Assembly: GCA_051362555.1 (NCBI GenBank)
Contig: CM120649.1
Location: forward strand, 15,004,001-15,068,000
DNA: 64,000 nt
Direction of reading: 5' to 3'
Source: Lingula anatina
Lineage: Eukaryota > Animalia > Brachiopoda
Both the position numbers and the translations under genes were made by a program. This document shows, piece after piece, positions 1-64,000 of the stretch. Below the pieces are notes generated by a model, which made no database searches, was not told the origin of the DNA, and saw only the letters and a list, made by a program, of their open reading frames with translations. How positions within the stretch are numbered: position 1 is the stretch's first letter; the number at the start of each line of letters is the position of its first letter.

Positions 1-332
1 AAAGCAAGCTGGTGTGCTACCATAAATACTCGTAAAGTCTCCTATAATTTTCTTTTTCTTCATTTTCTTCTGCTGAAAACAAACTGTTCACTTGCACTTG
101 TTGATAATAGATACGAGACCAAAGAGAAAACTAGAACCAAACCATAGATTTGTACATGAGTCATTTATCATGATAAATATTTATAACAGCTTTGTTGTTG
201 GTACGCTTTTTATAGATATATAGATACTTTATTTACTTCGAATTTTTAGCTGAAGCACAAGAAGTAAAGAAAAGCATTTTTCTTTTTCACAGTGTCACAT
301 ATCGATGGTAATTCATTATTTTCTAAAGTCAT

Positions 333-1622
333 TTACTTTCCTCCGGTGAAATGGTCGACGACGGTGCCGGCGGCGTCTTTCCCAGTGTTGATCATACCGT
401 GGATTGTGTGGTTCATGTTGTGGAAAGTTTGACCTGACGAAAAAAAATAAGAAAGACATAATTAACATATAACTAGTGCTGCCACAATATCAAACAAATA
501 AGACATTTCGTTGTTGATTATTTCGTGAACTGCAAATGCTAAGTTTTGGAAATTCTGGCAAATAACAGAGATATAATTTATACCAACAGCTCGGTCATAT
601 AAGCGAAGAGATTAAACAAAATTCAGGTAATCGTTATATAGCAAGCACGTCTTTTCTGCATCAGCAAAATTATTGCCTTATATAACTTATCCCGTAAAAG
701 GAACGCCCATCTAACAGCCGTGAACGTTTCGGAAGAGTTGGGGTCTTTTTCGTTTCACTAAGGTTATATTATTTCTCGAAACAAAATGAACATCCGTCGG
801 CTCAGCTAAGGATGCAAGATATCATTTTGGCTTCTTAGGACCGATCCTCTTATCCATGGCCAGGATGCAACCTTAAAGGGATAATAACTCTTCGTGCGAT
901 ATCTATATTTCACAATAAAAACATTGTGAACAACTCATAGAAATATAATATATTTTGTTTTACCACAAAAACGGCAGTTATAGATATTATTCTGATATCT
1001 GAGCTTGTCTTCAGATCACGTGACCTCCATTGATAGCTGTACTCAGGTTATAATCTCTTAAGAGATTTTAACAAAAAACCTAACTTTTTAGAAAAAAAAC
1101 AGGGACTAACTTTGAATGTAAAAATGGATTCATTAACCATTGGTAAGTATGGGAAAATTGTTGTTCACTCTAGGAAAATTCATTTTTTGGCCAAAACGAA
1201 GAGTTATTATCCCTTTAACTGAACGGACGGGGTGTTGTCGCATTAAAATACTGGAATGGAAAAGTGATACCAAGGATCTCAGCGGCAGCAGCCTTAAGGG
1301 CAGTCAGGGCGTCTGTGCCGTGCTGAACCAAGAGATTGCCCTTGTCCTTCAAGTCCTGCACGTGACCGGACAGCTTGTCACTCAGGGTGTTCACGTGACC
1401 ACTGACGGCGTTCCACAAGTTGCTGGCGTGGCCCTTCAGGGTCTGGTGGAGGGTCTTGGCGGCCTGGAAAGTGTGGCGGAAATAAGCTACATGTTGTTTT
1501 AGAAGAATTTGGAAGTCTGGTACATTCACATTCCTATGGCATTTGCCTTATTTTACTGATGTTTAGAAAAAATGTAATTATACCGCACTGTCTCAATGTG
1601 GTGCCCACGCAACTCATGGTTT

Positions 1623-1661
<39 letters not shown>

Positions 1662-4630
1662 TTGCCTTTTGCAAATGTTTTCATATTTCAGTTCTGTTGG
1701 CATGGCTTTCGTCTAATATTTTCGAGTTAGTAAACAGTCACACACAAACACACACACAGTGACACACAAACAGATAGAGAGAGAGAACAAGATGACCGTT
1801 AACTCACGCTGACGACTGTGTCCACGTGTGGTTTAAAAGCTTCAGCAATTGCACTTCCGGCAGAGGCGGTGGCATTCTTGACACTTTCCCACAAGTCCTT
1901 GATGAAGCGTCTGCTCCTGATGCCAGACAGCACCTTCTGGGCTTCATTCTTCAGGTACTTCTCAACAAGACCCTGGAACACGCCGCTGAGGCCGGTGCTC
2001 ATCTCACTCAGCTTCCCCTGGACTTTCTGTTCAAAGTCCTCTGAAAACGCATTTTGAAATGTGTAGGGACTGGCGTATTACATTACTACTAATTATATAC
2101 TTCAGATCATTTCCTATTTTTTGACTCAGTCTACCAGTGATGTCGACCATTCTTCCTTGGGTGCCAAGCCGATGTAAAAATAAACACGTATAAAAACAGA
2201 GTGAATAATTACACGAACCAGGAGAAAAGCAATAAACACAGAACATTTTATAACGTTGTCATAACGATACCGTACCATAGGCCTACCATATTATAAGATT
2301 TTTTGATTACTTAAACGTTATGGTAACGTTATAATAAGCTTTGCGTTTGCAGGTACAGTGCATTAAAACTTACGGATAACCTTGTCAGCCTTTTTGTTCA
2401 GGGCGTCGAGACCCTCGCCAATGAAGGCGCCGGTGCTGACGGAGTCCGTGAGGGCCTGGAGCTCGGTGTGGGCCACCTCAACCAGGTCTTTCAAATCCTC
2501 AACCTGTAACATCACACCTCATTCGTACATTTTTATTTTGGAAATGACATATCAATTCATCGTTTTATTGAAACGCCAAGAAATTATGTTCATTTGTCTT
2601 TGTAATGGGTTTTATATTTCGTTGAGCGATTTTTAGTGTGTTCTTGAAAACATGGCTCAAATCAGCGAAACTTTTCTTCGGGGACTGGGTTATGTTTACA
2701 TAAATATCTGTGAAATAGATTGCCCGTCTTTTAGATTTCTTCAAACGGAGAACTTGCAGAGTTTATCTATTTATTTAAAAGCTTGGTGGTCTTACAGTGA
2801 ATACGTTTTTCCCTTTGCCTGTTTTTTCTTCGGCATTCGTATTCATCTTTACATTAAGGATGCTAAAGTATGATACATAGATATGTCCACAACCTTTGAG
2901 AAAATATAATTGCCGAGTTATTTGTTTTACCTTCAACGTTTAAAAAACAATTTTAAAAATAATAAAATTAGGGGAAAATAAACAGAGGCGTTTACCTTGC
3001 TGCCGAAGAAAGCCTTGGCTACTTCAATGGCGACGCTGCCATCCTTCAACAGTGCCTCAGAAGCGTCTTTCCCACTGTTCATTGCCTTCATCATGTCACT
3101 GATTATAACTGAAAAATATCATATATGTACCGAGTGAATGTTTGTGGATCCCTGATATATATTATTTATAAGATGTTTGACCAGACATATTGATTAACGA
3201 CCCTTGATTTGAAGAAATTAGTTTTTTTTCGCAGTTTTTATCAAACGTTAACCTTTTAATCTTGTTAATTCGAAACCCAGTTAGTGCGATGGTAAGCAAT
3301 GGACTGCAGGGAAACTCACCATTTTTGCATAATCTCACTTTGATGCCGAAGTATGCTCTTATAAACAATTAAAAATCGCAGGAAGTTACCCCTGCCGTAT
3401 CTACAGCTCATTCTATCTTTAAGATAACACAAGAAATACAATGGATTTTTCCATCAATATTGTTTACATTTTAATTATTATTGTTAATTTCTGTCATCAA
3501 TGTACAATCTATTCTACATCATACATGTCCAGTCAGGTTGTAAACTTTGAATTCGTTGTACTTTTGTAAATTGCCTTTTTTAGAATTTTTTAAATTAAAA
3601 AATTCTAATTTAATTAATTAATCAATTAATTTAAATAAATAATTAAATTAATTAATTAATTAAAATAAAAATTCTGTTTCGAAAAGAGATCGCACTCCAC
3701 GGTGAGAGCCAATAAAGAGAAAACTTTACACAATTAAAAAATAAATGGAAAAAGACACATATTAAAGATTAAAGATTAGATTGATGGGTCCTAGCCCATA
3801 TTGATCAATCCAACACGGCGTTGCATCATGACTACATTAAGCAAAAATGACCCCCTCCCCCCCAGTGGCCACCTGTTAAAATCGCACCAAGCCTTTCCAC
3901 CTGTTACATTTGGTCGTGACAGTATTTAGATAAAGCTGAGCGTCATTTGGGATTAGATAACCCCCATCGTCGCCAAGCGTGAAGAGATGATCTTCGCGCA
4001 TTTAACAACGTTCAATTTTATTACAAAATACTTTGATGAAGATGTATTAATTAGTCTTTTTGTCCAATGCTAAATTTAAAGCGTATCTAAGGTCCAGCTT
4101 AATTACATTATGAGGGAAGTTCTGGTAATAATTTAATATTTAAAAAAGCTTAATTGTTAAAATTTAAGACAGAAGTTTCAGATAAAACCTACTGTTTTAA
4201 CCAAAGTTATAGAAACTTGTAAATGTATTTAAAGACAAGCTGTAGAAAATGACGGAAGGCCCATCTCACTATTTATCTTGATTTAGATAATTCAAATTAG
4301 TCATTTCTTGCTGTTAAATTAAACCAATGAGAATGGGTAACATGAAAGACATTTCATTATTAACAAACTTTTAATACATCATTCGTTAAAATATTTAACC
4401 TTTTGAAATACAAAGCCACGAAGTAAAATCTAAATAAACATGATATAAGATTGATACTTACGGGAGGCAGCAGACTCGATGTAGGATTCTCCCATCTTCT
4501 TCCCCTGCTCGAGGACATTCTTACCCTCCTCCTTGAGGCTCTTGACCAGGTCGCTGGCCTTAAGGACATCGTCAAAGATACTGGCGCTGGCCAGGGCCAG
4601 GCAGCACGCGAGAACGGCGAATACTTTCAT
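333..4630 (-). CDS. Secreted amphipathic-helix (apolipoprotein/perilipin/LEA-like) precursor, 312 aa, 6 coding exons
   Basis: Exons 4630-4462, 3108-2996, 2503-2374, 2040-1808, 1463-1271 and 433-333 join GT-AG in frame (939 nt). Signal peptide MKVFAVLACCLALASA, internal RSRR, and 11-mer helical repeats (LKGHASNLWNA/VSGHVNTLSDK/LSGHVQDLKDK). Ends DHFTGGK*. AATAAA on the minus strand at 228-233. The family assignment is inference. Confidence 0.85.
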
Positions 4631-5361
4631 GTTTGTTTGCTACCGAAACCAAAAAAAAAGTGATGAATAAACAATAAAAAAAGAAAAACAAATAAAAACA
4701 AAGATATGGATGCAACAATATGTAGCAATTTACACAGGAATCTGCCGTGTGAAAGTATGAATTTTTTTTTCACACTTTTCACATTTCGTATTTCTCCGTA
4801 TTTTCCTTAGTTTTCATTCATGTGTTTATGAAAATAAGAGGTGTATTATTTCTTTAAATTTCTCCTGACTGGAATATGAACCGTTTTCTTTTTTTCAGTT
4901 CAATTTGTTTCTGTTCTGGTACAAAGATTATCATGACTTTGTACAATATTTTATGATAAAATAAACAACAACAAACAAATAATCTTTATATAATGGAAAC
5001 ATGTGCTAGCGATTAGATACAAACACAATATCATTATCTAAACACAATATCATTAAATATACGGTTATTGAGATAATTATGTTTTGTTCAAGTTTACGAA
5101 ATATTATAAACCTTTAAGAGAAGTGCAATCGATGGAAGGCGTTGACAAAAAAATTGAACATGTATCTATACATCTATCCATTAAATCAATTAAAAATATG
5201 TTAAGCATTTGGTAACTTAGCTCACAAAAGTATAATGAGACTTTGGAGTTATGTAATCAAAATTTAACTAGATTAGGCAACCAGCACCGAAAAAAAAAAT
5301 ACAATAGTTTTCGAAAACTGTATCAAAGACATAAAGACATAATAGAGGTTTTGGTTCTTAC

Positions 5362-5416
5362 CGTGGACTCTCCTCTTGTGTATAAAGACCGAGCTATAAT
5401 CAACTGCGTCTTATAT
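5362..5416 (-). promoter_or_regulatory. TATA box and short non-coding first exon of the secreted helical-protein gene
   Basis: Minus-strand TATAAG at 5410-5415, a strong donor CCACG|GTAAG at 5362/5361, and a TAG acceptor at 4640-4642 just upstream of the ATG. Confidence 0.6.
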
Positions 5417-6041
5417 GGAGTTCCCCACCCCTCAGTAGACGTCACGAGGACCAACGAATCGTGGCAAGGAGTGTTACACCTGGAAAGTGTGTCATCTTCA
5501 AGGCATAAGCTGTTTCAAGTTTCATAATTTAGCTTCGGTTAATTCACAGCATGTCAATACCTAATTCTTAACGAGATCGTAAAATTGTTATTTCCAGTAA
5601 AGCATTGTTTTGACTTATATTGATATATTTCAAGAATGCTATATATACAGTCAATTTGAAATAGTTTCTAATAAACTTAAATTATCTTTGCTTAACGGTA
5701 TGGTTTTGGGCAGATAGAAAACAGCTTCATTCCAATGTTGCATTTAAATCTGTGAGTGAAAAGGGATGCTATATTAATATAAAGCGATTCTGTGAAATTG
5801 CATTTGGAAAGTTTTTACCCTATCTGAACGAAAAATTATATTTTTATGGTCACTGCCTTGTAGAGGCTGTATCAACATGAATCAAATAGTTATCCTGTGA
5901 AAATCAATGACGAAGGCATACATCTATAGTCTAAATAATCTTTTTTTACAACTTGAACATTCAAGAAACTTTGACTATTCATGAAATTTTGTGTGAATAT
6001 GAGTACGTGTTTTTAATGTTTACGAAGAAACCCGTCAAATT

Positions 6042-6209
6042 CAGGGGCGGATCCAGAGATATATTCTGACAGTCTTCCAAATTTTCTTTGTTGATCCATC
6101 CTTAATTTTTGACCGTCCTTCGACAGAAAAAATTAAATACCCGTCAATATAAACTTGAAAATCTGACCGTCTTCCGGAAGACCCAGAAGACGGCCTGAAT
6201 CCGCCCCTG
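6042..6209. mobile_element. MITE (CAGGGGCGGAT TIR family), copy 1
   Basis: Terminal inverted repeats CAGGGGCGGAT...ATCCGCCCCTG flanked by a duplicated AAATT. Homologous copies at 49791-49948 and 58130-58298. Confidence 0.85.
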
Positions 6210-7763
6210 AAATTTTCTGAGTTATATGGCAAACCTGATAACAATATTCAGTGAAGTGAATTACTTGCTGTGTATGCAGACGAAGGATCAGGCGAATAAT
6301 TGTTTAGAGTTATACATGTACGCACTGTGTTGTGATAAGTTTCGAAATGGTGTAACATGCCAAAACGGACACATGACCTCAATGTTTGCAATGGTGAGAT
6401 AGGCATCACCTGCTATAAACCTATATCTTGACGCTTGCATAAGTCATCACGACAAGCCTTTTCTTGTGAGAATGAAGATATTGAATAAAATTCGACCCCG
6501 TGCCCATATGAGCAGTCGTGACGCCTTCGCTATCCTACATTTTAACACAAGGAGAAAATGTATTTGAGAAATTATAATTTTGTTAGGCTGTTAAATACGT
6601 TGGGGTGGCGGAGGCGAAAGAGAGGGGGATAGCAATGGCTCATGTAATAAGCAGGACACGCTTATCTATAAGACTTTTAGGGAAAGGCTGTTTGCATTTT
6701 AATGAAAATACTGACTTATAGAAATCCAGAAGAACTAATAATATCGGCTTTAGAGTGAAGAGCGATGGGCCGTCTAAATACTATCGAGAATGAGAAAGTG
6801 AGGCTAAGGATAGGCCTAACGAATTCTTATCTTCCAAGCAGTATTTGCTTACTCTGATGCATGCATAACATGAAATCTTTATAAGATATGTAAGAAGTGT
6901 AATTTCTACTTGATGTGTTTCATAAAAATGTGGATGCAAGTGTTGAGGAACATTAAATATTTAAGCAGATTTGGAACAGGGTTACACTAAAATTGTGAAA
7001 TGAAAACATCAGGATTAATGTAAGTCAAAGGCCTTACACCCCTCTACATAGAATCCACGTCTCTCCAACATATGGATAATTTTCAAGTATATTTCCAATA
7101 TTTAACCTCTCGATTGTCTCTTCAGATTTAATTATCATATTCACTAGTATGTTTGAGTTTACAAGCTAGAAACAGTCAAACAAATGTTTATTTACATCAA
7201 AACAACTCTGTCTCTTAAACGCACACCGCTATGAAGTAGAGGGGCATAAATCGTCAATTAACATTGGTTAAGAAAACACCCGTTGACGCATCATTTCAGT
7301 ATAACCAGCTGGTCATTTGGCTCTACCAAAGTTACCCCATTCGCACATCATTTAGGACACCGATGACACAGATTCTTTTCTTTCTAACGAAATTAGATAA
7401 GAACAAACAAATAATTTATCATTTGCCGATGGGGCGACCACTTAGATAGGGAATTGGACTGACGTGAGTTTATAATGAATCTTAGCAGTCTTAGTAATAA
7501 CCTATTAGATTTGAAAAACTGATAAATATACTTGATTGATACGATACATGGATAAAATTATTTCGGTACAAATATGAATAGCAATTGAAAAATATAAAAT
7601 CTGATATTAAAGTATGTGCAATATATATAAAAACTAAATTTGAAAAATATTTCTGAAATCTTTTAGTTTGGAATGTAACCAAAATGTATATCAACATCTT
7701 TTTGATTAAAGTACCTCCCAGAAAAAAAAGCATACAACATTGTACTTGGATTTTAAAACAAAG

Positions 7764-7814
<51 letters not shown>

Positions 7815-7990
7815 CATGAAAAGAAATAAAATATTCTATACATTGGTTGAACCGCGAAAATGTTAATAGTTTTTACCCTAATTCCGCTCGGACTAGCACG
7901 TTCTGTAAATACAGAAATCACGAGGACAGCCAACTGGACACAGAGAGATCCGAGGTCATTAAATATGTATATACATTTATGTAGGTGTCC

Positions 7991-7998
7991 TTATATAA
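7991..7998 (+). promoter_or_regulatory. TATA box of MOXD1-like gene A
   Basis: TTATATAA about 40 nt upstream of the ATG at 8036. Confidence 0.55.
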
Positions 7999-8035
7999 CT
8001 ACATCACATCTCATCACGTACAGACCCTCTGCAGA

Positions 8036-11000
8036 ATGGGGAACGTGTCGGTCATCTCTGCCCTGGTTTGTCTTCTTGGGGCGTGTCACGTCTTGGACAG
8101 CGCCCCTGCTGGCGATGGCTTCACCCACAGCACGGTTCTAAGGGAGGGGGAATACTACCTCTGGTGGAAATATGATGAGCAGTATATAACGTTTAAAGCG
8201 CAGGCGAAAACTACAGGATACCTGGGGTTGGGGTTTTCTCCAAATGGCGGAATGGTTAACGCTGATATCATTATGGGCTGGGTGAAAGATGGAAAAGTGT
8301 TTCTGCAGGTAATTAAGTACATGTACTAGTATGATTATATACGCTCGGCTGTTACTTTGATCGTTTGTTGAACCTAAAACCCACCAAAAACGATATTTAT
8401 TGTTGTATACTAGTCTAACAAAAAGAAAAAAATCTATCAAAATCTGTTAAGTATTTCTTATCGAATTTATTGAAAATCCCAATTGGCAGCCATACAAGTA
8501 TAATTTTTAAGTTCTCTTGATTTCAGAACTCTGTTACATGTGTACAGTAGATTGTGATTTCCTTAAAGATGCATACAAAGTCAATTTTTTGTCCCAAAAA
8601 CCAACCAAATGCCAGCATATAGTTTCAAGTAGTATAACTAAGAGAATTACCAAAAGGCATTGTTTAATTTTACCCGAAAATGATGTTTGAACAGATTTTT
8701 CTGCTGGCATTCTAAGCTGTATGTCAATGGGGCAGGAAAGTAGGTCACGGAAGTAGGTTAAATTTACAACCGAACATTTAAAGAAAGGAGCAGTCTAAAG
8801 GTCTTTTAAGGCAGATCAAGTGATCTATTCAGTTTATCCCTTGGCATGTCGAATTTATTTGAGTCATATAAGAATCTAGTAGAAGTGGTTTACATGTGTT
8901 ACTGGGAATCAACGCTCCACCGATGCTCGGTTCGTATGTACCTTTAATCATTTTGGACAGAGTTTCTAAGAGTAAATTGCTGAAATATCATGTTTTATCT
9001 TTCGGCTTCAGAATCTAACTTTCATTTTTTTCTCTTTAATGTTTGTAGTTGTAAAACAGATATGTAAACGAACGTTATTCATACATTCAGGACAGATTCG
9101 CCACCCGATTTGGTCAGCCCGCCATTGACAACAAGCAGGATGTAGAGGTCGTTAGCGGAAGTGACAACGGAACTTTTACGACATTGGTGTTCAAAAGAAA
9201 GCTGGTTTCTTGCGATCCGGAGGATAGGACAATAGACGTAAGTTAAGTTTTGGAAATTATGTAGGACTAGAGTCCTATTTATTATTTAAACAGATGTTTC
9301 AAATAAATGTACCAGTAACCTAGTAACCTAGGTATATTTGACTGGTCATTTCAGAAGATGCGCTTTGTCTTGGCAAACGTGCTACATGCTTTTCAATTAT
9401 ATGCAGATCAATTGATTATTTAAATCAGTTTTTAATTTAGATGTTAAGGCATAAACGAATTTACTTTGAAGCTGCTAGGGAATAATTAGTTTAACAGCTT
9501 CAGTAGGCGCGCCAGACATCTAAGTCTCTTAAGCTGAAAGCAATTTAGCGAGAAACCCCTTGGAGATGGATCGATCGATCTATAAATGGGAACCCAGTCA
9601 TAGATTTATGGGACCACAGTCTTAATTCATATTGAATGTTTTCTAGGAAAGCACCATACGTGTGATCTATTCGTACCGTGATGGTGACCCAGACACACCC
9701 ACTGGGGTGTCATATCACGGGAACCAGAGAGGCACAAAGTCCATCCAGTTACTGTCCTCCCAGGCGTCCCAAAACAACCCAACCATGCCCAGTGACGCTG
9801 TCACACATGATCTATTGAATAACAAGGTTAGAAATAGATACTGACATAAAGTGACAATATTTGTGATTAAGGGACTTATACCTGTACCTGGAGGCTGTTA
9901 TAATTAGAGTCTCCGTAACAAAAATTTACATTACTTACGAGGTATTTTATATTCTCTTGTATTGGGAATTTCCTTTCGTATGTCATCTGTTGTCAATAGA
10001 TATTTATCCAATTGAAAACCATCTGGCAGTGTGATATTCTTTGTTTCTTTTACCACTATTAATACATAATCTTCGCATTATGGTACTTTTAATGTCAGTT
10101 TTCACGTTTTTTATATCTTAAATCCCTTAAATTTCTCGTTTTCAGGTTAAGGTCCCAGGTAAGGACACCACCTACTGGTGCCAGGGGTTCAAGGTGCCTA
10201 AAGCATCCAAGGTCCACCATATGATTAAGGTGCGTGTTTAATGATCTCACCAGGGTGATTAATGATCTCACCAGGCCACACTGCATGGTCATATTCTGTG
10301 CGACGATACAAATCACTGTCTTTTGGCGCTCGTGTATACTAGTAGTCACGATATAATGGCACATACCATGGAAACGTGCACACATGTACCATTTTACGTC
10401 CATATCATTATTTTTATTTTTATTAAATAAAACTGATACATATCGTACCATGTATTTTTATTATTTCAACCTTTTATTGATATAATTTTTTTGGCTCCCT
10501 GAAGTTCGAACCAGTCATCCAGCCCTGCCACATATCCAGTATTTATATCATTTGTCTTTTTATTCATTATTATTATTATTATTATTATTATGCTCTCTAA
10601 AGTACGAACCAGTCATCCAGCCTGGCCACGAAGCCTTGGTTCACCACATCTTGGTGTACGCATGCTACCACGACGTCCAGGATGCCGACCTGTACCACAA
10701 CAGAGGAGTGGAGTGCTATTCTGGAAATATGCCACCGACTCTGAGGCAGTGCTTCAAACCGATCATAGCGTGGGCCATTGGAGGAGGGGTAGGCCTTTGT
10801 AACGTTTCTTTTACACCAGATGTTTTGGGAGTAAAACTTTTGTGAGAATGAAAGCCTATTGAAAATTCTTTTGGTCCCCATTCAGAATAGGGTACTAACT
10901 AGTCCGAGGGTCAAAATGGCCGACCCACTTGAATACTTCCATACGGGTCTATCTATTCAGTGTCTATTAGCGGATGGCAAGTTTTGTCATAGACAGTAAT

Positions 11001-13233
11001 TTTTAACCATCTTTTACAATTATCCATGACAATTCTAGGCCTTTCACTACCCGGAACACGTGGGGTATCCTTTTGGAGACAAAGATAGTCCAACTTTCCT
11101 CATCATGGAAACTCATTATGATAATCCACAAGAAAGGTCAGGTAAGCTACGCCAAAGCTCAGCTCGCAACAATGTTTCCAAAATGACAACGAGGTTTTAT
11201 TAACTCTCTGGAATGGAAAAAAGCAAATGTATCAATTCAGCATAACCACCACAATTGTACACTTCTGTGGGATAATTGGGATCAACCCAAATACTTGTTA
11301 ATATATGTCAAATACTTATAGAGTTATTATATTAGCTAATCGATAATGAATATATGCTTATTCGATGTAACTATCCATAGATTACGTCGATTCTTCTGGA
11401 ATTCGAGTGACAGTAATCCCCAGAAGACGGCAGTTCGACGCTGACGTCATCGAGGCCGGAGTCAGTGTTAATCACAATCACGTGATCCCTCCACATTACC
11501 CAGAGTTCTATTCATGGGGCCACTGTAACTCCCAGTGCCTTTCCAAGGTAAAGATCTCGAGTAAAATGCCCAATTCAAAATGAGCATTTGGTTTCATCCA
11601 GCAATCCGCCATCCAGCTTTTTCATTTCAACACCATTTGGTTGAAGTTTACTGCGCCAGTGTCACTGGTCTATTTACTACGTCACATTTGCGGGACCACA
11701 AGTCCCCAAAAATGAATGTGCGCCTGTGCTTGGTGCGGTAAAATTCAAACAAACTTACCGCAGAGTGTAGCGTTCGATAGTTTGGTAAAATCTCTTATCT
11801 TGGACAAAAAACACGTATTATTTGTCCCAGATCTGATATACATCTTATATATTATACATCTTATACGTCTTTTTAGGCTTTGGTCAGCCAGCCTTCAGGC
11901 ATCAAAGTGTTCGGAACTATGCTTCATGGGCATCTGAAAACCACTGGGGTCCGAGTACGTCACTTCCGGAACGAGAAAGAGCTCCCTCTATTGACGTACG
12001 ATGATCAGTACGATTTTAACTACCAAGAAGCGAGACACATGAAGAGCGAACGCGTTATTAAATCGGTAATTGTTTGCTCATGTGAGAAAAACTGATTAAC
12101 TCAGCAGTAACACTTTTACCCTAGATTTGTTCTTTTGACATGAGTTCGCTGAAAACTACAAGGATAACTTGAAATAACTACAAGAATAACACACGCATGA
12201 TGCTTTTTTCAAACCCATATACTATAGTCCTTGTACTTAAATTTCTATCTCACGGGATTGTGAGTACTACATTGTCTATATTTTCTGATCATATCTTCTA
12301 TTTTCAAAGCAAAATAAAAACACATATTATCTTATGTGATTTCTAAACCAGGGCGACTCAATACTGGTGCAGTGCCGATATAAAACCACGGATGAAACAG
12401 ACATCACATACGTAAGTAGTGTGGACCCATGATTGGTACAAACTCTACGAACTGCCTAACCTCTACCGGGGCCATGGGCCTTATTTGATTACGTTTTCCT
12501 CATCTGGAAGAGAAAGATTATATTGAAGACTGGGGAATGGACTTTGAAAATAAAACTTATGTAAAATAGACTTGTTTATAGTCTTACATCGTTCAGTATT
12601 AGGCTTCGTTCACATGCAATGTCTATTTTCTAAATTCTATTTTCTATTCGCGCTATCTTATGATCACGGTCTGTGCACTGAATATCCCGCCGCGTAATTA
12701 CTGGCAGTGCGAGCCAGTTACTTATAGTAACTTATAGTAACTGGCTCGCGCTGCCAGTAATTACGCGGCGGGATATTCAGTGCACAGACCGTGATCATAA
12801 GACATGCCGCAAATAGAAAATAGAATTTAGAAAATAGACATTGCATGTGAACGAAGCCTTAATTTAATATCATTATTTTAATATTATCATTTCATGGTAG
12901 GGAGGACTGACGACTAAAGAAGAGATGTGCCTGGCGTACCTGTTGTACTACCCGAAGATCTCCCTGAAAGGCTGCAAGTCCCAGAACAGGCAACAAGAAC
13001 TGGGCCAAATCGCTAATGCTCTTACCACGTGAGTTGTTCAGTACACAAATAAAGCGCCTCTGCATGTATAACAAATTATTAATTTTCCTAGAAATTTAGT
13101 GGGAATGCCCTTAATCCCTCCAAACTGTTGACAAAATTGGGATCTTTAAACTTTGTCGAGTGTGCTTTCCAGTGTAAGCATATAATCACATTTTTGCTGC
13201 GAGAAATAAGATTTCATAGAACGCACCTTTAAC

Positions 13234-13265
<32 letters not shown>

Positions 13266-14009
13266 CATTATTATCTAAACTGGATATCTAATAAATGTCA
13301 TCAGCCTCTTGCACAGTGTTCTCTAACGGCATATTATGTGTCCATTGCCCACCCAGGCCAGCGAATTCAGGCAGCGGCAATTTCCATAGCCTTCTGGCAC
13401 AGAAGGTGGACTGGACCGATCAGTCGACCCGGGAAACATTCCAGGAGCGAGTGCTCAGCGGGCGGCGCAGACACCAGTGTGAATACCACGATAAAACAGA
13501 AGTAAGTTTGCGCAGTGTTTGAATTGTGCCTGGGCCCGCGTGAAATATGTCCTATGTCAATTGTACGGTCGAAGAAAAGGAAATGTCACAAATTGCATCA
13601 TGCACGGTTGTATAAATGTATTACGGTATACTGCCCTGTGAAACGTTGCACGGTCATCCTGGAAAATGAATTGGTAGTTGCGATAAGGGAATGTATTCAT
13701 TGCATGTGCTCTAGTTATCCAAAACCCCGAAAACCAGCTCTCTAATGCATTTTTACCCAGGAAATTCCAATACCATGTTGGTAACAGCTTTCCTGTAGTT
13801 TAAAAACACTGATCTTAGGAATATGTTTCATTGTATTGTTTTTCGGTCTGTTGTACCAATGTACCAATGTTTATTATGTTTCGGTTAGAGGGTGAATTTT
13901 TTATCTTATTTCTTTTCAGTATTTAACTTTGCCAGCGCTTAAGAACGCTAAACCGTCGACAGGACCCGTGACCACCTGCTCCGTGAGCGGCGGGTCCCTC
14001 ATAGGATAG
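8036..14009 (+). CDS. MOXD1: DBH-like copper type II monooxygenase (MOXD1-like) paralogue A, 583 aa, 12 exons
   Basis: Exons 8036-8308, 9091-9237, 9647-9826, 10146-10229, 10603-10788, 11039-11141, 11381-11547, 11877-12065, 12352-12411, 12901-13028, 13357-13501 and 13920-14009. Signal peptide, DOMON domain (GLGFSPNGGMVNADIIMGWV), TTYWC, CuH ligands VHHIL and METHYDNP, CuM ligands MLHGH and EEMC, and YDFNYQ. Confidence 0.93.
9485..9624. mobile_element. Fragment of a dispersed MITE-like repeat
   Basis: TAACAGCTTCAGTAGGCG..CCAGACAT...GAGATGGAT.GATC...ATGGGAAC..GTCTTA is shared with 37546-37680. A related GATCGATCTA-containing element lies at ~17858-18077. Confidence 0.6.
10879..10975. mobile_element. 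Truncated copy of the 18805-18990 MITE family
   Basis: CATTCAGAA...ACTAAC...TCAAAATGGCCGACCCACTTGAAT...ATCTATTCAGTGTCTA matches the reverse complement of 18870-18985. Confidence 0.65.
12602..12858. mobile_element. Fold-back MITE, PIF/Harbinger (Tourist)-like
   Basis: Near-perfect 257-bp palindrome, GGCTTCGTTCACATGCAATG...CATTGCATGTGAACGAAGCC, with a TTA target-site duplication at 12599-12601 and 12859-12861. Confidence 0.9.
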
Positions 14010-14863
14010 TCCCTCCGCCCCTAGGGGTGTGACTCGACGCGGGTAGCTTTCAACTCTTTTTTCCTTCAGGCACAAATAACTAAATAACTAAATAAATGAA
14101 TGAATAAATAATAATAATAATAATAATGTAATAATTATGATTACAGACTTCCTGTAATTTTAGTTTGTTTAACAGACTACTTTGTAATTTTTCCTGAATT
14201 TTTCTCACACTACCGGAAGAAGAGCATTTGACAGCCTAATGTTAAACGCGTTCAGCAGGGGGAAACGACTCCGTTCATTATTAGGAAAAAATTACACTTA
14301 AAATTTAGAAAACGCGTAACGTGTGTGCTCCCCATATCAACCCTCATAATTTTTTTCTTTGAATTCCTTTTTGGGGGTTCTGCAATCGAACCTGAACTCA
14401 AAGCCGATATACCACATGGGGGAAGAAGCGTGCCGTTTCAGGAATTCATTCATGCAATTGTATGCTCTTCTGGATATGAACATAAGATTTCTCCGATATG
14501 ATCTTACTGAACAGTTGAACCGCTGCAATAAAACATTGAAAATAGCAAACAATCGTCAGTTTTTGTCTGCATTATGGAAGTGTCTCGCACGGACAAGTAC
14601 GCACGCGCGCCCAAACACACAGGAAAACATTTTTCTTTACGTTCTCTGCAACTTCTACATTATGATAAAATTGCAAACTCATGCATACTGGTAAATGACG
14701 CACATTTGCCTTGAACTTTGTCTGCCAAAGAGAATTAACCTAGAATATCAACCTTGAGTGCGGGCGTCAGTTGAGAGCAAAAGAGAATTGAGGGAAAACG
14801 AATTAAGTGTCATTTGAAGCATCCCTTTCGGTCACTAGAATTTTAGTAATAATAATAATAATG

Positions 14864-14903
<40 letters not shown>

Positions 14904-15399
14904 GGAGAAGAAGAAGAACGTATTCTTTAAACAATCTCACATAAAACGTGTATCTCTAAATGTATACATAGGACCTACTCGAATCCAAAGAGTGACCTTT
15001 CCCAATGAACACATCTGTGTATCGACGTTATTTCTCTGACGTGAAAATATTCCGTATGGGAGTACGGTGCCTACCAAGGAGACTCTCAAACAAATGAAAA
15101 ATGATACTTCCTCTTGCTGACCTGATTTTGGTGTGAGTTTTGTGGGTTCTTTTTTTCCTCAAGAAAGGGATGTTGAAGAAAAAATAATCAAAAGGGATTC
15201 AGGCAAAGGAAAAGGGCGACAACTAATAGTTTTCCGCCTAATTTTCGTATGACAAACCTTCTCGGGAACTTATTATTGCACAGAATAGTATTTTTAAAAG
15301 TTACAACTTTACGGGCAACATAAATTCCGTTGCTTTGCATCATAATCCATTTTATCTGAAGTACAACCAATTGAACAATTCACAAAAGAAAATTGAACG

Positions 15400-18300
15400 A
15401 TGATTTTCCCGCGTGCTGTCATCGTTGGATACTTTCTTCTCAGCGCTGTATTCGCACAAGCCACTTCAACAGGCAGTGATGGCTTCACACATAGCATTGT
15501 GCTGAAAGAAGACGCATATCACCTTCTCTGGAAGTTTGACGATTTAAGTATTACGTTTGAGGCGCAGGTTAAGACCACGGGGTATGTTGGTCTGGGGTTT
15601 TCACCAAGTGGAGGGATGTCCGGTGCTGATATTGTACTGGGCTGGGTGAAGGACGGTCAAGCGTATCTGAAGGTAAGGTCCGGAACGATTACAATTTCTT
15701 AATGATTTTTGTTCTACTCCTTTTTAATGTTAAAACGTTATCAGCCGATATGGCGATCTAGATGAACAATATTTGATTAATTTATCAAGAAACGAGTCAC
15801 AAACATTGGAACGTAGCGTAGTTCAAGCAATCTTATTCTTTTGTATATATATATATATATATATATATAATTATACATGTATACTGACATACTATTCAAG
15901 GTTCTTGAGATTCTGAAGTCACGATATATAAATTGAGCTTGAAAGGGGTAATTATTTTGGAGCATCCACGTTCACTTTCGCTTTGAATAAATTTATTCAG
16001 GTGTGCTCTTTTTTATTTACTGACAGCAGTCCTGTTTCAAATGGGATCTTTGTCGAAAGGGGTTAATTCTAAAAATCAAAACATGTATTAAAGGATCATT
16101 TAAAGAACGTTCTAATGAATGTAGCTGGCACAAAAAGATTATTTTGGATATGAATTATGAGGCATACATTTGATGATTAACATATTTTTAACTTGTACTA
16201 TGCAGGATAGTTATGCAATCTCTAAAGACGCACCAAAAACAGACGACAATCAAGATGTCGAGCTGCTTTCCGGCAGCGAAAACGGAACTTTTACGACATT
16301 ACGGTTCAGGAGAAAACTGGACACGTGCGATCCACGTGATTTTGTGATAACGGTAATTTTACCAATTAGTAGAAATATGTTTTAATGGAAACAGTACTTG
16401 CTTGTTATAGTATAAAATGGGCCGTTCCATTCGAAGTTTGCAATAAAACCCTTTTCTTGCATTTTCTTTAAATTGCAACTAAGCCATATGCAAATCAATG
16501 CTTGCACTAATCTAATTTAATAAATGTCAAGTTTTAAGAGGTGTAGTTGATGAATGATAATTTTTATGCAGAGAATTATTATTAAGCTTTAATGATATTT
16601 ATCGATTAACTAGTCAATGTAATATATCCCACAGAAAAAAATACATGTTTATTTTACATTACCCACTTAAAATAAGTATGTTTATATTTCTCGAGATCAA
16701 GCAGTACAAGTGATAATGGTATGCTGAAGAAATTTTAGTTCAAGTATATAATTAATATATTTTCTCATCGTAATTAATCAAGCATCTCGTATTATTCAGA
16801 CGAGCACCGTGAGACTCATTTGGTCTTATCATCTTCACGACCCTGACACAGACACGGATCTGCGTTACCATGGTTACCAAAACCGCGGGACGAAAAGCGT
16901 TCATCTGTTGGCACCTGCCCAGCCTTCAGGAAACATGGCGGACCCACCCGACGCCTACCATGTGGAAATGAGAAATACTAAGGTGAGAAATGTTCTAAAT
17001 TATAAAATTTGTCAATAACTTATGACAGGTATATCTATTCGTTTATGCTCTTCAATCGCCGCGTCGGCTTATATTAAATCATAAAAGACAACGAGGTCTC
17101 ATGATAAAAGTTGTCCAAAATGTCAGCACGCATGTACGTAATCGTTTTGAGGAAAGCTGATTGGGGGGGGGGGGGGGGGGGGGGGGGTGCTTGTTCATGC
17201 TTGTATCATAACATACCTTTTTCACTTGAAAATTAGCTGTGGAGGTTATTCCACAACAACGTTAATATGTCACTAATGAAAGTTGCCAGACTGAACAGAT
17301 GTGAGGGCATGAAATACGGCAGAAGGCCTTGTACTATACTACATGTATGAAAAGTACGAGAAGTTGAAGTTATTTTGAACTTGAATAACTTTTATCGAAG
17401 TGTTTTAAAAACTGTCACATTTGAATGGTAACAGAAATAACACCTGGAAAAAAGTGCACTTAAGCAAGTCTTGGGTAGCACGATTTCAACTGGTGCCGTC
17501 TGACGATAAATGAAATTATTTACAAAACAAGGAGCTAAATATTTTCCCGTAATCAAAACACAGAACAGGCGATAGATCAAAGTAAAGAGGAACAATAGAC
17601 ATGCCATACAATAAGACCCTTCTTCTTTAACAGAACTTTAACCACAACGGCCGACTCACAATCTCAGCTACCGCTCTGCCAAACGTGTCCACAGATGTCA
17701 TTTCCATCGTTTTAACCACGAGTTTCAAATGACACCTTTTTTTGCTCGTATTAAGGAAAAGGAGCGCGGCTGTAGATTGTGAAGATTGTCAATACACTGA
17801 TTGCACTTTAGCGACAACCTCTCACAGAGTTGGACCGACTAGTACGGTGTGTGAATCTAAGGGTCTATTCCCACAACTTTAGATCGATCTATCACCGCGG
17901 GGAGTCTCACCAGACTACCGTCAGATAATCCCCCTTAAGTGTCCGTCTCCGCCCACTACAAGCCGTAAGGGGCAATTAACTTTCGTGTCCGCCCGGCTGA
18001 CAGCTATTCAGCGTGAACCCCCAGGGAGTTAGGTCGATCCAAAATAGGTCGATCTAATCTATGGAAATGGGGTGTAAGACCGCATTTAGTTATGTGTGCC
18101 TCTGAGTGCGGCCCTATTTCACTCAGAAAGTCCCACAAATAAAAGCTATTTGATCGGAAATGCGTTGCATTGAAAATAGATATTGAACCTTTGTGTATGT
18201 GTGTGTGGGAGGGGGGGGGGATAGCAGAGCTGGACGTAAGAGGTAACAGACACTACAAGCTGATCTAATGCTTATATTACCCCAGAAAACCTCACTGTCA

Positions 18301-21300
18301 AATCCCTCTATTTCACATTTGTTTCTGTATCATGACAAGGTTTGCTTTTTTTGTGTGCAAAACAGAAAAGGCGCAGTAGAGCTTAATAAGTAGTAGTTCA
18401 AGATGTCAAACAAAAATCAACCGATTTCGACAAATGCTGTCGTTTTACTGAAGAACTTAAATTGCTATATACCAGTATTTAATGTTGAAAAATCCTTTAA
18501 GACTTTGACACAGGGTCAAATCTAGGGCATTTTTATATACAAGCCACCGCGAACGACAAGGAAAAAAGTAGGCCTATTATTTGTTTTTATCAAATATAAA
18601 CACAACAACAAATCCCCAACGCATTTAGTTTAAACTTTGCATTCCATGCTCTAAAAACTGCACCAGTTTTTTTTCCTCATTACAAAAAATACTCACGCTA
18701 TGAGTAAAAATAAACTGTAAAATTAGCAATCCAAAACAACCGAGAAAGTAGGTGACCTGGAATAGCACTGGAATGGGAGCCGAATGCCAAGATCAAGCAA
18801 CTAAGAACGCATTCAGAACAGCGGACTAACAGATCCGTGGATCAAATATGGCGACCAATTAAAAAAGTTTGCCGCTTAATCCCCGATTAGACACTGAATA
18901 GATTCCCTGCGGGGATTACGCAACAAGCATTCAAGTGGGTCGGCCATATTTGATCCACGGATCTGTTAGTCCGCTGTTCTAAATGCGCTCTCTCTCTCTC
19001 TGTCTCTCTCTCTCTCTATTAGCCTTTTTCATCTTTTCCGGAAATACGAAGTGCGCATGATAGGAACCGCGCGCCACAGGGGTCATGGTGGTCCTCTGCT
19101 GTTTCCAGCATGGCAATGCTAGGTGTAGATGATGTACAAGGTGCGCATATAAAAAGGTCGTATGAAGCGTGCATTGCTTTCTGTCAAACTAAAAAGGTGG
19201 CTGAAGCACAGAAATGCGTAAACTGTAGGCAAGAAACAGCTATTTAGACGGAGAATCAAGCAATGCATTAAATGTTTTCTTTCTCAGTTTAAATACGATG
19301 CGCTGTACAACTAGAATTCACCTTTAAGCGTCCGAGCCTTGGCTGCACTTTCAATAGTGATGACGAACTAAAGCTTCGGAGTTCTTTTAAATTCTCCCGA
19401 TAATAAAGATATGCAAAAGAGACTCTTTATTTTTTTATATATAAAATCAAAATAGCCAGTAGACTCGTACACAGCTTTCAAGAGTGTGGACAGGTGCGCA
19501 GGCCTACGTCTTCACAATTTTGTACATGTATATATGCAAGCTGTGGCGATATCACCTCATTTACCGGCAGTGTCAATTCATTACGATTTTTATGTCTTGT
19601 TTGAAGGATGTCTTAAGAGATTTTTGAAGTGATAAAATGAAAAGATTTCCTGCATTGTTTGACTCGTACCTACTGTGTATACAGGTAAAACTGACACGCA
19701 GACCGTTCGTCGGTGAACTGATTAAATCGTTTGGTACCTGATAAGGCATCAGGTGTTACTTGTTCAATTGTTCGGTAAGGCGGGCGGCCACAACTACGAC
19801 CTTTCCTCTGTAATTAAAACCCTTTAAGTGTTAAATAGGTGAGACAGGAATTCTCGACTCTTTCCCAGACGATAATTAAAGTTTACCGTGTCTTACTCTA
19901 GTATATGTACAAAATTTACGACAGGTAAAAAATGTCAGACTTTCCGTCTGACAAGTATGAAAATTTTTTCAAACTGAAACAAAACCGTCAGGCAAAAACA
20001 AAATTATAGCAAGAGGCCAAATTATTTGATTTTTTAATGTTTTCATGCGTATTTTCATCGTTTTCAATCACAGACAATTAAATCATTCAAATAAAGTGTT
20101 TCCCACACATTTCATACTTTTCAACTATCTAAGACAGTTAAATATTCGTAGGCCTACTTAAATACTAAGCATATTTGTATTACTTTAATTTACAAATACG
20201 TTGTTAGATTATTTTTGTTATCCATTTTGTCTTTACCATACATGTATTATGTACGTGTAGCTTACAGAAAGGCTTTTCTGCATTTTATTTTATTTTATTT
20301 TTTTTTATTTTTTTTATTATTATTATTTTTTTTTTTTTTTGTAAATATATATGCCCATTGAATTTTCCAATTCTCTTGTCACTGAGTTCAGAAATAAATA
20401 ACTTTTTATTTTGCCGATAACGCGTTCAACAAGAGCCGATGTACTTTCTTCTTCGTATGTCTCTGTTGATCTTGATAATATGAGCCCCGTTTGTACAAAT
20501 CAGTAGTACGGGACTGGATACATAATAACAAAAATTTTATTAACGTCTCACGTTAAAAAAAATAGATGAGAGACTAAAACCTGTGATAGGCCTACTACAT
20601 TTATAATGATCACTTATCAATAAAACAGACACAAAATGGATATTACATACAAAACTTTTCAAACCTTCTTTTTGTTGTTACACAAAAAGTGAAAGTTCTT
20701 GAATTTTTTGTAAGTAGTATCCCCGTGTAAAACTTCACAGCTTTTACTTTCTTTTTCCATAATCTCATGCTTGAAGTCTTTTCTTTATTTTGAGGCCCCG
20801 GCCTATTCTTCAATTTTTTCTTCAGATCTTTAGAATGTTTTTTTTCGCATTGTTTACCCCCGAGTTCTATTTGCCGACAGTTTGTTATATCCGTTGATTA
20901 ACTAAGCATTTCTGTTTTTTATTAAAGCACCGTTGATCTAATTTATGGTTTTTCTTCCCGCCTTCGAAATGTTCAACGCAAATGCGGTGCCCTGCTTTTT
21001 ATCCAAACCTGCTATATTTTCCTTTCTTTCTACCATATTTTTCATTCTAACGGGTTTGTTGGGAACTTATTAAACCTCATGTGTGGATCTCGCTTACTGT
21101 TATTGTAGTAGCGGGACAAAAAGCACGTAAACCCAGCCATGGTTTTTAGCACCGCTGTAAGCGTTTCGACGTAGCAGGGCTCCCCTACCCACAATGCAAT
21201 TTCCATTTCCGGAAAAGATGAAAAAGGCTAATTGCAAGTTCGAGGAGGTGACCTGCACTCTTTCACTGGAACTGAATTTGCAGAAACCATGTGAATTTTC

Positions 21301-21880
21301 AAATGGTCCCAGAATATAATTTAACATTAATTGCGCATTTCTGTGAGGTTCCAGCTTCAGGTACCAGAATCTAATCTACAGGCTCTATCTATCCATGGTG
21401 AGTGGAAGTTTGAGATAGTTCCTGATCATCCCGTTTTTCTTTTAGGTCCACCTACCGGCAACTAAAGACACTATCTACTGGTGCAATGGGTTTAAACCAC
21501 CCGCCACAAATGGCGTGCATCACGTGATCAAGGTAGGCAATATAATCTTTTTTACAGTGTTTTATAATGAACTACACGAGTCTTGAATGTGTATTTTACT
21601 TCATGTAACTTAGTTATGTGCTATTAAGTACCTGCAAGATGCACTCCTGGCCACAAAGAGTATTGCAACTGATAAGCAAACCACAATATCTACAACCTAC
21701 AGGATCCATGCAACTTACAACATAGGAAAGCGACGTTCTCACAATTTGAGCACTACTGTAAACCGCAAAACATTTCCTTTTGATCTGCTAAAAGATTGTT
21801 TAAAAGTACCACACGAAAGAAATGATATGTGGCAAATAGCAAAATATTTTATTTTTGGTTTTGGACAGGGTATTCATATC

Positions 21881-21923
<43 letters not shown>

Positions 21924-24900
21924 TATAAGAAAGTTATAAGGCGCGTTAATTTGCCACATATTTTCAGTTTAATGCTATTCTACAACCTGGCAATGAGGAA
22001 TTTGTCCACCACTTAATACTGTACGCCTGTTTCCACGATTTCAACACTACTGCGCATGACCGGAAGGAATGGGAATGCTACACGCCAAATATGCCACCGA
22101 CAATGGTCCGCTGTTACAAACCTTTCATTGGCTGGGCTATTGGATCAGGGGTACGTAAGGAGATTCAAAAGTAGGTCTTTTGCTTGTAGACATTCAGACT
22201 CCCACGCTTTCTTATTCTCCTCATTAATTTGAACGCAAAGTTATATGCTCAAAATTACTCAAAACTTTTAGAATTAATTTCTTTTAAAATAATTAACGTT
22301 GCGTAAGCAATATTTACAATTAATTTCATGTTCAAGTTATCCTAGACAGTTTTACGTTATCCTGTGCGAATTAAAAAAGCATTATCAATGTTTGTTTTTC
22401 TGCCTGTATTAGGAATTCCGATATCCACCCCACGTCGGCCAGCCATTTGGTGGGGAAGGGGATCCCACGTTTCTGATCTTGGAGACTCACTATGATAATC
22501 CCGCCAAAAGAAGAGGTGACGTATGAAATACATATAAAAATGAAATGTAGGTCTACAGATTATTCAGTCAACAAATTAATTCTAAAATATAATAACAATA
22601 ACAAGGAAATACAACCAACACGTTATTTCAATATGAGGCATATCCGTACCACGCCTTTTCAGTCTAAGCCCATTATTAAGCCCCTTATTTGTAAGTATTT
22701 TTTTTTTTTACAAGATTCAATTGAAAAAAGCAGTGCGGTTTTATATGCGTGAAAGGATATTACAATTATAAAATACAAAACGAGATTTCAACAAAATTAA
22801 TATTATTTCAGGTGTCATTGACTCTTCGGGCTTAAGACTTACCTTCATACCTCGACGACGCCAATTCGACGCAGGTAAATAATTTCAGACTTAACAAGGC
22901 TCCTTTTCCACATCAGCGGTATACCCAACTGATACAGCTGTGCCGATACACTTTGAGTGGTCAATACATGTACCTACGTTACAGAAGATTTTACTCGCTT
23001 TCACAAGTTCTCTACCTACTTTTTGGGCGAACTTGAGCAGCTCGTAGTCAAGCAACTAGCTTCACATATGTTGTCATTCTCTAAAAATGTTCCGTTAGAA
23101 AGGTATCGTTGAAGCATAACGCTCATGATGAAAAAGAGTGCTAAGATTGTATGAATTTAGTGAAACCGTGGATTTAAAAAACAGATGTATATGGATCTAA
23201 TGGAGTATGATGGTAAATGATATAGAACAGAGGTTGTTGAGTTAGCTTACAAAGGTAACGAAAATGTTTATTCTTTTATATAAGGAACTGACATAGAATA
23301 AAAAACAAACACTTAAATATAAAGAGGAACTATAAGATGATAAGAGATATTTTCTATGCTGTAAGGTATTATTCAAACTGGTGTGCTGGTGAACCTGACA
23401 AACCACAACATTCCACCATATTATTCCAAGTTCTACAACTGGGGCCAGTGTGATTCTGGATGTCTGTCAGAGGTAGCTATGAACATTTTTTTTATTTGCC
23501 ACAAATAATTTTCGTTTAAAAACAGATGATGTGCGTTAAAAGCTACATTTTTCGTGTTTGTCTTTCAAATTTTAGTAGTAAGTATTGTAGAAAATGACTT
23601 TTTTTTCCAGGCCATGAAAAACAGGACCAATGAGATACACGTGTTTGCGACCCTGCTTCACACTCATCTCATTGGTTCAGCCGTCTACGTACGTCACTTC
23701 CGGGGACAGGTAGAACTTCCTTGGATTTCCCACGACGGGCATTACGACTTCAATTACCAAGAATATCGACATTTGCCAAAGGAAGTAACAGTGAAGCCGG
23801 TACGCCCCTACTGTAAAAAAATTATATATATTCTATATATTAGACTTATTTACAATAATAAAAGAAAACAAAGGTACTTATGCCACGAACGTCAATCAAT
23901 AAAAAAGGGAAAGTATAGACGTGGGTTAACTTGTGCAACAGCTGAAGCTTATGACCGGCAAAAATTCATGAGCACTGCTTAAAATTGAGGAAAGGTTTGA
24001 ATGCCAGTATTTTAGATAAATAATGGTTAGGATCATCGTGAATAACAGACCGGATTTGATTGGTTATAATTTTAATTATAAAAAATGTTCTGTAGCTTAT
24101 TTATCGACACCGTCACCTTTAAAAGATGAATAAGAACATTAAATAAAATTACATGGAATTAAACAAAGTAAAAAAATACTTATTTAAAAGCACAAATTAA
24201 AAGCTTAATTAAAAATCTTATTATTTCTGATCTTTCAGGGAGATACGATAGTTACGTACTGTCAGTATAATAGTGCTAGAAAGAAGAACTTTACTTGGGT
24301 ACGTGGTTGGATTTGATAAGTATAAATATTAAAAGTATAAATGTAAACATATGTTGCTTCTGACCAGCGCTCCAGACGCTGCTATCTTTGTTAATGAGTC
24401 GGTTTTCTAGTTTGATATTTGCAAGAGTTGAAGACATGTGAACGACCCAGTGGTCCTACTGTTTCTTTGCAGCCATAATGTCTTGAAACGCAAAAATCTT
24501 GAAACGCTTATGTTTGAATTTTTTCTAATCTCATTCTTCTTCTTATTATTATTAATTTCTCATGAAACTTCTCACTCCTCAGGGTGGCTTTGGGACGAGG
24601 GAAGAGATGTGTCAAGGTTACATTGCGTATTACCCAAAGCTTCCGCTGAGCACGTGCAACTCTGCACCACTCCAGAGCCATCTGGCGGAAGTTTTGCCCG
24701 ACATAAAAATTGCGTGAGTAACGTTAAAAATTTGGCGAACTCATGTCAGGTGGACATTTACGAGAGAAAATTTGTCAATTCCATAATAATAATCTTCTAA
24801 ATGCTTTTATATGCAAGTTTTGAGCAACCTTACGAGATTTTAGCACGAGGCACACAGATGTAAGGTTAAAATGAGGCCCCATTAGTCCGTTTTTGAGGGT

Positions 24901-25853
24901 ATATGGTTCCATTGTTAAAGAAATTATTAGGGATATTATTAGTATTATTGTAAAAAATCATTTCAAATAGCTAAATCAAATCTAATGTAAAAATAACCTT
25001 AACTAATGTTCAGCGTTTCAAAAGAGTAAAATTCTTTGTTTTTTTCAGTTCCAATAAACACGGTTTATTTATTGAAGTTGAAGGTCCAGAGAAGTACGTC
25101 AATAAAACCTTCAAGGAGGTGCTTCAAACGGAAGTCGACTGGCAAGACAAGCGAGTGCGCATGACATACCAAAATTTAACTGTGAACGGATCACATTTTT
25201 TCGTGTGCACGGGGGCAAATTTGAAAAAGGTAGAATTATGGCTTTACGAAAATCAATATTCACTCACTATCAAATTCGACAAACGCGTTTTGCACAGTCA
25301 CTTGTTCTATGATGACCTATGATGTTAAAAAGGAAAACATCTCTTCAAAAGAAATATATTTTTATCAGATATATATAATGCTTAATTATATAACCTGATT
25401 ATATTTATTATAAAAATATTAAATATTATGAAAAATATGAGTAAGATATAAGTGAATGCATGCATGTATACATAGATTAAAATTTTTCGCATATAATACC
25501 GGCTATAAGCTTAATTTACAATTGTTTTCACATATAAATTTTTGTTTAGGTAGTTCCTAATACCAGATTTACTTAGTTCATTCACTACAGCTGACCCTTA
25601 AGCGTTATTATATTGGTCTTGGAGCAGGCAACGTTTTGTCATAACTTATTCTCCTTTCTCTTCTTTTTTTTTTCTCTAGATTTACGTCGGACAGACACTA
25701 TCTTCTGTAAAACCGTATTTCCCGCCGAAATCAACAGATTGTCAATCAGACATGTATCGAGATCATAGGATTAACCAAGCGGCTAGCTCCGAGGGTGTCA
25801 AGAATTACATTGCGGTTTTTGTGTCACTTGCATTGGCGATGAGATTTCCGTAG
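15400..25853 (+). CDS. MOXD1: DBH-like copper type II monooxygenase (MOXD1-like) paralogue B, 626 aa, 13 exons, GPI-like C-terminus
   Basis: Exons 15400-15672, 16206-16352, 16800-16982, 21446-21532, 21968-22150, 22413-22515, 22812-22874, 23366-23472, 23611-23799, 24239-24298, 24583-24713, 25049-25229 and 25680-25853. DOMON domain, VHHLIL, LETHYDNP, LLHTH, YDFNYQ and EEMC. C-terminus NQAASSEGVKNYIAVFVSLALAMRFP*. Confidence 0.93.
18805..18990. mobile_element. MITE with ~50-bp inverted termini in MOXD1-B intron 3
   Basis: GAACGCATTCAGAACAGCGGACTAACAGATCCGTGGATCAAATATGG ... CCATATTTGATCCACGGATCTGTTAGTCCGCTGTTCTAAATGCGCTC, preceded by TAA. Confidence 0.8.
20395..21140 (-). pseudogene. Decayed THAP-domain + DDE transposase (PIF/Harbinger-type) in MOXD1-B intron 3
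   Basis: Minus-strand fragments with stops and frameshifts: MAGFTC..YNNSKRDPHMRFNKFP..W..GHRICVEHFEGGKKT (THAP, 21140-20948), AVKFYTGI (~20720-20741) and LVERVIGKIK (~20404-20435). They occur in the order expected for THAP-DDE_Tnp_4 transposases. Confidence 0.75.
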
Positions 25854-26509
25854 CTCCAAAAAACATGATAGCAAATAATAATTGTTCAGAAAGAGTTATA
25901 GAGGCTTTTTGCCTCCGCAGCAAGCGGTGGTTGGAGGACCGGGGGGGGGGGGGGGGGGGGGGCAAGGAACCGCCCTTTTGCCAGGAAAAGGTCCACTCTG
26001 GGTACAGTTTGATCTAGGTAGACGAAGTTTTATGGTGAAATGTCCACCTTTTCAGAGAAATGGCTGGCTTCGGGCCTCTCCGCTAAACACAGGATGGGAT
26101 TTTAATCCACAGCAAAATGATGAATATAGCCCCGGCCGCAGAGCCGTCTATCATTGCCTTTGTGAGTAACCAGTTTGAGACAATTTTCAAACCCATTTTT
26201 GTGATTCTTTTAAGGGTATTAGTTACTTTTTCTACAGAGGTAAAAAAATCTCACACTATAACTTTTTAATCATTTTATGTTTAATGATATATGTAAACAG
26301 TATTTACGCATATAAGAATATCTGAGTATGTGGGTATACTGAAATAAAAACCGTGTTCTGTAGTGCATTATTTAAAAAATATGTAGATTATAAGTATATT
26401 GCTACTGCAGCAGGACCAAAGAAAGTAGTCAATACCGGTGTAAAATGGGCATTTTTTAAATGTGTTTGAAATAAACAATTGAAAAGCAAACTGATCATGA
26501 AGTTTTCTT

Positions 26510-29500
26510 TTAATCTCGCCCCTGCAAGCAAGGACTATCGGGCGTGAAGAATTCATGGCAAGAGCTCGTGATCTCCACCTTTGTCTCTTTTGGCGGTTCC
26601 GCTGTCACTTTGACTTGACTACCAGAGACCTCATCGCGTCCGCTACCTGGAAATACAAAACAGATGTTATTAAAGCACATCATTTTTTCTGGCATTAAAA
26701 TATTCCAAACAATTATCAAATATAACAGTGCATTTTATTTTAAAAAATGAAAAATAATACACATTTTGTATAGCTGCAGCGGTTGCACCTGGTTTATTTG
26801 GAAAGAAACTATTAAATAATTAGAGGGTAAATTACATTACGCACTATTTGCTCTACTTAGTGAATAAAGGTTCTTATAACCAAATATCAATCATTCTTTT
26901 GAAAAAACGTATCAAAGACGTGGTGTCATTCCCACTCACCAAAATACAACCGGTTTCTCAGTTCTTTACGTTTTCTCTCCAGTTGGAATTCTGCCGCCAG
27001 GTGTCTCACCACGTCAAGAAACAGCAGGCTTAGCAAGTGATACGAACCTGACATAATCACACATATCATCAAATAAATAAATAATATTTACAGGTAAAGC
27101 ACAACACACGTTTTTGAGATCGAGGAAATGTGCTCTAGTTATGCAATGGTTTGACAAAGGTAATGTTCATATAAGTTTCGCCTAACACCAAAGAAAAAAT
27201 CTGTTCCACAAGATGTGGTCAAAATGAAAGTTATTTTATCGGGTGAAAATACTGCATTTGGATGCGAAATAAAATGAATTTTAGTCACAGCAATGTGGGA
27301 AAATTATGGGTTTAATGATGTTCACGTATTTAAAAATACCATACCATACGAAAAGGCTTGGGCCAAGTAGAGTTCTTTATTGATGACGCCAAGGACGAAG
27401 TTGCAATGCAGCAAGAAAGTAGACTCGGATTCAACTTGTTTAACAATGTCTGTCTCGCCCACCTTTGAAACAAAAAGGAGATACTATAAATTACAGTTTA
27501 CCTACTTCTATTGCTGTAGCCATACGTCTTGTAAAATTATGCTAGACGTGCTTTACCTAGATGGAAATGGAGAATATATTATTTTAGAGCAAACTGGAGT
27601 GAAAAGTTGGAAGAGAGAGAGAAAGATAAGAGAGAGAGACAGGGAGAGGGGACCCACTTTTACAATGACAGCGACGCAGAACACTTCATAAATCCAGTCC
27701 AGAAACTTCACCATGGACATTCCACCTGATATCAGTTTACCAAAGTCCACCATGTCTTAATATAACAACAAAAATAAATAAACCATATCTAATGAGGATT
27801 TACTGTCACAGAATTATACAAATTACTAGGAAATGTCTGTGAAGTATCACACACTATCATGGCTCACACCCTACAAACTACATATGCAGGCCCAACTCTT
27901 TAAATGTGGGAGCAATCAGCTCATAAGATATTAAACATATTTATAACATCTTTTGAAACTGTGCGTCCTTGTTTTAAACAATTCTCGTATAAGATGGCTC
28001 TCTTTTACTGTATCCACCACACAAACGACTACATCTACTTATCTACGCACATCTCTGGATCAGCCTCTCCTCTTCTGTCTGGCCACTCCTTCTCAAGTCT
28101 TCACCCATCAGTACCCAGCGACCATGCCTGGCTATGTGAGGCAGGTCCAACCGCAGCCAGTCGTCCCGTAGCTGGGAGACGTGTGCTGCATTCTGTAGGA
28201 TAAAACTTGCCGAGGACACAATGTGACAAACCTCCGTCTGGTGTTTGAGCCAGCGACAGAAGAAACCCGCACCTACAGGGAGAGCACATTAGTTTATGTA
28301 TACTTGGAAACAGAACAGGTATTTGATTGTCAAAGGCATAGTTCATAAAGGGGAAACATACAATGGAGTTCTCAGGGATGAGACTGCCATTTACATGTAG
28401 TGAAAAAGTCGAAAAATACAGTATAGTTCAGGGGCTGTCTAGGCCAATGATATTCTTAGCTCACAAAAAGTCGGGAATCCGGAAGGCGGAAAAATCTCAT
28501 TCCTGATACTGTTCTTTCTGGAAATAATAACTGACATTGGAACGTGTAAAGAACTAATAAAAGGAACCACCTGAAATGCTAGTGTATGTTTCAGGAATTT
28601 TTAATCCTAAAATACTGAGACATTAATCAAGGTGTTTATTATAGGTACAGTGGACGTTAACTAACTGTTTTCATACATGCCGAGATATTTATGCAAACCT
28701 TCTAAAATCTTATTCCTCAGCAGCAGGGGTTGCCTTCTCAGGGCGTCCTCGAACCACCGCTGCAGATCCACAGCAAATCTTCTCAGTTCTGACTTTAAAC
28801 TAAATAAAGAAAATTTAGGCCTGAAATTCTATTCATAATCATGTCTAACTGTCACACACAAATTTTCACTTCTTTACTTATTCTAAAAATATTTCAGAAT
28901 TGATCATTTTTTGCAACAGGGTTTCTACCAAGATATACTTTCATTGGAAACCAGCTATAATCTTTCAAAGATTTTGAATTATCTTTATTTTTCTTTAAAA
29001 TCTATCTTATTTTTATAGAAATATATTTCATTGAATTTGTTTGGAGGAAGTGAGTAATAGCAGGTACAGAAGTGAAACCACTGTATATCATTTACACATG
29101 CACAATGACACACAAAAAAAAGACAAAAGTGCACAAAGACAATGCGTTAGTTGTGACATTTGGTTGTGATTGTGTCTGGTTGTGACAGTGTATGTTGATG
29201 ATGTAGACACCTAGCGCTCATCTCCTGGCAAAGAGTGGGGAAAAGGGTAGAAGCTAGCATCCTGTATAAGGTTAAATCGTAGAGCAATATCAAATCCACA
29301 GTGAAAGGGCTCAGTAACAGTGGCTGAAGACGAAGAGGCAAAGAACGCCAAAAAGATTTGAGCAGATTTTCAACCTACAAAGAGAAAGAGCAGAAGAATA
29401 AGACTTAAAACATTTGAATCAAAATCAAGTAAAATGGATTTAAAAACAGGACATATAAATGACACCAAGTGTTTAAAAAATACACTTTGTGAACACGAGT

Positions 29501-29649
29501 TTAAGAGATGTACGAAGGAGTGTCTTTTGTGCATTGATTTTCTAAGTTTTTAATCTTACAAAAAAAAAAAAAAAAAAAAAGATAAAATCAAATCATTTTT
29601 TGGATAACAAGTACGTTAAAAAATTGTACCTTGCATTAAACAGAAAATG

Positions 29650-29685
<36 letters not shown>

Positions 29686-32629
29686 GAGACCGACCAGAGA
29701 TTATCTGTAAATAACCCAGTACCTCAGCAAAGTTTGCTCTAACCACAGAATCCAGCACTCTCTGGCAGTGGTGTCTGTACAGTAGCAGAAACACTGTAGT
29801 CTGACATCACAAGAAAAAAGAATAAATTTAAATAATAATAATAACTGTCCGATACCATGATTTTTTAGTTGCATTGCTGTAAGATCAAATTATTTACTGC
29901 TTTAAAGAAAAGCCCATACATTCTCAATATAAAATACATGTAGACATATTTTGGATAAATTGCAGTCAAACTTACACAAAGACATGTCTTGGACAACTAA
30001 TACAGTGAGACAATGGAAACTCATCAAATATAATGAAACTTACTTTTTCTTTCAAATGCAGAGGTACTCTGAGACGTTCCGTGCCAGGAAACTCTGGAAG
30101 ACCGCTATCTCTCTGACAAGGAGAATTCCTCTCAGGCTTCAACCCACCCTTTGCAGCCAAGCCTCCACCCTCAGTGCTCCTCATGCCAACAGGGTGATCA
30201 GCTGAGAGAGACAGGCTGTCGCTCTCAGAACCTTCTAGACCAGGGAGGTCCAGGCTTTCAAACAACTCACAGCCTGGAATGTCCCAACTGGAAAATGAAG
30301 AGATCAAAGATCCTGGTGTGCCTGTCTGGAAATATATCAAGTGGAAAGATTGATGTAAAAATGTAATTTCAATAGAGCTAGAATTTCTTTCTTCATTTTC
30401 AGGTTATACATTTGAAAATAGATTTTGAACCCCTCCAGGGCTTCAAAGATAAAAAGAAACTAATCTAAACTGTTGGCCTGCCTGTGACATTTACAGTTAC
30501 CTCTGACAACCAGGGAAGTGGGTAAAAACAAAAACAACAAAGAAATTAATAAATTCAAACATATAGTAGAAATAAATTAAATGAACCTTAAAAGAATTTA
30601 TATTCACAATTTTCCAATCAACTAGAAGACTAAAAATGAAATGCTAATTCAAGGAAAGACACTAGTTGTCACATATCTCAGCTAACAAGGCCTTACAAAT
30701 CTCCTGACATTGTTTCTATCAAGATAAAAGCAACACTGTACTTCTTTTCATATTATGGAAACTTACAGTGGACATTTTTGAGTTTTGGGAACCTTCTTCT
30801 GTAAGACAACTATAAGAAAGAAGTATTTTACTAAAGGAAAACAATGATAAAATTATAATAATAAACACATGTATGTTGTACCAAAAGATTTTTTTCTTCT
30901 TTTTAAGGTATATATATATATACTAAAAGTTAAATCAATAGTAATAAATACCAGGTCATAAAATTTTTACATATATTCATATTTTCATCCAAATCCAAGT
31001 ATTTTCAAAGGGAAAGTAATAAAAAAATCTTTAGCATACTCACCCTTCTGACATATGCGACAGCAGAGGAGTTTGGGATACAGATTTCTTCTTTATCTTG
31101 ATTCCATAATAATGATATCTGTTTAACAAATAAAATATGTAGTCAAATAATCAAGAAGATGCTGTGGATGTGAGTCAATAACCAAGTGTACCTATAAAAA
31201 ACTGATACCAAGGTCCACTAATATCATGTTTCTCAAATAATTTTATAAAAAAATTAATGCAAAAGTTCAATAATCTCACTTGTTATTTGTAATGATTTTT
31301 TTCTTTTCAATTACAAACACAGCTTAGAGACTAAAAATAAAACTGCAACAAATTAAGTCAATGCACAACCAATTTCTTATCTAGAAGATTTACTCAAAGA
31401 GCAATGAAATCACAAGGAACTTGTATACCTATAGTAAGCATCTTGACACATGTATGAATAACCAGCCTTAGAAGTGTGACAAATAAAATCAATCTCACGA
31501 ATAAAGAAAAAAATGGAGCTTAGCTCTTATTGTCTTACTTTGACTGCCCTCTTGTGCCAAGTCTCCTAGTTCTCACCCCGGGAAACACCATACGTAACAT
31601 CTTCCCCAGACTAGCAGCATTAATGGGATCTACACAGCAGGTGGCACAAAAATCAAGATACTCCGCGTAAACTTCACATCGCTGCACACTGACATTTAGA
31701 CCTTCTTCAAAGTTTTGTTCTAACCTATAATTTTACAGAATGTATCAATTTGAATTTGCCAGCTTTAAATGAAAAGAGGAAGGAAAAGGAAAAATTAAGA
31801 TGCCTAAATGATTCAGTTTCATCTTCGTTTATCAAAGCATTACAATTAATTTTGAACACTGAATGCAAAGTATTGAATAAAATGAGTATTACAGCAATAA
31901 TTAAGACATTCTTCTGAATGATATTTTTAAAGAAAAAATTGTATTCTACCCTGTAAAGTCTGTTGATCACATAAGAATTTTATACTCAAAATAAATAGTT
32001 TTAAATTATATTATTACAATAATCATTATACCCAATATGTACCATTTTACAATGTCTGGGGCCTGTGCAGCAGCAGACTGGTACAAAGACATGGAGTAAG
32101 TTCTTTGAAATCTCTGCACTGATGATGACGTGGCTTCAAAATCATGTGTCATGTCAGTCATAACTTTTCTTGCATGCTGGAGGTGAACATTTTCTAAGTC
32201 TGTAGAAGAATTTAGCATGGTGTATTTTATTTTCGTGTGCTGAATAAGATGCACTGCTAATAATATAGAAACATTTATTTACTAATACTAGTCCTAGATC
32301 TTAGTTAGGAAGGGGAATTCCCCATTCTTGCCTGTACATCGAGTTTCCCCGTCTCTGGAAATCTTTATTTCTTGCGTCATGAGTTTGGTTCTGATGGTTC
32401 TATCCCGCCGTTTTTTCTTCTCTTCGCTTATTTAATTATAACCCAATCCCGTTCTTTTATTTATGTACTGTATTTATTAAAATCAATTTTACTTACCACA
32501 GTCCGCTGTGCAGGACAGGGTATTCAAGTTTACATCATTAGACTTGTATTTTAGCAGTCTCCGACAACTTTCTTTGGTTATAGGAAGCCTTTGCGGTCTC
32601 TTAACCTTATATATTAGCGTCTCTGTCAT
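26510..32629 (-). CDS. RFX winged-helix transcription factor (RFX4/6/8 clade, divergent, RFX8-like), ~646 aa, 14 coding exons
   Basis: Exons 32629-32497, 32253-32043, 31724-31539, 31118-31044, 30798-30767, 30321-30044, 29800-29723, 29374-29211, 28799-28699, 28272-28051, 27755-27658, 27462-27345, 27047-26940 and 26646-26510, all in phase. RFX DNA-binding domain WLEQNFEE...[34 protein letters not shown]. B-box FLLLYRHHCQRVLDSVVRANF, VENLLKSFW, and a dimerisation-like C-terminus. The true N-terminus is less certain. Confidence 0.88.
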
Positions 32630-32902
32630 TTTACCTAAAATCCACCAGTACAAAGGAGGAGCAGGAAACAGACAAATTAAAAAAAATCACTTTGCACTTT
32701 TTAAATCGAAAGTAGCCAAAATCGCGACTGCGTCTTCGATATGGGACTCCTCTTGCAAAAGATTTTCAAGAAGACATTGGCCACGGTTTTGCGCATTCCA
32801 AGAGAAAAGTAGTATATTAGAAGCATAAGTCAACTGGCATCTTTGTTTTTCTCTTTTAAAAAGCTAGGCCCTATTGGAGGCTTGATTAACTAAAAAATGT
32901 AC

Positions 32903-33049
32903 CTCCTTCATCCCATAATAATGATATCTGTTTAACTAATAAAATATGTCGTCAAATAATCAAGGTGCTGTGGATGTGAGTCAATAACCAAGTATACCTA
33001 TAAAAAACTGATACCAAGGTCCGTTAATATCATGTTTCTCAAATAATTT
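32903..33049 (-). repeat. Local duplicate of RFX exon-4 acceptor region (copy of 31104-31242)
   Basis: CCATAATAATGATATCTGTTTAAC...GCTGTGGATGTGAGTCAATAACCAAGT...ATCATGTTTCTCAAATAATTT is present at both sites. Confidence 0.85.
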
Positions 33050-34336
33050 CATTTAAAAAAATTCTTTTCTGTATACCGCACTGTTCACTAATTTGACAAT
33101 GCCGTAAGTTTAACTTCTTGTTTTATGTTTGATTTTTTCCACTCTCTATTAAATCCAAACTTTTCTATTTTAGCTAGGGCTAACAATTTTTTTTTTTCAA
33201 AAAGTTAAAAATGATGTCATTTCCTGGTCTATTCAGTATCCTTCAGCAAATATATTGGAAAAGTTTCTTTAAAGCTTCTGTTAAGATCTTTATTTATGGA
33301 GGAAACAGAAAAGGAGAAAATGCACTGCCTAGATGTGTTTTAGAGCTGTAATGATATCCTTTTCTGCATTTTTCACATCGTAGTTCCCACCAACCCAGAC
33401 AGCATACACTCTTGATCAAATGTATGTCCTCAATACAACTAAAAACAAGACAATTCTGTAAAAAATTTTATTGTAAGGAGTTTAACATATCTTTATATAA
33501 AACCAAATAATTATTTTATTCTTTAGTCATGACCAGTAATTTACCAGACTGACAGAAATTCACCATCATTTTTTAAATTTTTACATACCGAAGCAATTAT
33601 GTTGCAAACTGTATGGTACTACTATGCCTCGAGTACTTGCATTTCTAAATATTTTGAAGCTCTATATACACTGTACAAACTTCCAGAAAGTTCGCTCTAA
33701 GTTCCACCAATTTAAAAATGGTCATGACAATATCAAAGTATTTAGAAATTGTACTTGTGTTTACCATGGATATCTTTACTCACATCCACAGTGTTACAAT
33801 TTATTTTGATTGTATACAAAGGAGGAGGGATAAACAATGAAGGGGGGCAGGGGTGGCTCACTTTTCCATGTCAATATGGCAGATGTCGCATCCTTATTCT
33901 ACAGAAAAGAAATAAAATGCACCTGGTTAAAGATGACAGAAGCTTCGGAATTCCTGATGAGAAAGAAAGAGTATCAATTCTTTTCCACCCCCCTCCCATC
34001 CTCCTTGAAATCAGAGCTCTGCCTGCAGCATTTAATAGTATTTGCTTAATAAAAAGCAATGCTTGGATGTTTTGTATCACAAGCTTATTGCCAAGCTTAT
34101 TGTATAACTTTTTCCAACATAACATATTTATCACTTTCATCAGACAGCAATCAAACAGTTTTTAAATTATGAAACTGCTAGGGCAATCTGAATTTTTTTT
34201 CCACGAGGAGGTTAGTCACAAGTGCAGTCCAAGTTAATGGTAATTCAATCTCCATTGTGGTCTGTACTTGTTGTATCTTCCATATATTATGTTTCACTGT
34301 CTCTCACAAAGGCGTCCATTGTATGTGATCACCTCC

Positions 34337-37300
34337 TCATAATGACATATTTCTACCCTCTATGCTAATCCCCACAGCTCTCTGACTTTTGTTTTGTTTC
34401 TTTCTTTCCTGGAAATTCCTCATGTGTTTTTCCAGTCTTGACATGTCCTTCTTCCCAGAGCTCTGCAGAGTAAAAGTGATTTCATTATTGTCAATAACAT
34501 GTCTCATTTACAAAGTGAATATTTTCATTTATCCAAATATTAAATTTATTTTTCAAATTCAGATACTGCAATCAAATCACTTTCACAACAAATAAATATT
34601 CTGATCCAAAGTGCTACTACATATTCTAGAGTTATATTATTCAATCACAATATTGTATTTTAAATTAAAAAAATTAACGTCATGTATGTTAACATTAAGA
34701 AAGTGCCCATTTACTTGTTTCCTGTTTGTGTTATTATTCTGTAAGTTTGTTTTCAACATTTCTCTGAATTTTTTATCAGAAAAAAAAATTATGTCAGCTC
34801 TCTCTCTCTCACCTTGCGAGGGGCATCGCTGTCCAAGTTGGAATGCGGCCTCACAACATAATCTTTATTAGACGGCATGGGGACTCTGGCCCTTTGCACC
34901 CATCCTTTATCTCCAGGTCTAAGAGCTCTGAAATATCAACAGCAAACATGAATACAAACAGAGAACCATTTATGAATCATTTACAAAGAGAATGCCCTCA
35001 GTTTTCTTGAGAATATTTTCACCAAAAAGAGAGGGAATCCTCATCATAAATTTCTCCCTCTTTCCACATTTCATTTAAAAAAAAAAATAGCAACTTTCTT
35101 AATTTTTTTTTGTCCAATGAAATCTTGAAACAAACAGCTAATAGTGCATACACAAAACACAGTGTTTATAGGAACTTATGAATCATTCATCATCAGGTTT
35201 AAATGTGGCTGTATCAGAAGAGATTCGTACTTACTTCTGGTCCCCTGCCAGAGCCTTGTCAATATCCCGCCTCGGGGTCTTACCACCCTCAGAGCTGAAA
35301 TGGAGAATGTCTAAAATTAAAACTCAGTTGTAAGTTTGCAGTGAGATTTGTCCTCTGGACAAGTATTCAAAATAATTGCTTTAATGATAAAAAAGATTCA
35401 ATATTGAAGACCTCCTCAAGTAAAGGCGGCATAGTAAAGAGCATTCTTCACTGTGAGTCTACTTTTCTTATTTTTATCATTTCAGCTAACTTAGAGTTTT
35501 TTGAAGAATAAATGCACAAATGTTTGTGGATGGTGAAGAAATTTGAAAGATTAAATTGCTCCATCTTTTATTTCTGAGCCAAACTCAGAACATTCATTGA
35601 GATGTCGTGGAATTAAGTAAAACTGATTAAACATTAAATTCCGAACACTGAAAAAAATCTTTATTTCAAAATTATATCTGTGTAATAAATAACTAAGCTT
35701 ATTAATAAACTGGAACTTAAACAAAAACTTAAATGAGTATCTTTTATAAATCATGTTAGTATAAAAGACTTGATTCAACTTCAAGAAGTCTCCCAGCAAC
35801 ACTTAATTGCGAATAACATTCCACCCCGAGTTTCAAAGATAACAAAAAACTAATTTCTGTTACAGACATGCCTCTGCCATGTCCAGTGACTTTGACTAGA
35901 TATACAACAGGCATAGTGATAACAGTCACTGTCCCGTGTGGTTAGTTTTAAATAATCTATGAAACTTAGGGTACATCTCTCTGACAATATAGAGAAGTGA
36001 GTTCACCGTATTATGTGCCCATTCCTAAACTTAGTGCTGAAATATCATGCATTGATAAAATTACTTTGTAACAAGCTACGAGCCATTCTTTTATCAATCA
36101 AGTAATGTGTTCTGTGGTGTATTTATGCAGTATTTTTAAAATATCCATTTTATTGTTGCAATGATATAATATACATAATGGCTTTTCTGATAGAAAAGAT
36201 ATTATTTATTACTATCAATATGAAAATTCCCACCTTATTCTTCTCTTTTTGGGCAATTGTTCATAATCTCTCTGCTCACGTTCCTCTTTGGAAAGATTCT
36301 TGTAGTTGGAGGTCAGGTTGAAAATGGGCCTTGACCACTCATCTGAAAAGGACAACAACTGGTAACTGTTGATTTATAAACGGAGAGAAGTGAGAGCTAC
36401 AGAAATTGATCATTCAAAACTTGCATGCACGCTGTTTTAACTGGATGTCACTCTCGTAATGGAGATGGAGAGTGGTGAACTATGTATTGTTGTATTAAAA
36501 TTTTTTTTTTTTTTGATTTATACATAAATGGGTGAAAGCTGTAAAAACTGAACATCCTGAAAACAAGCTTGCAGTTTCTCATTGCATGTAGACCATACGA
36601 GGAAAAACATCATATTGAAGACTGAAACTCCTTAAGTCAAGCACAATCCTGAAAACTTTCTACCATGTATATAGTAGTTCTCAACATTTTGGAAATGGTT
36701 TAACTTGCTGATTAATGCTGAAAATTTGTTGAAATTTAATGAGCCCTAAACTTACTGATAAGTTTCCCAGCTCTCTCATGATTTTCCCTTATTTCCCTGG
36801 GGTGCTTGTATAAATACATAACAGCCTTGCCCAGACCACTGCTCTTCAGGGCCTCTGAACTGATGGGGGGAAACTAGTGGGGAGGAAAGAGGAAAGATGA
36901 TAATTCATGAGGCAGATCTGAAAATAATCTAAAATGACATTGTAGTTGACCACCTTGACAAAAGAGATAGGTAGATAAATTGATTAATTCCATGATTGTA
37001 AAATTCTTTTTTTGGGCAACTGTTTATAATCTCTGCATTTCTTTACCTCTTTGAAAAGCGTATTTTAGCAAGAGTTAGATGTCTACGTATAAATACTAAA
37101 GACATTAATTTCTATCCAAATCAAAGCATACCCCTTGCAGTATTCTTAACAATCCTTCCCTGATCTGTAAATGTGGGAGACTTTTGTCTGGCAAGGGGGC
37201 AAGCCACTCCTGAAATATAGAGTACCCAAATAAAGAAATGAACGAATAACACAGTGCAGAAATAAGTAAGGCAGTTAATAAAAATGTAAGAAACAGCTTA

Positions 37301-38895
37301 GCGGGGGTTTTCTCTCTCATGTTAATGTATGCCACTCTAGCAGTTTCTCATAAACTGCTCCACACAGTGGCACAATTATACAACCTTAGCTTTTACTATC
37401 GCAATTAAACAGTCTTGTTATCCTTCAGATGGACCATGATCGATCTAGCAGGAACTGACCTATCTCTGAGGGGATTCTCATTAAATTGTATACGGCTTTC
37501 ACAGCTTAGATGCCTGGCACACCTACTTAAGAAGCTAAACAACAGTTAATTACCCCCTAACAGCTTCAGTAGGCGTACCAGACATAAGAGCCGCTTAAAC
37601 TGAATGCAGTTTTACCAAGAAACCCCCTCAGAGATGGATTGATCCCACTAGATCGATCTAGGTATGGGAACAGGGTCTTAGTGGTCTTAAATGAGTTCTA
37701 TTTACCGTCAGTGCTGGCAGAATTCCACAGTCCAGGAAGGCTCCTTGTAAGTCTGACCTAAATAGTAGTAGACACACAAACACGATCAAATAACATAACA
37801 GAGCATGGATAAAAGTGCCCTTAAAACACATTTTTTCAAATTCTAATTAAATCAGTGTGTATATCTCTAATGTCATTTAACAAATTCATCTTAAATGTGT
37901 TTTTAGATAAAACAATTCTTGCAAAAGTTTTATAAATAAATAATGAAGCTTTAAATAAAAGGCTGAATGTTCGGTTTTAATGTAACTTGATATGAGATTA
38001 ACAATTCATCAGTACTGATAAGAAAAATTCAAGCAAGGTTGTTATATAGCCAGCACTGTGAAATATTTTAGATGTACAACTTTAATTATAATGGGACTTA
38101 CTTCCTCAACTGTTGTAACACTTCTGGCAGCATTCTTAACTTTTTAATGGCTGGCTTGGACTGGTTGTTTAATGCTCTGTCTTCCTACAATAAGAAAAGC
38201 ATCAATTGTTAACTGACATAAATGAATACTTCTATAAAATCTCAGTTTAGTCATTTTAGCCTGAAAAGTCTGTTTCTTTCTTGCTTTTTCTATGTATACT
38301 TTAAACAAAGCAACACGGCACAAAAAATAATACATAAAATAATAATCATAATTATGATAAATAATAATTATCCTTAATTTTGCTGCTACCAACCCAGATG
38401 TGTTATCTGTTACATACTAAGCAAGGAGAAGTCTTTAAATCTAATAACTTCAATTATATCAGTTTCATTTATATCAAACATATTTAATTTTCCCATCAAT
38501 TTATTGTTTTTTTATTCCAAAAATGATCTTACCTCAGCAGCAGTTTTCATCTGGTTAATCAGTGCAGCTATCAAGTCATCATTGTCATTGATGATATCAA
38601 AGTCTTTCCTCTTTCTTCTCCTCTTCCTCATTTCTTCTTTCTTTCTCTCCAACATTAAGTCAAAGTCTGACACAAAGTTACTGTAAAAAGAAGAAATTTC
38701 ACATGAATTTTAATGTCACTGAATACATCACTGAAAACAAAAAACTATTCTAATTTAACCTCTTAGTAACATTTATTATGTCAGACTATACCATCAGCCC
38801 AAAAATACTTAATTATAGTGGATCAAAACATATTAAAACTGATTCTAAGACATAAAAAATTGGTCTTACATTCAAGATTTAACATCTCTCTCAAG

Positions 38896-38935
<40 letters not shown>

Positions 38936-41900
38936 CATGCGTGCGTGTGTGTAACAGGTCCCTAGAACCAGCAGGACACAGTCTTACCCCTTGTCTCCAT
39001 CTTCCACCCCTTCATCATCATCTGACAGCTGAGGTAGGGCAGCCGACGCGTCCCCCTCCCCCTCGGCTGGGGCCTCATTCTCCCCCTCATCATCAGATAT
39101 AACTGGAACAAGAAAATATAGATATATTTCATGTGTTGAATTGTCAGTTCACTTTGTTCAAATAAATATTAATATCCAAAATTATATTTCAAACATATTA
39201 TCCTAGAATTCTGTCCCGTAACTGGATCCTCTTTGCACAAATAATTTCACATAAGTTAATGTGTAAAACTTCATTTCTGCTCATCAGCAAATGGCTTGTT
39301 CAATAACTACATTATATTCAAGATAAAATGTTGATGTTTTCAGAGCTAAATGGTTGTGTAACAAAATTACCTGCTACTTTCTTTTTCTTTGGAGTTTCCA
39401 TGTCTGCATCTTGAAAGCCCTGAAGGAAGAAGTAAATACACAGTTTAATGAAAAACACCCATACATGATAAATATTGGCAGTTTACAACTACATAAAAGA
39501 TAAAAGCATTTGGCACACAAAAGCTATTTTACATACTGTTTTCTGAAAGCAGGAGGCAAAACTGTATCATATAACAAATCATACCTCAAATTCTTCTTCT
39601 TCATCACTAGAGCCAAAGATGTCTGCTATAAGTTCACCAACGTTGGACCTGGAAAAAAGAACAAAATGGATCTACATCAAATACTCATTTCTGAATCAAT
39701 GAAAAATCATAACAACAAGAACAATAGCACTTTACATGATAATAGACGATAAAAAAAAATAATAAGAATTATTAGAACCTTAATTTAACATAAAATGTTC
39801 TTACTCTTTATCACTATCCTCGTCATCGCTGCCCTTTTCAGAACCCTCTTTGTCCAGTGAAACATTTTGACGCTCCTCTTTTGTGTCTAAAGATAAAAGT
39901 AAAATATTCACAAGTTTTCTGACAGAGATTTCTACTTCAAATCTATGAAAGTTTACAAATATTATTTTAATTTTATTTTACTATATTTCTCTTGAAAGTG
40001 CAAAGAAAAAAGTGACAGGAATACAATTCATAGTTGCTCCTTAAACACCTAATGTCTTCTTTGTTATCAACTCACCCAGCTATTTAATAAACACTGAGGT
40101 TATAACTTTACAATGCAATTTAAGATAAAGTGAACCATTTGAATAATCTTTAGTAATATTTTCACCTTTCTCGTCCTCATTTCCAGCTTCAGATTTCTTC
40201 CCTTCGTCACCACTTCTAAACAAATTAAATGAAAACCAAAATATTAAACACAAAATATATTACATACCAATTTTCTCAACTTACTGATGTATAAACTTTA
40301 CAGTAATTATAGTCATTTTTAATAAGAGATGCCAGTGCTAGTAAGTAATGATGCATCTTAAGTCAGTAAAATGTCCAACAGCTTTACTGAGGTATAACTA
40401 ATAACGCAAACTGAAATTCCACAGGTACAATTTCCAGAGAGAGATAAAAAAGTTACAACATCATAACCTTCAAATTGAGCTTACCCTGCCTTTGCTTCCT
40501 CATCTTCACCCCTCCTCCTCTCAGCCTCACTGCCATCCCTGCTCTCTTCATCTTTGTTGCTAGGAGAACGAGGCCCCTCAGCATCACTGCTGGGTGAAGC
40601 TGGGCCCTCTTCAGGTTTCTCCACAGGAGATGCAGGCCCTTCTGCAGCATCTCCTTGGAAACCAGGTGGCGACTGGGGACCTTGGTTACTGCTGCTAGGA
40701 GATGTGGGTCCATCTTTGTTAACTGAATCTTGGCTGACTTCATCCTGAAAACTCGGAGATTGTGGACCCTGGTTACTGTTGCTAGGTGAGATGGGCCCCC
40801 GACTACCATCATCAGGGGACTGTGGCCCCTGGTCACTGTTGCTAGGTGACTGAGGGCCTTGGTTACTGTTGCTAGGAGACTGAGGCCCTTGGTAACTGTC
40901 AACAGAAGACCAATTTCCTTGGGCACTTGGTGATTGTGGTCCCTCACTCACCACCGCAGCATGCGTAGAAAATGGCGGCTGATTTGGAACATATTCTGAC
41001 CTGTTTTCTTCCATCATTGTCTCGCTCCAGGCAACACTATCAAGTTGACTATCTTGAGCACTGTCATACTCAGAGTTTTTCTGGTTATCACCAGCTGTTT
41101 CTCCACTTTCAAAGTCACTCATCCTGCTACTCTGTTGTGAGTCCTGGTTCTGCACCTCCATATTGTCCGTTCTATCCCCTCCATCATCTGATGGACTGTG
41201 TGCTGACCCCTGGCTAGGACTGGCTGGACCTTGGCTATCCTCCCCGCCTGGACTCTGGTGGTCACTACCAGCTGGACAGGCTGGACCTTGGTCATCATCA
41301 CTTTGGTCACTCATGGGACTTGGGGACCTGACCTCTTCCCCTTCCTGACTTCCTTCAGGACTCGGAGATCTTATGTCAGCACCTGCCTGCTCCTCCGCCA
41401 TTGGAGAATCAATTTCTCCATCACCGTCTTCCTCTTCTTCTGGTTGTGGATATTGGTTTGATTCATCCATGTTTGCATTGTCGTTGTCAGAATCTTGGAT
41501 TTCTCCGTCACCATCAGAACCCTGATCTTCCATCGACTCTTCATCTGTTAACAAAGAAATATAGAACAGAAATTTAAGTCCATTTATTTCATTAATGTTC
41601 TGAAAACATAAAAACTGACAGATTCTTTTTTATTTCTTTTTTTTTGCCACTAACCAGATTCAGGTGAGGCTACCTTCAGCTAATTGGAAAGCACAAACTG
41701 CACTCTGTGGATTCACCAAGGTAAAAATGCACTAAATAAAATTTAAAAAAACCAGGACACTTGTTACTTGCATGATTACTCTTCAACTTGAACATCAGTC
41801 TTACCCCTCTGCTGTACATCCCCATCATCAGCTTCCTCTCCAGACAGCTGGCCCTCACTGTCCTCCTCCTGATCTTCACCAGTGTAGGATTCACGGCGGT

Positions 41901-43348
41901 GAGCAGGCAACTCGTTCTCTTCCTCGTCTGCTATCTCTCCTTCCTCCTCCTCATCCTCATCTTCAAAATGTGATCTTCCTATGGAAAATGGTTGTGTTCC
42001 ACCTGGCTGTAGGTTGGAAGAATATTTAGAATGTATTGATCATGTTTGAAAAAAAAATGATTACTCCTACAAAATTCATTTCTTTTAACTGACCACTGTT
42101 TTAATACTTTTCAGTTTATTTATCAAGTTTAATTTATATAAAATGTACATCATAACTGACCTACGCCAGAGCTCTTACAGGTGAAATATAAAATCAATCA
42201 AGTTAAAGTTCAAATGACAAATTAGCATACAAGGAAGACATATCTGAATTCAAAATTAAAGTTAAAACAAGAAACAACAGAAGGGAAAAAGCTTTTCAAA
42301 AACCTCTTTACTGTTTTTAAGGTTAAAAGTCTCCTGTTGTTTGATAAGAACTTGGACTAAAAGCAGTGATAGATTAATAAAATTATTGAGGGGCTGATAT
42401 TGCAGATTTCTGAAGGAATATTATGACAACAAATTGGAGTCTCTGATATAATATAATATAATAGTGTCTAACTTACTGGCTGTGCTTCCTCTAACTGGTA
42501 CCCATACTCTGGCTCATCTTGAAGTGGTGTTCCTCCGCCATCTATAAAATAATCAAAAGATATTAAACATCACTCTGGCAGCAGCGTGCACTTTCACACC
42601 AAGACTCGAGTTCACTTTGGTTTATCAGTATTATTCAACACGTCCACGGCAATTTATTTGAAGATACCAAACGAATCCAAACTCTGCTTTGTGCCTTTCA
42701 CTTATTGGAATTGGAATATTTTAACCATCAGCTTTCTAATTTTTTTAAAATTCATTTATTAATCTTATATGCTGTTGTTACAGAATCAGAAAAACATGTA
42801 CAATATAAATTAATAAAATTAATAATAATATAAAAATATTTACATATAATTAAAAGCAACGTATCTATAGAAAACCATTTTCTTTTAACTCCTGTAAAAA
42901 AAATATTTAAAAAAAAATATAAATGTGCATTGTAAGCGTTTGGTGAAGTCATGGCGTTATAATTTAGGCTGTAGCGTGTTGTCTAGAAAGAAAACAAGAC
43001 CACCAATAATAGCTAAAAATATTGGCAAAAACCTATTTACTTTTACTTTGTGTTTTATCATGGCGTTTGATCTCTTAATACAACTAAATAATACAACGCT
43101 ATCGTGACCAAAAACGCACGAATAGCATGTGCAGTCTAACAGTAAATCTGTCACTTTGTTTGAGAATCTTGCCGCTTTCTTTTTTTAACATCCAAGAGGT
43201 TGTATTATTCCCTTCGTATACACCCTGTATAATCTATTCAATACGAATTCCATTTGTAACGAAATGTATCTTCTTTTCTAGTTCTACTTATATTATTCAT
43301 AAATGAATGATTAAAAGCTAAAACATCACCTTCTTCGCCGCTCGACAT
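34337..43348 (-). CDS. IWS1: Transcription elongation factor IWS1/Spn1, 864 aa, 18 exons
   Basis: Exons 43348-43330, 42541-42477, 42006-41805, 41544-40485, 40215-40166, 39886-39805, 39648-39585, 39419-39371, 39102-38988, 38680-38533, 38184-38102, 37757-37706, 37209-37132, 36873-36756, 36342-36234, 35294-35235, 34927-34813 and 34462-34337. Hallmark motifs [91 protein letters not shown] and [13 protein letters not shown]. Confidence 0.96.
37430..37680. mobile_element. Dispersed MITE-like repeat in an IWS1 intron
   Basis: Imperfect inverted ends (GATCGATCTAG..ATCTCTGAGGGG / CCCCCTCAGAGATGG..CTAGATCGATC). Homologous to 9485-9624. Confidence 0.6.
40555..40950 (-). repeat. Coding 30-bp-based tandem repeats (GPxSPS) in IWS1 exon 4
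   Basis: Repeated GGTTACTGTTGCTAGG...GGCCC units encoding [10 protein letters not shown]-like decamers. Confidence 0.85.
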
Positions 43349-44165
43349 TATTTTGTCTCGCAATGCTCGTTTTCAAGATGGCAGCGCCCTAGTTCACGTC
43401 TCCGTTTACAGGAGACTTCTAGACACAAGACACGCTTACCGATGTATTTCTTCGTCACGTTTGCAGACGCAGACAGACATTAAGGACGGCTGATTGGATT
43501 TATACAGTTTATGAAATATGTTATTCAAATATATATAGTCTTAAAAAAGTCATAAGAGACACATATAATCAGTGTGCACGAAAGTGTGATTATGAAATAA
43601 AATATTCATCAGATTATAGATCGCCTACATTTAGGCTGAACTGAAGGTACGCAGTCGGCGACACAGTCCTTCTCGAAGAAAAGGAATCAAATAATAGTTT
43701 AAACTAAAAATGAGAAAGAAAAAATCTGAAACGTTTCATAACATTGCAAGCGAGCAAATAAGCAACGCATGTATAACCCTGCATTTTATAACCCGTTTAA
43801 TTTGGAGCCTCTTCAAAATATGATATGTCACATTAAATAGTAAAACTTGCATCCCGCTTCCAGTCCACATATAATTTACGTGAGCGTTGTTCTCTTATTT
43901 TGACGCGAGTTAAAGTTTTTCATATCAGGCTTGTAAACGCACCATAACAATCAGCAACGGTATTGATGTGGTATTTTGTAAAGCCTAAGCCTGTAAGGTG
44001 CCCTTTACGTTTTCTTTGTATTGGTATGTAAACACAATTATAAAGAATCGAATCGCAGAGCATGTGCAGGTATATTTAGGCCAGGTAGCGCAGCAAATAT
44101 ATACAGTCGCGCTGCGTATGTTTGGAAAAGACCATCATGGAGTGTCAGTAAATGAGAATCCATGC
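43349..44165. promoter_or_regulatory. Probable bidirectional promoter region (IWS1 / multi-pass membrane protein)
   Basis: The two start codons are divergent and ~820 bp apart. YY1-like CAAGATGGC at 43374-43382. Confidence 0.5.
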
Positions 44166-44685
44166 ATGTTGGAAATGAATGCCGTGAAGCTGACTGTCGC
44201 CATTTTTGCTTGCTGTGTCTCCCTGTTTGATTATGTTGGCTCTGAAGCCACACCTGTGCGTTTCGAGGAAGATGACAGGGAGCACATAGTAGGCCTACCT
44301 GTGAACGGGCACGTTATCACAGAGACCCAGGTAAGCGGAGTGCGGGTCACGCCCGTCTGTGCAGTCAGATTTTGGACATTTTAAAAAACTTAGAGCCTTC
44401 TACCAACCTATCGATCCCTAAATGTCCTACGTGATAGGACAGCAGTCACGTTGTTCACTTCATATATTTCGTAAGTAAACGCTAAATTCTATCAGCCTTC
44501 ACTTAGATTAGACCAGGGAATTATATCCAAGATGATATACTTCCATTATTAGACCGACTACTACAATGGGCCTACAGCCCCAATACCTGTTAAACATAGT
44601 TTAGTTCAACAAACTATACAGCTTTATTTCATACATAGCGTGCTCTTAGGAGCTGACAAGGCTGTGGTGTTTACTCTCTCCCCCC

Positions 44686-44744
<59 letters not shown>

Positions 44745-47700
44745 TCTCATCCAAGTCAGTCATTAAAACAGGGAGCAAGGAGATGGTTAAAAAAATAAGT
44801 CTTTAATGCTCCCCACCCACCCGGTTCAGAGGCTTATGTGTTTCTGAGTGTTATAGCACCCGACTTAAAATCCGCCTCCTTTGTACCTCTGCCCAGCACC
44901 TCTTTCACCAACTGAAGGGATATGCAAGGGTCTCTGCAGGTACAGGTGCAAGGCTAACACATGCGCACATGTTGATATAACGGATACAAGAAGGTCCGAT
45001 TGGGGTAGAGTTGGGATGGGTGCCATCAAGAAAGCATATTGAGTGGGACACGCACAGGCGCATTTCCCCAGTTGGAGCACGCCAAATTACAGTACCGTGG
45101 TGAAAATTGCAGCATATTCAATGTACACCACAATAATTATTAGAAATGATTTATCTAGTCTCTATAAATGTACCTGCTATATTTTCCCTTTCCATCCTGT
45201 AACATCTCAAAGAATATATCATTTTATATTTCAGTGTGCCACAGACCGTTGCATGGTTTTCCCGGTCGATCCTACAATCCATCAGAAGGTGCTGGATCTC
45301 GTGCGACAGGAGACCAAACTCATCAATTTCTTCTTCAAGTTTGTCGGCTATTCGTCGCAAGATAATCCTTTGCTGCTGAACATGTCAGAGTTTTACCGCG
45401 GAAACACGTGGTCGCGCGCGCACTCCCGCCATGGCCGAACACTCCTGACGCTTGCATTTAATTACGACATACTATCATTGACTATGTTGAGCATTGGGCG
45501 AGTGGATATGACTGTCAATTTAGACGATTCACCACGTGGTTGTCTCGCGGGATTTAGTGAGATGTGCAAGGTGCAGAAAATTCGACAACTTTTGTTTTAT
45601 GACCTCATTGTTAATGGGACTTCTTCATCGGTAACCAAAGATGATTATATTTGTAATCCGGTTATTAAACGAGTAAAGGATCACGGTCATTTTGTGTATA
45701 AATGCTGCACGTGGTTTAACGGGGAAATGCTTTGCACGGATCAACTAAAAGACGGCTGGGTGACGGTGTTGGACTACATGATAATCACATGCATGTACCT
45801 GGTCATTTTGTTTGCGCCACTTGCAGCCCCTCGATGGGTTTACACCTTTGCCAAGGACCAAATGACATACGTTTTAAAGTTAGGAGACAATGGCGGACCA
45901 AAGAAGTTACAGTTCACTGTTCACGTGTCAACGAAAGATCCGGACAAAACTTACTTGACCGCGCGCCACGTGCTCGAAATCCGTGACTTAAGAACTTTTC
46001 CAAAACTCACTAGGAAGATTCGAGAATGGGAAAGAGATAAAAAGCTTGACCAAGACATCCGTGTTGAAACATCAGAGCTTCATCTTGCCGTTGACTTGGA
46101 CAAGACTTTAACAATGCACAACGTGCCTATAGGATTCCCGCACTTTATCAGCCGCATGTTTTGTCAATGCAAATTAGCAAAAGAACCCGGATGTTCCAGT
46201 TTTTGCCGCTCCAGTGTGTGGGGTTGTCTACCGAATACGGACGAAATATATTGTACTTGGCTTCATGTTGGGAAATGTTTGGGTATAATGATTCTCGTAG
46301 CATGCGCGTTGCCACTGCCATTTATTATACGACTTGGACTTTACTTTTTATACGAACAGGACGAGGTATTGCTGCGAAAGGCCGCGCTGCATTCGTTGCA
46401 CCTACATGAAAATTACGAAGAAAATTTGCTTCAATATCTCACGCCCTTCCACCCAGCGCTTGTCTGTGCGTACCTGTTTTACTTTTTATGTTGCACCGTA
46501 TATTGTCTTGCCTACAATAATGTTAGAGGGACGGGAATGGTGAGACGAATTGTGAAGACGTCATTCGAAGACTTAATGGGAATAAAGTACGGACAAGTGT
46601 TACAGAGACTGGTTGCCGTAGTGTTATTGCCGTTAGAGAGGTTCGGCGTTTGTGGCTTCCTCTTTGGTCTCCTATACTGGCCTGTTGTCGTTCCTGTGTG
46701 TCTCATCATGGTTCCGTTTTATTGCCTCCCAACACTGTACCTCTCCATAAGGATGCTGTTTAATTCACAGATGTCGCTGCAACGCTTCAGATCAAAACCG
46801 GACCAAGACAAGGGGCAAAGGTTCGAGAGGCCGTCAGGAAGTCAGTTAAAAAGGAATCTGGTTCATGGAATGAAACGCGTTCATAATCTCCTTGGCAACA
46901 TGAACATAACTCACAACGATTCTGAGCATCATCACAAGTATCGCCCCCACGTGAGTGATATGTCCTGTTACGGGAGAACGCGGAAGATTGTTCTTCACCT
47001 TGCAGCTGCCTTCGTATGCATATGCTTTCTTTATTCAGTTCTCATTATGTTAGCAGAGAGTGCCTATTTAGGTACGGAGGTATTTGCCCTGACTTTGATG
47101 GGGGCTATCATAAACGCTGGCACCACATTGAAATTCCTGTCCCTGGTGGCCCTGATTGTTCTTTACGCCTACGACGCATTAAATGACGTATACAAAACGT
47201 ACCTAGAGCTAAACCAAAGCATCGTGACGACAGTGTATAATTTGGCAAATGAGGTTGCCTATGGCGGTATTGAGCAAGGTAGTGGGGAGACTAATAAACC
47301 AAGAACGGCATTTCAGCTGAACCTTGCTGAGCACAAGGTCGGCAAGAGGGAAAGTTACCAACCTGATGGACTCTCCACCAAGGGATCGAGGAGAAACCAT
47401 TACCATGTGAACAATCTCTGTCTGTTGATGGATTCCAACGACACTGCTCGTATACCGATAGACCTGTTTTACCGGATGTGCGAAATCGACATCTCCCACT
47501 CCCCTGGGCCGATAGAGAGGAGGGTGTGGGGTGCGTTGGGGTACCTCTTTTTGATCACCTTGTTCATTGGGTTTGTGTTCATAGTCGTGGGGACGTTTGG
47601 GAACCTGTATAACATTTCAACTACCAACCAAACTCTGGCATCGCTGGCTGGGGGTGCACTGCCGTTCTTCCTGAGGAGCTTCTGCAAGCCGCCAAAGTTG

Positions 47701-48330
47701 GATGGAAGCTACAAAACTGCGATCAGCTTTAGGCGGCGATTTGACGAAACCATAGCCACCTACTCACAGTCGTGGCCCATTGCAGATTTAGATGTGACCG
47801 AAGTGAAGGAAACCGAAGACGGTTCATGCAGCGAATGGGCGCCTATTTGTTACGTCGACAGCGCGGTCGCTGTACAAGAAACGGGCGCTCCTGTACCAAT
47901 GAAGGAGCTGGTTGTCGAACAAAAACCAAGCAACTTGTTTGATAGGCTCACCGACGCTATACGGTCAGGTTTAGGGAGTAGAGGAAGCTTAGACAGTATC
48001 TCAAGCTCTGATGATGACGGCAAGTCGAATTCATTGCTTGCATTCAGTGGCGTGAGCTCCGTTGCTGACATCACTTCCGGTGAGAACGGTGTTATCTTTG
48101 ACTTCGCAGACGGGTCCGTAACCATGGTAGATTCACGGCCTGATATACTGATAAAAATTGATAAGCGAACTTTGGCCAAACTGAATGGAAATCACCCGGA
48201 TGTTAAACGGAAGTTACGTCATCACTATGATGAAATAGACCTAGGCAATTCAGACGACGTACGCACATTTAATAAAATATCAGACAACAATGACTGCGTT
48301 TCCAATGAATCGGAAGGCACCGATTTGTAA
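44166..48330 (+). CDS. Uncharacterised multi-pass membrane protein, ~1086 aa, 2 coding exons
   Basis: Exon 44166-44330 encodes a signal peptide (MNAVKLTVAIFACCVSLFDYVGSEA) with donor CAG|GTAAGC. It splices in phase 0 to the 3.1-kb exon 45235-48330. The protein has a Cys-containing ectodomain, ~9-11 hydrophobic segments and a Ser/Asp-rich C-terminal tail. No family was recognised. Confidence 0.85.
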
Positions 48331-49790
48331 ATGGTTGAATTGTATATAATATTAATAGTAGTGGTTGTATAGGCCTAGGTTGATTTTATAACAATCCTAT
48401 CTTACCGTTTTAAAATGTTCACAAGTGATATGTGGGAAAGAACCCATCGCGCCAACCAAGTGTTTTTTTTTCCTTAATCACACAGTAGTAGAAAACATTT
48501 AAACTCTAAATAAATGGAGAGACTCCACCTGAGTGCTGCATAATTTAGCTTGTGCCTTGAACTGAATATAGAAATGGAAGAAAAGCCAAAAATTAAGAGA
48601 GATAATATACAAACTAATTTACCTGACAGAAAGAAATAATGAGATTAAATTCATAATATACTGTTTCAACCATCAACGAGTGTTATAATTGTCTATATGT
48701 AATATTTTTATTTATGTGAAATCATTTTATTGAAAATAAACTTTGAAGGGTGTCATTTTTCCACCAAATATTAATCATTTTCCAAATTTGTGTCCCACTT
48801 CTCTAAACGTATATACTTTACAATAACTATGAATACCTGATTGTTTATTTATGAACTGATCAGAAAAAAAAAAACGTTTTGTCACAGTTTCTTTTATTTT
48901 CTACGTCAGCTCAAATTACAGCATTTTTATCATAGTCATATCAACTTAGTGAAAAATTAACGTTTGTGCCACATGGAAAATTGAAACACGTTTCGCTATC
49001 TTTCAGTTTGGACACGTGAAAATTTCCATTAATATAAATGTGCACCTTTTAAAGTAAGCGTTTAGCCAACATTATAAAAGTAATACATACTGATTAATAA
49101 ATAAAGTAAGAAAAAGACAAAAAAAAAGCTTCATAAGCTGATTGTACATATACTTTCAAAGCACACTGTGGCCTTAATGTTAAAAATGCGTAATAAAAAT
49201 AAAATTGCATTGCACTTCTATGTACATCTTTACACTTTGATTTTTCAAAATATGCTTTAAAAGTCTCTGATATGTGGAAAATAAAACCAAACGCGATTTT
49301 CAGCAAAGTGAATATGGAAAACAAACAACTCCAAAAACGAGCGACACTGAATTATGCACTCAAAAAAACATGCAAAGTAGGCCTATAGACATGCAAATAG
49401 CCTATGTAAGTTGCACATAGCAGTTCACAAATACATATTTCATGGCATTAAAAATATCTTTTGTACAACACAGCTACTTTTCTACAATACAATACAATAG
49501 TCAACATGATCAATCTTTCGGCATCAAGTTTAATGCTATTGAATGTAACGACACACTCATTGGCAACAGAAAAATAAAAAAGTACTAAAAAGGCATAATA
49601 ATTATACACAGTCTGTATAAAAGGTTAGATACGTAGATACTGAGTTCACTTAACAAAAACAGATCACCACTGTCTTGATGATATAAAACATCGGTGGGAG
49701 GTCCTTTTATACTTGTCCCTTAGTGCTAAAAACCAGTAGTTTTCTGAAGCTGGTTAAGTACGAGTGTTTTGGCTTGTATCCTATCACAAT

Positions 49791-49948
49791 CAGGGGCGGA
49801 TTGAGTCCGTCTTCTTGAAGACGGCCAGATTTTCAAGTCTATATTGACAGATATCTAATTTTTCTGACTGAAGACGGTCATAAATGGACGACTGATCAAA
49901 ACAGGTAATTTGGAAGACCGTCAGAAAATATCTCTGGATCCGCCACTG
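49791..49948. mobile_element. MITE (CAGGGGCGGAT TIR family), copy 2
   Basis: Flanked by an ACAAT duplication. Absent at the paralogous site (~61954-61958). Confidence 0.88.
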
Positions 49949-50057
49949 ACAATAAAACTTTAAAAGAAATAAACATGTACTTAAGTCAACTTTACAGTGG
50001 GGGTCGCAATGAAACCGGTCGTCTGTTGAGGACGGCTATGAATCTATTTCAGGTGTC

Positions 50058-51069
50058 CTACATAAAAAGTGGCGCGATTACTGCTACAAATACCAAGGAC
50101 AGTGTGGTCATGGAAGCTTGCAGAAGTGTTGATCCCGAGGAGGCGCGAGCCAGCCTATCGTATTTCCCTCTCAATTCCTGTAAGGAGAAACGAAAGGAAA
50201 ATGATCAAGACTAAGATGAGTGCCTCTCGCAAGCGAAGTAAAATGTACTGTTTGTATTTTGTACTTAATGTGAAAGTTATCATTTCTCTCTCTCTCTCTC
50301 TCTCCCACACACACACACGCACACACACACTGAGTAACATTTACCATAACTACCCCAAAAATATCTATACAAATACAATGTTAACCACGCATTTCCATTT
50401 CCGTAAATCATGATAATATCAATTTGTCGATTAAAAATCAACAGATGTGACTTACTCTGATGCCACTCTTAAGGGACGCAACATCAGCTTTACTTTGGCT
50501 TAAATCTCCCCGCAGAGCACTTATCTTTCTGTACATTTCCTGTCGCAAGTCCTGTAATATTATCATTTTATCATATTTTATTTTGTATAGATTAAATTGG
50601 CAGACCTCTGTATAAATATCAATAAATAATATCAATTACGATATTAATAAAGCAATTGTATTAATATAAACGTCAGGAAATTGATTTTCTGTATATTCAC
50701 GTTATGTACAACGAATGAAGCTAAGCCATAAAAGTTATTTAAAGGGGGGGGGCTTTTGAAATAACCTTTTTGGATATTTTTGTAAAAAAATGAGAGTATC
50801 AAATGCAGTTGTTACACATAAAACATTGACGTCACAATAGTCGATTGAAATACAGGAGCCTGCTGTCAACGTGTCCAGCGTAATAACGACTATATTTGTA
50901 AACTCAAGTGCCCAAGAAAGGTTTACCGTTTTACTCCGGTCCAGCCTATCGTATTTTCCACTCAATTCCTGTAAGGAGAAACGAAAGGAAAATGATCAAG
51001 ACTTAGAAGAGTGCCTCTCGAAAACGAAGTAAAATGTACTGTTTGTATTTTGTACTTTAATGTGAAAGT

Positions 51070-51126
<57 letters not shown>

Positions 51127-51845
51127 CGACTAACATTTACCATAACTACCCCAAAAATATATATACAAAAACAATGTTAACCACGCATTTCCATTTTTAA
51201 TTATGATGTTATCAATTTGTCGATTAGAAATCAAAATGTGACCTACTCTGATGTCACTCCTAATGGACGCAACATCAGCTCCACTTCGACTTAAATCTCC
51301 CCGCAGAGCACTTATCTTGCTGGACATGTCCTGCTGCAAGTCCTGAAATATTATCATTTTATCATATTTCATTTGGTATAGCTTAATTTGGCAAACCTCG
51401 GTATTAATATCAATTAATATACGATATTTATATAGCAATCGTATTAATATTTGATTGATTTTCTGTATATTCACGTTATGTACAACGAATGAAGCTAAGC
51501 CATAAAAGTTATTTAAAGGGGGGCCTTTTGAAATAACCTTTTGGGATATTTTTTGAAAAAAATGGGAGTATCAAATGCAGTTGTTCCACATAAAACGTTG
51601 ACGTCACAATAGTCGATTGAAATACAGGCTGTCAACGTGTACAGCGTAATATAATTACAATATTTGTAAACTCAAGTGCCCCAGAAAGGTTTACCGTTTT
51701 ACTCCGGTCCAACCTATCGTATTTTCCTCTCAATTCCTGTAAATGAAACGAAAAGGAAAATGATCATTCAAGACTTAGATGAGTGCCTCTCGAAAGCGAA
51801 GTAAAATGTACTGTTTGTATTTTGTACTTTAGTGTGAAAGTTATC

Positions 51846-51900
<55 letters not shown>

Positions 51901-54900
51901 ACTAACATTTACCATAACTACCCCAAAAATATATATACAAAAACAATGTTAACCACGCATTCCTATTTCCGTGAATCGTGATGATATCAATTTGTCGATT
52001 AGAAATCAAAATGTGACCTACTCTGATGTCACTCCTAATGGACGCAACATCAGCTCCACTTTGGCTTAAATCTCCCCGCAGAGCACTTATCTTGCTGGAC
52101 ATGTCCTGCTGCAAGTCCTGTAATATTATCATTTTATCATATTTCATTTTGTATAGATTAAATTGGCAAACCTCGGTATTAATATCAATTAATATACGAT
52201 ATTTATATACAGTAGCAATCGTATTACTAATTGATTGATTTTCTGTATATTCACAACGAATGAAGCTAAGCCATAAAAGTTATTTAAAGGGGGCCTTTTG
52301 AAATAACCTTTTTGGATATTTTTTTGTAAAAAATGAGAGTTTCAAATGCAGTTGCTACACATAAAACGTTGACGTCACAAAAGTCGATTGACATACAGGC
52401 TGTCAACGTGTACAGCGTAATATAATTACAATATTTGTAAACTCAAGTGCCCCATAAAGGTTTACCTTTTTACTCTGGTTCAGCTTTGCTTCAAGAAGAT
52501 CCAGTCGATCCCTACTGCGTCCACTCGCGTCATTTAAACTGTGTCTGATACTGGAAAAATTCTGTTAAAATAGAAAAATAATTAAATGCCGAAGCTTAGG
52601 ATTAAACATGCTCTGAACACTGTCGCTCAAGTCCAACAACAGGACAAATAAGTTTATTATTTTTATAGTTACATTTTTACTTATCTTTGAAAACACTCTC
52701 ACTGTTAGTAGCCCCTTTACTTTTACAAACATAACATTTGTTTATTTTAAAGCCTGCGCCTAGAAAAAAAAAAAAAAGTATTATTATTCTCATTTGCTTA
52801 ACTTACTTGCTGCATTAACAGCTCCAGCCTGTCCATCTTCCTAAAAGCCTCGGCTGTGCTGTTATCGTTGTTATTTGCCTTCCCACCCAATCTTCCCACT
52901 TCTGCTACCAGTAACTGGAATACGTAATTACATATATCTTTTATAAATTGAAGCTGTGCAAAATGTTATGACGATTATTTCTTTAACATACATGTACATG
53001 TATATGAGGGACAAAAATTATTGCAATGCTGATCTGCATTTTTGCATCAATTCAACAACCTTTTCTTGCAGTTATCAAATACTATGTATCAATGCGTAAA
53101 ATATTGAAAGAGATTAAAAAAAAAAAAAAACAGCTGCTGACTTCTTGTAGCAATTATAAACAAGGCGCGACCATTCAAGATGGCGTCGATTCAATGAACA
53201 TGAGAAGTTGCAACACTCACCTCGTGATCTTGCATTAGACTCTGAAATGAAAAGAAAAATAATTTGTTATCAATTTATTTAATGCAATTTCCAAATATTA
53301 CTTAAAGTTTAATAAAAAAATCTTTTGGAGACATCATTTGATTTAATACATGTATATTCTGTACTCATCTAACGCATTGCCCGGAAATCATGATATTATA
53401 CATGCCAAACGTTTGGATGACGTGATGTGGTGTTTAATACCACTGGAAGGAAAATATTCAACAAAAGTCGCTTTTATTTAAAACAAACTATGACATAAAT
53501 ACCGTTGCCCGTTTACACATGACAGAGATCTGATCAACCATAGCCATATATGACGTCAAAGAAAAAAAAACTGACTATTCAAATGTATCAGATTGCTAAT
53601 ATGCAAAACTACAAAATGTGATTTTCTCTTGCCTTTAGATCATTAAAACTGTCATTCAGCAGTCGCTTGTATTCCTCCAATTGCGCCTTTGTAAACCCGT
53701 GCGATTGTGACAGATCCTAAAATACGAACAGATTGTGGGTTCTTTCAATTCAAATTTAATAATATCTCACATAAAATTTATTCTTAATTTTTAGTATTTA
53801 ATGAGCATGCCAATTTTACTTTTCCATGCGCGCCTCAAATTTTACACAGTGTAACATCTGAGATTACTGTGACGTCACAATGTCAATCATCGAAGGCTTG
53901 TTTATTTCAAAACGAAACCAGACATCTTGTATTTTGTGGTATTACGCTCTTTTCACAAATACAATCAACAAGAAAAATATTTACTTTTTATGATATACAG
54001 GCTCCAACTTAAATTCAGGATGAAATGTAAATGTAGCAGCTTGTTAATGCTCAGAACAATTAAATTAATGTGTTTCTCTTACTGTTAGATGGTTTAAAAA
54101 ATCTTCCATCTGCCGGGCATGTTCTACCAACTGTGCCTTTGTTTTCTGGTGCGCTTGTGTCAGATCCTAAATTGAGAACAGAATATCATTATGTGCTGCA
54201 GGTTCTCTCAATTCAATTTCTAAATTATCTTTTACAGTTTCGAGCATATTTCTGTGTGAAGTAATCATTAACGGGTGCCAATTTGTTTTTCAAACCTGTA
54301 CTGCTAAAATATCACACCAAGCATGCGACAGCTGAGATTACTGTGACATCACTTTGACAACCATAGAAGGAATGCACATTTTAAAACCACAGCATGACAT
54401 TTTGAAAAAACACATCTTGTATTTTGTGTAACGCTTTTTCACATGTGCGATCAACCGCATAATAAGATTATTAACGTTTTATCATACACTACCCTGAGTG
54501 CCAGAACCACTGTGAAGCTAGATTGTTAACTATTGAAACGTTTTCACGCGATAGCTTCACAGTGGTATTGCTGATATGGGTTACATATGAAATCAAGATC
54601 GAGCTGGCAATACCGAAATCTAGAACCTAGGGTATCATACACAGGCTTCAACTTCAAATCGAGGAGTGAAGGAATTGTTGATTCTATCAACATTTAAAAA
54701 AAAGTCCGAAAGACGTTTGGCTCGTAACAATACTCACTTTAATAGAAGCATTATAATGACCCATCAGTATGCGGCGTTCTTGTGCAATGCTCAGATCCTG
54801 GAAAATTAATATGAATATATAGAGTCTATATAAGAGAGTTATCCGTCTTAAGTAACCGTTCAGGACACGTCAGCCGTTTCTATAACTCACATCTACCGAC

Positions 54901-55617
54901 ACGTAATAGGTCGACTTTGGCAATGACAATGCACAGCAGTTAAATCATATGAATAGTAAAACAGAAGGAATTTTTTTTTTTTTTTATTCAGAATAAAATT
55001 TGGATTATTGAATAAGTTTTCTTTGTGTATCTTATACATGAACGTTAGAAGCAGATAAAAACAGAGATTACAGAGGACCTTTTTAAATAAAACCTATACA
55101 AATGCGCAAATAATACTCAAATATCCATATTTTTAGTTAAATTCAGAAGACTTTAATCTCTATTACACAAAAATTCTAAATTCTATTACAAAAAATTCTA
55201 AATTCTATTACACAAAAATTCTAAATCCAACCATAATCTACGTACTTTTGTGCCGACCACAGCGTACTTCTGAATAGCCGACGTCACAGTACTGTTGAAA
55301 AGTCGAGATTTCAGCTCCGCTACTTCCTTGTATAATTTCGCTTCCTGTGACCTCAGTGGACACACAGAGATGAAATCGTAGAGGTACAACCCCGCGAAAA
55401 CGAGCAAAACCACTCCGAACACTTTAGCGCAAGTCTTTATGGCCTTTCCTTTCTTCGAGCTGGCCCAAGGGCGACGACGTAGACGTTTGGAAGCGCGGGT
55501 TTCGTGAGGCGTTAGGGAGTCGAAACTGGTTCGCGATTTGTCCTCATAGTCGGAAGCGCAGGTGCTCCCGTTTTCCTCCCACACAGGTGAATCGGGGAAA
55601 ACGTCCTCTCCCGACAT
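50058..55617 (-). CDS. Tetherin/BST2-topology protein (type II TM - coiled coil - GPI signal), paralogue 1, 438 aa, 13 phase-0 exons
   Basis: Exons 55617-55246, 54797-54738, 54166-54083, 53716-53633 (GC donor), 53241-53221, 52914-52807, 52561-52466, 52117-52022, 51736-51695, 51342-51247, 50968-50927, 50551-50456 and 50177-50058. A ~63-aa tail with a basic patch, TM VFGVVLLVFAGLYLYDFISV, a heptad-rich ectodomain with N-x-S/T sites, and C-terminus ARASSGSTLLQASMTTLSLVFVAVIAPLFM*. The gene structure is seen directly; the tetherin-like label is topological inference. Confidence 0.85.
50151..52485. repeat. Three ~770-790-bp tandem units, each carrying a 96-nt exon
   Basis: Units ~50151-50940, ~50941-51710 and ~51711-52485 share exons (DLQQDMSSKISALRGDLS..), introns and the (CT)n(CA)n tract. 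Confidence 0.92.
54490..54634. mobile_element. 145-bp non-autonomous DNA element with 8-bp TSD
   Basis: Termini TACCCTGAGTGCCAGA / TCTAGAACCTAGGGTA, TSD TCATACAC at 54482-54489 and 54635-54642, and an internal hairpin ACCACTGTGAAGCTA...TAGCTTCACAGTGGT. Absent from the homologous intron segment at ~53990-54000. Confidence 0.8.
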
Positions 55618-56570
55618 TGTCGTCCGATTGCTTTTACTTTTTGATGGTTGGTTAGCTTGAATTATTCAACTGAAAAACAAAAATAAACTATCATCATTAT
55701 CATTTTTATCAATATTATTTTAATATCTTTTATTATTAATGATTACACTGTTCTACTGTCATCAACCAGTTTAAAAATAAAATGTTTAATAGATGAATAA
55801 AAATAGGTATATTATTAACAAATGGACAGGCAGATGGCAAGATATTAAATGAATAGATATAAAATTAAATGGACACATGAATAGACAGCTTTTATTCCCA
55901 GCTGTAACATGTACTCCAATTCGCTTTTTTAATGTTCAGGCTAAATGTTGAAGTCTTTTTAAAATAAACTTTTTAAAAATTCCATATGTTTGTTTTTATT
56001 TGTAATAGGAACCCTGTCTTTTCTGAATGTCTTAACTATTTTTCATAATTGGACTTGGGCCAGTGAAGTTTGGTTCGTGTCTGTAAGTTGAAAAGGATTT
56101 GCCACAGACTCAAGTTGTATATCGCCCCCAATGATAAGGCTGGGGAATATTCTGAGTCGGAATATTTTTCTTCAGAAGTCTGACTGCAGATAGCCTTATC
56201 TTTTACATTTGATAACATTTGCAGCAAAAATACCCGATACTAGTACATATACAGTGTAACAGGCCTGTAGTCAGCAATTTCAAAAGAGGGTTTCTTTTTA
56301 TGAATAACTGTACCTGAATAAAATTTTACCCTAGGGGGACTTTTTCTACGGGCCTGTGTAAAAAAAAAAAAAAGAAAAAAATTAGAATCCCCGTTCGTTC
56401 AAAAAGCTCCAGACCTACGATTACATATTACATAGGATGCCTGGGTTTGCCCGTGTGACCCCCCCCCCCCCCCCCCCCCCAGCTCTGCCTAGCCTTTGTA
56501 GTTGCTTCAGTTTTAAATCAACAATTTTAGTTTTAAATACATCTGACGAACTCACCATGTAGGCCTACGT

Positions 56571-56597
56571 GGGGAAATTAACCAGGTTTCGGTTTCC
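56571..56597 (-). promoter_or_regulatory. ISRE/IRF-E-like element (GGAAACCGAAACC) next to a putative non-coding first exon
   Basis: Plus-strand GGTTTCGGTTTCC at 56585-56597 fits the GAAANNGAAA consensus. A donor CATG|GTGAGT lies at 56556/56555 and a kB-like GGGGAAATT at 56571-56579. Confidence 0.55.
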
Positions 56598-57480
56598 TTA
56601 GCACACCTGATATGTTTCGTATTGGCTAATATCTACGCAGGCATGCTTTGCTGGCCTACCAAGCCATTTATAAATTAGGTCGACTTCAATACAGAAACAT
56701 CCTTTGTGTAAAATCATATTACGAGGCGGCTTGTATTTATTGTTATTATAATAAACTCAGCATTCTTGACCGGCTTTTCAGTCCAAATTGCTGCATTGAA
56801 ATTAATAATAGTGTTATATGTAATAAGTCGTTCGTTTAGTCCACAGGTTTAGAGCATGCAGTGTTAATAGACCCTTATCAGCCTAACCTACAAAGACAAA
56901 CTCTTCATCCAAAATGTCTGAACGTTTTGTAGGCCTAATATTTCTGTCAGTTTAAAACGAAAACTCGGTGAAAAACGGTGGCTTCACATCAGTCACATAG
57001 TTCTCATGTCTAACCACAGCAAAGATACTGTATCTAAATCAATGTATCTAGGGCCTAGACGAGTTAAAAACTAACGCTTCACTCTCCCCCCCCCCTCCCC
57101 CCTCCCTCTAAACATACCTTAACTCGCATCTGCCAACATAGTAAGTTACGCTTCACCCTCGAAGACTCATTACTGCACTGGACCCCTATTTTAATTCTTA
57201 ACTCGTACTAGTAATCAACTTCAATTCAGAAACATATTTTTGATACTGATGTTCAGTATTCGAACTCGTGACACAGAGGCACCGTTTTTTTAAGATCGAC
57301 ATAGACTGATACTGCGCGCCTTCATGCAGAACCAACCGACGGAGAGGAATGGCGCTTGGATTTAAAACAGGAATGAAAAGAAACAGTAGCCGCTCAACAA
57401 ATAAACAAACCAGCTTTACAACGATTTCCTACATTCTAGATCATTCTACACAGGAATCAAACATGTTCAACCTGACTAAC

Positions 57481-57560
57481 CTTCTTCGTCTCCCCTCATA
57501 GAATAGCAGCAAAAGTCTGCATGTCCCTTAAATATCAGTAATCTAGCGAAACTCCGCGAT
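57481..57560 (-). other. Putative upstream non-coding first exon of tetherin-like paralogue 1
   Basis: Strong donor GAAG|GTTAGT at 57481/57480 in a CpG-richer patch. The matching acceptor is TTTTTCAG at 55670-55677, upstream of the ATG. The 5' limit is approximate. Confidence 0.35.
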
Positions 57561-58129
57561 CGAAACCATGACTAGTAAATATTTGCCACTGTCTATTTTA
57601 AACCGTGCCCCAGGGTCAAGTTACAGCGATCACTGCGCATGCCCCGGTCATTTCAATAATAGAAACTTCTCTCTGTTGTTATTTAGATGAACGTTTTTAG
57701 TGTTAATTTCTGAATAGGAGTGAAGTGACTGATTTGTAGACCTAGAGCTGATCTAGTTGACGCCGTCTATTTCTAATCTTGGTTAAGAAAGTAAAGCAAA
57801 ACAGCAATCAAATACACTAAGAGAATCGATGTGGTTCAGGTTCCCATTTTACAGGGGAATCCCCCGCCATCTCCCCCCCCCCCCCCCCCCCCCATTAAAA
57901 GATGGTACTAGTAATCATTTTTAAGATGCTTCTTTTATTTTGAAGTAATCATATGTGCTAATTAGTTTTTTTTCCTTTGTTTCTAATCTTTTATCTTAGG
58001 GAGAAATTATAACGTTTATTGAGGACCACAATGCGCGCAAAATAGGCCCTATACCTAGGCCTATAATGGGGTATTGCACGGGAAGGTTTGACCATGTTTT
58101 ATTTGCTGGGCAACGCAAACTGAATAACT

Positions 58130-58298
58130 CAGGGGCGGATTGAGGCTGTCTTCTGGGCCTTCTGGAAGACGGTCAGATTTTCAAGCTTACATTGATGGGT
58201 ATCCATTTTTTTTCTGCCAGAAGACGGTCAAAAATAGAGGATGGATCAACAAAGATAATTTGGAAGACTGTCAGAAAATATCTCTGGATCCGCCCCTG
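58130..58298. mobile_element. MITE (CAGGGGCGGAT TIR family), copy 3
   Basis: Reverse-complement homologue of 6042-6209 with the same TIRs. The TSD is not clean. Confidence 0.85.
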
Positions 58299-58315
58299 AA
58301 TTAACGAACAGATAT

Positions 58316-58359
<44 letters not shown>

Positions 58360-58864
58360 AAAAAATAAATAAATAAATAAATAAATAAATGTAAAAATAA
58401 AAAACGCGGTAACGTGTAGGCCTACAGTAGTAGTTTTCCAAATAAACATAAGTAATCAACGCAATTGGTAGTGAAGTAGCCTACAATTTGCAGAGATACC
58501 AAATCATTTAGAAATTATGATACATGCATGCTAAACATCAGGGCAGCGTAGGCATATATATATATATAATAAAAAGAAAAAAAAGAACAGCAGCTATTTT
58601 GCCCCAACCGGTTTCATTCTTTCTTCAGGGTGTTTTGTTTATTTGTTACTAGGTGATGTCATAAAGGCTAAAATGTGACGTCTGTAACAATGGGTGTTTA
58701 ATTGTTGCTTTTACCAATGCTATTATCTATTCAATGTAGGTTTATACTTTTTAATGAATTCATTGAATAGATATACATATGAGGCACTGCTGTCATAAAC
58801 AACACAATCAGCATACCTAACGCAGTGGCTTCCCACTGCTGTTGTAAACAACACAATCAGCACA

Positions 58865-58895
<31 letters not shown>

Positions 58896-59816
58896 GGCTA
58901 TGAGAACGCTCGACCACGATTACCTTAATCGTCTATGAACTGTACAAACAAAGTGCACCACAAACAGTTACACTGAATCTACCTTAAATTGCTGATAGGC
59001 CTACTGTTGGCTTCTTCGATGTTGTTTCGCTTTCTAAAACGGTACAGAGTTATTTGCTCTGAGCTTTCCTCTTCACTAACTTCACCCTGGTAAATACACA
59101 ACTGCCAGCAGCTCTTGTAAGCTACGTAACTGTGACCTAACAGGCAATAGACCAATTAAATGCAAGCACGTTCCGAAACCAACATTTGTAGAATCTACGC
59201 ATGCTCAAAGTTCTGGAATTTTTAAAGGGTATTCCCCTTTGCAGTAAATATAAGTACATTAAGTAATGCTGACGTGTCACTGTGTATTTAAAGTTATTTC
59301 AACTTATTGAACATTTATTAATATCTACACCCAAAGTTCAAGTCAAACATATGTGCCGAGCAAAGCGAAAGGGAGATAAGAAATAACAAAACGTACACTG
59401 GTAGCATCAATATCCATATTCAAATCACTGATAATAATTAAACCAACCCTGAAATGAAGCGTGAGCGTCTCTAATACATAGGCCTACGTGAGTCTTTAAA
59501 CCCCGTTTTATGCTAAATGTTGTAATTTTGTTTTACCGTGACTCCATGAATCAATCCAACTAAAGTTGTGGCCCTGATGGGTGATATTCATTTATGGTCA
59601 TTCCAGATCATTCAATTTCCTGTGTTCTGCAAGCTTTTGTTTTTCATTATTTTTTCCCCTGATTGACATCTCCCAATCTCTCTCTCTCTTTCTCTCTCTC
59701 TCCCCCCCCCCCCCCCCCCCAGTGTTGAGACACTTCATCCATGGGTCTAATTCAGATGATAACATTTGATGTAGTATTGTCAAAATTTCAAACCTAAACA
59801 ACTGGTTTTCTTCCAG

Positions 59817-60361
59817 TGGGAACAATCAAATATTCGAAACCAGCCACATGGAAACCAATGCAAGACTTTGTCCACATCGCCTTTATAGAAATAAGTGCTG
59901 CGGCGAAGGAAAAGTATGTAGGGGATTTCATGACACATGGTGAACCATATGATTGTAGCTTGTTTATGGGTGATTTGGGGGATCTAGAAGGTGAAAGAGT
60001 CCAAAAAGATGGCGCCGCTACTGGATATACTGAGGGGATTGTTGTTGGCAACCTTGACATTAACGATTTACTTAAAGGCTATTCTAATCTTCTGTTGGTG
60101 AAATCGGTGGGAGACAAGCCTTTCTCTCGGGAAGGTGACAGTGGTAGCGTTGTCGTTATGAAGTCTGACTGTGCCCCGAACTCCTTGTTGGCAGTTTCGA
60201 TGATTCACAGCGGACTGAATTTAAGGGAAGAGCTAATGTCAAGCGAATCTTCTTATTCACTTACATTTGGCCTCCGTAGAGCTATTACTGATGCTGAGTG
60301 CACACTTGGAGAAAAATTTACGCTTCAACAAAGGTTTAAGGTTGCATCCTACTTCATCTAA
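59817..60361 (+). pseudogene. Orphan terminal exon of a trypsin-like (PA clan) serine protease domain
   Basis: Acceptor TTTTCTTCCAG|TG. The open frame contains VQKDGAATGYTEGIV, FSREGDSGSVV and AVSMIHSG. No upstream coding exons were recognised, and the expected catalytic Asp position reads VHIAFIEI. Confidence 0.6.
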
Positions 60362-60999
60362 CTTCACAACATGAATTGTTCGTTTAGCCAAGGAATTCCC
60401 TGCTACAATTCCTCGGTTTGCCGGTAGCTTATCTATTTTGGCAACAGAAACATTAAACCTGTTAAGATTGCTTGCATTTATTGTTAAACTAGCAGGTAGG
60501 GACGGTAGGTGGCCCCTTTTCCCATGGCAAATATTCCTGCAAAAAGCATATCCCACCCACCCCCGCCCAAAAAAATAGTAAGATTTTTTTGCTTGTAGGC
60601 TACAATTTTTAGATTAGCTACTCCAAGAAGAAATATTTAATATTTGATTGATGTTTTAATTCAAAATGTTTATAGCAGTTTACATAGGTACAGGTACAGT
60701 GTTCTGTTATCACGTTAACACCACTTGTTGGTGTCTGGGTGAGGATATAAACATTTCATACAAACGATAGAAATATGATCTGATAAGCAGGATAATGTTT
60801 GGATATGTAAATATACTCTATAGAATTGGGTCAAAAAATTTTCAACGTTTTTGCACTACAATAATATTTTTTTCTTTGTTATCAGGCTGTCAGGGACCAT
60901 AATGAAAACATTGTAATTAACACTCTTCAGTTTTTCATACATGATATAGTATTAATTCAATCAGTGGAAGTCTTTTTCTGAAAAAAAATCACACATTAT

Positions 61000-62289
61000 T
61001 TTCTGCGTCAGCTCAAATTACATCATTTTTTTCATAGCCATATCAACTTTACAAAAAAATCATATCGTTTGTGCCACATGGAAAGTCGAAACACGTTTTG
61101 TTAGCTTTCAGTTTGGAAACGTGAAAATTTCCATTAAAATAAATGTGCACCTTTTAAAGTGAGCATTTAGTCTACATTATAAAAGTAATAAATAACGATT
61201 GATAAATGCAGTAAGAAAAATACAAAAAAGCTTCATAAGCTGATTGTACATATACTTCCAAAGCACATTGTGGCTTTAATGTTAAAAATGCGTGATAAAA
61301 ATAAAATTGCATTGCACTTCTATGTACATCTTTACACTTTGATTTTTCAAAATTGCATTGCACTTCTATGTTCATCTTTACACTTTGATTTTTCAAAATA
61401 AACCTTTAAAGTCTCTGATATGTGAATAATACATGTAAAACCAAACGCGATTTTCAGCAAAGTGAATATGGAAAACAAATAGCTCCAAAAACGAGCGACA
61501 CTAAATTATGCGCTCACAAGACCTTCAAAGATGGCCACATGTAAGTTGCACATAGCAGTTCACAAATACATATTTAAGGGCATTAAAAATATCTTCTTTT
61601 GTACAACACAGCTACTTTTCTACAATACAATACAATACGATACAATACAATACAATACAATACAATACAATAGTCAACATGATCGATCTTTCGGCATCAA
61701 GTTTAATGCTATTGAATGTAATGACACACTCATTGGCAACAGAAAAATAAAAAAGTACTAAAAAGGCATAATAATTATACACAGTCTGTATAAAAGGTTA
61801 GATACGTAGATACTGAGTTCACTTAACAAAAACAGATCACCACTGATGATATAAAACATCGGTGGGAGGTCCTTTTATACTTGTCCCTTAGTGCTAAAAA
61901 CCAGTAGTTTTCGGAAGCTGGTTAAGTACGAGTGTTTTGGCTTGTATCCTATCACAATCAAGCTTTAAAAGAAATAAACATGCACTTAAGTCAACTTTAC
62001 AGTGGGGGCTCGCAATGAAACCGGTCTTCTGTTGACGGCTATGACACTAAATCCCGTTTACAAGTGTCCTACATGAAAAGTGGCGCGAATACTGATACAA
62101 ATAGTAAGGGCAGTGTGGTCATGGAAGCTTGCAGAAGTGTTGATCCCGAGAGGGCGAGAGCCAGCCTATCGTATTTTCCTCTCAATTCCTGTAAGGAAAA
62201 ACGAAAGGAAAATGATCAAGACTTAGATGAGTGCCTCTCAAAAGCGAAGCAAAATGTACTGTCGGTATTTTGTAATTTAATGTGAAAGT

Positions 62290-62360
<71 letters not shown>

Positions 62361-64000
62361 TAATTTTTGCCATAATTACCCCAAAAATATCTATACAAAA
62401 ACAATGTTAACCACGCATTTTCATTTCCGTTAATCACGATGAAATCAATTTGTCGATTAGAAATCAACAGATGTGACTTACTCTGATGCCACTTTTAATG
62501 GACGCAACATCAGCTTTACTGTGGCTTAAATCTCCCTGCAGAGCACTTATCTTGCTGGACATGTCCTGCTGCAAGTCCTGTAATATTATCATTTTATCAT
62601 ATTTCATTCCGTATAGATTAAATTGGTAGATTTCTGTATTAATATCAATTAATACATGACATTAATATAGCAGCTGTATTAATATAATCGTCAGGAAATT
62701 GATTTTCTGTATATGCAGATTGCACGTTACAACGAATGAAGCTAAGGCCATACAAGTAATTTAAAGGGGGCCTTTTGAAATAACCTTTTTGGATATTCTT
62801 TGTAAATAATTAGAGTATCAGATGCAGTTGTTGCAGATAAAACGTTGACGTCATCTACTGAAGTACTGGTTGACAACGTACATGTATACAGCTTAATAAT
62901 GACAATATTTGCATAAATAAGTGCTCCAGAAAGGTTTACCGTTTTACTCTGGTCCAGCTTTGCTTCAAGAAGATCCAGTCGATGCCTACTGCGTTCAATC
63001 GCGTCATTTAAACTGTGTCTGATACTGGAAAAATTCTGTTGAAATAGAACAAAAATTAAATGCCGGAGCTTAGGATTAAACATGCTCTGTACACTGTCGC
63101 TTACGTCCAACAACAGGACAAATAAGTTTATTGTTTTTTTTATATTCTTGATTTATCTTTGAAAACACTCTCACTGTTAGTAGTACCTATACATACTTGA
63201 CATTTGCTTATTTTAAAGCCTCTGGCTAGAAAAAAAAAAGTATTATTATTCTCATTTGCTTAACTTACTTGCTGCATTAACAGCTCCAGCCTAGCCATCT
63301 TCCTAAAAGCCTCAGCTGTGCGGTTGTCGTTGTTATTTACCTTCCCACCGAGTCTTTCTACTTCTGCTACCAGTAACTGGAATACGAAATGTCACATCTT
63401 TTACAAATTGAAGCCTTGCAAAATGCTACGACGATTATTTCTTTAACATACATGTATATGAGGGACAAAAATTACTGTAATACTCATTCGAATTTTTGCA
63501 TTAATTCAACATCAGCAATATCTTTTTGCAGTTATCAAATGATATGTATTAATGCGTAAAATATTGAAAGAGATCTTTAAAAAAACAGCTGCTGACTTCT
63601 TAAGCTTGTAGCAATTATAAACAAAGCGCGACAATTCAAGATGGCATCGATTCAATGAACACGAGAGGTTGCAACACTCACCTCGTGATCTTGCATTAGA
63701 CTCTGAAATGAAAAGAAAAAATAATTTGTTACCAGTTTATGTTATGCAATTACCAAATATTACTTAAAGTTTAGAGAAAAAGTTCCTTTGGAGACATCAT
63801 TTTATTTAATATATTCTGTACCCGTCTTACGCGTTTCCCGGAAACCATGATATTACACATGCCAAACGTGAGGATTAGGTGACGTGGTGTTTAATACCAC
63901 AGGCAGGAAAATATTCAACAAAAAATCGCGTTTATTTAAAACAGAAAATGACATAAATACCGTTGCCCATTCACACATGACAGTGATCCGATCAATGCAA
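61000..64000. repeat. Segmental duplication, copy 2 (continues past window end)
   Basis: Collinear with 48895-53545, but lacks the MITE and two of the three tandem units. Has a private 46-bp tandem duplication at 61303-61394. Confidence 0.92.
62069..63702 (-). CDS. Tetherin-topology protein paralogue 2 (3' five exons; 5' part lies beyond the window)
   Basis: Exons 63702-63682 (SLMQDHE), 63376-63269, 63035-62940, 62577-62482 and 62188-62069 (ELRGKYDRLALALSGSTLLQASMTTLPLLFVSVFAPLFM*). Splice sites are intact and there are no stops. Confidence 0.85.

Follow-up and report, generated by a model that had tools for sequence, protein, structure and literature searches.

Gene structure and expression

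The window analysed here, a 64,000-nucleotide (64 kb) stretch of the genome of the brachiopod Lingula anatina, carries on its minus strand a gene that spans 55617-50058 exactly from ATG to stop codon and whose 13 exons join into 438 aa with no internal stops. All 12 introns are phase 0, comprising 11 of the GT-AG type and one GC-AG. Exon 1 (55246..55617, aa 1-124) encodes a predicted 65-aa cytoplasmic tail with a basic patch and Cys63, a transmembrane (TM) helix at about aa 66-85, Cys86 and the start of the ectodomain, including a sequon at N108; an in-frame stop 5' of the ATG sits just inside the likely acceptor. The ectodomain continues through exon 2 (54738..54797, aa 125-144), which bears a sequon at N140 and has RNA joints, and through two 28-aa modules, the four-heptad exon 3 (54083..54166, aa 145-172) and exon 4 (53633..53716, aa 173-200), identical at 14 of 28 positions, the latter followed by the GC donor. 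Exon 5 (53221..53241, aa 201-207) is a 21-nt micro-exon amounting to one heptad, with two joints in reads, and is identical in a tandem paralogue.

Exon 6 (52807..52914, aa 208-243) includes a hinge predicted near aa 219-226, and exon 7 (52466..52561, aa 244-275) two sequons and a single R-h-x-x-h-E motif at aa 262. A 32-aa repeat exon then occurs three times, as exon 8 (52022..52117, aa 276-307), seen in an RNA contig, exon 10 (51247..51342, aa 322-353), 2 nt different from exon 8, and exon 12 (50456..50551, aa 368-399), with two joints in reads. Between these copies lie two chimeric 14-aa exons, whose 5' part resembles exon 13 and whose 3' part resembles exon 7: exon 9 (51695..51736, aa 308-321), present in the RefSeq model, and exon 11 (50927..50968, aa 354-367), with two joints in reads. 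Exon 13 (50058..50177, aa 400-438 plus stop) supplies the end of the coiled coil, a predicted omega site at Ser413 (Ser-Gly-Ser), a spacer and an uncharged hydrophobic tail.

This 13-exon, 438-aa Lingula gene is real and expressed. The RefSeq protein XP_013388239 (P0001; L. anatina LOC106157207, labelled 'uncharacterized') is of equal length, with 414 of 438 residues identical and no gaps. RNA reads from runs chosen by species label were aligned to 49900-54950, a stretch that ends short of exon 1 (55246-55617), and show joints at nine of the 12 introns (exons 2/3, 3/4, 4/5, 5/6, 6/7, 7/8, 10/11, 11/12 and 12/13); a contig whose loose end at 54797 matches the end of exon 1 brings the RNA support to 10 of 12. 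The GC-AG intron is among those seen, its joint 53241-53633 (ends CT..GC) appearing in all three raw-read runs. Joints 8/9 and 9/10, where the exons are repeats, are absent among the 15 joints listed out of 20. Aligned reads are mostly 90-95% alike to the window, so the splice support comes partly from other alleles or paralogues.

A preliminary description of this DNA had proposed the same 13 small exons and 438 aa and called for RNA-seq; the splice model holds on both RefSeq length and RNA joints, and no single read or contig on 49900-54950 spans the TM exon to the last exon. The motifs it had listed are likewise all present, namely the basic patch, VCPL, six ectodomain sequons, ASSGS and the terminal hydrophobic stretch. 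A splice artefact is ruled out by the RNA joints together with the phase-0, stop-free exon model. A signal peptide encoded further upstream is unlikely, because an in-frame stop precedes the ATG within the likely first coding exon and the RefSeq model begins at the identical Met.

Exon duplication and paralogues

Two recent in-frame duplications of 46 aa lengthened the rod. They involve an intron-exon unit of about 775 bp that stands in three tandem copies at 50150..52482, adding 2 x 46 aa in frame. Duplication of this unit made the chimeric exons while preserving heptad phase, and shows by example how a coiled coil can grow. Two natural lengths occur, a 346-type and the 438-aa form.

The 3' half of the tandem paralogue lies on the minus strand at 62069..63702, comprising exons 5, 6 and 7, one repeat exon and exon 13, which encodes an equivalent GPI-type tail, and runs off the window end; it matches the RefSeq fragment LOC106177974 (P0004). 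In all, there are two gene copies in the window and three RefSeq loci. Between the window gene and this paralogue, four introns show 26 indels, whereas 438 nt of exon sequence show none.

Membrane topology and the C-terminal tail

The sequence of the 438-aa protein predicts a membrane glycoprotein of type II topology. Hydropathy finds one internal peak at aa 67-85 (KD 2.05) and one terminal peak at aa 420-438 (KD 2.04), with none in aa 1-45, consistent with a single TM helix behind a cytoplasmic tail lacking a signal peptide. The flanking charge is +11 over the 25 residues N-terminal to the helix and +1 over the 15 C-terminal to it, and the ectodomain carries six sequons where 1.83 are expected (p=0.004); paralogue P0002 also has six, against 1.17 expected, two of them at new positions. 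An N-out orientation with a cytosolic rod is disfavoured, since flank charge and sequon excess point the other way. The cytoplasmic tail contains a single tyrosine, Tyr24, and a motif scan of it found no YxY, YxxPhi or acidic dileucine. Although the juxtamembrane cysteine noted in the preliminary description is there (VCPL), it is the only lumenal one (Cys86) and its place is taken by Gly in P0002; disulphide dimerisation is therefore not a conserved trait.

GPI attachment at Ser413 is predicted only by a rule of our own, built from the general consensus for such signals. The window gene, its tandem paralogue and P0001 all pass, as do three of 757 other stop-terminated frames in the window; none of 78 other proteins in hand passes, this set being mostly prokaryotic and not a matched control. 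Ser413-Gly-Ser is constant across the window, paralogue, RefSeq and X8 reads while residues 411-412 vary, and RNA covers the tail codons (16+18 X8 reads at 50078). A database isoform, P0003, lacks the hydrophobic tail and fails the rule. A comparable candidate alternative last exon lies at 49402..49473 (minus strand; 23 aa plus stop, frame open), reached from an internal exon 13 donor at 50093, and would replace the hydrophobic tail.

The predicted coiled-coil rod

The ectodomain of 328 residues is heptad-patterned, with a period of 3.55; none of 1000 shuffles is as strongly periodic over residues 90-410, and aa 90-410 contain no Pro. An AlphaFold model is helical almost throughout, at low confidence (mean pLDDT 56.8), in agreement with a coiled-coil ectodomain, and a rod helical over its whole length would measure about 49 nm at most. 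A trimer prediction for aa 227-412 scored 0.22, under the mark of 0.32, and so gave no verdict; the R-h-x-x-h-E element at aa 262 is a trimer motif.

Searches for relatives

The homologues found by sequence appear to be confined to Lingula. Three word-index searches, one of which scored the top 7998 candidates, matched P0001 and P0002 only. Against 1.84 billion representatives, phmmer returned 77 matches: two from Lingula, 74 to coiled coils (within aa 156-432, 15-35% identity) and one to a repeat (aa 6-35); the names of nine of the 75 matches outside Lingula were checked, and none points to a tetherin relative. The preliminary description had pointed to family searches for BST2 and PLVAP, and these gave it no help: BST2 (PF16716) does not occur among the Pfam families matched by P0002 (all 19 examined), by P0004 (all 15 examined) or by P0001 (the best 25 of 49, the rest at E of at least 0.01), and PV-1 is absent among the Pfam matches listed. 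A PDB search at E<=10 found no BST2 chain in 23 sequences, Foldseek with the low-confidence model found nothing at E<=0.001, and the ESM Atlas gave no usable feature match for the whole protein, reaching 0.77-0.78 for aa 40-245 only.

DUF1664 (PF07889) scores 48.8 bits on P0001 against a cut-off of 34.6, summed over repeated coiled-coil stretches, and 20.2 on the single-repeat P0004; we read this as coiled-coil composition. Lectin_N (PF03954) matches the TM and neck weakly (E=0.003, 17.9 bits, cut-off 28.3); the family searches found no C-type lectin domain after the neck, where the gene ends in its hydrophobic tail. Of 15 frames scanned within the 64 kb, 10 had no family, and the neighbours that could be identified are genes of the RFX and DOMON/Cu-monooxygenase kinds; neither CILP2 nor PLVAP, the genes that flank BST2, is among them, the upstream side beyond the paralogue lying outside the window. 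The literature examined places tetherin only in vertebrates, and, leaving aside any invertebrate screens in Blanco-Melo 2016, Heusinger 2015 and Perez-Caballero 2009, we found in it neither an invertebrate tetherin nor this Lingula gene.

A proposed double-anchored tether and competing interpretations

We tentatively favor the reading that this expressed 13-exon gene encodes a double-anchored rod, likely a physical tether of two membranes whose tetherin layout was likely reached independently. The basic tail would fix the N-in topology; the ectodomain would be N-glycosylated and assemble with itself, as a dimer or a trimer, into a parallel coiled coil; and GPI at Ser413 would replace the last 25 residues. 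With one anchor remaining in place and the other entering a membrane that buds off or lies opposite, vesicles or an adjacent membrane could then be held. The natural cargo would most likely be the animal's own vesicles or surface membranes, and enveloped virions might be caught by the same mechanism, should the protein reach their budding sites. Because sequence tests back the architecture and no known family accounts for the protein, a convergent tetherin-like layout stands. The preliminary description had offered 'convergent or deeply diverged', and the second half fares poorly. That the gene is a true homologue of the vertebrate PLVAP/BST2/TMCC(aT) family is very improbable: vertebrate tetherin orthologues are reported to share little sequence and to be recognised by structure and synteny (PMC9599465, PMC10617486), but here the family, PDB and neighbour searches gave no BST2, PV-1, CILP2 or PLVAP within the scopes stated, and homologues outside Lingula were not found. 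The length is close to that of PLVAP, about 440 aa, yet it stems from the recent duplications.

A somewhat unlikely alternative places both anchors in one membrane, as a surface spacer or microdomain picket (of microvilli, glycocalyx or secretory epithelium); its ancestor may have been a type II lectin-neck protein whose head was lost. The long, sequon-rich rod, the putative trimer motif, the Lectin_N match and weak ESM Atlas feature matches to MCEMP1-like proteins (0.77, a value that shuffled sequences also reach) are consistent with it, as are the structural roles described for tetherin itself, both in the Golgi and in the apical actin network (PMC3989765); the lectin and MCEMP1 matches are nevertheless below significance, and if both its ends sit in a single flat membrane, a rod of 35-49 nm has to fold back or run along the surface. 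We consider it improbable that the protein has one anchor, or a different second one, the tail being a second TM helix or swapped for the alternative exon to leave a conventional type II protein with a coiled coil, like those of the PLVAP, GOLM or lectin-neck kind. P0003 and its open frame in the window speak for this, and the BST2 tail has itself been argued to be TM; however, in the Lingula protein no charged residue follows the tail before the stop, two gene copies have the small-residue site and the spacing expected for GPI, X8 reads cover the tail codons, and the homologous alternative exon in the paralogue, as read, is not in a comparable frame.

An antiviral role is possible. It is unlikely, though, that the gene is a dedicated convergent restriction factor, induced by infection to trap budding enveloped virions, in a fast-changing tandem family with rod length tuned by exon duplication. 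The full layout, the tandem paralogues and the varied rod length would suit such a factor, and so would fast protein change: pN/pS between the paralogues is 0.071/0.102, 20 of the 27 codons altered among the X8 differences considered are non-synonymous, and 24 of 438 residues differ from RefSeq. That ratio, however, lies under 1 without differing significantly from it (Fisher p=0.29), so relaxed constraint fits as well as an arms race. The tail moreover lacks YxY and YxxPhi, two of the window's 14 ISRE-like words lie upstream, which is no enrichment, and reads occur in all three raw-read runs, whose treatment is not stated.

In favor of the tether reading, exosomes are also held by tetherin (PMC5033606; PMC12712889). 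The reading has its own difficulties: holding exosomes is reported to require tetherin homodimers (PMC12712889), whereas the sole lumenal Cys is Gly in P0002, and P0003, without the tail, fails our GPI rule. The claim that activity depends on topology survives in part: an artificial TM-coil-GPI protein is described as restricting virions (PMC3989765), so the layout can suffice, but avian TMCC-L, with both anchors predicted, is reported without significant antiviral activity (PMC10617486), so the layout alone is insufficient. A natural protostome protein with the tetherin layout and no detectable shared ancestry makes its sufficiency in nature testable, and opens a second question, the maximum workable rod length; the two lengths and the tail-less isoform offer ready-made controls. 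If the Lingula protein holds vesicles rather than viruses, vesicle tethering would be the more general use of the double-anchor design; if the antiviral reading is true, brachiopods invented tetherin independently.

Comparison with known systems

Type II C-type lectin necks (Lectin_N) and MCEMP1 resemble the Lingula protein, by weak matches, in their tail, TM and heptad neck of small repeated exons; the Lingula protein differs in having a GPI-type tail where the head would be and no lectin domain, and its scores lie under the cut-off. TMCC(aT)/CCDC194 and PLVAP/PV-1 share the tail-TM-coiled-coil plan, but have no sequence match to it and belong to a vertebrate locus. PLVAP is not known to carry GPI. 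CtmPrP, ponticulin, Sm23 and NcSRS2 are not known to join a single TM to GPI through a long coiled-coil rod. Some of these TM+GPI proteins come from outside vertebrates (ponticulin of Dictyostelium, Sm23 of Schistosoma, NcSRS2 of Neospora; PMC3989765), whereas the preliminary description had the double anchor define vertebrate tetherin. In avian TMCC-L/S, long and short isoforms with and without the terminal hydrophobic region are described (PMC10617486), as in P0001 and P0003.

Tetherin (BST2, CD317) has its GPI at Ser161 according to PMC3989765, which also describes short vertebrate isoforms that likewise lack the YxY motif. From tetherin the Lingula protein differs in its one non-conserved lumenal Cys versus three, its lack of YxY and of any sequence match, its 13 exons and the absence of CILP2 and PLVAP among identified neighbours. 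Its ectodomain is also about threefold longer (328 versus ~115 aa). What the two share is a cytoplasmic tail, a type II TM, a sequon-bearing coiled-coil ectodomain, a C-terminal GPI-type signal and paralogue duplication.

Gene model and transcript support

Three-frame reading of the minus strand yields 13 coding exons spread over 55617-50058, which, spliced by their coordinates, give 438 residues and a single terminal stop; with frames read and exons joined, the exon count, length and motifs of the preliminary description all proved correct. Each of the 12 introns lies in phase 0 and has an AG acceptor with a pyrimidine-rich tract; the donors are GT in 11 cases and GC in one. Exon 1 as query retrieved the RefSeq ‘uncharacterized protein LOC106157207’ of Lingula anatina (XP_013388239), likewise of 438 aa, and since 414 of 438 positions are identical without gaps, the window carries, judged by sequence, a Lingula haplotype of this gene or a very close relative of it.

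Three raw RNA runs (X2, X5 and X8) and one contig set were aligned to 49900-54950. Read depth tracks the exons inside the gene span, and the 15 joints listed of 20 include joints for nine of the 12 introns, bearing out the proposed splicing. Joint reads in X2/X5/X8 number 1/0/24 for exons 2/3, 2/3/20 for 3/4, 2/2/29 for 5/6, 5/1/31 for 6/7, 1/1/8 for 7/8, 6/0/11 for 10/11, 10/0/11 for 11/12 and 6/2/15 for 12/13; the GC-AG intron after exon 4 (donor side at 53632) is confirmed in three runs (2/3/25). Joints 7/8 in all runs, and 10/11 and 12/13 in X8, were placed 1-3 positions off the model, mostly with 1-2 unmatched letters between the two sides. For exons 1/2, a contig’s loose end at the exon 2 start equals the end of exon 1, which adds to this support; 8/9 and 9/10 have no joint among those listed, and no aligned read or contig holds the whole gene in one record. 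The first mate of X2 and X5 joint reads lies on the plus strand, which fits minus-strand RNA, as in most stranded libraries. Most aligned reads are 90-95% alike to the window, and X8 in particular stems from a different allele, a different population or a paralogue. In five X8 reads the exon 6 end (52807) connects backwards to the exon 2 start (54797; ‘goes back 1991’), as a circular RNA or a gene copy with exons 2-6 duplicated might do. Two deep bins, 49900-50068 and 54463-54631, are filled mostly by reads whose loose ends are unrelated, and they resemble dispersed repeats. A repeat of ~170 bp occurs in three places (49790-49949, 58129-58299 and 6041-6210), with RNA reads of unrelated flanking sequence piling up in their hundreds on its part at 49906-49948, and a second such element lies at ~54585-54634.

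Predicted topology and anchors

The hydropathy profile peaks twice, at aa 67-85 and at aa 420-438, and aa 1-45 contain no peak. The positive-inside rule is an established guide to membrane orientation, and the 25 residues N-terminal of the transmembrane helix carry a net charge of +11 vs +1 for the 15 C-terminal of it. Six sequons lie between the peaks vs 1.83 expected by shuffling (p=0.004); the ectodomain of a Lingula paralogue (P0002) has six vs 1.17 expected, four common to the window gene and two new. Flank charges and sequon excess thus predict a type II protein whose ectodomain is lumenal. The long heptad-rich helical ectodomain proposed earlier is likewise supported by sequence: hydrophobicity has a period of 3.55 residues, over aa 90-410 its score was matched by 0 of 1000 shuffles (aa 90-124 taken alone falls short of significance, p=0.076), this span lacks proline, and a single-sequence AlphaFold model is almost all helix at low confidence (mean pLDDT 56.8, pTM 0.31).

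A GPI rule, written for this analysis from the consensus for such signals, is passed by the window gene, its tandem paralogue and XP_013388239, and by 3 of 757 other stop-terminated frames of the window. Ser413-Gly-Ser, followed by 25 residues, is common to all three sequences; residues 411-412 vary between copies and 413-415 are invariant. The GPI signal at Ser413 is a prediction, as is attachment itself.

Gene history

A ~775 bp unit is present in three copies in the gene. Each additional unit contributes one 32-aa exon and one 14-aa chimeric exon (5′ part like exon 13, 3′ part like exon 7), and the rod has therefore been lengthened in frame by 2 x 46 aa. The tandem paralogue (62069-63702 and beyond) has one unit and the same splice sites. 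Between the two genes, 438 nt of exon contain no indels, against 9.7 expected at the intron rate (P=6e-5), vs 26 in four introns, and pN/pS is 0.071/0.102, a ratio indistinguishable from 1. RefSeq lists three loci of the family, LOC106157207, LOC106157202 and LOC106177974, the latter two apparently truncated models.

Genomic surroundings

Adjoining the rod gene, a single plus-strand open frame (45043-48330; 1095 codons) contains many hydrophobic stretches, has no Pfam family at E<=0.01 and is a putative uncharacterised multi-pass membrane protein. Between the two paralogues lies a plus-strand, 187-codon trypsin-like frame (59798-60361) with weak Nal1_C (E=6e-5) and peptidase S64 (E=0.002) matches, both under cut-off. 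The identified neighbours are at least two tandem plus-strand DOMON/copper monooxygenase (DBH/MOXD1-like) genes (~7985-26000) and a minus-strand RFX gene (~26500-42000) whose exons at 31538-31732 and 29150-29374 encode RFX DNA-binding and BCD_RFX domains; an extended acidic frame rich in Ser and Pro (40484-41629) may belong to the RFX gene or be separate. Minus-strand exons at ~319-4640 encode a protein that looks secreted and in which amphipathic helical segments recur; it resembles apolipoproteins by eye, and the two frames scanned have no Pfam match.

Possible functions

This is a real gene, and its predicted double-anchor rod, of no known family, is well supported at the sequence level. 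Sequence searches found no homologues outside Lingula; since the databases hold few lophophorates, ‘Lingula only’ marks a detection limit, not proof. Pfam returned generic coiled-coil families, with only DUF1664 above its own cut-off, via the repeats, and Fold and Atlas searches gave no significant match. The suggestion of a ‘deeply diverged’ tetherin is not supported: no BST2 or PV-1 family is among the Pfam matches listed, no BST2 chain is among 23 PDB sequences at E<=10, and the identified neighbours are the RFX and DOMON/copper-monooxygenase genes, leaving a true BST2/PLVAP homologue very improbable.

Our leading reading, held tentatively and at somewhat under an even chance, is a tether of the animal’s own membranes or vesicles. 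A structural rod with both anchors in a single membrane is a good deal less probable; a conserved frame with fast-changing residues fits a loosely constrained rod as well as an immune gene, and a dedicated antiviral factor, as a candidate, is unlikelier still. The GPI signal proposed earlier stands in so far as both gene copies and XP_013388239 pass the rule, and is qualified by a database isoform (P0003) with the tail spliced out; the frame for such a splice is open in the window, and a single-anchor protein is a minor possibility. The layout is unusual, and the favoured membrane or vesicle tether is a putative function that could be cheaply tested.

Comparison with tetherin and other double anchors

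Literature searches, within the papers accessible to them, found no invertebrate tetherin-like protein. According to the papers cited here, tetherin is defined by its tail-TM-coil-GPI layout, the other proteins listed with both anchors are PrP, ponticulin, Sm23 and NcSRS2, and an artificial TM-coil-GPI protein restricts release (PMC3989765); orthologues are described in vertebrates, recognised by structure and CILP2-PLVAP position (PMC9599465, PMC10617486); avian TMCC-L, for which both anchors are predicted, showed no significant activity against viruses (PMC10617486); and exosomes are held by tetherin, with homodimers required (PMC12712889, PMC5033606). Of the invertebrate tetherin topology first proposed, all three layout features stand as predictions, whereas homology, synteny, cysteine conservation and the tyrosine motif fail. 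For these four reasons the Lingula protein is not a tetherin, although by analogy of layout it may act like one.

Follow-up and report, generated by a model that had tools for sequence, protein, structure and literature searches.

We found that the window, the whole 64,000-nucleotide stretch of Lingula anatina DNA analysed here, carries two tandem paralogues, and that paralogue 1 owes the 92 extra residues of its rod to three copies of a 0.78-kb genomic block, the exons of which are spliced into the mRNA. Our preferred reading, which we consider fairly probable, is that these genes, known so far only from Lingula, encode a heptad-rod membrane protein with a predicted anchor at each end, lengthened in paralogue 1 by the triplicated, spliced block, and that this protein would act as a membrane tether or spacer of fixed length. 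The evolutionary mechanism of rod lengthening is solid; a tether function we infer from the protein's layout only. The locus is a clean, datable case of stepwise protein rod growth: a 5-nt microhomology joins breakpoints that lie within two exons, so creating a new exon that keeps the frame, the resulting unit then seeds further unequal crossovers, and RNA evidence shows that the amplification products are used.

Paralogue 1 lies on the minus strand, with its coding sequence running from 55617 to 50058 through 13 coding exons (1317 nt in total, 438 aa; Table 1). Every exon length is divisible by three, and all 12 coding introns are therefore phase 0, as an earlier note on this DNA had claimed. 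Its first exon codes for 124 aa, comprising the predicted cytoplasmic tail, the membrane-spanning residues 66-84 and the start of the rod, with 93% identity to residues 1-124 of XP_013388239.1 (P0001). Its last exon codes for the rod end, the small-residue patch SSGS and a GPI-signal-like hydrophobic C-terminal tail, and this content is conserved in paralogue 2 and P0001. The locus matches Lingula anatina LOC106157207 (438 aa) and LOC106157202. P0001, also 438 aa and from an independent assembly, has the same order of three 96-nt and two 42-nt exons (3+2), while 24 of 438 residues (5.5%) differ from the window protein and SKK and SKT endings are exchanged between repeat copies. Within the window, paralogue 2 has a single DLQQ-type 96-nt exon and lacks 42-nt exons, and in exon 6 it is closest to P0002 (89.7% vs 84.6%). 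The gene models thus agree with the exon counts given in the earlier note (three 96-nt and two 42-nt exons in paralogue 1, one 96-nt exon in paralogue 2) and with its length difference, 2 x (32 + 14) = 92 aa. The claim of tandem paralogy also holds: in another assembly, the two genes occupy distinct loci on a single contig of 138,554 bases.

Table 1. Coordinates of the exons, tandem units and other features within the window.
Feature	Positions	Strand	Basis and remarks
e1, coding part	55246-55617	-	ATG at 55617; open reading frame and donor site
e2, 60 nt	54738-54797	-	Splice sites and RNA joint
e3, 84 nt	54083-54166	-	Splice sites and RNA joint
e4, 84 nt	53633-53716	-	GC donor (gcaaga), GC-AG intron after e4; RNA joint
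e5, 21 nt (one heptad)	53221-53241	-	RNA joints on both sides
e6, 108 nt	52807-52914	-	RNA joints
e7, 96 nt	52466-52561	-	Splice sites
e8, 96 nt	52022-52117	-	Inside U3; RNA depth on exon
e9, 42 nt	51695-51736	-	Spans U3/U2 border; RNA joint with e10
e10, 96 nt	51247-51342	-	Inside U2; RNA joints
e11, 42 nt	50927-50968	-	Spans U2/U1 border; RNA joints
e12, 96 nt	50456-50551	-	Inside U1; RNA joints
e13, last exon, 117 nt + stop (39 aa)	50058-50177	-	RNA joint with e12
Paralogue 2, 3' part	62069-63702	-	Open frames, canonical splice sites; 5' end beyond window
Paralogue 2 exon, 21 nt	63682-63702	-	
Paralogue 2 exon, 108 nt	63269-63376	-	
Paralogue 2 exon, 96 nt	62940-63035	-	
Paralogue 2 exon, 96 nt	62482-62577	-	
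Paralogue 2 last exon	62069-62188	-	
U3, 771 nt	51709-52479	-	e7 tail, intron, e8, intron, e9 head; self-BLAST
U2, 768 nt	50941-51708	-	e9 tail, e10, e11 head; self-BLAST
U1, 791 nt	50150-50940	-	e11 tail, e12, head of last exon; self-BLAST
Segmental duplicate 1	48894-53537	.	Matches 60996-63995 at 85-97% identity (self-BLAST); partner continues past window end
Candidate alternative last exon	49390-49470	-	Part of predicted isoform P0004
High-copy short interspersed element	49811-49949	.	3' region of paralogue 1; self-BLAST

Poly(A) RNA runs, selected by species label, were mapped to paralogue 1 only, across the 11 introns from e2 to e13. For 9 of these introns, reads span the junction at the predicted bases, including 4 of the 6 repeat-block junctions; all reads are in one orientation, and depth is zero in all six purely intronic bins. 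Run X13 supplies the joints e13-e12 (6 reads), e12-e11 (10), e11-e10 (6), e10-e9 (3) and e7-e6 (3). Further upstream, e6-e5 is joined by 2, 1 and 11 reads and e5-e4 (53241/53633, ends CT..GC) by 2, 3 and 14 reads in X13, X16 and X19, respectively, giving e5 joints on both sides in three RNA runs; e4-e3 has 2 reads in X13 and 3 in X16, and e3-e2 (54166/54738) has 1 in X13 and 11 in X19. No e9-e8 or e8-e7 joint reached 3 reads, though RNA depth falls on e8. The earlier note had considered that the extra exons might never be spliced; RNA joints include them in the mRNA, and the repeated exons would be included constitutively.

The tandem unit is 0.77-0.79 kb long by self-BLAST, with three copies in paralogue 1 (50150-50945, 50941-51711 and 51709-52484; 86.6-90.4% alike) and one in paralogue 2 (62161 to about 62953-62958). 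Unit breakpoints fall inside two exons, at a GCTGG common to both. At the breakpoint, GATAGGCTGG is followed by CTCGC in the last exon, GCAAAGCTGG by ACCAGAGTAAAACG in the paralogue-2 form of exon 7, and GATAGGCTGG by ACCGGAGTAAAACG in the 42-nt exon; the 42-nt exons derive their 3' part from the last 14 nt of e7. Consequently, the 42-nt exon is an in-frame chimera joined at the GCTGG microhomology. The exon-block amplification that the earlier note proposed is real, with both the triplicated unit and its breakpoints found in the sequence.

Fourteen informative sites group U2 with U3, vs 3 and 2 for the two other groupings, and private differences number 54 in the paralogue-2 unit (P2), 27 in U1, 18 in U3 and 14 in U2. 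The introns of U1-U3 are 89-96% alike, vs 81-91% when compared with the paralogue-2 unit. In the proposed history, the first extra copy would stem from one illegitimate recombination and the third from a later unequal crossover between existing copies; U2 and U3 would be the youngest pair, and the amplification events would postdate the split from paralogue 2. The blocks around e3 and e4 are also alike (54455-54127 vs 53969-53677, 77-83%), and e3 is an older tandem twin of e4. The rod has been assembled repeatedly from DL-initial exons, namely e2, e3, e4 and the 96-nt exons.

The hydropathy profile of the protein has only two hydrophobic peaks, 2.05 at residues 66-84 and 2.04 at residues 420-438. 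A K/R-rich run precedes the membrane span at residues 66-84, and from this sequence feature we infer, by the positive-inside rule, a type II orientation with a cytoplasmic N-terminal tail. The rod is ~330 aa long, rich in sequons and built of heptad repeats, and residues 88 to 434 enclose a proline-free stretch. Its ectodomain holds 6 sequons, a count matched in 16 of 5000 shuffles (1.77 expected; P = 0.003), and sequons persist through letter changes between copies (NST/NRT, NAS/NDS). None of 500 shuffles reached the heptad score (z = 9.1); the a/d positions of one unit are M I L L S V I I L Y L, and the register shifts by 3 per unit. Each 46-aa unit would consist of six heptads and a 4-residue stutter, and the rod would be a glycosylated extracellular coiled coil.

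The stalk difference of 92 aa stands, with a caveat on the 'membrane-proximal' position given for it in the earlier note: the amplified block is the rod end distant from the N-terminal membrane span and adjoins the C-terminal hydrophobic tail. If helical, the 92 residues would add 13.7 nm at 0.1485 nm per residue, matching the gain of about 14 nm estimated before. An AlphaFold2 monomer model has helices at residues 56-108, 128-177, 182-220, 227-337 and 342-437, with pLDDT 70-84 in the repeat block and a mean pLDDT of only 56.8; the rod might double back on itself at the four breaks between helices, and rod length in nm is therefore an upper bound. The C-terminus consists of SSGS, a spacer of ~9 residues and a 14-residue hydrophobic end, an arrangement that, by the usual rules for such signals, would contain a candidate GPI omega site; the tail would be a GPI signal or a second anchor. 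The only ectodomain cysteine of paralogue 1 and P0001 is Cys86, which is Gly in P0002, and therefore a tetherin-like disulfide dimer is not conserved.

Searches among billions of proteins found no relatives other than the Lingula loci. We discounted the phmmer match P0003 (E 8e-4) as a relative, since it is a repeat protein of low complexity; against the PDB, phmmer at E up to 1 returned 22 matches, with no tetherin chain among them. Pfam at E up to 10 showed no BST2 family in the 23 rows for P0002 or in the best 25 of 59 rows for P0001. P0001 scored 48.8 bits over three stretches to DUF1664 (PF07889, plant proteins; Pfam cut-off 34.6), but a 121-aa piece with a single unit scored 27.5 bits, below the cut-off; the pass is therefore due to the repeated block, and we did not assign the protein to this family. 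Matches to the hepatic lectin N-terminal domain (PF03954; 16.1, 17.9 and 15.1 bits) lie below its cut-off of 28.3 and are followed by no C-type lectin domain; this assignment was rejected. With the low-confidence model as query, Foldseek against the PDB gave 0 matches at E up to 0.001 and only generic long-helix proteins, while the ESM Atlas gave no usable feature match and structure rows with TM 0.32 or less. Rfam had 0 matches on 48000-64000. We found no literature on LOC106157207, LOC106157202 or their XP numbers, and the matches found for Lingula anatina coiled-coil and tandem duplication were, in the portions available, unrelated.

Other explanations were weighed. It is scarcely credible that the tandem units or the second gene are assembly or haplotype duplications, even though the contigs of DNA run X3 are short and broken across the array, with uneven bins (0 to 148) and zero depth at 51092-51523 and 51740-51955, in U2 and U3. 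RNA reads span the e12-e11 and e11-e10 joints, which is possible only with the 42-nt exons; the independent assembly's model has three units, with the second locus separate on the same contig; the units differ mutually at many sites, and divergence between the paralogues is 8% in exons and 9-19% in introns. The earlier note instead envisaged an actively tuned 'accordion', with copy-number polymorphism and exon skipping under pathogen selection. Such tuning would be in keeping with paralogues of two lengths, with symmetric, phase 0 exons, whose skipping would therefore keep the frame, and with the weak GC donor of e4, the residue differences and SKK/SKT swaps relative to P0001 and a third sequence variant in the RNA of run X19. 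As described in the available part of PMC9599465, bat tetherins also vary in coiled-coil length, by 60 aa between tandem paralogues of vesper bats and by 7 aa in a splice variant of a fruit bat. We nevertheless regard tuning as decidedly unlikely. The window and the independent gene model share one copy number, 3+2, and so lend no support to polymorphism; no exon-skipping joint occurs at a threshold of at least 3 reads, with a junction depth of only 3-10 reads; and the two NCBI accessions of LOC106157207 carry one identical 438-aa protein. Host-pathogen conflict was not borne out either, as the paralogue dN/dS is 0.67-0.72 and not above 1 (24 nonsynonymous and 10 synonymous differences over 146 codons). 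For this pair of sequences, a value of ~0.7 points to a loosening of constraint, and is no proof of positive selection.

A ratio near 0.7 also suits a neutral expansion, in which tolerated accidents altered a coiled coil under loose constraint and the two lengths carry no functional meaning. Exons are only a little more conserved than introns between the paralogues (92-93% vs 81-91%), and the repeated building of the rod from DL-initial exons suggests that such events come easily. However, frame, splice sites and heptad pattern are intact in all five block exons, and the added exons are expressed and have been retained in a second, 5.5% divergent allele; we judge this explanation unlikely. We likewise give a low probability to a single-anchored type II protein, whose C-terminal stretch is no anchor or GPI signal, or is spliced away, leaving a PLVAP-like, hepatic-lectin-neck-like or Golgi-resident stalk. 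The hepatic lectin matches, none of which passes the cut-off (E 0.01, 0.0029 and 0.021), lean weakly in its direction, as does predicted isoform P0004, whose different, non-hydrophobic end would replace the hydrophobic tail; its candidate last exon has a copy near 61560-61610. PLVAP itself is termed tetherin-like except for the GPI signal in the available part of PMC9599465. Yet both paralogues and P0001 have retained the hydrophobic tail and the preceding SGSTLLQASMTTL stretch, and no RNA joint to the alternative end is listed in the mapped RNA runs. Should the tail prove to be no anchor, what is left is a stalk protein of an ordinary, lineage-specific kind whose duplication history is tidy.

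The preferred reading, a doubly anchored rod of fixed length, invites comparison with tetherin/BST-2. The Lingula protein has the same predicted layout, with a short cytoplasmic tail, one span, a putative coiled coil, ectodomain sequons and a GPI-signal-like end, but lacks tetherin sequence similarity and conserved ectodomain cysteines. Its rod of ~330 aa is roughly three times tetherin's, and its host is an invertebrate, not known to have an interferon system. PLVAP (~440 aa), a membrane glycoprotein of type II orientation, resembles the Lingula protein in size and has an extended coiled-coil ectodomain; in contrast, it has no C-terminal hydrophobic tail, and it shows no sequence match to the Lingula protein. 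In the nebulin triplicated region, the NBPF/Olduvai exon doublets and the L-SIGN neck repeats, tandem duplication of symmetric exons steps rod or neck length. The Lingula gene differs from these in having breakpoints inside two exons, with a new chimeric 42-nt exon at a 5-nt microhomology, and in having no known relatives.

Few proteins have a glycosylated coiled coil that is anchored at both ends, and in vertebrates this double-anchor configuration suffices for virion tethering regardless of sequence; according to the available part of PMC3715405, tetherin activity follows from configuration, not sequence. No invertebrate tetherin analogue is described among the literature matches listed, in the portions available. 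An orphan invertebrate protein with the predicted tetherin layout, in two lengths, is therefore a testable candidate for a convergent membrane tether. By analogy, the protein could be an independently evolved tetherin analogue, a doubly anchored, glycosylated coiled coil without sequence relatives that retains vesicles or enveloped virions on the surface of the cell, with a span diversified between paralogues by exon-block amplification; we consider this reading as a whole very doubtful. Such spans would be ~35 nm and ~49 nm for the two paralogues, if fully extended.

The short interspersed element in the 3' region of paralogue 1 is missing from paralogue 2. Another copy lies at 58159-58299, and the element's summed contig depth in X3 is ~45,000.

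The two neighboring minus-strand genes, paralogues 1 and 2, encode a membrane-anchored helical rod and differ in the number of tandem exon units within it. The earlier note described tandem paralogues across 50058–63702, and this description is correct: position 50058 falls at paralogue 1's stop codon, and at position 63702 lies the upstream edge of paralogue 2's 21-nt exon. The surrounding DNA is eukaryotic, with ~36% GC, dinucleotide microsatellites and short exons. In paralogue 1, all acceptors are AG and all donors are GT, except for one GC donor after exon 4. The exon lengths are all divisible by three, and therefore all 12 introns of paralogue 1 are in phase 0, as had been claimed for every intron. 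Paralogue 2 lacks two 96+42-nt steps of paralogue 1, bearing out the previously noted difference of 92 aa, which corresponds to 13.7 nm provided that the segment is a continuous helix.

Positions of the paralogues, their repeats and other features of the window
Feature	Strand	Position	Detail
Paralogue 1, coding	-	55617 down to 50058	13 coding exons (e1–e13), 1317 nt, 438 aa
Paralogue 1, repeat block	-		e7 96 nt, e8 96, e9 42, e10 96, e11 42, e12 96, then last exon
Paralogue 2, exons in window	-		21, 108, 96 and 96 nt, plus last exon; open frames, good splice sites
Intron after exon 4, paralogue 1	-	53242-53632	GC-AG, donor gcaaga
Exon 6, both paralogues	-	52807-52914; 63269-63376	P0001 residues 208-243
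Segmental repeat		48894-53537; 60996-63995	self-comparison
~0.78-kb unit, first copy		50150-50945; 50941-51711; 51709-52484	x3 head to tail (U1, U2, U3); self-comparison
~0.78-kb unit, second copy		62161-62958	x1; self-comparison
46-nt tandem duplication, paralogue 2 3' region		61303-61399	2.1 copies, 98% match
Homologous site, paralogue 1		49201-49283	one copy
Short open frame	-	~49390-49470; ~61560-61610	LCCTK.DIFNA.KYVFVNCYVQLT; ~0.6 kb beyond each stop codon
Short very-high-copy elements		49811-49949; 58159-58299; 54563-54634	
Open frame	+	45043-48330	1095 codons, uninterrupted; GC-richer (44-47%), several hydrophobic runs
Open frame between paralogues	+	59798-60361	187 codons
Scattered open frames	+	~8000-25300	
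Acidic open frame	-	40481-41629	382 codons, Ser/Pro-rich, GPQSPS motifs repeated; GC-rich stretch (44%)

We found by self-comparison that the two copies of the segmental repeat share 85–97% identity, the second continuing past the window's end. Aligning all four units, we found 14 informative sites that group U2 with U3, vs 3 and 2 for the alternative pairings, and the paralogue 2 unit carries the most private changes (54 vs 27, 18 and 14). Intron identity is 89–96% among U1–U3 vs 81–91% to paralogue 2. Together, the alignment and the intron identities imply that the amplification probably occurred later than the gene duplication, or that the array was homogenized afterwards.

The 42-nt exon is a chimera that joins the start of the last exon to the end of exon 7. 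Of its 42 nt, the first 28 match the last-exon start (...GATAGGCTGG), and the other 14, together with the donor, match the exon 7 end in its paralogue 2 form (...AAGCTGG, then ACCAGAGTAAAACG gtaaac). The GCTGG at the switch point is common to both parent exons, and because their codon positions coincide there, the reading frame is kept across the chimera. The genomic mechanism of exon-block amplification is resolved to base level. A single illegitimate exchange at the GCTGG microhomology would have produced two units, and the third would have been added when two units underwent ordinary unequal crossover. There was also an earlier round of the same duplication process: exons 3 and 4, each 84 nt long with a DL.Q.H start, sit in a decayed tandem block of 77–83% identity; DL forms the first residues of exons 2, 3 and 4 and of the 96-nt exons. 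A separate, 46-nt tandem duplication lies in the 3' region of paralogue 2, its homologous site in paralogue 1 being single-copy.

Two Lingula anatina proteins match exon 1, and in another assembly both are encoded on a single contig of 138,554 bases. The LOC106157207 protein (P0001; XP_013388239.1, XP_013388240.1) has 438 aa and 93% identity over exon 1, and its exon order is identical to that of paralogue 1, including three 32-aa and two 14-aa pieces; 24 of 438 residues differ. The LOC106157202 protein (P0002) has 244 aa, is 81% identical over exon 1, and terminates by read-through into the intron after exon 6, where it is nearer to paralogue 2; joined to the window's three last exons, it would bring paralogue 2 to 346 aa. 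Two assemblies therefore both show the triplication and the second gene, which is evidence against an artefact. Length tuning by copy-number polymorphism, as once proposed, is unsupported in these limited data, P0001 having the same three and two pieces. Searching with P0001 and P0002 by tblastn, we found no third gene copy in the window. In exon 6, P0001 has paralogue 2's E, V and R for G, A and S, and SKK and SKT endings are exchanged among the repeat copies, together suggesting gene conversion between copies.

Read mapping covered 48500–54950 with three public RNA runs (X13, X16 and X19) and one public DNA run (X3), all with the same species label. The X13 poly(A) reads have a single orientation throughout, which fits minus-strand RNA in a stranded library, and depth is zero in all six purely intronic bins. 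X13 joints occur at the predicted bases for e13-e12 (6 reads), e12-e11 (10), e11-e10 (6), e10-e9 (3) and e7-e6 (3), e10-e9 being placed 2 nt off, as would be expected if these reads carry AAG for ACG as the last e9 codon, like the P0001 allele. In X13, X16 and X19, respectively, the reads number 2, 1 and 11 for e6-e5, 2, 3 and 0 for e4-e3, and 1, 0 and 11 for e3-e2. GC donors are rare and often weak; the e5-e4 joint (2, 3 and 14 reads) confirms the GC-AG intron. Overall, RNA confirms 9 of the 11 introns in 48500–54950 and 4 of 6 repeat-block junctions, the e9-e8 and e8-e7 joints having fewer than three reads there, and the repeated exons of paralogue 1 are expressed. The X19 reads, all 95–99% alike, do not cover e7–e12, skip the interspersed element at 49793–49948, and derive from another allele or paralogue. 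Contigs of X3 are too fragmented for a unit count. Across the mapped region, no exon-skipping joints were listed for the RNA runs, leaving the suggestion of length tuning by alternative splicing unsupported in limited data, where 3–10 reads per junction still allow minor isoforms.

We now consider the protein. It has only two hydrophobic peaks, at residues 66–84 and 420–438, and a K/R-rich run precedes the first; by the positive-inside rule the N-terminus of the paralogue 1 protein is predicted to be cytoplasmic. The ~330 residues between the peaks are dominated by Leu, Ser, Arg, Asp, Ala and Lys, with proline absent from 88–434, and show heptad periodicity (z = 9.1, reached by 0 of 500 shuffles). 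The a/d positions of one 46-aa unit (M, I, L, L, S, V, I, I, L, Y, L) run unbroken across the 96/42 boundary. The register moves by three at each unit, and therefore a unit equals six heptads plus a four-residue stutter. An AlphaFold2 monomer is mostly helix, with breaks near 109–127, 178–181, 221–226 and 338–341 (mean pLDDT 56.8; 70–84 in the repeat block). Fully extended rods would measure ~49 nm in paralogue 1 and ~35 nm in paralogue 2. The ectodomain contains six N-x-S/T sequons vs 1.77 expected (P = 0.003), several surviving letter changes between copies, and we infer from them that the rod may be glycosylated and extracellular or luminal. At the C-terminus, small residues (SSGS), a ~9-residue spacer and a terminal 14-residue hydrophobic end are kept in both paralogues and in P0001, a pattern that we take to resemble a GPI signal. 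P0004, a predicted 451-aa isoform, uses the short downstream open frame instead of the hydrophobic tail; this alternative end is one codon short in the window's paralogue 1, and no RNA joint to it was listed over 48500–54950.

Across the 146 codons that the paralogues share, nonsynonymous changes number 24 and synonymous ones 10 (dN/dS 0.67–0.72), which indicates the weak purifying selection common in coiled coils; exons are 92–93% identical and introns 81–91%. A tunable tether in host-pathogen conflict, as the earlier note envisaged, can be hypothesized, and this dN/dS gives no evidence of an arms race. The protein has a predicted layout like tetherin's, and its anatomy suggests tetherin-like action as the most specific function, which we nevertheless consider unlikely. 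An artificial protein with tetherin's configuration and unrelated sequence reproduces tetherin function (PMC3715405), bat tandem tetherin paralogues differ by ~60 aa of coiled coil, bat tetherin has a 7-aa splice variant, and PLVAP has the tetherin layout minus the GPI signal (PMC9599465). Membership of the tetherin family was rejected: there is no sequence match and no conserved ectodomain cysteine, and the rod is about three times the length of tetherin's.

Beyond P0001 and P0002, word-indexed searches of 5.8 billion proteins gave no match (exon 1 against longer proteins, P0001 against those of 240–767 aa). With phmmer, exon 1 matched among 1.84 billion representatives only P0002 and one low-complexity protein, a false match and no relative. 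PDB sequences gave nothing at E < 0.01, the ESM Atlas no usable match, and Foldseek generic helices only. P0001 passed for DUF1664 in Pfam, three stretches together reaching 48.8 bits; a piece with one unit scored 27.5 bits, under the cut-off of 34.6, and we do not assign P0001 to this family. DUF1664 is described as a plant family of unknown function (PMC13074810). Pfam matches to Lectin_N were all under the cut-off. The gene is a Lingula orphan, annotated but uncharacterized, and a literature search found its accessions and those of its neighbor named in no paper.

Elsewhere in the window, contig depth in X3 sums to more than 40,000 over the high-copy elements, which also have many RNA reads with loose ends; the one at 49811–49949 is an insertion into paralogue 1's 3' region that both paralogue 2 and the X19 transcripts lack. 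The 1095-codon open frame has no Pfam family at E up to 0.1. For the 187-codon frame, Nal1_C (E 7.6e-5) and Peptidase_S64 matched weakly, below threshold. The scattered plus-strand frames have motifs resembling those of copper type II (dopamine beta-hydroxylase-like) monooxygenases, and a DOMON-like start.
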